DNA of 55,034 bases from Macrostomum lignano (Eukaryota). The notes beneath the pieces are model-generated. The model made no database searches. It worked only from the letters and a program-made list of their open reading frames with translations, and was not told where the DNA came from. Position 1 is the first letter of the stretch, and each line of letters begins with the position of its first letter. The stretch covers positions 1-55,034 of the forward strand of contig NIVC01000159.1 in assembly GCA_002269645.1 (NCBI GenBank). Direction: 5' to 3'. Shown here piece by piece: positions 1-55,034 of this stretch. The translations under genes were made by a program, and so were the position numbers.

Positions 1-3000
1 GAGCCAACGGAACCGAGTACTAGTGAGGTGAGAACAGGATTCGTACTAGAAGAGTCAACTGGCACCTTCGCAGACACGTCGGTACGTGAAAACTGTAGCG
101 ACTCTAAAGAAAAAGCAAGCCAAGAAGCACTTAAGGATGACCATTTGCACTGTCTGGAATGCCTGTTGGACTGTGGCGATCTTCCAATTCAATGTCTTCA
201 CGATGATCGTAAGACCGAAATTAAGGAAGAGGAATTTAATGACAGAGTCCTAATTAACAATCCAAGAACTTTACAGCGGAATGAAGCAGAAACTGAGTTC
301 GGGATTCAGACAGAAGTATCCGTAGAATCAGTCGTCAGCTTTCTTGACGCGGACGATTTCACGATGGAACAGAGGCGCTCTGCATCGGATAAGGAACATC
401 TGAAAGTTTCAGCAGGCCAAACTGAGGTCACTCCCGAGGCTGAAGAGACACTTGATTCCGTAGTCAGTCTACTTGCCACTGAAGATCTGTTGCTAGAAAA
501 AGCTGATGATCAACTTCCTGAAGTGGTGGATGGTGTAGAAGTTTCTGTTCCGAAAAAAGAACCTGTCAACAGGAGCGCAGATGGAAAGAGTCTTTACAGG
601 TGGATGAAATTGTGTGCCTTCTTGATCACAACGACCTATCTACTCAACACGGTGACGATCAGATCTGCAGCTTGAAGCACACAACCTTGAAACCTTCAGA
701 TTCCGATTTAATGATCGAGAAGAGTCTGGATATTGCGCAGCAAACAATTGAGTCTGAAAATTACAAACAGGAAATGGTTGAAAGTGTAGAAACGTCGCAG
801 CCACTCAGCGATACAACTGACTCAAAAATCCGCTATTCTGCATCAGTTGATATGGAAGCTAACTTTGTTGCTGGTAAGAGTGAAGCGGTTAGTGTTCCAA
901 CACCGGAGGGTAATGTCTCAGAAGCCAGTTTAAATTTAGGCTCCAGGGCTGACAGACAAGATTTGATCAAGCTATCAAGCAACGACTTGGAGTCACTGTT
1001 TGAAATCGCATCGGATTTTGATATCAGACACATTAGATCGCGACTAAGTCCCATTGAAGAATTCGATTCCAGAGTCGCTGTGGAAGAGGAAAGGGTCGAT
1101 TGCACTTTTAGCAACGAAAGCAATAATCGTAAAACTTTTGTCGAACTTCCCTGCAACTACACTGGAAGCGCAGAAGCTCTGACATCAGTGCTTTTGGATA
1201 CACTTAACTGTGAGCAGGAAGTGGAGCACCCGGAATCAAGCTCATATTCGTTGTCGAGAACTACCGGCCAACACGCAGAGACTCTGGCTAAATTAGCTGA
1301 GTCGCTTGAAGCAACTGAGACAGTAGATGACACTCCGGTAAATGTTGGCAGTTGTGCAGTCTTTAGTACTAGAGATGAGACATCAAAAGCACTCGACAAG
1401 GTTTTAGACTCGATGCAGAGTCTTCTACCAGAGGAAGACACTGAAGAAGTGGCCGCTCCGGCTGGCTCTTATTTAGTGGACAATCCAGACCCCGACGCCG
1501 CTGCTCAGCTGCTCAGTAACCTGGCTGATGCTATGGATGACTCATCTGAGAAGCCGGTTCCGCCAGATAGGGCTCTATGCAAATGTGACTCTGGCAGGTT
1601 TGTTCTTGAGGAAGCCGCAGCTCAGCTGGAGAGCTTTCTAGACGATAGCGACATCGTGCTGCCATCAAAATCAAGTGATGCTCTCGTTGACCGGTTTTCG
1701 ATGAAGAGCAAGTACAGCCACCACAAGGAGCTGCGGACGGCGCACCCCCAGCGTTTGATCTTGGTCACAGGAGTCCAGAAGACAGGAGCCCCCCTGAACC
1801 AATTGGTGTCGTGGGACAGTTTGAACCGCCAAGTCTCACTACCCTGCCAGACTTTGGGCTTGACGAGGACATCGAGACCAGAGACGAGTCGAAGGTGAAA
1901 GAAGAGGATCAAACTAAAGATCGGCTGCAGGAAGCCGCGGAGCTGCCTGGTGCAGTCCAAGGTTCCAGCGATTACGAAGCAGAAAAGGCCGGAGAATCAG
2001 GGGCAGCATCACCAGAACAATCTTCTGGCTGCATCGATTTAGCAACAACCGGTCAGGCTTCACCAGCAGTCCCGCCCGAGTTCGTTATTGTTGCCGATTC
2101 TGAGGGGCCATCAACCACTAAAGGAGAAGCGGCTGCAGTCCAGCTTGGCATGCAGTTAGGCATCGGCGATCCCGATGCCACGACCAGCGGTAGGCGCTCT
2201 CCGATGTGGATGCCACCACAGCCGCCGAGATCGCCGACTGCGATGTCCCGACTTGAGCTAGAGCTTTTGGACCGGTCCGTGTTTTTCCCACGAGTTCGCA
2301 GCGCCGAAGACGTTGGATCTTCGTCTGACAGCGCCGGCCAGCAGGAGGAGGTCAGCAAGGACAGTGACGGGGACGACGATGACAGCTGGGTCGATCCCCA
2401 TGAGTATCGGCCCAGCAAGCGGTCGCACTACAATCCGATTGTGCCTCGGCTCGACCTCGGCGACCTCAGCCGATCCTTGTCCTGTGAGGCCAATATTGAC
2501 AGCGCCGGAAGTGACGAGCCAGCAACTCCGATGGCACCGCGAGCTCCACCGGCAGCTGTACGGGAGCTCGCGGCCGCCGCTGCAGCCGCTGCCGCTGCGA
2601 GAACGCCTCGGGTGCCTCCTCAACGACAGGCCTCGCAGCCTCATCCAATTTTGCATCAAAATCCGCGTAATCTGGAGCAGCAGCAACAGCAGCAGCAACA
2701 GCAGAAGCCGCCGATGTCAGCGCCACCTGGGCCCAAGTTTGGTGGCTATGGGGCACCGAACTGGGGCAATGTGATCCAAGAGCTAAAAGGAAAGCCACGA
2801 CCGGGCCAGTGCGCGCCTATCAACCCACCTGGTCGTCTGGGGAGCCTACAAAGCGAACGTCGCGCCTTTGCGTCACAGGGCAGGCAGCAAATAGAGACAG
2901 CCATCAGCCAGCTGCGGCCCCGCCCGAGCTCCTTGCATGTGGCTCAGAGGGTCGGGCAGCCCTTGCAGCAGCAGCAGCGGACTCTCTCACCCGGTCCGCA

Positions 3001-3093
3001 GTCTTCACAGTTGCAGGATCTGCTACCGCCGCCAACCCTGCCGAAGCCCAAATGCCCGACCAGGCCGCATCCAATGGCGGCTGCCAGTAAAAG
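1..3093 (+). CDS. Synaptotagmin-like (Slp/Bitesize-type) gene, giant acidic/disordered exon, 5'-partial, with two apparent 1-nt deletions (~585, ~1691)
   Basis: Frame 1 is open from base 1. Coherent acidic protein continues in frame 3 (KESLQVDEIVCLLD) and then frame 2 (PVFDEEQVQPP...AASK). Ends at donor AG|GTAAAT (3093/3094, phase 2), which matches the phase of the next exon. Confidence 0.7.
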
Positions 3094-3772
3094 GTAAATT
3101 TTCTAATTGCACTGGGTCCTAGATATTCCTAGATACCCTCAGTACCCCTAGTGCGAGCATGCTTCCCTTTAGTGTATGGGAGTTTCCATCACCGCGCGTG
3201 ACCGCATGCTGTTTCCTGGAAAATCCCAGAATAGGCTTTTGTTTCAACCCGAATAAACTTGGCCCTCCATTCCGGTCTCCGCATGACTCCGGGTCGGACG
3301 AGCTCTGGCCGGGAAATAGGGGGGGGGCTAAAAATAGTCTTTGAGGCAGCGAACTCGGCTTCTGCTTCAAGCTGCGCAAAAACTGAAAGCAATATGAAAG
3401 TTTGCTTTTCTGCTTCTTCAAGGCCACGGAGCACTGATCAGAGGCAGCGGGTTATTCCGCAATAAAAAGCGACTATGAATTTCCTCGAGTTCCTGGCCGC
3501 AGAAGCAGCAAGCAGACGGAGTCACGCGCTCACTGAGCACTCTGCCGTAGAAAGACTTCCCTTAGTGGTTCTTTTAGCTTCAGCTGTAGCTGGATGAGAC
3601 ATCTTAGAAGCATCTTGTCAAATTAATTAAAATGTAGTCTGAGTTCACTGACTCAGAGGTTGAGTCCAGTTAGAAGCATCAATAGAAAAAATTCTCCTTT
3701 TTGCCTGAGCTGAGTGGCAGCTGCAATATTAAACTATGAACTCAGCTATGAGCTTATAATGGTTCTCTCCAG

Positions 3773-5659
3773 CAGACAAGCGCTGCCCGAGGTCATGTCT
3801 GAGGCTCCCACCGAGTCAGGCGCCATCGTGCAAATGAGACAGCAGCGCTCCGACTCGAGCCGCGATGAGCCGGACCAAATCGCTGAGAAGCCTGTCGGCG
3901 ATTCTGAGAACCAGCCAGCCGAGGCTGACCAGCCGCAGCTGCAGGATGTTCAGGAACGCGCTAAAGTACTCGAAGCTGAACAATCTGGGATCACGGAGAG
4001 GGAAGCGTCTCAATCGGATGAAAATAAATCAGCTGTCTCAGCGGGTGAGCTCAGTCTCGTCTCTCAGCCAGCCACCACTGATGCTGAGCTGGCAGTTATC
4101 CAAGCTTCTGCTGTGAGCAACGAGCTGCCATCAATTACAGCTGAGCCAGAAGCAACTGGCAAAATGCAGGAGCTGGTGTCTGCTGCACCCGCAGCTGAAG
4201 TATCTTCAGACTTACCTGTTAGTGTCGCGTTATCGGAGGGCGCAGCAACTTCCACACACGGGATTGAGCCACAAGCGGCTGCTGACTGTGCGGCAACAGC
4301 AGAGGAAGTGCCGCCAACGGCCGAGGAGGAGCTGCAGGCCCTCGCAGAGCTGCTCTCGGTGGAGCCGCAGGAGGCCAAAACGATCTCAGACGCGCTGGCC
4401 GGCAGAGGGAAGCAGCCGAAATCCGAGGAGGAGAAACTCTTCGAACGGCTGGACAAGACGGAGGGACTGTCTGAGGAGGAGCTGGTGAAGGTGGCCCAGC
4501 TGATGAACATGGACCAGGAGACTGCCAAGGCCGTGGCTCGGTTCCTCATCACTCAGCAACCTGGCGATGATGAAGCCGAAGACGAGGAAACCGAAGCGGA
4601 CACCGAGAACCTGGATGAGACTGACACCACTGTGGACACCGAGTGGGAGCGACTGCAGCAGCGGTACTTCGACGACCCGGACGAGTTCCGGTTTGTGCGA
4701 CCTCTCCGCGACGCTGCCGGTACGCGCGATGGCGCCGAGTCGAACGTCAGCCGAGGCTCCTCCGGTGCCACTGGTAGCGACATTCGGCAACGAATGCGCG
4801 AATTCGGCGACCTTCTGCTCGGCTTCGACAACCCCATTTCCGACGACGCCTCGGTCGGTGACGACGCCACCTCGGAGCGCAGCTTCGACGTTGATTCGAT
4901 GCGCTTCCGCTTTGAGCGGCTAATGAGCTTCTCCGACAGAGCCTCGGTTGTTTCATCGGACCGGACGAGCCTCGCGCCCTCATCTGCTAGCGGGACGCAC
5001 CGACGACGTCGCGTGGGAGCCAGAAGCGTCTCGAGAACATCCTCTCAGGCCAGCAGTCTCGCCCCATCTGCTGCTGTCGCTGCAGCCAACGCTGCGGTCT
5101 CGTCTGGAGAGACGCCCGCACCGGTGCAGGCAGTTGGCCGGCCTGTGCGGCGTGCCCAGTCGGACGCTCTGCGCAATGCGTCCCAGCTGCAGCAGATCGT
5201 CCAGATCAAGCGCATGATCGAGCGCCGTCGCCAGCAGCAGTCTCAGGCAGCGCCGACATCAGCTGCCGACAGTCAGGAATCGCCGACAGAGCATTCAACC
5301 TCTGCCGCCCAACACCGCATTTCAGAAGACAACCGACCGCCAGCGGCCTATCGCCCGGGTTCACCGTCGCCTCCTTCACTGCCGCCTCCGACTGTGTTTG
5401 TTGAAGAGACGCCCTCGGACGATGGCGCGGATGCTGTCGAGGCCTTCAAGAAGCCGACACCAGTCGCTGAGGATTCTGCAACCAACACTGCGGAAGTTAT
5501 GCCGAAGGAGGAGCTGGCGACGGAGTCTTCGTCCCAGCAGCCGCCGGCTGGCGAGATTCGCCTGTCGGTGTCCCCGGCCGCAGGAGGTGCCCTGACGGTA
5601 CACGTGATTGAGTGCCGCGGCCTCCGAGTTGGTGATGCCAGAAAATCTCGGACCGACAG
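3773..5659 (+). CDS. Slp-like gene exon 2: acidic linker plus start of C2A (GEIRLSVSPAAGGALTVHVIECRGL)
   Basis: Open 649-aa ORF. Tandem acceptor TCCAG|CAG|A (3773 or 3776, both phase 2). Donor AG|GTGAGC at 5659/5660. Confidence 0.85.
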
Positions 5660-6170
5660 GTGAGCAAGGAACCGGGATGTTTTTTTTCAGAAAAAAATAA
5701 CTCAGGAAAAAGTTTTGCAGGACAAACAGCTTCGCTGGCGACAGACTAACATAAGAATGACAAATTGCTGCAGCCGGTGCGGCAGTTTCAGCTGACTGAT
5801 ACTAAGCCCCCCACTCCCTGTCGGACTCAAGCGGATGTGCTCATCGATTTGCCGCTAAGCCCGCAGCTTATGCGGAGTCGCTACACGAGCGACTGTCATG
5901 ATTGACCCGCAGCCACTCTGCCGAATAAATTTATGAGTTCCGGATACCCGCTCGGCCCTGGCAGCGCTCCAAGTGCGTTTGCGAGCGTCTGCTCCTTGGC
6001 TCGCCCATAGGGTTCGCCTGCAGATAAAATAACTTTAATTAATCGAACTCCAAATAACTGAAGCCAACTGCAGCACCAGGGGCTGGAGAGAGTGCGAGAG
6101 AGGACGGGGCCTGTTAGCCGACAATTTCTTTCCGAGTGACAGTTGAAGCAGAAGAGAAGCGCCTGTTTTA

Positions 6171-7562
6171 GGCTTCTCATGTGAGCCTGGCCAGGGAGTT
6201 TCAGAGAGAGAATATGGCTTCTCATGTGAGCCTGGCCAGGGAGTTTCAGATGGAGAATCTGGCTTCTCATGTGAGCCTGGCCAGGGAGTTTCAGATGGAG
6301 AATCTGGCTTCTCATGTGAGCCTGGCCAGGGAGTTTTAGAGGGAGAATCTGGCTTCTCATGTGAGCCTGGCCAGGGAGTTTTAGAGGGAGAATCTGGCTT
6401 CTCGTGTGAGCCTGGCCAGGGAGTTTTAGAGGGAGAATCTGGCTTCTCGTGTGAGCCTGGCCAGGGAGTTTCAGATGGAGAATCTGGCTTCTCATGTGAG
6501 CCTGGCCAGGGAGTTTTAGAGGGAGAATCTGGCTTCTCGTGTGAGCCTGGCCAGGGAGTTTTAGAGGGAGAATCTGGCTTCTCATGTGAGCCTGGCCAGG
6601 GAGTTTTAGAGGGAGAATCTGGCTTCTCGTGTGAGCCTGGCCAGGGAGTTTCAGATGGAGAATCTGGCTTCTCATGTGAGCCTGGCCAGGGAGTTTCAGA
6701 TGGAGAATCTGGCTTCTCGTGTGAGCCTGGCCAGGGAGTTTCAGATGGAGAATCTGGCTTCTCATGTGAGCCTGGCCAGGGAGTTTTAGAGGGAGAATCT
6801 GGCTTCTCGTGTGAGCCTGGCCAGGGAGTTTCAGATGGAGAATCTGGCTTCTCATGTGAGCCTGGCCAGGGAGTTTCAGATGGAGAATCTGGCTTCTCAT
6901 GTGAGCCTGGCCAGGGAGTTTCAGATGGAGAATCTGGCTTCTCATGTGAGCCTGGCCAGGGAGTTTTAGAGGGAGAATCTGGCTTCTCATGTGAGCCTGG
7001 CCAGGGAGTTTTAGAGGAGAATCTGGCTTCTCGTGTGAGCCTGGCCAGGGAGTTTCAGATGGAGAATCTGGCTTCTCATGTGAGCCTGGCCAGGGAGTTT
7101 CAGATGGAGAATCTGGCTTCTCGTGTGAGCCTGGCCAGGGAGTTTCAGATGGAGAATCTGGCTTCTCATGTGAGCCTGGCCAGGGAGTTTTAGAGGAGAA
7201 TCTGGCTTCTCGTGTGAGCCTGGCCAGGGAGTTTCAGATGGAGAATCTGGCTTCTCATGTGAGCCTGGCCAGGGAGTTTCAGATGGAGAATCTGGCTTCT
7301 CATGTGAGCCTGGCCAGGGAGTTTCAGATGGAGAATCTGGCTTCTCGTGTGAGCCTGGCCAGGGAGTTTTAGAGGGAGAATCTGGCTTCTCGTGTGAGCC
7401 TGGCCAGGGAGTTTTAGAGGGAGAATCTGGCTTCTCATGTGAGCCTGGCCAGGGAGTTTCAGATGGAGAATCTGGCTTCTCATGTGAGCCTGGCCAGGGA
7501 GTTTCAGATGGAGAATCTGGCTTCTCGTGTGAGCCTGGCCAGGGAGTTTTAGAGGGAGAATA
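6171..7562. repeat. 45-bp minisatellite, ~31 copies (Slp intron 2)
   Basis: GGCTTCTC(A/G)TGTGAGCCTGGCCAGGGAGTT(TCAGAT/TTAGAG)GGAGAATCT; 15-aa periodic ORFs. Confidence 0.97.
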
Positions 7563-8201
7563 TGGAGCGGAGGGCTCCATCGCTTATCCACTTTTTGAGG
7601 AGTTCAATACCCAGATTACTGCATAATTCCCCGAGCAAGTGTGCAAGCTAATGAGGGAGAATTATTTTGAAGTTTCTTTCAAATTCTTCTCTTGAAGGAA
7701 TTTTTTCAAGTCTACCGTTGTTAAAATGAGAAATGAGTCCCCAGTCCCAGTTGATCTGCTTTCTGTCCAGATTTGCATCTCAAGTGTCTTGAGTCGGGCC
7801 TGCCTTCCATTAACCGTCTGTAACGGCTCTCTCGCCTGGCTGTCGGGTTGTCTCCCTCTCGTCTCTCAAGCAGAAGGCCGGGTGTGAGGAGAATCCGCCA
7901 GCCGCACCCGCTTGACTCTCGGAGCTGCTCGCGGTCGTAAATCTTCCACGAGTCGTGGAGGATTCTTTGAGCGTTAAGCAGAAATTGCAGCAAAAGTTGC
8001 CGTCTTTGATGGCGAAACACGGAAATTGGGAGCGGAGCTGTTTGGGCCCTTTGCTGCAGTGACCTCGGGTGAACTCTGTGCCGAAATGATTGTGTGTGAC
8101 TGCCTGACAGATGGGCGGGCGGCAGCTTCAGGCCCAAGCACTATACATAAGTGTGCGTATTATCAGGTAATTGACTGAGATTACACTCCCAGTCATGCAT
8201 G

Positions 8202-8600
8202 TTGGCTAGATTAGCAATCCATTTTAGTCCCTTCATGATTGATTGGCTAGATTAGCAATCCACTCTATTCTGTTTATGATTGATGGGCTAGATTAGCAAT
8301 CCACTCTATTCTGTTTATGATTGATTGGCTAGATTAGCAATCCCCTCTATTATGTTTATGATTGATTGGCTAGATTAGCAATCCCCTCTATTATGTTTAT
8401 GATTGATTGGCTAGATTAGCAATCCACTCTATTCTGTTTATGATTGATTGGCTAGATTAGCAATCCCCTCTATTATGTTTATGATTGATTGCCTAGATTA
8501 GCAATCCACTCTATTCTGTTTATGATTGATTGGCTAGATTAGCAATCCCCTCTACTATGTTTATGATTGATTGGCTAGATTAGTAATCCACTCTAATTAT
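8202..8600. repeat. 41-bp minisatellite, ~10 copies (Slp intron 2)
   Basis: TTGGCTAGATTAGCAATCC(A/C)CTCTATT(C/A)TGTTTATGATTGA; unit starts at 8243, 8284, 8325. Confidence 0.95.
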
Positions 8601-8638
8601 ATTCCTTCATCTGATTTCTACGGCATGTATCACTCACA

Positions 8639-9455
8639 GGCGCACGCATCTATCAGAGAGAAGCCCAAGGCGCATCTATCAGAGAGAAGCCCAAGGCGCA
8701 TCTATCAGAGAAAACCCCAAGGCGCATCTATCAGAGAAAACCCCAAGGCGCATCTATCAGAGAAAACCCCAAGGCGCATCTATCAGAGAAAACCCCAAGG
8801 CGCATCTATCAGAGAAAACCCCAAGGCGCATCTATCAGAGAAAACCCCAAGGCGCATCTATCAGAGAAAACCCCAAGGCGCATCTATCAGAGAAAACCCC
8901 AAGGCGCATCTATCAGAGAAAACCCCAAGGCGCATCTATCAGAGAAAACCCCAAGGCGCATCTATCAGAGAAAACCCCAAGGCGCATCTATCAGAGAAAA
9001 CCCCAAGGCGCATCTATCAGAGAAAACCCCAAGGCGCATCTATCAGAGAAAACCCCAAGGCGCATCTATCAGAGAAAACCCCAAGGCGCATCTATCAGAG
9101 AAAACCCCAAGGCGCATCTATCAGAGAAAACCCCAAGGCGCATCTATCAGAGAAAACCCCAAGGCGCATCTATCAGAGAAAACCCCAAGGCGCATCTATC
9201 AGAGAAAACCCCAAGGCGCATCTATCAGAGAAAACCCCAAGGCGCATCTATCAGAGAAAACCCTAAGGCGCATCTATCAGAGAAAACCCCAAGGCGCATC
9301 TATCAGAGAAAACCCCAAGGCGCATCTATCAGAGAAAACCCCAAGGCGCATCTATCAGAGATAAGCCCAAGGCGCATCTATCAGAGATAAGCCCAAGGCG
9401 CATCTATCAGAGAAAACCCCAAGGCGCATCTATCAGAGAAAACCCCAAGGCGCAT
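8639..9455. repeat. 26-bp minisatellite, ~31 copies (Slp intron 2)
   Basis: GGCGCATCTATCAGAGAAAACCCCAA; homogeneous centre, divergent ends. Confidence 0.97.
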
Positions 9456-10373
9456 CGGGCCAACCTACGGTCGCCCGAAAGGCCGAATTTCAATTTGTGA
9501 AAATTCCAAGCCATGCGAATTCAGACTGGCTGTTTACAAACTCAAAAACAATAAGTTGGAATTTTCGGGCGTGTTTCTGGTGGCCAGGTGGGCAATGAAT
9601 GGCGAGCGCAGTTTCGCGGGTGGGTGCCCAGAACAGCAGGCCGCAGAGCTGAGCCCCCTGAAAACTTCGCCTGTTGTGCTCTGTAGGGTGGGGCCATTGT
9701 GGGGCGCCTCTCCGAGCTGCAGGAGTTGCTGCAGAGTCCATTTACATTCTCCTCTCTCTCTCACCCTTCTCTCTCTGTTCTGCTGGAGTTTCCTATTTAT
9801 AAAACTTGAGCGCTTTGCTTTTGCTTTGATGCCTCGGGCTGGCCTGTCTGTCTGCCCACCTTTCCGCCTCCCTCTGCGTAGCCAAATTGTGCAAAGCCAA
9901 AAATCTCCTGAGCGCCTTGAGGGCTGCTGCTTTTTCTGTGTTGCAGAAATAACCTGCTGCGTCTTTTTTGGCCAGCTTGCAGCAGAGCACAACCTGTGGG
10001 ATGTGCGACATTGGCAAATCCGAAAGATGTTTCTAGGGAAAAAAATTCCAGCAATGGAGTATTAATGAGCTCGCCCTGCTCCGCTACTCCGCTCCCCATC
10101 CTCCGTAGACTCCGGAGACTTTTGCTCACTGGAGAAAACATGAGCTGGAGCTGGGGTTTTCTCGGCCTTATTAATCATTTTTGTTATTACTCTGTCACAA
10201 GACTCAAGCCTTCAGATGAGACAGGGGGGGCGAACTCGAGAAGCGAAATCGAATTTACTGAGTTGCATCGCACGAATGGTTTATTTATTCACAGTTTTAT
10301 TGAGTGTTTTGCTTAACTATTACTCACAGTAGACACAAAGCAAAATTAATGCGTTTTGCTAAAACTGTTTTAG

Positions 10374-10467
10374 CTACGCCAAGCTGCTTTTGCTGCCTGA
10401 CCGCCTGAAGAAGAAGACTAAAGTGAAAAAGAACACGGCTAATCCTGTGTTCGACGAGTCGTTTAAG
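10374..10467 (+). CDS. Slp-like gene exon 3, C2A (SYAKLLLLPDRLKKKTKVKKNTANPVFDESFK)
   Basis: Acceptor TTTTAG|C and donor AAG|GTGAGT. Phases 2 and 0 fit both neighbours. Typical C2 motif KTKVKKNTxNPVFDESF. Confidence 0.9.
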
Positions 10468-10650
10468 GTGAGTTCCCTGGTTGCAGTGCTCATTCAGGAG
10501 TGCCGCATGGAATTCAAGATAGCTTATAAATGGGCATTGAATTCCTGAGCTCGTTCTCATTCCCTCTGTCCCTCTTCGTTTTATAATCAGTTTTTGTTCT
10601 GGCAAACAAGCAGACCCTGCGTTAAAGACATGACGGAAATACGGGGGATC

Positions 10651-12270
10651 GGGGGATGCTTTCTATCTGGGGTATGCTTGCTATCTGGGGGATGCTTGCT
10701 ATCTGGGGATGCTTGCTATCTGGGGATGCTTGCTATCTGGGGGATGCTTGCTATCTGGGGATGCTTGCTATCTGGGGGATGCTTGCTATCTGGGGATGCT
10801 TGCTATCTGGGGGGTGCTTGCTATCTGGGTGGATGCTTGCTATCTGGGGGATGCTTGCTATCTGGGTGGATGCTTGCTATCTGAGGGATGCTTGCTATCT
10901 GGGTGGATGCTTGCTATCTGGGGGATGCTTGCTATCTGGGTGGATGCTTGCTATCTGGGTGGATGCTTGCTATCTGGGTGGATGCTTGCTATCTGGGTGG
11001 ATGCTTGCTATCTGGGTGGATGCTTGCTATCTGGGGGATGCTTGCTATCTGGGTGGATGCTTGCTATCTGGGTGGATGCTTGCTATCTGGGGATGCTTGC
11101 TATCTGGGGGATGCTTGCTATCTGGGGATGCTTGCTATCTGGGGGATGCTTGCTATCTGGGGATGCTTGCTATCTGGGGATGCTTGCTATCTGGGGGATG
11201 CTTGCTATCTGGGTGGATGCTTGCTATCTGAGGGATGCTTGCTATCTGGGTGGATGCTTGCTATCTGGGGGATGCTTGCTATCTGGGTGGATGCTTGCTA
11301 TCTGGGTGGATGCTTGCTATCTGGGTGGATGCTTGCTATCTGGGTGGATGCTTGCTATCTGGGTGGATGCTTGCTATCTGGGGGATGCTTGCTATCTGGG
11401 TGGATGCTTGCTATCTGGGTGGATGCTTGCTATCTGGGTGGATGCTTGCTATCTGGGGGATGCTTGCTATCTGGGGATGCTTGCTATCTGGGTGGATGCT
11501 TGCTATCTGGGGATGCTTGCTATCTGGGGGATGCTTGCTATCTGGGGATGCTTGCTATCTGGGGGGTGCTTGCTATCTGGGTGGATGCTTGCTATCTGGG
11601 GGATGCTTGCTATCTGGGTGGATGCTTGCTATCTGAGGGATGCTTGCTATCTGGGTGGATGCTTGCTATCTGGGGGATGCTTGCTATCTGGGTGGATGCT
11701 TGCTATCTGGGTGGATGCTTGCTATCTGGGTGGATGCTTGCTATCTGGGTGGATGCTTGCTATCTGGGTGGATGCTTGCTATCTGGGTGGATGCTTGCTA
11801 TCTGGGTGGATGCTTGCTATCTGGGTGGATGCTTGCTATCTGGGTGGATGCTTGCTATCTGAGGGATGCTTGCTATCTGGGGGATGCTTGCTATCTGGGT
11901 GGATGCTTGCTATCTGGGTGGATGCTTGCTATCTGGGTGGATGCTTGCTATCTGGGGGATGCTTGCTATCTGGGGATGCTTGCTATCTGGGGGATGCTTG
12001 CTATCTGGGGATGCTTGCTATCTGGGGGATGCTTGCTATCTGGGTGGATGCTTGCTATCTGGGGGGTGCTTGCTATCTGGGGGATGCTTGCTATCTGGGT
12101 GAATGCTTGCTATCTGGGGGATGCTTGCTATCTGGGGGATGCTTGCTATCTGGGGGATGCTTGCTATCTGGGTGGATGCTTGCTATCTGGGGGATGCTTG
12201 CTATCTGGGGGATGCTTGCTATCTGGGTGGATGCTTGCTATCTGGGGGATGCTTGCTATCTGGGTGGATG
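10651..12270. repeat. 18-19-bp minisatellite, ~85 copies (Slp intron 3)
   Basis: GATGCTTGCTATCTGGG(T/G)G with a variable G-run. Confidence 0.97.
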
Positions 12271-12774
12271 CCTGTTGCCTTTGTGAAACCTTTATTTTTG
12301 TGTACTTTTGTTACTTTTAGAAAAAAGAGATTCATAACAAACGCCTTTGTCCATGACAATTTTACTCGAATAAGGTGATTTATGAAACCGAAGAAGGAAT
12401 CGGTTCTTAAGAAAAAGTGCTTTTTAATGGATTTGCTTGAATAATTTTTGCTACTTGCTTATTGGGCGCCCCAAAGGGGGCACTAGATTGCTAGCACTGT
12501 TTCTCATAGTGAATTGTCCGTCTACCTGGATGGAGTGCATTCGTCTGGAGCAACTTTGTCTATGGCAAAACTCCATTTAGCCCCATTCCTTATAGCTTTT
12601 TCTAAGATATGTTTGCCAAAGTAATGGAGCTTTTGTCTGTGGTATCAAGGCGTATCTAACACAGACAAAAATGTATCTTGCATAAAATTCAGTGCGCGTA
12701 GGCCCAACTGGGCTGCAAAAAGCTATATTTTATATTGTTATTACTTTCATCCAATGCTCTCTGCGGCCTTCCAG

Positions 12775-13091
12775 TTCCCCGCGCCGACTTCGCCGCGGCC
12801 GGCCAGCCGCCAGCTGCTGGTCTCCGTGTGGCAGAGCACCGACTTCCTGCAGTCGGACCAGCTGCTCGGCGACTGCCGCGTTGACCTCGGCTCGCGGCCG
12901 GCTTCGACGCAACCCAGCTGGCACCAGCTGGGCTGCCACTCCAGACGGTCCTCCCAGCAGGAGGCGTCACAGCAGATCAGCGGCGAGCTGGTCGTGGCCG
13001 TCAGGCTGGCTGGCGAGGAGCTGCAGGTCCTGGTGAAGGAGGCGCTCGGCTTGGCGAGCTTCCGGCCAGCGATGGAGCCGTTTGTGAAACT
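12775..13091 (+). CDS. Slp-like gene exon 4: end of C2A and start of C2B
   Basis: Acceptor TTCCAG|TTC and donor CT|GTAAGA. Encodes LLVSVWQ...LLGDCRVDL...WHQL and GELVVAVR...LQVLVKEALGL...PFVKL. Confidence 0.9.
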
Positions 13092-13241
13092 GTAAGAGGA
13101 ACTGAAACCTGCGCTGCTGAAATACCCGATAATTCCCGGAAATTCTCCCACTCTCAGCATCTGCAATCTGGGGCCGACCGAGCGCCATCTCCATCGCGAA
13201 GGTGTCCGGTGGCCACAGTATTTTTGGACTTGTCGAGCGGT

Positions 13242-15650
13242 CCATGAGGACCAATCCCCTCCATGAGGACCAATCCCCTCCATGAGGACTAACCCCTCCA
13301 TGAGGACCAATCCCCTCCATGAGGACCAACCCCCTCCATGAAGACCAACCCTCTCCATGAGGACCAACCACCTCCATGAGGACCAACCCCCTCCATGACC
13401 AATTCCCTTACATGAGGACCAACCCCCTCCATGAGGACCAATCCCCTCCATGAGGACTAATCCCCTACATGAGGACCAACCCTCTCCATGAGGACCATTG
13501 ACCAACCCCCTCCATGAAGACCAATCCGCTCCATGACCGATCCCCTCCATGACCAACCACCTCCATGACCAATTCCCTTCCATGAGGACCAACCCCCTCC
13601 ATGAAGACCAATCCGCTCCATGACCGATCCCCTCCATGACCAACCACCTCCATGACCAATTCCTTTCCATGAGGACCAATCCCCTCCATGAGGACCAACC
13701 CTCTCCATGAGGACCAACCACCTCCATGAGGACCAACCCCCTCCATGACCAATTCCCTTCCATGAGGACCAACCCCCTCCATGAAGACCAATCCGCTCCA
13801 TGACCGATCCCCTCCATGACCAACCACCTCCATGACCAATTCCTTTCCATGAGGACCAATCCCCTCCATGAGGACCAACCCTCTCCATGAGGACCAACCA
13901 CCTCCATGAGGACCAACCCCCTCCATGACCAATTCCCTTACATGAGGACCAACCCCCTCCATGAAGACCAATCCCCTCCATGAGGACCAACCCCCTCCAT
14001 GAGGACCAATCCCCTCCATGAGGACCAACCCCCTCCATGAGGACTAACCCCTCCATGAGGACCAACCACCTCCATGAGGACCAACCCCCTCCATGACCAA
14101 TTCCCTTACATGAGGACCAACCCCCTCCATGAAGACCAATCCCCTCCATGAGGACCAACCCCCTCCATGAGGACCAATCCCCTCCATGAGGACTAATCCC
14201 CTACATGAGGACCAACCCTCTCCATGAGGACCATTGACCAACCCCCTCCATGAAGACCAATCCGCTCCATGACCAATCCCCTCCATGACCAACCACCTCC
14301 ATGACCAATTCCCTTCCATGAGGACCAACCCCCTCCATGAAGACCAATCCGCTCCATGACCGATCCCCTCCATGACCAACCACCTCCATGACCAATTCCT
14401 TTCCATGAGGACCAATCCCCTCCATGAGGACCAATCCCCTCCATGAGGACTAACCCCTCCATGAGGACCAATCCCCTTCATGAGGACCAACCCCCTCCAT
14501 GAAGACCAACCCTCTCCATGAGGACCAACCACCTCCATGAGGACTAACCCCTCCATGAGGACCAATCCCCTTCATGAGGACCAACCCCCTCCATGAAGAC
14601 CAACCCTCTCCATGAGGACCAACCACCTCCATGAGGACCAAACCCCTCCATGACCAATTCCCTTACATGAGGACCAACCCCCTCCATGAAGACCAATCCC
14701 CTCCATGAGGACCAACCCCCTCCATGAGGACCAATCCCCTCCATGAAGACCAATCCCCTATATGAGGACCAACCCTCTCCATGAGGACCATTGACCAACC
14801 CCCTCCATGAAGACCAATCCGCTCCATGACCGATCCCCTCCATGACCAACCACCTCCATGACCAATTCCCTTCCATGAGGACCAATCCCCTCCATGAGGA
14901 CCAATCCCCTTCATGAGGACCAATTTCCATTCATGAGGACCAATCCCCTCCATGAGGACCAATTTCCATTCATGAGGACCAATCCCCTCCATGAGGACCA
15001 ATCCCCTCCATGAGGACCAATCCCCTCCATGAGGACTAACCCCTCCATGAGGACCAATCCCCTTCATGAGGACCAACCCCCTCCATGAAGACCAACCCTC
15101 TCCATGAGGACCAACCACCTCCATGAGGACCAAACCCCTCCATGACCAATTCCCTTACATGAGGACCAACCCCCTCCATGAAGACCAATCCCCTCCATGA
15201 GGACCAACCCCCTCCATGAGGACCAATCCCCTCCATGAGGACCAATCCCCTACATGAGGACCAACCCTCTCCATGAGGACCATTGACCAACCCCCTCCAT
15301 GAAGACCAATCCGCTCCATGACCGATCCCCTCCATGACCAACCACCTCCATGACCAATTCCCTTCCATGAGGACCAATCCCCTCCATGAGGACCAATCCC
15401 CTTCATGAGGACCAATTTCCATTCATGAGGACCAATCCCCTCCATGAGGACCAATTTCCATTCATGAGGACCAATCCCCTCCATGAGGACCAATCCCCTC
15501 CATGAGGACCAATCCCCTCCATGAGGACCAATCCCCTCCATGAGGACCAATCCCCTCCATGAGGACCAATCCCCTCCATGAGGACCAATCCCCTTCATGA
15601 GGACCAATTTCCATTCATGAGGACCCATCCCCTCCATGAGGACCAACCCC
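13242..15650. repeat. 16-19-bp satellite with higher-order structure, ~130 monomers (Slp intron 4)
   Basis: CCATGAGGACCAATCCCCT family with recurring variant cassettes. Near-identical ORFs at 14544 and 15036 imply a 492-bp duplication. Confidence 0.95.
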
Positions 15651-15841
15651 CAGAGCACAGAATTTGAAGGCTCTTGAAGATTAAAAATTCAGGGCCGCCG
15701 CACACCCTGCGTGCCGCCTGTGGGAATTGCAGCATGCGTGCTTTGTGGATTTTGGACAGTGCATGAAGGTCCCCTTGCAAACCAATTGTCCGATTTCTCC
15801 CCTTCCTCTCTTATCCTCGAATCCCCCCAACTCCCTCCCAG

Positions 15842-16184
15842 CTACCTGCTGCCGGACCGCAGCAAGCGCGGCAAGCGCAAGACCACAACGGCGCCGATTC
15901 GTGGCGCCGGCGCCGGTGCCAGCGGCGTCTCCGCCAAGTGGAGCGCCGCGCTAAAATTCGATGGGGTCGACGCCGACAGCCTGGCAGCTCGCGGCCTCGA
16001 GTTCAGCGTCTGGGACGGATCGGGACCTGGTAGCCTGGGCCACCTGGGCCACCTGGGCTACCGGCAGTACCTGGGTGGGGCGCTGCTGTCCGAGCTCGGA
16101 TCGCTGGTGGCCGGTGGCGGCTGGGCGGAGGCGCGGCTGCAGCTGAGGGACCTTCGGCAGCAGCGAGCGCCGGCTGCGGAGTGA
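15842..16184 (+). CDS. Slp-like gene terminal exon, C2B (YLLPDRSKRGKRKT...LKFDGVDADSLAARGLEFSVWD)
   Basis: Long polypyrimidine tract ending CCCAG|C. Phase 2 restores FVKLYLLPDRSKRGKRKT, the signature of Slp-family C2 domains. Stop TGA at 16182-16184. Confidence 0.9.
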
Positions 16185-17104
16185 CATTGTGGAATTTTTC
16201 AAGTTAATAAGAATGCGCGCTTAGCCTGAGTATTTTACCCTCATTCAGTACTTGAGAGTCGGTACTTCCCAAGGTTGTACAAGTATTACATTGTCTACGA
16301 GTACTTTTGTTCTTCCTGAGTGGCTGCTGTAATTGCCTGCGGGTTCATGAAAGGTCTTCACCCTCAGTTCCCTAATAGCTCTGCTCACCTGAGTCTTGAT
16401 TTTGACATCAGGCATAAATTGACAGCAGCGCATAACTTTGCGTTGCTCATTATAGTTACCTGTCTTTACTGAGCGCTAGAAAATGGACTAAACAATACTC
16501 GCGATTGCTCACTTTTCATACATAATGAATTTAACCTGGCTGCATGCAACTTGCATGTTTTTAATCTTCCTTCCCCCCCGGCAAAGAATATTTTATTCTG
16601 CATTGGCTTCTCCTAATCATGTCTCTATTATTTTCTCCGGCTAAAGTTATTGAGACGCTGTCTGACTCAAATACATGACGTTCAACGCCACTCGTATTAA
16701 TTAGCACCTTCATCAAGAGAATTTGAATCTTTTTAGGTCCGAGCTTGCCAGTTAAATCTCTGTTAATTTTTTTACTTCAACCTAAGGGGATCGGAGATTC
16801 CAATGAATTCCAATGCATTCAACGCAGTTTAAACTCGGGTCTCAAGCAGCCGCATAGCTCAGCATCCTGGAGTGCCGCACCGGCCGCTTCCTGTGCGCTG
16901 TTCCGCCAACAGCGACAAATCGAGACGCGGTGCCGAGAGGCCAGTGAAAGCCCAAAGGAAGTTTGCTCGAATTTACTTCGCAATGAGAATGCTTTCTGGT
17001 TGTGTTTTTGCTAAAGACCAGAGTTCCAATCCGATATAAAGGGACGCCGGTCAGTCCCGAACCCTTCAAGTGCTGCCCCCCACCCCAGCAGTGTTGGCAT
17101 CCCG

Positions 17105-17945
17105 ATGGGCAAAAAGTGGTTCCGCAAGTCCAAGCCCAAGCCCAAGCGGAAGGCCGCCGCCGACGGCATCTCCTCTCCGAAGTCCTACGCCGCTTTCAGT
17201 AGCGTCTTCGAGGAGTCGCTGCCTTCGGGCTGCAACGAAGCTGATTCCTTAGCTCTATCAAGTCAGCAGCCCTCGCCGCAGCCTCCACCGCTGCCGCCGC
17301 CCAGGCGATGGTCGCGCAGCGAATCGAACGCATCGACCTGCGAGCAGCTTCGGGAGGCGCTGCACGCCAGGCTCACGACCATCTCGTCGGTGTCCTCCGC
17401 CGACGAGCAACAGTCTACGGCCTCTTCCTCATCCTCTTCAACGTCATCTTCTTCTTCTAGCAGTTCCTCGTCATCCTCATCATCTTCTTCCAGCAGTTCT
17501 TCGTCTTCTTCCAGCAGTTCTTCTTCCTCCTCCCGCACGGGCAGTCGTCGCAGCCGCAGCCTGGGCACGATTCACGAGGACAGCCGGTGCGCCTACTTCA
17601 CTAACGATGGGTGCCACTCTGCATCAACTGGAGAGCAGCTGGACAGATCGATGGCATCCAGGTCCTGGGAGTTCAGCCACTCATTCAGCTCAGGCAGCGG
17701 CGCCGAATCGTCAGACTACTGCGCTCCGGTGCAGACCAAGCAGCGCCCCAACGAGAGCAACTGCTCAGAAACTGAAGCCCATAGCCCCTGCTTGCACGAT
17801 GAAACCTGCACAGTTGCCAAACAGAGGACGTCTGGCAGTAAAACGGCCAATAGCTACCGCAACAACTTGGTGCAGAGCTGCGCTTCGCATCCAGAAGATG
17901 CGCAGTGCCCCGCTGCGCAACTGAAATGCAAACCCACTGGCACAT
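17105..17945 (+). CDS. Orphan protein exon 1: basic N-terminus, poly-Ser tract, Cys/Ser-rich
   Basis: ATG ORF with GC-rich codon style. Donor T|GTATGT at 17945/17946 (phase 1). An upstream exon is not excluded. Confidence 0.6.
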
Positions 17946-18229
17946 GTATGTCACCAATGCAACAAGTTGTGACTTTTTTCAAATTTTAAATAGCCAATGA
18001 AAGCCAACAAACCACCACTATTCTTTTAGCGCCTTGTACCCAGAAGCCGAAAGCTTTGCATTCAACTTGTCAACAACCGAAAGTTTGCCGGGAAAAGTCT
18101 GCTGATCGATATGAAACTGTTCGATCTTCGGCAACGGACTGCGAAGCTACAAATCCGTGCACTGTTCAACAGTGTGAGCTTTTGCGCTATCATTTTTTAA
18201 TGTCCTTGAACTTACAAATTTGCTTCTAG

Positions 18230-18804
18230 ATGAACATGGCATCAGGAATTTTGTAGGCATCGAGAGTGAGTACACCAGACTGCCGTGTCAGACCTTCAAG
18301 TATCGTTCATTCGTCCCAGGAAGTACTTCAAAAGAGATCTCAAGACCGCCATGTCAGACGTTCAGGGATTATCAAACTTTAGACGGAAGCACCACTTCAA
18401 CATCATCTTCATCGGCGGACTGCAGTATCTCCCGCGACAGAACAAAAGATCATCTGCAGTCCACTCGGAAGCCAGCGTCGCTGAAACGCAGAGACTCCAG
18501 CAGGGCTGGCGCCTGCGCAAGCGTGCACAAGAGTCGCCACCGAGGCGCAGCCTGTGCCCGAGTCCGCCAGTGCCAACAGCCGCACCAGCAAGAGCTGCAG
18601 ACCTTGCGCAAGGGCCGCCATGCCGGCTGTCAGCACCAGCCCAGCATGGCCTGGAAGCTCAGCCAGGACAAGGCGGGCCGCCCAACCTTTGTCAGTTGGC
18701 ACAAGATGCCGGCTGGGAGCGACCTCAGCCGGTACGACCCCATCGCTCTGCACAGGTGCCTCATGCATAGGGAGTTCGGAAGCAGCTGCAACCTGCGCTG
18801 CTGA
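18230..18804 (+). CDS. Orphan protein exon 2; spliced product about 471 aa, ends ...REFGSSCNLRC*
   Basis: Acceptor TTCTAG|AT is phase 1 and joins exon 1 in frame with the 194-aa ORF. Stop at 18802-18804. Confidence 0.6.
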
Positions 18805-19419
18805 AATAATTAACATTTAGCAACCAATCGGAGCCTCTGATTCCTAGCTTTAAATCCGAGCTCACGGCAACAACCCGTCTAAAATGACCAGAAACCGTCT
18901 TGAATCTTTAATAGAGTTTTTATATTGCAAAAGTACTTGCTTATCCACGCTCTGCTGTCTTCCAGTACAACTTATTCCAGAGCACTTCTGGCCTAAATAT
19001 TACCAACCAGTCAATAACTACGCGGAACCGATTTCAAACCAGCCACCTCACAATGCACTAAAAATTCAACTGGCTGCTCAAACTGGAGCAGCTAGCAACG
19101 GCCACGAAAGCGTATTAACCTAGAAATTTAATCCGCATAGTCAATCTAAAGCGCTTCTATTCTTTAGAAATCACGCATTGTAGCCGATTAAAAAGGCTAT
19201 TTTATCTCAATAAATTCGGCAATTTTAAAATATGATTTCTAGCGCTTTTTCGAATAGCAATTTCAAACAAAAGCTTAGAATTTTTTATTTCTCCAATCCT
19301 GTTTCATTATTTGCCCGCAATGTTTTTGAAAACCATTTTAGGAAGCATTTAGCTTGGATAAAAATTGTAAAAACAATCACGAAGGCATCTGGACACAACG
19401 AAGTCATAGAAACAGCACC

Positions 19420-20410
19420 TATAGACACAGCACAGCCATAGACATAGCACAGCCATAGACAGCACAGCCATAGACAGTACAGCCATAGACAGTACAGCCA
19501 TAGACACAGACACAGCACAGCCATAGACATAGCACAGCCATAGACAGCACAGCCATAGACAGTACAGCCATAGACAGTACAGCCATAGACACAGACACAG
19601 CACAGCCATAGACACAGACACAGCACAGCCATAGACACAGACACAGCACAGCCATAGACACAGACACAGCACAGCCATATACACAGACACAGTCACAGAC
19701 ACAGCACAGCCATAGACACAGACACAGCCATAGACACAGCACAGCCATAGACACATCACAGCCATAGACACATCACAGCCATAGACAAATCACAGCCATA
19801 GACAAATCACAGCCATAGACACAGCACGGCCATAGACACAGCACAGCCATAGACACAGCACGGCCATAGACACATCACAGCCATAGACACATCACAGCCA
19901 TAGACACATCACAGCCATAGACACAGCACGGCCATAGACACAGACACAGCCATAGACACAGCACGGCCATAGACACATCACAGCTAAAGACACAGACACA
20001 GCCATAGACACATCACAGCCATAGACACAGCACGGCCATAGACACATCACAGCCATAGACACATCACAGCCACAGACACAGCACAGCCATAGACACATCA
20101 CAGCTAAAGACACAGACACAGCCATAGACACAGTACAGCCATAGACACATCACAGCCATAGACACAGCACAGCCATAGACAGTACAGCCATAGACACAGA
20201 CACAGCACAGCCATAGACACAGACACAGCCATAGACACAGACACAGCCATAGACACATCACAGCCATAGACACATCACAGCTAAAGACACAGACACAGCC
20301 ATAGACACAGCACGGCCATAGACACAGCACAGCCATAGACACATCACAGCCATAGACACATCACAGCCATAGACACAGCACGGCCATAGACACATCACAG
20401 TCATAGACAC
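19420..20410. repeat. Variable-unit CA-rich minisatellite, intergenic
   Basis: AGCCATAGACAC(AGCAC/ATCAC/AGACAC) variants. Confidence 0.95.
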
Positions 20411-21439
20411 AGCAAGACTCATCTGACAAAGATTAAAATGGACACCAGAACTTACATGAAGTTGAGCTTCATAGCTTTTATCTAAGCCTGCAAGCTTCAA
20501 GCAAGAAAGCAGCTGTTGAACTGGGCAGGGAATTTGGGGTTTGAAGTTTTTGTTTTTTTCGATAACAAATTTGGTCCATATTTGGACGCTGGTGGGGCAT
20601 TCGAAGGTTGCGTGAGATTCTCCCACCCACGCACAGTTGCTTTCATGCAGCAATGCCAATGGCTGTGTTGGAGTCGATTCGTGACTAAAATTGGTGAGTA
20701 ATTTGATTATCACACGAGCTCTGCCAGCTGGCAAACAGTTTCTCAGCCTTTCTGAGTTCAACTCGGCCTAAAAAAGCTGATGACAGTTGCCAGGGTGTCA
20801 GGATTTAAGAGTGTCAAGGTGTCAGGCTTTCAGGGTCAGTTTTTCAAGGTCAAATTGTTATGCATTTGAGTTTTGGTTCTTGGCCCGATATGGAAATGCA
20901 AGACAGCTGGTGTACAACTCGTATGTGCAGTATCGAGAGGACCTGATATCGAAAGGGCGACAAGATGATATTTTTCTTCAAAGGAAAACATGTATAAGAG
21001 TTTTTACGATACCAGGAAAGTCTAGCGCAATTACCTGGTTCCTGACCAATTGTGTAATGATTTTATAGGATTTTGGGGACAAGCAAAAGTCGATGCAGCG
21101 ATAAAAATACATTTTTCAGAAGAATTAAACAATTTTGTGAGACTAACAGAAGACAAAAGATGAGCTTTCATAGTCAGTCACAGCAATAAGTAGCTCAGAA
21201 AATGACTCTTAATCAAATCGAAATTCAGATTGACTGCCTCAACTGATTAATAAAATCTGCGCACTTAAACGATGTTTTGTTAATCTCGTTAATTAGAAAT
21301 ATTGCTAGCCCATTTCAAGGCGAAATGAATTATTCGAATTGTACCGATTCTGAAACTTTGTTTTTCAATAATAAACAGAATCAAAGAGAGAGAATCTACT
21401 GGGTTAACAGGAAGCGAAATTAGCAAGTGGTTGGCGTTC

Positions 21440-21865
21440 CTGAAAGGAGCTGGATGAATGACCAGGGGGCCTGAAGGGAGCTGGATGAGTGACCAGGGGG
21501 CCTGAAGGGAGCTAGATGAGTGACCAGGGGGCCTGAAGGGAGCTGGATGAGTGACCACGGGCCTGAAGGGAGCTGGATGAGTGACCAGGGGGCATGAAAG
21601 GCGCTGGATGAGTGACCAGGGGCCTGAAGGGAGCTGGATGAGTGACCAAGGTCCCTGAATGAGTGACCAGGATGAGTGACCAGGGGGCATGAAAGGCGCT
21701 GGATGAGTGACCAAGGTCCCTGAAGGGAGCTGGATGAGTGACCAGGGGGCATGAAAGGCGCTGGATGAGTGACCAAGGTCCCTGAAGGGAGCTGGATGAG
21801 TGAACAGGGGCCTGAAGGGAGCTGGATGAGTGAACAGGGGCCTGAAGGGAGCTGGACGAGTGACC
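21440..21865. repeat. ~31-bp minisatellite, ~13 copies, intergenic
   Basis: GCTGGATGAGTGACCAGGGGGCCTGAAGGGA and variants. Confidence 0.93.
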
Positions 21866-22253
21866 TGAAAGATCGAGCTAAATGGGTGCTGAACGAGTGA
21901 CCCGATTGGTAAGTGTGCAGAGGTATTATTTCAATGAATTATTTCAGGTATTATTGCTAGGTATCAGTTATCAGGTAATCTATTGCCTAGGTAAGAATCT
22001 GTCCAGTGAACTGTTGAGTTTAACACGAAGTCCCAAACGGACTGAAAAGCTGTTCGTATTAATAAAAATAAACTGATGCGAATGAACATTTCTAGGAAAT
22101 CAATGGCGCTTCTCTTTGCCATCTGCGCCCGGGACTCCTTAAGCGGTTACACTGGGCAATCTCGAAAACTTGACGATGTAAAGAATTTACAAGCGTACAA
22201 AGATTCAGAGTAAGAGCTTAGTCTTAGTCTGTCCGACTCGAACATTCGAATGC

Positions 22254-22903
22254 TCAGGAGAGTCCAACATCCGGCACCTGGCTGTAGATGCCAGTCATGA
22301 CGCCCACGCTGATGGCCAGAAAGATCCAGAACAGCAGCCGGTCCACCAGCCTGGCCAGCGTCACCCAGGCCTCCGGGCCGCTGCACACGCAGTTCACTAG
22401 CTGGTCGGGCCCCGCACTGTCTCGAAGACGCCGACTGCCCGGTGGCAGCGGCTGCTGACAGCGGCGGAATCGCTGTGGCGACTCGTCGTAGTCCAGCAGC
22501 GACAGGTGGCTCGGCAGGCGAGTCAGCGGCATCGGCCGTTCCGGCCCTCCGTTGCACCTGGCCTCCTCCTCGCCAGCGCCGCTGCTGACGCCGTTGTCCC
22601 CGAGCACTGCCTGTGGGGCCTCTTCAGGAGGTTGTCTGGACCGCGGCGGCTGGCTGAAGCTGAGCAGCCGGCTGACGTTGCCGCCAACGCCGCAGCGCGA
22701 GTCGCCTTGGAAATTGCGCCTCTGACGCCGCCGCCTCAGCTTCCGGCAGGCCTCGCAGTGCCAGGCGCGAAGGAAGGCGCGAATGAGGCGCGGCGGCAGC
22801 TGGCTGGGCGAGCAGGTGAACTTGCGCACGTGGATGTTGGTGACGATGACGCCCATCACTAGGGCTAGCGAAACCATCACCATGGTAACGCCGAATAGGA
22901 CGC
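22254..22903 (-). CDS. nAChR-type subunit exon 5: M3, intracellular loop, M4
   Basis: Acceptor TTTCAG|GC, phase 1. Encodes GVLFGVTMVMVSLALVMGVIVTNIH (M3) and WVTLARLVDRLLFWIF (M4 signature). Ends in TGA. Confidence 0.92.
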
Positions 22904-23893
22904 CTGAAAGTTGGTGATCGGGAGGAGACAGCTGCCGTTTCAGACTATATCTAGCCATTTCTAGCTATCATAAAAAAACTAGTGCTATCGATTGCTAGAG
23001 CCCGGTCGGCCTTCTGATCATGTGTCTATGCAAGATTTTATTGAAGGCATTTGCTGACGAAAACTGGAAGAATTCGTTTTCAAAAGTGCAGGCCGTGTTT
23101 TTCAATCCGAGAGCAGAAGAACACGCGACCGACAGAGAGCAACAGGGAGTGACAATTTTGGGGGCGCAGCTGAAGTAAGTTGCCATTTTCTCAAGGACCG
23201 CTCAGCCTCCTGGATCGGACAGCTGCCGCTGACTTCCGTCCTCTCGACTTCCCCTCCGCCTGCAAGTGGCCCGGGGCCACTGGGGAAGACTGGGCGGCTC
23301 TCTGATGAAGCTCCGGTCCTGAGATGAGATTGTCTCGAGTTACGGGCCGGAACATGCAGAGTGCAGGAAATCAATCAATATTAGTATTTCTCTCAGCTTT
23401 TGTTTGTACACAGACACGGGAAAATTAACTGCCGGGATGAAGGGCCCAGACTCAGATTATAAACAGGCGATTAACAGGCGGAACAAGCCGGCAAATCCGG
23501 GATTCGGTGACCGGCGTGCCGCTCGAGAGTCTGCAGCTGTCAGGTAGGAAGAGAATCGCTCACTTTTTCGCCTGAGTGAATTGCCGACTTTCTTCCCGAG
23601 TCGACAGTTTGGAAAAGTCAATTTCGCTTCTCGTGCTTCGCCAGTCCCGCTGAGCGGCCGAGACAAATTCTCTAAAGTCTGAAGCAACCATGACACGAAG
23701 AGCTCCGCCTCTAGCAGAGATTTAATCCCCAAAAAAGCTCGGAGATTTCTAAACTGGGATGCACTTTGCGGTTGAGCTTAATTCTCCTTGTCTGTCCGAT
23801 CCCGCTTTGAAATTAGGAGTGCCAAGTTTCAAGCCGCTTCACCGCTGGATAAGCAATCCAATCTAGCTGCTCGCAGTTGGCCTGCAGACTCAC

Positions 23894-24435
23894 CAACCAG
23901 CGGAATGGCGTCCGGAGTCGGCGGCAGGGTGTCGCCTACGATGAGCAGGAACACCACCAGGGCCAGCAGGATGGTGAGCTCCAGGTTGACCTTCTCGCCG
24001 CTCTCGATCGGCAGAAAGAAGCCCAGAAAGCTGGCCAGGTACATCAGCAGGCAGGGGAAGATGAGGTTGAACACGTAGAACAGAGACCGCCGGGTCATGT
24101 CTACGATGATGGTGACGTCCGGCCAGGGCTCCGGGCAGCAGGCGTAGAACCCGACGTCTCGCTTGAAGGAGATGCCGGACACGTTCCACTCCTGGTTGTC
24201 TTCCACGTAGTAGTTCTTGTTGGCGTCCACCTCCTCGTCGTGCCAGACGTCCACCTCGTGCAGGTGGTAGGTCCAGCTGATGAAGGTCGTCATGCAGGTC
24301 TGCTTGTCGAATGGGAAGTAGCGCACATTCAGAGTGCACGTGACCTTCACCACTGCCGGGAACATCCACAGGACGGAGCCGTTGTTCCACACGATCACGT
24401 TTGTGGTCATGAACTTCTTGCTGCTCTCGTCCGCA
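23894..24435 (-). CDS. nAChR-type subunit exon 4: Cys-loop, loops B and C, M1, M2
   Basis: Cys-loop CTLNVRYFPFDKQTC, loop B SWTY, vicinal cysteines YACCPEPWPD (alpha-type), ESGEKVNLELTILLALVVFLLIV. Acceptor CTGCAG|T, donor G|GTGAGT. Confidence 0.95.
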
Positions 24436-24462
24436 CTGCAGTTGAGAGTTGCAGGTCCGCCG

Positions 24463-24840
24463 TCACTCACTCACTCACTCACTCACTCATTCACTCACTC
24501 ACTCACTCACTCACTCACTCACTCATTCACTCACTCACTCACTCACTCACTCACTCACTCACTCACTCATTCACTCACTCACTCACTCACTCACTCACTC
24601 ACTCACTCACTCACTCACTCACTCACTCACTCACTCACTCACTCACTCACTCACTCACTCACTCACTCACTCACTCACTTACTCACTCACTCACTCACTC
24701 ACTCACTCACTCACTCACTCACTCACTTACTTACTCACTCACTCACTCACTCACTCACTCACTCACTCACTCACTCACTCACTCACTCACTCACTCACTC
24801 ACTCATTCACTCACTCACTCACTCACACACTCACTCACTC
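24463..24840. repeat. (TCAC)n microsatellite, ~94 units (nAChR intron 3)
   Basis: Nearly pure TCAC with TCAT, TTAC and ACAC interruptions. Confidence 0.99.
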
Positions 24841-25426
24841 TAATTTTGAGCATAGTTACTAAAACTCTCCATTTTTAAGAATTTAATTTGTTATTCGCTC
24901 CTTCGGATTACCCTAAGCCAGCTGGTAGAAGCTTAAAATCCAGTTGATTTAAAAAGGAATCATTCCATTTATCAAACAAGCAGCTTTCCCTGCAGCAAAA
25001 AAACTAACAAGTGAAGCACGAGCCAAGCCAAGAGTCTGCTGGTGCGGCACCGGCCCAGCCAAAAGGCATGCAGAATGAGGCCTCATCAATGATGCTCAAA
25101 GGATGGAGGAGGCAGATAAGCCCACAGAATTTCTGGGGAGGTGGACTGGTAGCTTATCCCCACTGCCAGAGAAGTGGGATCATAAAACTGTTTTGGGGAT
25201 TTTTGCTCATCGGGACACCCTCCCCTCACAGCCGGACAACGGAAAGGCAGGAAATGATGAGGCAGCGGCACCTGTGAAATAGCAGGGCTTGAGCACGAGA
25301 ACGGGGCGCATTGGGAACAGCGGATGGAGAGTCCGGAAGCAACACAGGGAATTTTAATGACCAGCTGCCCGCCTCCGCCATCCATCGCTTCCCGGCTTCT
25401 CTGCCACTTTTTGTTGCTTGCCACTG

Positions 25427-26035
25427 AACTGTTGCCACAGCAGGCACCTGACCAATGTCTGCTAGAACTGTTGCCACAGCAGGCACCTGACCAATGTCTG
25501 CTAGAACTGTTGCCACAGCAGGCACCTGACCAATGTCCGCTAGAACTGTTGCCACAGCAGGCACCTGACCAATGTCTGCTAGAACTGTTGCCACAGCAGG
25601 CACCTGACCAATGTCTGCTAGAACTGTTGCCACAGCAGGTACCTGACCAATGTCTGCTAGAACTGTTGCCACAGCAGGCACCTGACCAATGTCTGCTAGA
25701 ACTGTTGCCACAGCAGGCACCTGACCAATGTCCGCTAGAACTGTTGCCACAGCAGGCACCTGACCAATGTCTGCTAGAACTGTTGCCACAGCAGGCACCT
25801 GACCAATGTCCGCTAGAACTGTTGCCACAGCAGGCACCTGACCAATGTCTGCTAGAACTGTTGCCACAGCAGGCACCTGACCAATGTCTGCTAGAACTGT
25901 TGCCACAGCAGGCACCTGACCAATGTCCGCTAGAACTGTTGCCACAGCAGGCACCTGACCAATGTCTGCTAGAACTGTTGCCACAGCAGGCACCTGACCA
26001 ATGTCTGCTAGAACTGTTGCCACAGCAGGCACCCG
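25427..26035. repeat. 39-bp minisatellite, ~15.5 copies (nAChR intron 3)
   Basis: GAACTGTTGCCACAGCAGGCACCTGACCAATGTC(T/C)GCTA; 13-aa periodic ORFs. Confidence 0.97.
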
Positions 26036-26438
26036 ACCTAGCGGTGTGTTGCATCTTGGTTTAACGGTATTTTCAAGCGGTCATTGCACCAGATACAGAG
26101 TTGATAAATAATAGTGCAGTAAATATTTGCATTCCATTTTGATTAGGCAAAATCCACGTCTAGATTTGGTGATGTTCGAGCGTGTGTATGATATATATAT
26201 GAAGATGAATTGTTCATTCTTAATAGTAATGACTGATTAGCTCTGCGCTTCTTCTATGCAAGATGGTCAAATATCGTCGGTAAATTCATTCTGCCGACTG
26301 GAATGCATGAAGTACACATGGAGATATACCTACTGGCTGAGCCAGGCTTGCAGTGTAGGGTTTGGGGCCCACTCTCTGGGAATTTGATGCAACACTGAGA
26401 GAATTTACCTTGATTGATTAGAACCTGCAACTAATCTC

Positions 26439-27385
26439 ACTGATAACCCTCACCCACCCACTGCCAGCCCTTACCCACACACTGCCAGCCCTCACCCACA
26501 CACTGCCAGCCCTCACCCACACACTGCCAGCCCTCACCCACACACTGCCAGCCCTCACCCACACACTGCCAGCCCTCACCCACACACTGCTAGCCCTCAC
26601 CCACACACTGCTAGCCCTCACCCACACACTGCATTGATAACCCTCACCCACACACTGATAACCCTCACCCACACACTGCCAGCCCTCACCCACACACTGC
26701 AAGCCCTCACCTACCCACTGCATTGATAACCCTCACCCACACACTGCCAGCCCTCACCCACACACTGCCAGCCCTCACCCACACACTGATAACCCTCACC
26801 CACACACTGCCAGCCCTCACCCACACACTGCAAGCCCTCACCTACCCACTGCATTGATAACCCTCACCCACACACTGATAACCCTCACCCACACACTGAT
26901 AACCCTCACCCACACACTGCCAGCCCTCACCCACACACTGCAAGCCCTCACCTACCCACTGCACTGATAACCCTCACCCACCCATTGCACTGATAACCCT
27001 CACCCACGCACTGATAACCCTCACCCACGCACTGATGACCCTCACCCACCCAAGGATAATCCTCACCCACCCAAGGATAACCCTCACCCACCCACAGCTA
27101 ACCCTCACCCATCCACTGATAACCTTCACCCACCCACTGATAACCCTCACCCACCCACGGATAACCCTCACCCACCCAAGGATAACCCTCACCCACCCAA
27201 GGATAACCCTCACCCACCCAAGGATAACCCTCACCCACCCACAGCTAACCCTCACCCACCCACTGATAACCTTCACCCACCCACTGATAACCCTCACCAA
27301 CCCACGCACTGATAACCCTCACCCACCCACTGATAACCCTCACTACCCACTGATAACCCTCACCCACCCACAGCTAACCCTCACT
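26439..27385. repeat. ~21-bp C-rich minisatellite with a polar change of monomer (nAChR intron 3)
   Basis: CCAGCCCTCACCCACACACTG grading into ATAACCCTCACCCACCCAAGG and ATAACCCTCACCCACCCACTG. Confidence 0.93.
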
Positions 27386-27669
27386 TTTAGCAGTCGATAA
27401 AAATTCAATAAATCACGTGCAGTCGGCATGCTGCGAAATCAAAAGTTTGAGAGCAAGGCGAAGAGCAATTAATAAAAGTTTCAGGTACTTGAGCACATTT
27501 TGTTTAAACAAAAGCTCTCACCTGATGGAATGAGAATGGCTGAAACAAGCATGGGGGCTCACGTATGTTTTGCGCTCACTTTACAAAATCAGATTTGACT
27601 CAAGCATCACACTGTCACGTCATGTCAACCCATGTCATTCAGGCAAAAAATCACCCAGCTGGGCAATAC

Positions 27670-27779
27670 CTGTTCGATATGACAATATCCGGTGTCCAAA
27701 TTGCGCTGGAGGGAATATGCAAATTCGTGGTGCCGTTGTAGTCGGCCGGGTCCCAGTTCAGGTACTCGTCAGTCCAGCG
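27670..27779 (-). CDS. nAChR-type subunit exon 3 (RWTDEYLNWDPADYNGTTNLHIPSSAIWTPDIVISNS)
   Basis: 110-bp exon, acceptor CCTCAG|CGC, donor AG|GTATTG. WxDxxLxWDPxxY and WTPDI motifs. Confidence 0.92.
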
Positions 27780-27904
27780 CTGAGGAAAGGGTTAAACCAG
27801 CTTGGAATATGTCTATGGCCAATGGGAATAGTTGCCTTCGACGGGGAGTTCCAATTTGTGAAAGCGGAACTCCGAAAATTATCCCTAATTTGCTAACAAT
27901 GGCG

Positions 27905-29185
27905 GCTCCTTCGGTGTGTTTTGGCCGCTGCTCCCTCGGGTCCTTCGGTGTATTTGGACCGCTGCTCCCTCGGGTCCTTCGGTGTGTTTGGGCCGCTGCT
28001 TCATCGGGTCCTTTGGTGTGTTTGGGCCGCTGCTCCCTCGGGTCCTTCGGTGTGTTTGGGCCGCTGCTCCCTCGGGTCCTTTGGTGTGTTTGGGCCGCTG
28101 CTTCCTCGGGTCCTTCGGTGTATTTGGGCCGCTGCTTCCTCGGGTTCTTCGGTGTGTTTGGACCGCTGCTTCCTCGGGTCCTTCGGTGTGTTTGGGCCGC
28201 TGCTCCCTCGGGTCCTTTGGTGTATTTGGACCGCTGCTCCCTCGGGTCCTTCGGTGTGTTTGGGCCGCTGCTCCGTCGGGTCCTTCGGTGTGTTTGGGCC
28301 GCTGCTCCGTCGGGTCCTTTGGTGCGTTTGGGCCGCTGCTCCGTCGGGTCCTTTTTGGTGTGTTTGGGCCGCTGCTCCCTCGGGTCCTTTGGTGTATTTG
28401 GACCGCTGCTCCCTCGGGTCCTTCGGTGTTTGGGCCGCTGCTTCCTCGGGTCCTTCGGTGTATTTGGGCCGCTGCTCCCTCGGGTTCTTCGGTGTGTTTG
28501 GACCGCTGCTTCCTCGGGTCCTTCGGTGTGTTTGGGCCGCTGCTCCCTCGGGTCCTTTGGTGTGTTTGGGCCGCTGCTCCCTCGGGTCCTTTGGTGTATT
28601 TGGACCGCTGTTCCCTCGGGTCCTTCGGTGTGTTTGGGCCGCTGCTCCCTCAGGTCCTTTGGTGTGTTTGGGCCGCTGCTCCGTCGGGTCCTTTTTGGTG
28701 TGTTTGGGCCGCTGCTCCCTCGGGTCCTTTGGTGTATTTGGACCGCTGCTCCCTTGGGTCCTTTGGTGTATTTGGACCGCTGCTCCCTCGGGTCCTTCGG
28801 TGTGTTTGGGCCGCTGCTCCCTCGGGTCCTTCGGTGTGTTTGGGCCGCTGCTCCCTCGGGTCCTTCGGTGTGTTTGGGCCGCTGCTTCCTCGGGTCCTTC
28901 GGTGTCTTTGGGCCGCTGCTCCCTCGGGTCCTTCGGTGTGTTTGGACCGCTGCTCCCTCGGGTCCTTCGGTGTGTTTGGGCCGCTGCTCCCTCGGGTCCT
29001 TCGGTGTGTTTGGGCCGCTGCTCCCTCGGGTCCTTCGGTGTTCAGGCCGCTGCTCCCTCGGGTCCTTCGGTGTTTGGGCCGCTGCTCCCTCGGGTCCTTC
29101 GGTGTGTTTGGGCCGCTGCTCCCTCGGGTCCTTCGGTGTGTTTGGGCCGCTGCTCCCTCGGGTTCTTCAGTGTGCTTGGGCCATG
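27905..29185. repeat. ~34-bp minisatellite, ~38 copies (nAChR intron 2)
   Basis: GGGCCGCTGCTCCCTCGGGTCCTTCGGTGTGTTT and variants. Confidence 0.96.
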
Positions 29186-29215
29186 TCCTTCAGTGGTCAT
29201 CGCGTGTCTTTTTTC

Positions 29216-29513
29216 TAATAATAATAATAATATTAGTAATAATAATTGATTAAAACAGCTTCAATTGGGCCAGATGTGCAACCGACAGCTCAGCCGCAGC
29301 TATTGCGCGGCGCGTCTGAAGGCTGCGTACGGCTGTTCAGTCCAAGGACTGGGGCACACCCTAAATTACCCCAGCTAATGCTGGCACCCATTTTACAGGT
29401 GAGTGAACTGAAGTAGAGTTGTGTCTTGTTCAAGGACAACTTGTTCCGATTGGGTCGAGAATCGAACCCCCGACCTTTCATTAGTGATTCCACCGCTCTA
29501 ATCACTAGGGGGC
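29216..29513 (-). mobile_element. tRNA-derived SINE with CORE(MIR)-like central domain and (ATT)n tail, inside nAChR intron 2
   Basis: Minus strand has A-box-like TAGTGATTAGAGCGG and B-box-like GGTTCGATTCT, then TTGTCCTTGAACAAGACAC...CTCACCTGTAAAATGGG, which resembles the MIR CORE (GTGACCTTGGGCAAG...CTCATCTGTAAAATGGG, recalled from memory). Simple-repeat tail at 29216-29249. No clean TSD. Confidence 0.75.
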
Positions 29514-29961
29514 TACAAGCCCTTTCTTTTTTGCCATTTCCAAACGTATTTTATATTGAAGAGCATTTTGAAAAGCGAAAACAGCCACAAGAGACCTGGC
29601 CCAAATTTTAAAGTCCTTTCGGAAGATGATAAACATTACAGAAGAAGGATAACTACTGGCTCTATCGTTTCTGTCTGAGATTTTTAGTCTGACTTTGATC
29701 TTCAGTGCTCCAGGCTGTTCTGCCCAGGAACACGTTTGAGTTTGAATAGCGAGTGACCGCCGAGGTAACTGAAATTTAATTGAAAACGAAAGCTGCACAG
29801 GCTAAGAAAGCATTTCTCTCAGCTCAGGTGTCTAATGTCCTGTCTATCCGATATTTTCACCTTTTTCTATACCCCATATGTAATCTTGCTCTCCAACCGA
29901 CTGTGTGCTCTTCCCAATGAGCACTGCTCGTCAGCACAACAAAGAGCGAAGCTGCACTCAC

Positions 29962-30006
29962 CAATCTGATTGACATCAGGGCCGAGAAAGTCTGATGTTT
30001 TTCATC
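29962..30006 (-). CDS. nAChR-type subunit exon 2 (DEKHQTFSALMSIRL)
   Basis: 45-bp phase-0 exon, acceptor TTGCAG|GAT, donor TTG|GTGAGT. Fills exactly the DEKNQ... segment missing between exons 1 and 3. Confidence 0.88.
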
Positions 30007-30119
30007 CTGCAACCAGTTCAGTGAGGCCGTGTGAAAATGTTTTGTCAGATCAAGGGCTTTGGTAAATTGGCTTGCTAGGATTGAGGATACCAGTGCCCAG
30101 TGTTACGCAATGCACTGAC

Positions 30120-30446
30120 CGTATCCAGGATGTGAAACAGCGCCACAGCGAGATGCACCCGGATTTGGGCGCTGTCGTCCTGCACAGGCCTGGATGTCCT
30201 GTCGTAGCCGCACAGCAGAGCCTCTTTGACTCGCTGCTCATTGGAACAGGTCCGCCGGAGGCAGTGGTCCAGGCACTGGTTGGCCAGGCGGTTGATGGTG
30301 TCCGAGCGGCCGCTGCCGCTGTAGCCGCTGTCCGAGCCCCGGCCTGAGGCGGCCGTGCCCAAGTTGTTCACCTTGGAGGCCCGGATACTTGCGGCAGTTA
30401 GCGCAGCCAGCAGTGCGCAGAGGACTGGCAGCTGCCGGGCTGACAT
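30120..30446 (-). CDS. nAChR-type subunit exon 1: signal peptide, N-terminal extension, YDRTSRPV
   Basis: Signal peptide MSARQLPVLCALLAALTAASIRA, then LLCGYDRTSRPVQDDSAQIRVHLAVALFHILDT. Donor ACG|GTCAGT. The five exons total 1674 nt (557 aa plus stop). Confidence 0.85.
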
Positions 30447-32309
30447 AGACTGGCTGAACTGCTGCCTACTGTAACGATTCCTGTACAGGCCTGGGAGAGA
30501 TCGATAGCCCAAAGCTGTATCGGCAGATTTTAAACCGTTTGGTAGTGAAATCGGCAATATGAGGAGAGTTGGCTGCCGTCAGCCAATCGCATTGAAGCTG
30601 CGCTACTGCATTTTGAGGCTCTCTACGATTGAACAGCGGACTGTCAGCCTGTGGGGAGGACTTTGCCCGGCTGAACTGAGTCCAGCTTGATGCGGTTGAT
30701 GCTTTTAGACTAAAGTTTCCCGCCAGTCAGTCAATCCAATTAGCGGTCAGACTGTTTCATAGCCTGCATGGCAGCGCTGGGGTGATTGTAATTTTTACAA
30801 GCTCCACTGCCCGGCGCACTATGCCTGCTGCAGTGCTGTTCCGGTGGCAAATTGCAATTAAAACAAAGCGCACACACGAAGGCCTGGTTCGTAATTGACT
30901 CGAGAAGGCTGCTTGCACCAGCGATTCATTTATCCCAGCTGATCGAGTGAGGTCCGGGTGAGTACACTGGCAAATAAATTTTCTTATCACTAGATAAAAG
31001 TTTCTGTGTCTACTGAAAGTAGCCACCTACATAGCTAAATTCCTATGATCAAATTTTAATTTTCAACTAGTTGGCAGTCAGGTTGGTCGAGCAGGACCAG
31101 CCCGGCCAGGTGAGCCTCCGGTAACGCCGCAGATCCGTGAAAACGTCCGAGACTAGACCATCGAGATAGGGGAGCTTCTGACATCGCCTGAACCGATGTA
31201 CGAGATACATGTCACGTGACTGACAGTCAATTTATCTGCCTGTCATGCATGTAAACTCCATAGATAGCTGCATTTTTGGCATTTCAAAGTTGAGAATCGA
31301 AGTACAAGAGCGAGGATTTTCGCATGTGAGGCTTTCTAGCAAGCTCTGCTCAGCTCACTTTGAGAAGTTTAGATGTACCTTTCCAAAACCCCTGAGCAGA
31401 GTTGCGATTCACAGCCATGAAGACCAAACCCCAAGGCACAGAGAGTGTTATTCATTCATTAAAAAGTCAGGGCACTGTACACCCGGTGTGAGCGTGTGTG
31501 CGAGTATCCGCACGCTTGTTCTGACCTTCACCTGTTACAAGTTGAACACTTAGCCCATACCGGCACCCCTCTGCAGCATAGCTTGTAGATAAATGGTAAT
31601 TTCGAGTTTACACTTTAAGATAATAAATGTACACAAAATCCGGAATAGTACCGGTAATATATATTTACTTTTAATTATATCGGTTAAAATTTGTGTCTAT
31701 ATACTCGCAGAATCAAAGCAGGGACAAAAAATAGGCGAGCAATCCATACAGGTAGATGGCGGGCTGGTGTTGGGGACTCAAATAGGACTATAATGAGATC
31801 AGTAAAGCAATGAGCGGAACAAAGCCGTGATTAACAATCAGTCACTCTGAATGCTGTAATCTTGCTCTACTGGAACAAGCTTTGCTGGGGTGCGGCTTTA
31901 AAAGGGCGAGTGCAGGTGAGGCAGCTGATAATTATAGTAGTGCAACAACTGGTAGAAACGCTTTCCATCGGATAGTGCTAGAATAGCGCAATGCACAACA
32001 GAAATGAAACGCAAGTGATTAAGGATGCTAAAGCAGATTGCTTTTCACTTCGTTCCGAATTCAGTATACTGTAGAATTTTTTCGCATATTGGGTATTATT
32101 GGATATTTTACAGGAAAGTATTCGCGCAGGTGCAATCGGTACACGTAAATATTCACCTTAGTGTGCGCCTACAGACGAAAGTGCGCAAACCGTGCCGCCA
32201 ACGCAGCAATACTCGTACAAGCAGGTGGTGCATGAACCGCAGTGAAGAGCCATTTCGACTATGCTTGCTGAAGACTTGAGTTAAAGCAATTTTAAGCCTT
32301 GCTGTCAAG

Positions 32310-34148
32310 CTACACCACAATGTAATTCGAATCGTAGGTGCCACGCGCCGGCTTCGGCGCCTTCACCGCCTGCAGCTCAAGCGACTCCGACGGCGGCGGC
32401 GAGACGGCCGGGGTAGCGGCAGCTGCAGCTGACTGGCCGGCCGGCTGGCTCCGGTTCGGTGGCGGCAGCACCAGCTGGGCGTAGACCAAGCTGCTGTCGG
32501 CCTTGGTAGCCGTTTTGCAGCCCATCAGCGCCTCGTCGTATGACGGAGGCCCCTGTTGTGGTGAAGGCTTGAGAAGCTCTTTGATTGTGTCCGGCGAAGG
32601 CTGGCTGAGCAGCCGTGTGTAGCTGTCGCGCTGTGGCGAATCAGTCGACTCGGCCTTGGTGTACTTGCCGCTGACGGTGCGACCAGCTTCCGAGGATGGA
32701 GGCAGGACGGGATGCTGCCGAAGGTATTCAACATTGACGAATTCCTCTTCCTCTTCGTCCTCGTCGCAGTTTGTCGACTTCCTGTTGGCGCCAGCACCTT
32801 CCTCTTCGTCGTCCTCCAGGGAGACCTCGGTGAGCCGGTGCAGCACTCGGTTGTTCGTATTCGCTGTGGACCCCTCCGGCTGCTGCTGATGTGACTGACG
32901 GTGTGACAGCCTCGGGGGTGGCGGAGGGGGCGATGACTCTTCGGGGTCGGCGCTCGACTCCTGCTCGTCAAATGTGGGCGCCTCGGAGGGCTTTTCTGTT
33001 GCAGGGGTGACCACAACGGCAGTTGGATAGGAGTAGTAAGTGGCGCCATTTCCATCCCCTTTGTCGCATTCCGGATCTCGAGCAGTTCGGTTGCTGGGCT
33101 CGCCGTCGCTTGAAGTGGAGGACTCTTCGTCTCCAATTTCATCTTCGTCCTCGTTGACTTCCTCATCGCCTTCTAGGCATCCGTGCACCGCATCGCCGTT
33201 TCGGTAGGCAGCGGTGTCAGGGTGATCGGAGCAGCTCAGCTTGTATTCATAGTCATCATCAATATCGAGGTCTCGCCTCTGCGAGCAGATCTTGGCTAAA
33301 GCTACGACTAGAACCAGCGGCACTGCGCCAAGAGCAAACCAGGGCAGGTTGCGCAGAATCCAACCCGTGGTGCGCAGTGAGCTGCCAGCAATAGTCAAGC
33401 TTCCATTGATCCACAGAAAGTCCGAACAACGGCTCGGCTCACTGAACAGATCGAAGCAGTCGTCCTGGAGCGAGCAACTGTTTGGCCCCATGCAGATGCT
33501 CGCGAGCGGTTTCGAGCACCAGGTGTTCCCGTAGCGATTGCACAAGTCCATTTGCATGGTATTGTTGACAGTATCATTGAACTTGGCGTACGTTGACACC
33601 GTGATGTTGACGTGGTTTTCCTGTCCGCTTACCCTCGCGTCCTCCCAATAGAAGACGACATAGCGGTACTTCATGTACAGGATCGCCGGGTAGGTGTGAG
33701 AGGTGTCTGACAAGTCGTACATCTGATCATTTTCGACTTCCTTTGGGATCTCGCTGGTTTCCGTGTTCACAATGTGAAGCTTCTGGCCTGACAAAAGCTG
33801 GGTGATCTTGAGTCGCAGGTACCAAAAGTTAATCCCGCGCCTGTCTTGCGTGAGCTTGCCAAACGGCACCAGCGGAGTCTTGCAGATTGTCCGCCTCTGA
33901 GCCGCTCCAGGCTCTGGGGCCGTGGTCACTTTGACGTTGCCCTCAATGGTGACCAAGTCCTGCAGGAAGTAGTGATGATCGCACTGATGATTCAGCCGGT
34001 TGCCCAGGTGAATCAGTGGCCTTTCCTCGGGTTCGGACTCGGAGCTGAAGAACTGGCAGTGGCTGGCTTTGATTAGAACAGAAACGATTGCCAAAGCTGT
34101 CCAGACAAAAACAACCTGACGATTGAATACGCCAGGCAGGGGTATCAT
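32310..34148 (-). CDS. 612-aa type-I membrane protein: signal peptide, CUB-like domain, degenerate LDLa module, TM helix, long acidic Tyr-motif tail
   Basis: Uninterrupted ORF with an in-frame stop upstream of the ATG. Six-Cys module CNRYGNTWCSKPLASICMGPNSCSLQDDCFDLFSEPSRC. TM WFALGAVPLVLVVALAKIC followed by SQRR. Four N-glycosylation sequons. Domain names are by-eye inference. Confidence 0.8.
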   Translation of the reverse strand: MIPLPGVFNRQVVFVWTALAIVSVLIKASHCQFFSSESEPEERPLIHLGNRLNHQCDHHYFLQDLVTIEGNVKVTTAPEPGAAQRRTICKTPLVPFGKLTQDRRGINFWYLRLKITQLLSGQKLHIVNTETSEIPKEVENDQMYDLSDTSHTYPAILYMKYRYVVFYWEDARVSGQENHVNITVSTYAKFNDTVNNTMQMDLCNRYGNTWCSKPLASICMGPNSCSLQDDCFDLFSEPSRCSDFLWINGSLTIAGSSLRTTGWILRNLPWFALGAVPLVLVVALAKICSQRRDLDIDDDYEYKLSCSDHPDTAAYRNGDAVHGCLEGDEEVNEDEDEIGDEESSTSSDGEPSNRTARDPECDKGDGNGATYYSYPTAVVVTPATEKPSEAPTFDEQESSADPEESSPPPPPPRLSHRQSHQQQPEGSTANTNNRVLHRLTEVSLEDDEEEGAGANRKSTNCDEDEEEEEFVNVEYLRQHPVLPPSSEAGRTVSGKYTKAESTDSPQRDSYTRLLSQPSPDTIKELLKPSPQQGPPSYDEALMGCKTATKADSSLVYAQLVLPPPNRSQPAGQSAAAAATPAVSPPPSESLELQAVKAPKPARGTYDSNYIVV

Positions 34149-34192
34149 GGTTCGTCCGTTTCTCAGTCAGAGGCAACAGTCGCGCCGTTCAT

Positions 34193-34306
34193 CTGCAGAT
34201 GTTGCGGTTTTGTTGATGCCAGCAAGCTAACTCGACTCGCTTTCTTAATTGGAACGGGTTCTAAGATCCCATGCAGCAAAAGTATTTAACTATAGCTCGG
34301 ACTTAC
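34193..34306 (-). other. Probable 114-bp 5'-UTR intron of the CUB/LDLa-like gene
   Basis: Minus strand GTAAGT...CATCTGCAG, 44 nt upstream of the start codon. Confidence 0.5.
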
Positions 34307-35989
34307 GACTGGCGTGGTGAACTAGCAAGTGCTTGATCTCCCGGGCCCGCGGCAGACGAGACCAAATTCTGATCCGACCAGCAGTAGGGCGGAGGCAGCA
34401 ACCGGACTCCTGGCCGCTCTGAAATTCTTTTGCGACTGAAAACCGAGGGATGGGAAGCCTGGAAGCGGAAAGGCTTTGGTCGAATTGGACAGAGTTTCCA
34501 GGGGGCTGTGCATGAGAGCAGGCCGGGAGTGCACACCGCTGCGACTGCAAAGGGTTGGCGTTCCCTCTTCCCCACCCTTCCCTCCCTTCGCCTCCCTCTC
34601 TGGGTGGTCTTTCCTGTTTCCCTACGCTGCAGATCTGTAGCATGGGAGAGAGAAGAGAGGAATGAACGCGCCATTGGGGAAGGACTGCGAGGCAGAGAGG
34701 GGAACAGGGAACGGAGAGGTTGGCTACAAGTTCAGCCAAGGTCTTCACCCCGCTGCGACCCAACCTAAATCCCAACAACACGCACTGGGCGCCTCTAATA
34801 GCCCAGGGCACCGCGTTCTCTTTGCCGGACTCAAGCCGGGCAAGACGCGGCTGGCACAGGACTGAGACTGAGACGGGGGGGGGCGCACAGAGGCAAGCAC
34901 GGGGGACGGGCTTAGCGATCGAAGCGATCCATGCCGCCCACCCCCAATCTCTGGCAAGGCTCACGCAGTTCTCACCGCATCTTCTAACGAACTCATATCT
35001 CATTACAGCGTCATCACGTTCACGCTAGAAGGGAAAGATTAAGGAAGCAGACGGATGCTGTGTAGCCCCCCCTCCGTATTACGGAAAGCGGGTAACCCCT
35101 AATATTTGTGTAATTAAATTAGTAAGCTTTATTTGGTCGCTACTCGCGCGCTTCACTTCCTTCTAGTTTTTATGAAACGAAAAAATCTCGCTCCAGGTCC
35201 TACAGGTAGGACGTGCAGCTCGTACATGTACAGTACGAGCGTAAAGAGTTGAATCTGCACATCTGAAACATCGCTTTTGGGGATCACAAACGGTTGAAAA
35301 AAGCCACTATGAAAGAAATGAGAGATTCTCAATCTAGATATTTGCCTGATGTTTATTACTGAAACTTAATACACGTTAATTTAAATGATACGATGTATTT
35401 TGGTGCTTCTGAAGCTTCTAATAAGACAGAGTGGATTCTATAAGCGTTCGATGTATTTCGATAAAAGTGCTGTAGTGTTACTGAAGTCAGTTTACATATC
35501 TAAAAAAACTGTGTGCTCAAGAAAACTTTTTGTTGTGGATCCTCAGAAAAGCTGCTATCTTCGTGTTCTACTTGCGCTAGACAATCCCCGAGTTTAGGCC
35601 CCGAGTTTAGCTACGGCTTTTCAAGACCTAACAAGCCGCCTCCGCGCTAAACCAAATTGAGCTCTAAGAGCTCCGAACGAAACTTGAGACGTCAAACTCA
35701 ATCAGGACCATTCGAAATTGCTGCTGAGTTCGAGGAGATTTTTCTGCCCGGGAAGATGCTTGTCTGGGACAGACATCTCGACTTCAATCCATGTGCTCAA
35801 CGGAGTTCCTTCTTTTTCCCCGCTTCCATGGGCGATGAGCGTCGGCATGGATTTTATGGTGAGGGGATTAGACCTAAGAGCTAATGCTGGATCAGATGTA
35901 GTTACATGCAACGAATGTTTTCAGTAGAATTATAAGAAAATTATCTAACAGAATAAGATTGACGGTATTGTTCAGCAAACAAATCCACA

Positions 35990-37835
35990 GCTCAGTTAGC
36001 CTGGTCGGGGGCAGGCAGTTAAACCCCCAGCCAATCAAAATGCGTGAACTCCCCTACGGCTCAGTTAGCCCGGTCGGGGGCAGACAGTTAAACCCCCAGC
36101 CAATCAAAATGCGTGAACTCCCCTACGGCTCAGTTAGCCCGGTCGGGGGCAGACAGTTAAACCCCCAGCCAATCAAAATGCGTGAACTCCCCTACGGCTC
36201 AGTTAGCCCGGTCGGGGGCAGACAGTTAAACCCCCAGCCAATCAAAATGCGTGAACTCCCCTACGGCTCAGTTAGCCCGGTCGGGGGCAGGCAGTTAAAC
36301 GCCCAGCCAATCAAAATGCGTGAACTCCCCTACGGCTCAGTTAGCCCGGTCGGGGCAGACAGTTAAACCCCCAGCCAATCAAAATGCGTGAACTCCCCTA
36401 CGGCTCAGTTAGCCCGGTCGGGGGCAGACAGTTAAACCCCCAGCCAATCAAAATGCGTGAACTCCCCTACGGCTCAGTTAGCCCGGTCGGGGGCAGACAG
36501 TTAAACCCCAGCCAATCAAAATGCGTGAACTCCCCTACGGCTCAGTTAGCCCGGTCGGGGGCAGACAGTTAAACCCCCAGCCAATCAAAATGCGTGAACT
36601 CCCCTACGGCTCAGTTAGCCCGGTCGGGGGCAGACAGTTAAACCCCCAGCCAATCAAAATGCGTGAACTCCCCTACGGCTCAGTTAGCCCGGTCGGGGGC
36701 AGACAGTTAAACCCCCAGCCAATCAAAATGCGTGAACTCCCCTACGGCTCAGTTAGCCCGGTCGGGGGCAGACAGTTAAACCCCCAGCCAATCAAAATGC
36801 GTGAACTCCCCTACGGCTCAGTTAGCCCGGTCGGGGGCAGACAGTTAAACCCCCAGCCAATCAAAATGCGTGAACTCCCCTACGGCTCAGTTAGCCCGGT
36901 CGGGGCAGACAGTTAAACCCCCAGCCAATCAAAATGCGTGAACTCCCCTACGGCTCAGTTAGCCCGGTCGGGGGCAGACAGTTAAACCCCAGCCAATCAA
37001 AATGCGTGAACTCCCCTACGGCTCAGTTAGCCCGGTCGGGGGCAGACAGTTAAACCCCCAGCCAATCAAAATGCGTGAACTCCCCTACGGCTCAGTTAGC
37101 CCGGTCGGGGGCAGACAGTTAAACCCCCAGCCAATCAAAATGCGTGAACTCCCCTACGGCTCAGTTAGCCCGGTCGGGGGCAGACAGTTAAACCCCCAGC
37201 CAATCAAAATGCGTGAACTCCCCTACGGCTCAGTTAGCCCGGTCGGGGGCAGACAGTTAAACCCCCAGCCAATCAAAATGCGTGAACTCCCCTACGGCTC
37301 AGTTAGCCCGGTCGGGGGCAGGCAGTTAAACCCCCAGCCAATCAAAATGCGTGAACTCCCCTACGGCTCAGTTAGCCCGGTCGGGCAGACAGTTAAACCC
37401 CCAGCCAATCAAAATGCGTGAACTCCCCTACGGCTCAGTTAGCCCGGTCGGGGGCAGACAGTTAAACCCCCAGCCAATCAAAATGCGTGAACTCCCCTAC
37501 GGCTCAGTTAGCCCGGTCGGGGGCAGACAGTTAAACGCCCAGCCAATCAAAATGCGTGAACTCCCCTACGGCTCAGTTAGCCCGGTCGGGGGCAGACAGT
37601 TAAACCCCCAGCCAATCAAAATGCGTGAACTCCCCTACGGCTCAGTTAGCCCGGTCGGGGCAGACAGTTAAACCCCCAGCCAATCAAAATGCGTGAACTC
37701 CCCTACGGCTCAGTTAGCCCGGTCGGGGGCAGGCAGTTAAACGCCCAGCCAATCAAAATGCGTGAACTCCCCCACGGCTCAGTTAGCCCGGTCGGGGGCA
37801 GGCAGTTAAACGCCCAGCCAATCAAAATGCGTGAA
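35990..37835. repeat. 69-bp minisatellite, ~27 copies, intergenic
   Basis: CAGTTAAACCCCCAGCCAATCAAAATGCGTGAACTCCCCTACGGCTCAGTTAGCCCGGTCGGGGGCAGA; 23-aa periodic ORFs. Confidence 0.97.
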
Positions 37836-38055
37836 TTCCAAGTCGCATAGATAAGAGACAGCACTGCAAGTTCTACACAAGCAAGCAAATTTTATTTAAA
37901 ATATTTTTCGCCGTATATTTAAATGAAGCTTATGAAAATGGCACAGCTACAGAAATAATGACCTGAGCGAATTTAGCAATTAGATACCGCGATTTCCCTC
38001 AGCACAAGTCTGAGTTTTATTTGAGTTCAATATACGCTCGCAAAATATCAGTTGC

Positions 38056-38715
38056 TCATTCGCTTTTGAGTCGCATTAGCGGAGCTCTCTCGATGCCGTC
38101 GTTGGCAGAGGCTGCCGCGGCCGACCCGCACGGGCAGCTGAGGGTTTTTCGCACCCGCTTCATCCTATTTAGCTGTGGATGCTGGAGCGGAGTCTCGCGA
38201 TGAAGCGACTGAATGATGGGCTGCAGCTCGGCGCTCAAAGCCTGCACAGCTTGCTCCAGTTTCTGAGCAGCCTGTTGAGATCGCTGGTGCGGCTGCACTG
38301 CGACTGTCTGGGCGGCTGCAGCTTGAGCAACGTTCCCGCGGGCTGGAGCTGCTGCAACGGATGCGGCCAGGCTAGCTACATCCTGTGGAACCTCTTCTTG
38401 ACCGCTGCATGAGCAGCAGCAGCAGCAGTCGATGTGGCTTTCCAGCGCAATGACCAATATAACCATCACGATGGCTGACAGAATGCCAATCTCCACCAGG
38501 GCTAGCGGCTGCTGGTCATACGATGAGGCAGCTGACGTTGGAGTAGCTGATGCAGCTGAACTGGGCTGCTGAGAGGTGTGGCTTGAAACAGGCTCTGGCT
38601 CAGTACTGCTGGGTGCTTCTGCCGGAACTGCGGGCATTGAATTCGCTGCGATGTTGAGGCAAAGTATAACGGCAACTGAGATGAAGGCTTTCAAGCTGCC
38701 TGTTGAGGGTTTCAT
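38056..38715 (-). CDS. 219-aa single-pass membrane protein: signal peptide, S/T/P stalk, TM, CCCCCSC string, coiled-coil-like tail
   Basis: Start MKPSTGSLKAFISVAVILCLNIAANS. TM LVEIGILSAIVMVILVIAL. Tail QQAAQKLEQAVQALSAEL. Intronless ORF. Confidence 0.75.
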   Translation of the reverse strand: MKPSTGSLKAFISVAVILCLNIAANSMPAVPAEAPSSTEPEPVSSHTSQQPSSAASATPTSAASSYDQQPLALVEIGILSAIVMVILVIALESHIDCCCCCSCSGQEEVPQDVASLAASVAAAPARGNVAQAAAAQTVAVQPHQRSQQAAQKLEQAVQALSAELQPIIQSLHRETPLQHPQLNRMKRVRKTLSCPCGSAAAASANDGIERAPLMRLKSE

Positions 38716-39859
38716 TTCAGTGCGGTTGCAGCAGCGCAACCCTCTCAATCTGATCGAGTTGTGTATGCGTCTCAATAATGAGGTTTATGGATTACTTGTA
38801 AGTGTCAGTGACGACCTCGCTCTCGCCGTAATTATATAGAGGTGGCTGTGCGGCACGGTTCCCTAATTGCAGCTCTATAAATGCGTCATTGCCGAACCGA
38901 TCTGGAATCCGTTACGCAAAACTTGCAAGCATCTGGAACTGTACAAAGCTTTGAAAGGCGTGTGTTTTTAGCAGACTTATTTATAGAGCACCTGTTTATA
39001 TTAGGATGAATAGAGTAATTAAAAAACACAGAACTCGATATTTTGCGCATGTTTTTGGCCCGATGAACAAATTTCGGCTTGCGTGTTCTGTAGCTCGATT
39101 CGAAATAAAGTATGTAAAGCGGTTGTTTTTTTTTACCGTGGGAGTGGTCAGATATTCAATTTAGACTAATTCAGAAAAGTAGAAGAATAAAGATTTGAAT
39201 TGTAAAATCTCTCACATAGTCCGAAAAAGTGGCGTGTGGCTATGGCTAACTAAATAGCTTTTAATCCAGAAACCAGTCTCGGTCAACCTGCACGAGGTTC
39301 GACCCCCATTTTTAGTGTGTCGCAGCTGGGGTTCACAGGGGGTCACAGGGGGTCACGAGCCAGTGCCACAACATGAAGCCCATAAAATGTCATTGCTTGC
39401 TTTGCTACAAAAGTTTTATCTCTCGATGATCAAAACAAAAAAGGAAATTATTTTCGCAAGATTTTTGGCACCCCACGAACGATATTTTGGTCACATATCA
39501 GCCACATATAGTGTCTATATTCTACTAATTCCTGAGCTCGTACAAACAGATAATGTGTACGCAGGCATGCACTCATGCGAGCGTATATACACACGCTCGC
39601 ACAGGATGTTATTTTTTTTTTCCGACGAAATCAAGAGTCCCAAAGAGTCCTCCTTTGGGAGAGGAGGACTTTTATAGCGTTGGAAGCAAAAAAACTCTGC
39701 ATCAAAAATATCAATACAGGCCCGTACATTTATTCTGCAAATGTACTGTCTCTTCACTTTACGGTGTCTTTTTGGTCTCCACAAAAGCTGTCACAATAAG
39801 AAGGATGTGAGTGAGGCATATGCTGATAACCATGACCAATTTGCCAGACAGTAAATAAT

Positions 39860-41700
39860 ACAGCTAACGTTCTCCACACCGACCGGTCTTACTACGATTA
39901 TAAAATTTGGCTTCTGAAATTTTGCAGCGAGTGATGACCTCCGTCCTCAGCGGCCTCCAAGGCGTATGCTCGGTGCACGATGACATTCTGGTATATGCGG
40001 CGAGGGACATCAAACAACACAACCAGCGCCTAACAGACTGTCTGTCCCGACTGAAAGAGCACAACATCACGCTGAACCCCTAGAAACTTGGACTTCCTTG
40101 TGGACTTCCTCGCTATGCAAATTTAGAGCAGTTGGCATCCACCCAAGCCAGGAGAAAGTGGAAGCCGTTAACAACTTTAAGCGACAAACCAATCCAACAG
40201 AAGTACGATCGATCCTCTGCCTGGTCACTTTTGTGGTACGCTTCATCAGCAACCTATCGGACAGTTGCGAGATCTGAAAAGGCAAGCCGCTGAGTGGACT
40301 TGGGGTGAACAGCAAGAAGCCGCGTTCAACGACTTAAGCTTTAAGTTAACCATCGCTTAGCAGCCAGGCACTGGCATTCTTCGACAGCAAACTGCACCCC
40401 CAGCTGATCGTGGATGCCAGCCAACTGGGGTCGGCGCCATCCTAGCTCAAGTCCAGCGTGACGGGTCGACGCGGCCAGTGGCCTACGCCAGTTGCAGCCT
40501 GAGCGCCACGGAGCAGCGTTATTCCCAGATCGAACGAGAAGCCCTGGCGGTGAAATACGGCGGCCTAAAGTTCCATCATTACCTGAGCGGCGGCGGGTCC
40601 TTCAAAGTCATCACCGACCACATGCCGCTGGTGTCTCTATTCAGGCCTGGATTTCGGGCCGCCTCGCATCGAGCGTATGGCTCTTCGCCTTCATGATCTG
40701 GTCTTCCAGATGGTGTACCAGCCGGGAGCTAATAACCCATCTGATGTACTGAGCCGCCAGCCTCTGCTGAGGCCACCAAAAAACGTCGGGGAGCATGCGG
40801 ACGCCGTCTACATGGCTTCGGCGGTGGAAGCGGCAACCCCAGTGTCCATTAACTCAGCAACCATTAAAGCAGCCTCAAACCAAGACGCCATCACCAAAGC
40901 AGCAATCCACGACATCCGATGCCACCGCTTGGACAAAGGCAACCCGGACCTCAAGGGGCAGCACGGCGTGGCTCACGAGCTGTCGGAGACAGATGGTATG
41001 CTTCTGCGCAACAGCCAGCTGTACATGCCCTCGGCGCTGCGATATCGATGCCTGCAGCTAGCGCACCAGGGCCGCCAGGGCATGAAAAAGACTCTGGAGC
41101 GCCTGCAAACGAAGGTCTGGTGGCCAGGCAGGAGGACATCGATAGAGGCGCACGTGGCCTCCCGCAGAAGCTGTCAAGTTTGCACCAGCGCGACTACACC
41201 TAGAGCTACGCCCCTGAAACCGACTGAACTTCCAGACGGGCCCTGGCTCGAACTCGGGATGGACTTCCTGAGGCCTGTGAACGGCAAGTCGTGGCTTGTG
41301 TACACCGACCAATTCTCAAGGTTACCAGTGGTGGAGATCATGTCCAGCACCACAGCCTCCGCCGTCACCCGTACTCCGGAAGTGGTTCAGCACCTTCGGA
41401 CAACCTGCCAAAGTGCAGACGACGGACAACGGACCGCCCTTCGCATCATTCGAGTTCAGCAACTTTTTGTCAGAGCAAGGCGCGCGACACCACAGAATCA
41501 CATCGCTCTACCCACAAGCTAATGGAGCAACAGAGCGGTGTAACTAGGGACTCAACAAGGACATCCGTGCAGCCATGGCCGAAGGCAGGGACTGGACGGT
41601 GGCCGTCGATGAGTAACTTGCAGCGTACAGGCGCACCCCGCACTGTGGTCACGGGTGTCGCTCCAGCCAGTCTTCTGTTTGGAAAACATTTGGCATCCAA
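39860..41700 (+). mobile_element. Degenerate 5'-truncated Ty3/Gypsy LTR-retrotransposon pol (RT-RNaseH-integrase)
   Basis: RT SVHDDILVY. RNaseH LIVDAS...PVAYASCSLSATEQRYSQIEREALAV...VITDH. Integrase zinc finger HQGRQGMKKT...WWPG...CQVC and core DNGPPF...YPQANGATER. Many frameshifts and stops. Gag and protease not seen. Confidence 0.92.
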
Positions 41701-41743
41701 AGCCTGTTTCTTTTTATTTCCCAATGATTTTTAATCCGCGCTT

Positions 41744-42090
41744 GGGGAGAGGAATGTAACATGTGACGCCGTCAGCTATGATTTTAGAGCTATGGGGTGC
41801 ATGTACATGCCATTCTATTTATCTTACTATGCCTACGCGCGCACTCAGCATGCACTTCTCACACATGCACGTTGTTCAATATGCAAATCGATGTACATCG
41901 CTGCTACAATATAAATGCTAATGTTGGGGGGGCTAACCTTTTCTTCGCTCATCGTAAGCTCCGGCCTAGATATTATAGTCATTTCACTGATTTCACTGGC
42001 AAAAAAATATTATTCCAAATTAAATAATACTAGCTCGATCCTGTTAGCTAAAAAAACAGATAGGGGCCAACTGTGCCAAATACAATCAAA
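41744..42090 (+). mobile_element. Polypurine tract and probable start of the 3' LTR; right end uncertain
   Basis: GGGGAGAGGAA (41744-41754) immediately followed by TGTAAC, just after the integrase. No matching 5' LTR found in the window. Confidence 0.55.
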
Positions 42091-42229
42091 TGTGGCATTT
42101 AGAATTAAGAATCGTGTCCACTGCTAAACGTGTATCGCATTTTAACAAGCAATTAGGCTCTAGTAAACAAGAAATGCAAGTTTCGTGGGGCCTTTTTAGC
42201 CAAGTTGTTTTGCTCGAGCCAGTTACTAC

Positions 42230-45200
42230 TGGCCTACTAGGCCTACTTTCTACTACTTTTGTCAAATTGCAAATTGATTAATAGTTCACAGTTATAGGCC
42301 TAAGGCTATACTGAATTCCGGTTTAGAATAAAAAAATAACCAAGAGCTGTCTTCATTAGTTGAGTAAACTAATGTTGAAGACATTGTTGGCTTTGTTCCA
42401 ATTAAACAGTAAAGTCAGAAATTAATTGGACTATATTTGTAAAGTTTAGACTTGGTGTTGCTTAGGCCTACACTTTAATTTAAGGCCAAATTTTCTTAGG
42501 CCTATAGGCCTATTTTTTAAAGTGAAATGTGAAATGAGCATATGCCTTTGATGTTATATTTCATTGATGCTATATTTCATCCATTCATGTAGCTAGTACT
42601 AGTAGTAGGCTTAGCCTACTTGCTACTTAAGTAACTTAATTCTTAATTAATATAGTAGAGTTAGGCCTAGGCTACCAACATCTCTACAATAGGCTACCCT
42701 TTATATTGTTGAGCCTTTAGCCTATAGATATATCTAGATATTTTATATTTATAATCCTTAAGTTATAGGAATTTAAATAATAGGGCCTATTATTAGTATT
42801 AATTCCCTAATTTAATTTTACATAGGCCTATTCAAAAAACTTCACTTAGGCCTAATCCTATTGTTTCTAAAAATATTCATTTCTTAAATACAAGATAGGC
42901 CTATGCCTTGTTCAAATTACTTAAACCTATTTTATTTATATTTGAATATATTCATTGACAACATATGGGATTGACAAATTGAAGTTAGTCACATTACTAA
43001 TAAATATTGTTTTTTTGTTTTTTGTTTTTTTTGTCATTTTGGATACCTCTTATAACTGTCTATCAAAATTCAGAAAAAGAAAAATAGAAGTATTTTAACA
43101 ACTTAAGCTTGAAAAATTGTATTTAATTTAGAATATTAGGCCTAGACTATATAGTATATGCCTTAGGCTAGGTAGGCCTAGGCTATAATATAGTTTATAA
43201 TTCTAAATTAGGCTTACTTAAATTTAATAGGGGGCCTAAAATACTAATAGGCATGTTATTAATAAATTGATAGGCCTAATAGTAGATTAAAAGTCCTAAA
43301 ATCTCAAAATTCTAAAAAATATTAATCTTATATTATCAATATTATTATTATTATAGGGCCTATTGTTACAAGGCCAACTCTTCCATTGGAGGAAAAAGGG
43401 GAAGAACTCTTATCACTAGAATTCCATTCCCTGAAATCCATTAGCTATATCCTATAACCTAAGGCTAAATCCAATCATCTAAATCCTCTCCAAAATCCAT
43501 TAAAATCATTTCCATAAAATAGAAATCCCTAAAAATCTTCTCTATGAAACAGAACAGATATTTATCAAAATTCTTTCCATGAAATGAAACTCTATCAATA
43601 TTATCTCCTTCAAGTTTTAATCCATGAAGTTAACAGACTGTTGAATTGAAGTGTATAAAAAGGTGCTTTCTAATTGTCTAGCCTTAATATATTCAAAATA
43701 CAGTATTTAGTAGTTAGGGTTAAGATTAGAGCTGCACAGAGCTGCCTATTAAAAGGTGCTAGTAAAAAATGGAACCAATTGATTGTGCAATTGATTTTAG
43801 TCAGTATCAGTCTTAGTTAAAGTTGATAAAATGATTGTGAAATCTAAATCATATATGCCCAACACCCATCCAGCCTATCCAAACTAAATGGGTAAAATGG
43901 CTATTGGCCAAGGTAAGTCGCAAAATTGAAAATGCAAAAAACAAAAAATTGGAGGAAAAAGAAAGGAGAGAAAGAGAAAAGGAAAAGAAAGGAAAGAGAA
44001 GAGAGAGAGAAGAAAGAGGAAAGAAAAAGAAAAAAAGAGAAAAAGGCAAGAAAAGTCATATAGAAAATGAAAATTAAGTCGCAATTGGGAGGAACTAAGT
44101 CGCAAATCTGGTCAAAACTAAGTTGCACTAGACAGTGAAATTTTAAGGCTGGGCATATATGATCTAAATCAACCCTCCAATATACTGCAGCAATTAGAAG
44201 TTAAAGCCCCCAAATTTATTTATTGCGTCTTGCAAAAATAAGTACAATCTTTACAGAAAGTTAAAAGTATAGAAATTTTCTTGAATGTTATGCTTTTAGT
44301 TTTCATACTTAAAGCAAACAACTTAAATCCCCAAACTTAGCATTAAAATATCTTTCTAGCAACATAAGTCTTTTCTCTCAAAGTTCAAAACTCAAGTAAC
44401 AGTTTGTGTTTGAAATTTCCCAGTTTAAAGCATTGAATTTTTGAGTGTTATACATTCAGTGCCTGCTACAGAAGTTTATGCATTGAATTTCACTGTTTGC
44501 CAGTTAGCAATGGTCTAAGTGTACACACATAGCCACTTAGAATGCCCCCATCCCCCACTGGAAAGAAAATGCACTGCTAAGATAGGCAAAAGTTGTGGTG
44601 CAACCATTCAAAATTGATGCAAATTTAAGAGATTTCTTATTTTTTAATTTTATAAATAAATATAGATTTGTATATTTATATTATGAAATGCTAAGTAGGC
44701 TTGTCCTTGATAAAAATTAATATGATTTATTTACATTGAAAAATTAATAAAATTTAAAATTGATATCATATTATAATATAATGTACCTTTTTAGATATGT
44801 TGAGGCCTAGCCAAAATTTTTCTTTAAAGAGATAAGCTATTAAGATTTTCTTCTAAGTTTAAAAATTCTATCTCTCCATAAAATAGGCCTTTTTAATAAA
44901 ATTAAATATTACACATATACAATACCCAGCCAAGTTGGCTAATCCAGCTAGCTTATAAAGGGCCTAACCAAAGTAAATTGCAAAAATGGTCACCTAAAAA
45001 TAGATTTGAGTACTAATAATGCAGTCATAGTTACTCTTGCCATTTATCATATAAAATTATATTCATTTTGCTTAGGTTTTTTCATAACTAAGTTACATTT
45101 TTGGTCAAAAAAGTGTGACTAATATGTTGTATAGTTTGTGTAAATGAAGGGGTTGTGCATATATGTTAAATTTATTATATGTTATGCTATTTCTAATATA

Positions 45201-46300
45201 TATTTAGGCCTATACTTATATGCTTAATATATAAATGGTATAAATGTAGCTGTATGTAGGGCATTTCTATCAAGTTTGTTTTTTATGTTTCTTGCATCTT
45301 TTCTTGTATCTTTTATTTTAGAATAGTCTAAGAGAAATTGCTCACTGGTGCATAGAGTGGCAACTTTTCAATGTTGCTGAGTATATATTTTTATGACCTT
45401 TTTATGGGTCAATAAAATTTCAAACAATGAAAAAATTGATTTGAAAATGGGTCAAATATTCAAAAAAATTTTTGTGCTTTCAATATTTGAATTTTGAATT
45501 TGAATGCTCCTATGGAGGCTTAATGCGCAAGTAGAAACTAATTTGTCATCCAAAGCAAATATTTATACATAAAAGTATAAATAGTATAAGCGTATAATTA
45601 CTAAATTTATGTATATAAAGCAATTAATTGTCTTTTTATTCTTTCTCTAGATATATTTTTTGTATGTTGTGGCCTCCAATTAGACTATCTGTTGTGCTTA
45701 TGTGTTTAGTATTTAGAATATCTAGAACCAGTTGAACAATCAATAATTCTGACCTCTCTGCTCATAATGTACATGAAAAGGTCCAGTTTCTTACAAGCGT
45801 ATTTCTAAATATAGCCAGGCTCTTGCCTTGGTTTAACTATTTTCCAACTGTTTAAAATTTTAATTTCCTCCTGTTGTTAATTTTAGCTTCTTCAAGTGCT
45901 GGTCATTCTTGATTAGTTGTGCTACTAAGTCTAAATAGCAATAACTTGTCTTTTTTGTCTTTTTATAACAAATAGACATATTGATATTATACTGTTCATA
46001 CTCGTATAATATATAAAGTAAATCTCTGCTTTTGGGCTACAAGAACTTTCTTGTTTCTATTGGGAAAACAAAGCATAATAATATTAATGTAGTTAGTCAA
46101 AAGTCTTGTCCTTTAAAAAATTCTTAAAATGAAAAATAATGTTTTCCAAGGCGACTTACTTGTATGGTATATTGAAAACTGTCTCAGGAAACCAAGATAT
46201 TGCCATACCTAACTGCTTTTAAATCTATTATTTCATGGAAATTTGGTAATTTGTATTCTCAGTCTGCTTAGCCCAGCGGCTGGTTCAAAACAGAAAATTC
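42230..46300. other. AT-rich, CpG-depleted domain enriched in TAGGCCTA, upstream of the epsin ATG (5'-UTR intron, outron or promoter-proximal region)
   Basis: About 11 CpG counted in ~4 kb, none seen between ~42321 and 43918. About 15 AGGCCT copies. Confidence 0.8.
43850..44161. mobile_element. 312-bp hAT-like MITE
   Basis: TIRs CATATATGCCCAAC / GCTGGGCATATATG (13/14 match). Perfect 8-bp TSD ATCTAAAT at 43842-43849 and 44162-44169. Repeated subterminal AAGTCGCAA. Confidence 0.85.
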
Positions 46301-46358
46301 ACAACCTAGCAAACATACCTACTGCCTACTAATAGTAGCACGCGCGGTTACAGCAGTC

Positions 46359-46932
46359 ATGACGGCTATTCGGCGCAACATTAAGAATGTGGTGCACAAT
46401 TACTCCGACGCCAAAGTGAAGGTTCGTGAAGCCACCTCCAATGATCCGTGGGGTCCGTCCAGCACGCTGATGGCGGAGATCGCCGAGATGACCTACAATG
46501 TCATGGCCTACACGGAGATCATGTCGCTGATTTGGAAGCGCCTGAACGACAAGAACAAGAACTGGCGGCACGTGTACAAGGCCCTGGTGCTGCTGGACTA
46601 CCTGGTGAAGACAGGCAGCGAGAAGGTGGCCCAGCAGTGCAAGGAGAATCTCTTTGTAATCCAATCGCTGAGGGATTTCCAGTACACCGAGGAGGCCAAG
46701 GACTATGGCCAGAATGTTCGCGAGAAGGCCAAGCAGCTGGTGGCGCTGCTCAAAGACGATGAGAAGCTGCGGACTGAGCGGGCCAGCGCTCTGCGCACCC
46801 GCGAGCGCCTTCACGCCAGCGGCATGATCGGCGGCGGCCGGCCCACCGTGTCGTCTGGCGCGACTGCCTACCGGAGGGCCAGCGCCGAGTACGCCTCCGA
46901 CCGGACCGGCAGCAGCGTCCGAGGAGCTCCTG
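46359..46932 (+). CDS. EPN: Epsin exon 1, ENTH domain
   Basis: MTAIRRNIKNVVHNYSDAKVKVREATSNDPWGPSSTLMAEIA...KNWRHVYKALVLLDYLVKTGSE. Donor G|GTGAGC, phase 1. Confidence 0.97.
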
Positions 46933-47027
46933 GTGAGCGCTTCCTGCATTTGAAGGGGTTAACCTGACTGTTTTAGGGCAATCTTTTTGGAGGATTTCCA
47001 GCGAATATCTTCTGGTGATTCTTCAAC

Positions 47028-47470
47028 TCCAATCCTGGGGATTCCCTACTCTAATCCTGGGGATTCCCTACTCCAATCCTGGGGATTCCCTGCTCTAATC
47101 CTGGGGATTCCCTAGTCTAATCCTGGGGATTCCCTACTCCAATCCTGGGGATTCCCTGCTCTAATCCTGGGGATTCCCTACTCTAATCCTGGGGATTCCC
47201 TACTCTAATCCTGGGGATTCCCTAGTCTAATTCTAGGAATTCTCTACTCTAATCCTTGAGATTCCCTACTCTAATCCTGGGGATTCCCTAATCTAATCCT
47301 GGGGATTCCCTACTCCAATCCTGGGGATTCCCTGCTCTAATCCTGGGGATTCCCTACTCTAATCCTGGGGATTCCCTACTCTAATCCTGGGGATTCCCTA
47401 CTCTAATCCTGGGGATTCCCTACTCTAATCCTAAGGATTCCCTGCTCTAATCCCGAGGATTACTGCTCTC
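47028..47470. repeat. 22-bp minisatellite, ~20 copies (epsin intron 1)
   Basis: TCCTGGGGATTCCCTACTCTAA. Confidence 0.96.
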
Positions 47471-47596
47471 CTTGAGATTCCTATCTTGAATCTTAGAAAA
47501 TTCTCTTCTCCAACCCTTCTAGGCCTTTATCTAAAATCTTAGAGAATTCCTATCGAGAATCAACATTTATTCTTCCCTGTTTCAATCTGTGCTCAG

Positions 47597-47766
47597 GCGG
47601 CGGCGGCGGCGGCGGTGGCGTCGGCGAAGAGGACGTTGAGCTGGAGCTGGCGCTGGCCATCTCCAAGGAGGAGCACGCCGAAGAGCTGAAACGGCGCGAG
47701 GCCGAAGGTCTCAAAGAAGACCTGAAGTTGAAGATGGCTCTTGAGGCTAGCAAGAAAGAAGAAGAG
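47597..47766 (+). CDS. EPN: Epsin exon 2, two UIMs
   Basis: EEDVELELALAISKEE and EDLKLKMALEASKKE. Acceptor CTCAG|GC, donor GAG|GTCCGT. Confidence 0.92.
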
Positions 47767-48060
47767 GTCCGTATGAGCCTTCTGTATTAATAAAAACAGT
47801 TTTAACGTTATCAAAGCGTATCAATTATTAGCTTTTTCGTCTTTTCATTTCCAGGATCGTAAAAAATCCGTTTCTGTAAGTCGCCAGAAGGTGAGACGGC
47901 TTTAATAGCGGTTGCCGCCTAGCCTGACAAAATTGCTAATCTTTGGCTTATCGGTTAATCTGCTAGCAGTGCAGTGTGTGGTTAATCTAGTGCTTAAAGT
48001 ACAGACAGAAGTATCAAAAGTACACACAATAAGCATATCGATCTATTAAAAAATTTCTAG

Positions 48061-48214
48061 TCGGGCGGCCTGGTCGACCTCATCGACACATCGCTGTCAG
48101 CCGCCCCGTCCAACGGTCGGGACCCCTGGGGCGCGCCGGCGGCCCCCTTGGCAGCCTCGGCCTGGTCCGATCCTTGGTCTGCGCCTCACGAGTCCGCGAG
48201 CAGCGCTGCACCCG
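48061..48214 (+). CDS. EPN: Epsin exon 3, clathrin-box-like LVDLID and DPW motifs
   Basis: Acceptor TTTCTAG|TCG. Encodes SGGLVDLIDT...DPWG...SDPWS. Donor G|GTTTGT. Confidence 0.88.
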
Positions 48215-48264
48215 GTTTGTCCCGCTGGATTTTTTGCCCCTTTCTGGTTTGCTGAATCATCCAT

Positions 48265-48790
48265 CTTCCAAATCTCCCATCCCAGATCCCCATGTTGTAG
48301 AATCTCCCATCCCAGATCCCCATGTTGTAGAATCTCCCATCCCAGATCCCCATGCTTTGGAAACTCCCATCCCCAGATCCCCATGTTGTAGAATCTCCTA
48401 TCCCAGATCCCCATGTTGTAGAATCTCCCATCCCAGATCCCCATGTTGTAGAATCTCCCATCCCAGATCCCCATGTTTTGGAAACTCCCATCCCCAGATC
48501 CCCATGTTGTGGAGACTTCCATCCCCAGATCCCCATGTTGTGGAGACTTCCATCCCCAGATCCCCATGTTGTGTAATCTCCCATCTCAGATCCGTACGTT
48601 GTGGAGACTCCCATCCAAGATCCCCATGCTGGGAAAATCCCATCCCATTCAGATCCCCATTTTGTGGAAACTCCCATCCCCAGATCCCTATGCTTGGAAA
48701 ATCCCATGCTAGGAAATTCCTATCCTAGATCCCCATGTGGACACTCTCATCCCAGATCCCCATGCTTGAAAAATTCCCATCCCTGATCAC
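48265..48790. repeat. 30-31-bp minisatellite, ~17 copies, decaying 3' (epsin intron 3)
   Basis: TCCCATCCCAGATCCCCATGTTGTAGAATC and variants. Confidence 0.93.
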
Positions 48791-48852
48791 CCTGATCCCA
48801 AACTGAGGATATTGAATCTAAAATCCTCAGTTCCGCAACCTGTCACAGCTAG

Positions 48853-49014
48853 CTGGGAAACTGGCCTCAGAGCCCAGTAATGCACTCATCATCCCCAACC
48901 TCCCCACCGCCGCAGTGTCGAACCCGACCGCCTCGGATCCGTGGGCTTTCAGCGCCACCCCATCGCAACCGCAGGCAGGCGGCGGCACTTTTGATGACGC
49001 TTTCGGATCGCCAG
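48853..49014 (+). CDS. EPN: Epsin exon 4, DPW motif; acceptor ambiguous (48853 or 48871)
   Basis: Encodes SDPWAFS...FDDAFGSP. Donor G|GTAAGA. Only acceptors giving exon starts at 48853 or 48871 keep phase 1. Confidence 0.75.
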
Positions 49015-49106
49015 GTAAGAAAGAACCCAAAAAGATAAATATAAGTTTCGATACATATCGATAGGGTACATTAAGCTTGCCAATTGCCTGTGCCGGAAAT
49101 CTCCAG

Positions 49107-49295
49107 ACGAATTCTCCAAGTCTGCCACCAGCGACCCCTGGTCGGCCTCTTCAGCCGCTGCCGCGCCTGCCGGGTTTCCCGCTGCCGGCAACGCCGCGGA
49201 CTCGCAGCAACCGCCTCGCGCGAAGTCCGTGCACAGCTTCCTTGGCGACCATGGCAACCTGGTGAATCTGGACAGCTTGGTTGCGCAGCCTAAGA
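49107..49295 (+). CDS. EPN: Epsin exon 5, DPW and second clathrin box (FLGDHGNLVNLDSLV)
   Basis: Acceptor CTCCAG|AC, donor A|GTGAGT. The motif is conserved in epsins. Confidence 0.9.
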
Positions 49296-49399
49296 GTGAG
49301 TTCGATCCACATTCACCCACATTCTCGGTGGGGTCACTATCACACTTCAGGGTTCACTGCTCCCGTTCACCCATTCTGTATGACCACATTCGCAAGGTT

Positions 49400-49740
49400 A
49401 CATGAACTCATTCACCCAGTTTCTCTGCGGGGTAGCCCAAGGGTTCATGACCTCATTCACCCACTTTCTCTGCGGGGTAACCCAAGGGTTCATGACCTCA
49501 TTCACCCACTTTCTCTGCGGGGTAACCCAAGGGTTCATGACCTCATTCAGCCACTTTCTCTGCGGGGTAGCCCAAGGGTTCATGACCTCATTCAGCCACT
49601 TTCTCTTCGGGGTAGCCCAAGGGTTCATGACCTCATTCAGCCACTTTCTCTGCGGGATAGCCCAAGGGTTCATGACCTCATTCAGCCACTTTCTCTGCGG
49701 GATAGCCCAAGGGTTCATGACCTCATTCAGCCACTTTCTC
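49400..49740. repeat. 45-bp minisatellite, ~7.5 copies (epsin intron 5)
   Basis: CATGACCTCATTCAGCCACTTTCTCTGCGGGGTAGCCCAAGGGTT. Confidence 0.95.
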
Positions 49741-50397
49741 CATCTTGTCCCTGTGGCACTGTGGAGGTCCCGTGTGTTCTCCAAATATTAAAAAATTGCC
49801 GCAATCAATTTCCCAACTCGCAGCTCCTCCTAAGCAGACGTTCTCGGTTTTCGGTATGAAACTCGAACAGGCATTTTTGATAATCGGCAAATTTCATGCG
49901 CTCACAAATAAGTAGCCTCGGCTAACTCGCAGCATCTCAGCTCACTTCATCAGTTAAAAATATGGTATTTGTAGCTACCTAATCAGATTGACAAACCTTT
50001 TTAACTGTTCGTAACAGCAGTCTTGCCCCTTCTGTTAACCTCTGGTACGTGCACAGGCCCCAAATCATTAGCCACGGCAGGGGTTTCAGTTTCATTTAGC
50101 CGGATTAAATATCACTTCATTTGGAGTTGCAGAACTGGCGCTGCACTGTCTACTATCAGTAGGGTGTTTTCAGGAATTTGTTAATCCTCCAATTTTCCCA
50201 TGTCTTGTAGAATATTTCATATATAACGGATTTGCTTGCTTTTAAAAATGCAAAATTCAAACTGCTTTACAATAACTTAGCACTGATAAAATACTGTGCA
50301 ATTATTAGCGCACTGAATTAACTTCGCCTTTTATGGAAATGGCTGCCTACATTTATTACTGTTACTGTGCATCTGGAGAAGTGCGTGTAAACAGCTG

Positions 50398-50402
50398 TAG
50401 AC

Positions 50403-50475
<73 letters not shown>

Positions 50476-50500
50476 CGGGCAGGCAGGCAGGCAGGCAGGC

Positions 50501-50538
<38 letters not shown>

Positions 50539-51742
50539 TCAGCAGGCAGATGGGACAGTCAGTCAGCAGACTCAGGCAGATGGCACAGACAGCAGGCAGA
50601 TGGCACAGACAGCTGGCAGATGGCACAGGCAGATGGCACAGACAGCAGGCAGATGGCACAGACAGCAGGCAGATGGCACAGACAGCTGGCAGATGGCACA
50701 GGCAGATGGCACAGACAGCAGGCAGATGGCACAGACAGCAGGCAGATGGCACAGACAGCTGGCAGATGGCACAGGCAGATGGCACAGACAGCAGGCAGAT
50801 GGCACAGACAGCAGGTAGATGGCACAGACAGCTGGCAGATGGCACAGTCAGCAGGCAGATGGCACAGACAGCAGGCAGATGGCACAGACAGCTGGCAGAT
50901 GGCACAGGCAGATGGCACAGACAGCAGGCAGATGGCACAGACAGCAGGCAGATGGCACAGACAGCTGGCAGATGGCACAGGCAGATGGCACAGACAGCAG
51001 GCAGATGGCACAGACAGCAGGCAGATGGCACAGACAGCTGGCAGATGGCACAGGCAGATGGCACAGACAGCAGGCAGATGGCACAGACAGCAGGCAGATG
51101 GCACAGACAGCTGGCAGATGGCACAGGCAGATGGCACAGACAGCAGGCAGATGGCACAGACAGCAGGCAGATGGCACAGACAGCTGGCAGATGGCACAGG
51201 CAGATGGCACAGACAGCAGGCAGATGGCACAGACAGCAGGTAGATGGCACAGACAGCTGGCAGATGGCACAGTCAGCAGGCAGATGGCACAGACAGCAGG
51301 CAGATGGCACAGACAGCTGGCAGATGGCACAGTCAGCAGGCAGATGGCACAGACAGCAGGCAGATGGCACAGACAGCTGGCAGATGGCACAGTCAGCAGG
51401 CAGATGGCACAGACAGCAGGCAGATGGCACAGACAGCAGGCAGATGGCACAGACAGCTGGCAGATGGCACAGTCAGCAGGCAGATGGCACAGACAGCAGG
51501 TAGATGGCACAGACAGCTGGCAGATGGCACAGGCTGCAGGCAGATGGCACAGACAGCAGGCAGATGGCACAGGCAGATGGCGCAGTCAGCAGGCAGATGG
51601 CACAGACAGCAGGCAGATGGCACAGGCAGATGGCGCAGTCAGCAGGCAGATGGCACAGTCAGCAGGCAGATGGCACAGGCAGATGGCACAGTCAGCAGGC
51701 AGATGGCACAGTCAGCAGGCAGATGGCACAGGCAGCAGGCAG
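50398..51742. repeat. Compound (GACA)n(GGCA)n(GATA)n microsatellite followed by a GGCAGATGGCACAGACAGCA-type minisatellite (epsin intron 5)
   Basis: Tetramer runs at 50398-50536, then mixed 12-bp and 20-bp monomers. Confidence 0.96.
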
Positions 51743-51792
51743 ACCCAAGCTCACACCAAGCCGCAGTGCAACCCCGATCCCGCGCTCCGCAG

Positions 51793-52099
51793 GCAGCACC
51801 AATCCGTTCGCGCCGGTGATCCACGGGCCCAGCCACCCCAGCAACCCGTTCCACTCCACTCAGCCCGTGCAGCCGACTCTCTCCGAGCTGCAGCGCCGGG
51901 CTGCTTACGGCGGCGACACCGGGTTCGGCGTCAGCGGTAACGGCAGCGCCGGTGGCGTCCTTCCGCCTCCGCTGATCGAGGCGCCCCAGCAGCCGCCGCC
52001 GCTGCAGCCGCCGGCTTATCCGGCCGCCTTCAATCCCTGGGGCCAGCAGCAGCAGCCGCCAGCAGCCGCCGGCTACCCAGCCACAACCCCTTCATGTAG
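51793..52099 (+). CDS. EPN: Epsin terminal exon, NPF motifs; apparent 1-nt deletion before the final NPFM*
   Basis: Acceptor CCGCAG|GC. STNPF, SNPF and FNPW lie in one frame. AAC CCC TTC ATG TAG (52085-52099) lies in the -1 frame. Confidence 0.8.
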
Positions 52100-52269
52100 C
52101 CCCTGGTGGGGAGAGGGGTTGAGAAGATTCTGCCAAGCTGGTTCGTTACGGTTTTTGTGTGTCTGCATATATATATTCTAGATAGAGCTCTGCTTGATGT
52201 CCCTGCGGTCTCTGTCGGAGATCTTCGCGTTCGGGCTGTCTGAGCGCTTTGGCGCCGCCACCTACCCAT

Positions 52270-53005
52270 ATTTCAGATTTTAGATCCCCTACCCTACCAA
52301 AGTCCGGTTTTAGGTCCGCTACTCTCCTAAAGTCCGGTTTTAGATCCGTTATTACTTTCCGAAAACCTGATTTTAGGTCCGCTACCCTCCTAAAACCTAA
52401 TTTTAGGTCCACTACCCGCCCAAATCCATATTTTAGGTCCGCTACACACCCAAAACTCTATTTTAGGTCCGCTACCCTCCCAAAGTCCGATTTTAGGTCC
52501 GCTACCCTCCCAAAGTCCGATTTTAGGTCCGCTACCCTCCCAAAACCCGATTTTAGATCGGCTACCCTCCATAAACCCGATTTTAGATCGGCTACCCTCC
52601 CTAAACCCGATTTTAGATCGGCTACCCTCCCTAAACCCGATTTTAGATCGGCTACCCTCCCAAAACCTGATTTTCGATCGGCTACCCTCCCTAAACCCGA
52701 TTTTAGATCGGCTACCCTCCCAAAACCTGATTTTCGATCGGCTACCCTCCCTAAACCCGATTTTAGATCGGCTACCCTCCCTAAACCCGATTTTAGATCG
52801 GCTACCCTCCCAAAACCTGATTTTAGATCGGCTACCCTCCCAAAACCTGATTTTAGATCGGCTACCCTCCTAAACCCGATTTTAGATCGGCTACCCTCCC
52901 TAAACCCGATTTTAGATCGGCTACCCTCCCTAAACCCGATTTTAGATCGGCTACCCTCCTAAACCCGATTTTAGATCGGCTACCCTCCCTAAACCCGATT
53001 TTAGC
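52270..53005. repeat. 29-30-bp minisatellite, ~24 copies, just 3' of the epsin stop
   Basis: GATTTTAGATCGGCTACCCTCCCTAAACCC; 5' copies are more diverged. Confidence 0.95.
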
Positions 53006-53669
53006 TGCACCACCCTCCCAAATAATTTAGGTCTGCCCCCCTCCCCAACCGGGAACCCGAGACTGAGTCTCTAATTGACAGAGCTCAGCTGCCTCCAGCT
53101 GCCCCATCAAAGTTTTATTTTAATCCTTTTTCACCTGCAGCGAAGAAATTCTTGCGTTATTTTTTGTAACTTCCTTTTGCGTGCGGCATCTAGCTGACCG
53201 CGATAATGATACACATTTGTAGCGTTAATATGCTCATTAATTCCGCCTAATATTTGTTGTTCAATTGCCAGACAAGCCCTTGGTAGTGTTTAGCATCCCT
53301 ATTAGTCTATGCAGGTGCGTTCTCGCGAGTTTCAGGCTTGTAGAATTGTTATATTGATGAATCATACAGTAAAGCTTTACAAACTTAACACATGGGACCA
53401 TATATCTCTGGCTCTCACCGACTCTGTTCTGCTTTATTGTGCGCTTTTTCACTTTTACACAGGCCGGCTTAAGCAGAACAAAAAATAGAGTTGAACTGCA
53501 AAAGTAATCTTTTTAATCTGACTTTCTTAATGTAAAATTATTTACTACTTGTTAGTTTCCTAGCAGTACCTTCGGTATTTCAGTAGCAAACCTGACGCTA
53601 ACTATAAAAATCTGCGATTTATAAAATCAGAACTCTTCAGTTCATAGAATCCGATACCTACCATTTAGA

Positions 53670-53965
53670 ATCAGAAATCTGCCGTTCAAAATCAGAAATC
53701 TGCAGTTTAGAATCAGAAATCTGCAGTTTAGAATCAGAAATCTGCAGTTTAGAATCAGAAATCTGCAGTTTAGAATCAGAAATCTGCAGTTTAGAATCAG
53801 AAATCTGCAGTTTAGAATCAGAAATCTGCAGTTTAGAATCAGAAATCTGCAGTTTAGAATCAGAAATCTGCCGTTCAGAATCAGAAATCTGCAGTTTAGA
53901 ATCAGAAATCTGCCGTTCAGAATCAGAAATCTGCCGTTCAGAATTAGAAATCTGCAGTTTAGAAT
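53670..53965. repeat. 21-bp minisatellite, ~14 copies
   Basis: AGAATCAGAAATCTGC(AGTTT/CGTTC). Confidence 0.95.
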
Positions 53966-55034
53966 TCTCGTATAAAGATCTCTAAAAATTCGCAGAGAAT
54001 TAATTATCTGCGCCTTTTGAGCAATTTCTTAATTTGCGACATGCAGCTGAACCTCAAGGATTTTTCTCCCATGTTGACATTATCGATTGATTGATTGTCC
54101 TTTACAAGAAACAGAAAGCTGGATTTTATTAATGTCTACTAGTAGTAACACTGTTGACAGTAGCATCACTTCAGTAGTATTATTGGGATAATTGCGCAGC
54201 AATCCAACAGATGCTGCCCCACTCGCTCAATCAATGCTAAAACTTGTACTTCTGCTAACTTTTATAATGCGTTACTCGATGGATACTGTGGATATTATTG
54301 TTTAACGTTTCGTAATTGAGAACCTCAGACTAAACTGAAACAAATATTTATTTATTTATTCGCGAAATAGATACATGCGGCTGAGCAGCTGTTTAAATTT
54401 GTAGTATCTATTGTTCCGCATAAACAATTATCGGTTTCGTTTTTACCGCCATATGAAACTGTTGTCATTCTGGGTGTTTCAGTTGTTGACTTTCATTTTC
54501 GTTCACGCGGTTTGACCTTCATGCGTAACTTGACTGCTTTCTGTTTGTTGGTCTGTATCCTATCTCGCTCTGTTTCAATAAAAGTACATAAAAGTACACT
54601 CACTGTCCTCTCTCCTGTAAACATTAGAAGAATAATCACAGATTACCACTTGTAATCATTTCAAAAACTTGTTCTCAAAGAAAAATCCAGAACTCTCAAA
54701 TTTGTAGAAGCAGTCGTCCGCATATTGCAATTTCTGTTAATAGTCGTATCTTTCAAATCTAACACACATGTAACTTTATGAAAATGGATAAATAATATTC
54801 ACCGCAATGTCACAGCAAAGGTAGTATGCAAGTAATGATTACTCGTAATAGAAGTTCTAAATTGAGACTCGAATTGAAAATACCTGCAGATAATGACTGA
54901 GCATGCGGCCGTGTAAGTACGTGTACATGTGATACTGATACATGTAGATGTATTTCATATATATTACTGTTCATTTACAGAGCATGCTTAGTCATTAGAG
55001 CTTTCTAAAATTTGTGAATAAAATAAAAACTAGT

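What the first reader, a model, noticed from the sequence alone, without database searches (positions are those of the whole stretch)
42230..46300. 4-kb CpG desert studded with TAGGCCTA: a possible localized mutational or binding signature
Seen: abrupt shift to strongly AT-rich sequence with only ~11 CpG in ~4 kb and none noticed over ~1.6 kb (42321-43918), while neighbouring TE, exons and arrays are CpG-rich. AGGCCT occurs ~15 times, ~12 of them in 42239-43280, mostly as TAGGCCTA, plus TAGGCTA, TAGCCTA and GGGCCTA variants. Spacing is irregular and flanks are unrelated, so this is not a tandem repeat; far less than one copy per kb is expected by composition. Inference: (a) long-term C-to-T / G-to-A erosion restricted to this gene-proximal domain, sparing GGCC (GCC is an SYC cold spot for AID-type deaminases, and CG becomes TA after deamination on both strands); or (b) selected clustering of a palindromic protein-binding site marking housekeeping-gene 5' regions. 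Similar motif bias may occur in other animal genomes; not checked.
Basis: partly seen in the sequence, partly recalled or inferred. Interest (0 to 1): 0.7.

Follow-up and report, generated by a model that had tools for sequence, protein, structure and literature searches.

The report
Flatworm AT-rich spacer with TAGGCCTA scars
A 4-kb AT-rich, CpG-poor, fast-evolving stretch upstream of the epsin gene of the flatworm Macrostomum lignano is packed with the palindrome TAGGCCTA, which is not conserved and most likely marks short insertions at TA sites (TA to TA-GGCC-TA) like the scars left when a jumping gene cuts itself out; the same word is the most over-represented 8-mer in DNA of another animal found in metagenomes.

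Summary
Window 42230-46300 has GC 0.29 and 11 CpG (o/e 0.13, against 0.67 in the rest). TAGGCCTA occurs 13 times, 12 of them in 42238-43278, which is 113 times the local Markov expectation.

The window is contig NIVC01000159.1 of Macrostomum lignano. The domain lies between a truncated Gypsy-like pol fragment and the first coding exon of epsin. It holds no ORF, Pfam domain, tRNA or Rfam match.

A second subgenome copy (L003) carries the homologous AT-rich, CpG-poor, motif-bearing zone, so this is not contamination or a misjoin. The zone is hypervariable. Substitutions reach 9.7%, against 2.1-2.8% in ordinary noncoding flanks. Transitions per G/C site are 7-9 times higher, and indels 4-8 times more frequent.

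Only 2 of 11 motif copies are intact in the paralogue, and motif bases are less conserved than the spacer (p=0.005). This argues against selected binding sites and against sparing of GGCC.

In 262 kb of animal-like metagenome contigs TAGGCCTA is the most over-represented 8-mer (65x). Diverged repeat copies there differ by exact 6-bp insertions at a single TA.

Best reading (confidence 0.42): these are excision-footprint-like scars of a TA-targeting element with GG..CC ends. No donor element was found. The cause of the CpG desert is unresolved; local germline methylation is plausible.

The parts
42230..46300 (.). AT-rich, CpG-depleted non-coding domain (GC 0.29, CpG o/e 0.13, GpC o/e 1.62)
   Evidence: Composition. 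No ORF of 60 aa or more except low-complexity ones. No Pfam domain in six stop-masked frames. No tRNA, no Rfam match, no phage similarity.
42229..43364 (.). Motif zone. It holds 21 of the 22 members of the TA-G(n)C(m)-TA family. TAGGCCTA starts at 42238, 42295, 42463, 42497, 42505, 42662, 42823, 42847, 42896, 43137, 43173 and 43271. Variants start at 42612, 42668, 42690, 42718, 42781, 43164, 43179, 43228 and 43354.
   Evidence: The zone is homologous to L003 2240-3231, which has GC 0.28, CpG o/e 0.26, 3 perfect copies and 11 family members. Against L003 it shows 9.7% substitutions and 3.2 indel events per 100 bp.
45205..45212 (.). Isolated TAGGCCTA in the motif-poor right part of the domain
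41746..42228 (.). Pre-desert segment (GC 0.40, CpG o/e 0.86) directly 3' of the retroelement pol. It is conserved in L003 at 5.8-6.4% divergence and holds no motif copy.
40190..41734 (+). Truncated Gypsy-like retroelement pol fragment (RNase H and integrase ORFs). The part at 40590-41746 is missing from L003.
   Evidence: ORFs. Homologues carry PF17917, PF17921 and PF00665. Synteny.
46359..46967 (+). Epsin first coding ORF (ENTH domain), starting at ATG 46359. GC and CpG return to normal from about 46270. The true 3' end of the exon inside this ORF was not determined.
   Evidence: 73-78% identity to metazoan epsins carrying PF01417.
43842..44169 (.). 328-bp unit bounded by 20-nt inverted repeats. 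It holds an AG-rich tract and 3 copies of TAAGTCGCAA, which carry 3 of the domain's 11 CpGs.
   Evidence: Not followed up.

Best explanation
What it is. The domain is an old, non-coding, AT-rich spacer of the Macrostomum lignano genome. It lies between a dead retroelement fragment and the epsin start codon. It predates the split of the three subgenomes and evolves unusually fast.

What the motif is. The TAGGCCTA family is not a set of conserved protein-binding sites. It is the product of a recurrent insertional mutation, TA to TA-GGCC-TA (+6 bp): a duplicated TA around a constant 4-nt core. This is the form of the scar left when a TA-targeting cut-and-paste transposon with GG..CC ends excises and the break is rejoined.

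How the details follow.
- Imprecise rejoining or later 1-nt slips give the centre variants TAGGCTA, TAGCCTA and TAGGGCCTA.
- New hits at the TAs of an existing scar give the overlapping micro-arrays, such as TAGGCCTAGGCTA, TAGGCCTATAGGCCTA and TAGGCTAGGTAGGCCTAGGCTA.
- The 1.1-kb zone would be a repeatedly used landing and departure site (local hopping).

Shown: the motif statistics; the presence of the zone in a paralogue; the hypervariability; the lack of conservation of motif copies; the +6 rule at TA sites in another animal's repeats.

Inferred: that the +6 events are transposon footprints; that the same process made the M. lignano copies; local hopping.

The CpG desert is a separate property of the spacer. 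In the other animal the motif sits in DNA with CpG o/e 0.95. The most plausible cause is long-term CpG-specific decay under local germline methylation, since the species keeps DNMT1 and DNMT3. This could not be tested here.
For: Identity and context.
- The window is NIVC01000159.1 of GCA_002269645.1, Macrostomum lignano Mlig_3_7.
- Three subgenomes exist with 1.9-2.4% SNP divergence (PMC10733133).
- The paralogue L003 holds the homologous zone with GC 0.28, CpG o/e 0.26 and 11 family members.

Turnover in M. lignano.
- Of the 11 window copies, 2 are intact in L003, 3 differ by one substitution and 6 lie in indels.
- Motif bases are 72% identical against 83% for spacer bases, p=0.005.
- The window has 12 perfect copies but only 2 one-substitution variants, so the copies are young.
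- L003 has one +6 insertion that makes TAGGCCTA and one +5 that makes TAGCC-TAGGCC.
- The window's +10 at 43160-43185 is reproduced exactly by two model events.
- Homology to L003 ends at a family member, window 43228 / L003 2240.

Generality.
Of those hits, 84 are animal-like contigs.
- Those contigs have 6-32% ORF cover (64% in one, L044), a split 7tm_1 receptor gene, ORFs that I read as non-LTR reverse-transcriptase tails but that gave no Pfam match, and shared dispersed repeats.
- Outside the clusters that selected them, they hold 148 TAGGCCTA against 2.3 expected, the highest observed/expected ratio among 8-mers seen 25 times or more. The next palindrome is at 8-fold.
- No extended consensus surrounds the 8-mer.

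Mechanism.
- Between diverged repeat copies, 7 of 25 six-bp indels are TA to TAGGCCTA at a single TA. One 7-bp indel is TA to TAGGGCCTA. None of the 3-, 5-, 8- or 9-bp indels is of this kind.
- Tc1/mariner excision leaves TA-flanked footprints made of the first or last 2-4 nt of the element; for Sleeping Beauty this is TAC(A/T)GTA (PMC6943129).

CpG.
- DNMT1 and DNMT3 are retained and 5mC is low (PMC11292947, PMC9246332).
- CpG o/e is 0.13 while GpC o/e is 1.62.
Against: - No element with TA|GG..CC|TA termini was found in any sequence held.
- From my own knowledge, no described Tc1/mariner family starts with GG. The PHIS groups that do start with GG make TWA, AT, ANT or TNA duplications, not TA (PMC4482050).
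- In M. lignano only one motif-linked indel is a clean +6. The others are +14, +10/11, +10 and +10, and fit the model only partly.
- Removing all family units takes away only 16 of 174 gap columns, so most of the indel load has another cause.
- No 5-bp indel creates the 7-mer variants in the metagenome repeats (0 of 24).
- More than twenty fixed insertion-and-excision cycles within 1.1 kb is an extreme density. In the other animal, sites sit like random TA sites (flank GC 0.418 against 0.419), so AT-richness does not explain the confinement.
- Gains and losses could not be polarised, because the third copy (L002) is interrupted by a TE before the zone.
- The taxon of the metagenome animal is unknown.
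Confidence: 0.42

Rival explanations
1. Pure replication slippage, or 'cryptic simplicity'. The zone is low-complexity AT-rich DNA. A self-complementary word (TAGGCC/CTAGG units) multiplies by short tandem duplication and template switching, with no transposon involved.
For: - A perfect tandem TAGGCCTATAGGCCTA lies at 42497-42512.
- The window has 4 units of 5-6 bp at 43160-43185 where L003 has 2.
- L003 has a TAGCC-TAGGCC duplication.
- The zone has a high relative simplicity factor, 1.66, z=8.
- Lag 6 is the top autocorrelation.
- Most indels in the zone are unrelated to the motif.
Against: - Slippage copies neighbouring sequence. It does not explain dispersed copies separated by 20-240 bp of unrelated spacer.
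- It does not explain the same 8-mer appearing at isolated single TA sites as exact +6 insertions in unrelated repeats of another animal.
- Control segments of the window reach similar simplicity scores without any motif.
Confidence: 0.2
2. A cluster of identical binding sites for a dimeric sequence-specific DNA-binding protein (promoter, insulator or boundary element) upstream of epsin. The cluster is kept as a whole while individual sites turn over.
For: - The word is a perfect 8-bp palindrome, enriched 113-fold.
- The cluster persists in both paralogues, at 19 and 11 family members per kb, against about 0.01 per kb elsewhere.
- Irregular and regular TAGGCCTA arrays in phage and giant-virus contigs look like operator or iteron arrays.
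- The cluster lies 3-4 kb 5' of a housekeeping gene.
Against: - Sites are less conserved than the spacer (p=0.005), and the zone diverges about 4 times faster than ordinary noncoding DNA.
- Gains occur by insertion, not by point mutation.
- There are no copies at the other 5' regions in three paralogous contigs.
- In the other animal, sites are placed like random TA sites across repeats.
Confidence: 0.12
3. Domain-restricted cytosine deamination (AID/APOBEC-like, or RIP-like) eroded a formerly GC-richer sequence and spared GGCC, leaving TAGGCCTA.
For: - Transitions per G/C site are 7-9 times those of the flanks.
- In 42230-43300, TpA/ApT is 1.32 and (CpA+TpG)/(ApC+GpT) is 1.00, which pass the usual RIP index thresholds.
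- G and C are clustered: GpC o/e 1.6, CpC o/e 1.5.
Against: - Core G/C bases are not protected.
- WRC o/e is 1.00 and SYC only 1.28 in the motif-poor 3 kb.
- The right 3 kb fails the RIP indices, at 0.96 and 1.45.
- One-transition variants of the motif are rare, 2 against 12 perfect.
- Erosion needs 13 pre-existing YAGGCCTR precursors.
- Motif differences between paralogues are mostly indels.
Confidence: 0.04
4. Foreign DNA, contamination (for example the diatom food) or an assembly misjoin.
For: There is an abrupt change of composition at both edges. The worms are fed Nitzschia.
Against: - An independent contig of another subgenome carries the homologous left 1.4 kb in the same place relative to conserved flanks.
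- There are no organelle features, no ORFs, and no tRNA or rRNA.
- The right 3 kb was not seen in a paralogue, because TE insertions interrupt both fetched loci.
Confidence: 0.02

Closest known systems
Tc1/mariner excision footprints (e.g. Sleeping Beauty TAC(A/T)GTA; PMC6943129)
   Same: - A duplicated TA flanks the first or last 2-4 nt of the element.
- The scar is palindromic or nearly so, because the ends are inverted repeats.
- Heterogeneity sits at the centre of the scar.
- The net gain relative to the empty TA site is 5-6 bp.
   Different: - From my own knowledge, the core GGCC matches no described Tc1/mariner terminus; these usually start with CA, CC or TT.
- No donor element was found.
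- Footprints have not, to my knowledge, been reported as the most over-represented 8-mer of a genome, or at about 20 per kb in one locus.
PHIS superfamily transposons (PIF/Harbinger, ISL2EU, Pangu, Nuwa; PMC4482050)
   Same: Terminal inverted repeats usually start with GG (GGG in NuwaI). They are widespread in animals.
   Different: Their target-site duplications are TWA, AT, ANT or TNA, not TA. The filled sites seen here show a 2-bp TA duplication.
Highly iterated palindromes of bacteria (HIP1, GCGATCGC, in cyanobacteria; from my own knowledge)
   Same: One 8-bp palindrome far outnumbers every other word across a genome, with no extended consensus around it.
   Different: HIP1 is bacterial. 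Its spread is not known to occur by insertion with a target duplication.
Mobile GC clusters of yeast mitochondrial DNA (from my own knowledge)
   Same: Short G+C-rich palindromic units are scattered in AT-rich spacers and associated with a short duplicated target.
   Different: Those units are 30-40 bp long and organellar. Here the unit is 4 nt and nuclear.
CpG-depleted, germline-methylated domains of mosaic invertebrate methylomes
   Same: Strong CpG-specific depletion (o/e 0.13, with GpC o/e 1.62) beside CpG-normal DNA, in a species that keeps DNMT1 and DNMT3.
   Different: - Such domains are usually the bodies of housekeeping genes. Here the adjacent epsin exon is CpG-normal.
- There is no excess of TpG or CpA.
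- The methylation state is unknown.

Membership tests
Tc1/mariner-type excision footprint | Scar flanked by a duplicated TA, with an empty site holding a single TA | tested here: met
   Seven clean 6-bp cases and one 7-bp case between diverged repeat copies in the animal-like metagenome contigs. In M. lignano there is one +6 case with adjacent substitutions.
Tc1/mariner-type excision footprint | Core equals the terminal 2-4 nt of an identifiable element with TA duplications | tested here: not met
   No inverted-repeat element starting TA|GG and ending CC|TA was found in the window, L001-L003 or the 120 metagenome contigs. Only about 0.6 Mb was searched, so absence from the genomes is not shown.
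Tc1/mariner-type excision footprint | Heterogeneity centred on the junction | tested here: met
   The variants differ only in the number of central G and C: TAGGCTA, TAGCCTA, TAGGGCCTA and TAGGGGGCCTA. At one homologous site the window has TAGGGGGCCTA and L003 has TAGGCCCCCCTA.
Tandem repeat / satellite | Head-to-tail copies of one unit with related spacers | tested here: not met
   TRF reports nothing over the motif copies. There is no periodicity beyond a weak lag 6. Spacers are unrelated.
Selected transcription-factor site cluster | Sites conserved above the neutral background between copies of the locus | tested here: not met
   Two of 11 sites are intact. Motif bases are 72% identical against 83% for spacer bases, p=0.005.
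Selected transcription-factor site cluster | Protein binding | not testable with these tools
   Needs a pull-down or ChIP experiment.
Germline-methylated CpG-decay domain | CpG-specific depletion relative to GpC and to neighbouring DNA | tested here: met
   CpG o/e is 0.13 against GpC o/e 1.62. Other AT-rich patches, apart from the CpG-free minisatellite at 8202-8595, have CpG o/e 0.43-1.47.
Germline-methylated CpG-decay domain | Excess CpG-to-TpG/CpA change, and 5mC present | tested here: inconclusive
   CpG is present in L003 but TpG/CpA in the window at 6 sites, against 1 in the reverse direction, unpolarised. The CpG:non-CpG transition ratio is about 1.5 in the flanks and 1.6 in the pre-desert segment; too few CpGs remain inside the zone. 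5mC cannot be tested here.
Fungal-type RIP | TpA/ApT above 0.89 and (CpA+TpG)/(ApC+GpT) below 1.03 over the whole domain, in duplicated DNA of a fungus | tested here: not met
   The indices pass only in 42230-43300 (1.32 and 1.00). They fail in 43300-46300 (0.96 and 1.45). The organism is an animal.
AID/APOBEC editing signature | Depletion of hot-spot contexts (WRC or TC) and retention of SYC among the surviving C | tested here: not met
   In the motif-poor 3 kb, WRC o/e is 1.00, NTC 0.89 and SYC 1.28. Core G/C bases are not protected.
Known AT-rich transposable element | Terminal repeats or target duplication at the edges, protein remnants, other copies | tested here: not met
   There are no boundary inverted or direct repeats and no Pfam match in six frames. 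No other copy was found in the rest of the window, L002 or L003. Genome-wide copy number cannot be tested here.

The most novel reading that the evidence does not exclude
TAGGCCTA is written into animal genomes by a process that has not been described: a constant 4-nt palindromic core (GGCC) is inserted at TA with duplication of the TA. The process would be active in at least two animal lineages. It could be a new kind of TA-targeting element whose only lasting trace is its scar. It could instead be a nuclease and repair activity that is not classical transposon excision. Where it acts repeatedly, it would build hypervariable, AT-rich, CpG-poor islands such as the one upstream of epsin.
Probability: 0.15. 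Interest if true: 0.8.

Novelty: new variant of a known kind. Interest (0 to 1): 0.55.

Why it matters
If the scars are transposon footprints, this locus and the metagenome contigs show that excision can leave a stronger statistical mark on a genome than the element itself. One 8-mer becomes the most over-represented word of the genome and accounts for more than a quarter of all 6-bp indels in repeats. Such words would then be a cheap genome-wide tracer of past cut-and-paste activity. They would also be a source of false 'motif discoveries' near genes.

For Macrostomum lignano, a transgenic regeneration model that retains DNMT1 and DNMT3 but has no published methylation map, a sharply bounded CpG desert beside CpG-normal DNA gives a concrete place to look for germline methylation. 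The four-fold higher divergence between subgenome copies marks a local mutation hot spot that can be studied with the three subgenomes as internal replicates.

Tried and rejected
- Literature search for TAGGCCTA, alone and together with 'transpos': only primers and unrelated bacterial operators.
- Rfam, tRNA scan, phage similarity, ORFs under codes 1, 4, 6, 9 and 14, and Pfam on six stop-masked frames: nothing, so no coding, organellar or known RNA origin.
- Epsin protein search: no M. lignano entry, so it could not serve as an anchor.
- Retroelement pol search, meant to sample more of the genome: no M. lignano hits.
- The third paralogue (L002) and the right 3 kb of the domain could not be reached. 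TE insertions fill the 10-kb flanks that could be fetched.
- Decayed ~160-bp satellite idea: rejected by autocorrelation.
- MITE idea (each copy an element end): rejected, since there is no sub-terminal inverted similarity and no extended consensus.
- PIF/Harbinger 3-bp duplication model: rejected, because the base after GGCC is always T-A, not TTA or TAA on both sides.
- GGC/GCC 3-nt overhang model: its blunt-join product TAGGCGCCTA is absent, and there are no +5 events.
- AT-rich target preference: rejected for the metagenome animal.
- The relative simplicity score does not set the zone apart from control segments.
- Identifying the metagenome host from contig accessions in the literature failed. 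My recollection that these JGI series are gutless marine worm samples is unverified and is not used.


Full report
**Observation.** Window 42230-46300 is a sharply bounded compositional island. GC is 0.29, against 0.52 in the rest of the window. It holds 11 CpG, o/e 0.13, against 0.67 in the rest, and no CpG lies between 42319 and 43919. At 300-bp resolution it is the only extended unique-sequence stretch that is both AT-rich and CpG-poor. All other AT-rich patches except the CpG-free 41-bp minisatellite at 8202-8595 keep CpG o/e 0.43-1.47. GpC is enriched (o/e 1.62), so the depletion is specific to CpG.

TAGGCCTA occurs 13 times, all inside the island and 12 of them in 42238-43278. The expectation is 0.65 from shuffles of the window and 0.11 from a Markov model of the island, a 113-fold excess. 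It has 22 members in all, which differ only in the number of central G and C. The copies are not a tandem repeat. The one inexact remark is that neighbouring arrays are CpG-rich: several minisatellites are CpG-free because their unit has no CpG.

**Where it is.** A 612-aa ORF of the window is on record in NCBI assembly GCA_002269645.1, contig NIVC01000159.1, which is 55,034 bp long. The window is therefore that whole contig. The accession series NIVC belongs to Macrostomum lignano assembly Mlig_3_7 (PMC5730564).

To the right of the island, an ORF starting at ATG 46359 encodes an ENTH domain 73-78% identical to metazoan epsins. To the left lie the RNase H and integrase ORFs of a truncated Gypsy-like retroelement, at 40190-41734. 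A 480-bp CpG-normal segment follows at 41746-42228.

The island has no ORF of 60 aa or more except low-complexity ones. It has no Pfam domain in six stop-masked frames, no tRNA, no Rfam match and no similarity to phage records. It is non-coding DNA directly 5' of epsin. Whether it is intergenic, an outron or a 5'-UTR intron could not be decided.

**It is genuine and old.** M. lignano carries three subgenomes (S, L1, L2) with 1.9-2.4% SNP divergence (PMC10733133). The 612-aa protein has two paralogues on other contigs, and I fetched both loci (L002, L003).

L003 2240-3714 is homologous to window 41746-43240, in the same place relative to conserved flanks. Its part that matches the motif zone has GC 0.28, CpG o/e 0.26, 3 perfect TAGGCCTA and 11 family members. 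The island is therefore not a contaminant or a misjoin, and its character predates the subgenome split.

The right 3 kb could not be checked. L003 carries a different insertion from the point equivalent to window ~43240 onward, and L002 carries another TE before it reaches the zone.

**It is hypervariable.** I used only ungapped blocks of at least 37 columns, trimmed by 6 at each end. On these, window and L003 differ as follows:

| Segment | Substitutions | Transitions per G/C site | Indel events per 100 bp |
|---|---|---|---|
| Ordinary noncoding flanks (29.8-39.4 kb) | 2.1-2.8% | 0.023-0.033 | 0.4-0.8 |
| 40188-40590 | 4.8% | 0.052 | 0.72 |
| Pre-desert segment (41746-42228) | 5.8% | 0.077 | 2.21 |
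| Motif zone (42229-43165) | 9.7% | 0.216 | 3.2 |

The coding sequence differs by 0.9%. The flank values match the published genome-wide divergence, so the zone evolves about four times faster than the norm. With two copies only, the direction of change cannot be inferred. The symmetric counts (27 sites with A/T in the window and G/C in L003, 27 the reverse) are what two equally eroding lineages would also give.

**The motif copies are not conserved.** Of the 11 window copies inside the alignment, the state in L003 is as follows:

- two are intact (42662, 43137);
- three differ by one substitution (TAGGCTTA, TAGACCTA, TAGGCCCA);
- six lie in indels (+14, +10/11, +10 and +10 in the window, plus one complex replacement).

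L003 in turn has a +6 that creates TAGGCCTA and a +5 that creates TAGCC-TAGGCC. Motif bases are 72% identical against 83% for other bases of the zone (Fisher p=0.005). Core G/C bases are 67% identical against 77% for other G/C bases.

This argues against purifying selection on binding sites. It also argues against the idea that GGCC is a protected context. In the motif-poor 3 kb the AID hot-spot context WRC is not depleted (o/e 1.00). The window has 12 perfect copies but only two one-substitution variants. In a zone that has diverged by 8.5-9.7% between copies, this means the copies are young or are continually renewed.

**The same word elsewhere.** I scanned public collections for three TAGGCCTA separated by 0-30 bases. 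This gave 17 viral contigs, mostly regular iteron-like arrays.

Eighty-four of these come from a few recurrent JGI sample series and look like animal DNA. Evidence for this:

- only 6-32% of the sequence lies in stop-free stretches of 100 aa or more (64% in one contig, L044);
- a rhodopsin-type receptor is split into two ORFs on L065 (7tm_1, E=2e-5);
- two ORFs I read as the C-terminal tails of non-LTR reverse transcriptases, though they gave no Pfam match;
- dispersed repeats are shared among contigs from different samples.

They share nothing with the M. lignano window.

To avoid the ascertainment bias, I excluded 900 bp around the cluster that selected each contig. The remaining 262 kb (GC 0.43, CpG o/e 0.95) hold 148 TAGGCCTA against 2.3 expected. 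This is the most over-represented 8-mer; the next palindrome stands at 8-fold. The same variants occur: TAGCCTA 55, TAGGCTA 48, TAGGGCCTA 9. No consensus extends beyond the eight bases. The word therefore has a life of its own in at least one other animal genome, and there it is not tied to AT-rich or CpG-poor DNA.

**How copies arise.** In that animal the dispersed repeats give natural 'filled versus empty' comparisons. Among all indels of 3-9 bp between diverged copies (25.8 kb of alignment), the counts are as follows (examples):

- 7 of 25 six-bp indels are an exact insertion that turns a single TA into TAGGCCTA;
- one 7-bp indel turns TA into TAGGGCCTA;
- none of the 3-, 5-, 8- or 9-bp indels is of this kind.

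The rule TA to TA-GGCC-TA is thus shown directly.

This is the anatomy of a Tc1/mariner excision footprint. The non-transferred strand is cut a few nucleotides inside the element, and end joining leaves the first or last 2-4 nt between the duplicated TA. For Sleeping Beauty the result is TAC(A/T)GTA (PMC6943129). Because element ends are inverted repeats, such scars are palindromic, and heterogeneity sits at the centre. That is what the family shows.

Re-insertion into one of the two TAs of a scar, followed by excision, gives units with a 6-bp (or 5-bp) period. This explains TAGGCCTAGGCTA at 42662 and 43173. It also explains the four-unit run at 43160-43185, which two model events reproduce exactly from the L003 state.

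**Limits of this reading.**

- No donor element with TA|GG..CC|TA ends was found in the roughly 0.6 Mb I hold.
- The transposon groups whose ends start with GG (PHIS) make other duplications: TWA, AT, ANT or TNA (PMC4482050).
- In M. lignano most motif-linked indels are not clean multiples of 6.
- Removing all family units removes only 16 of 174 gap columns. The zone is therefore indel-prone for other reasons as well, and slippage clearly contributes, as in the perfect tandem at 42497-42512.
- The confinement of the family to 1.1 kb is not explained by AT-richness, since sites in the other animal sit like random TA sites. I infer local hopping. A break-and-repair hot spot would also fit the raised substitution rate, but this is not shown.

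I therefore put 0.42 on the footprint reading, 0.20 on slippage alone and 0.12 on a selected site cluster. Deaminase sparing and foreign DNA get a few percent each. The remainder is left for something not yet described.

**The CpG desert.** The motif and the desert are separable. The 12-fold gap between GpC and CpG points to a CpG-specific process. M. lignano retains DNMT1 and DNMT3 and has low-level 5mC, and no methylation map has been published (PMC11292947, PMC9246332, PMC10658182).

In the flanks, CpG sites change only about 1.5 times as often as other G/C sites, as expected for unmethylated DNA. Inside the zone too few CpGs remain to measure. Six sites are CpG in L003 but TpG or CpA in the window, against one the other way; this is suggestive but unpolarised.

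Local germline methylation is the most plausible cause, but it is an inference. The adjacent epsin exon is CpG-normal, so this would not be ordinary gene-body methylation.

**Verdict.** The general idea of a localised mutational signature is supported, and so is the guess that the bias exists in other animals. The thing is best filed as a new variant of a known kind: footprint-like insertional scars accumulated to an unusual density in a hypervariable spacer. The donor element and the cause of the CpG loss remain open.

Noticed in passing
window 43842-44169: A 328-bp unit bounded by 20-nt inverted repeats (90% complementary). It encloses an AG-rich tract, three copies of TAAGTCGCAA and one TAAGTTGCAC. 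Three of the 11 CpGs of the desert lie in this repeated word.
   Followed up: no
window 39582-43165 versus L003: Divergence between subgenome copies steps up from 2.1-2.8% to 4.8-9.7% to the right of about 39.5 kb. The raised region covers the retroelement fragment as well as the desert. L002 also shows about 9% divergence over 40190-40538.
   Followed up: partly
window 40590-41746; L003 1-2130; L002 1-4127: The three paralogous loci differ structurally. L003 lacks the integrase part of the pol fragment, with the junction at a short microhomology. L003 and L002 each carry a different TE insertion at or next to the AT-rich domain. Homology between L003 and the window ends at a motif-family site (window 43228 / L003 2240).
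   Followed up: partly
window 6171-7565, 10651-12271, 13241-15651, 35990-37839, 50540-51743 and others: Much of the non-coding DNA of the contig is made of long minisatellite arrays (periods 17-73 bp, up to 129 copies). Some have no CpG at all because of their unit sequence.
   Followed up: no
L056, L131, L085, L117, L121 (metagenome contigs): Telomere-like arrays (TTAGGG, CTAGGG, CTAGCC units) in both orientations. TAGGCCTA appears in them at head-to-head junctions. This is a second, unrelated way of producing the word.
   Followed up: no
L004-L020 (viral contigs), e.g. L013 4561-4793, L015 6455-6504: Phage and giant-virus contigs carry TAGGCCTA in regular or irregular short arrays that look like iterons or operator sites.
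   Followed up: no
L065 3137-3175: A perfect 39-bp palindrome, TAGGCCTACCACTCATAATAATTATGAGTGGTAGGCCTA, in an animal-like metagenome contig. It could be a minimal remnant of an element's two ends, or two scars around a palindrome.
   Followed up: no
window 51504-52181: The C-terminal NPF-rich part of epsin appears to lie about 5 kb downstream of the ENTH exon, with minisatellite arrays between them (47026-47461, 48271-48780, 49393-49740, 50405-51743). The gene is not in the protein collection searched.
   Followed up: no
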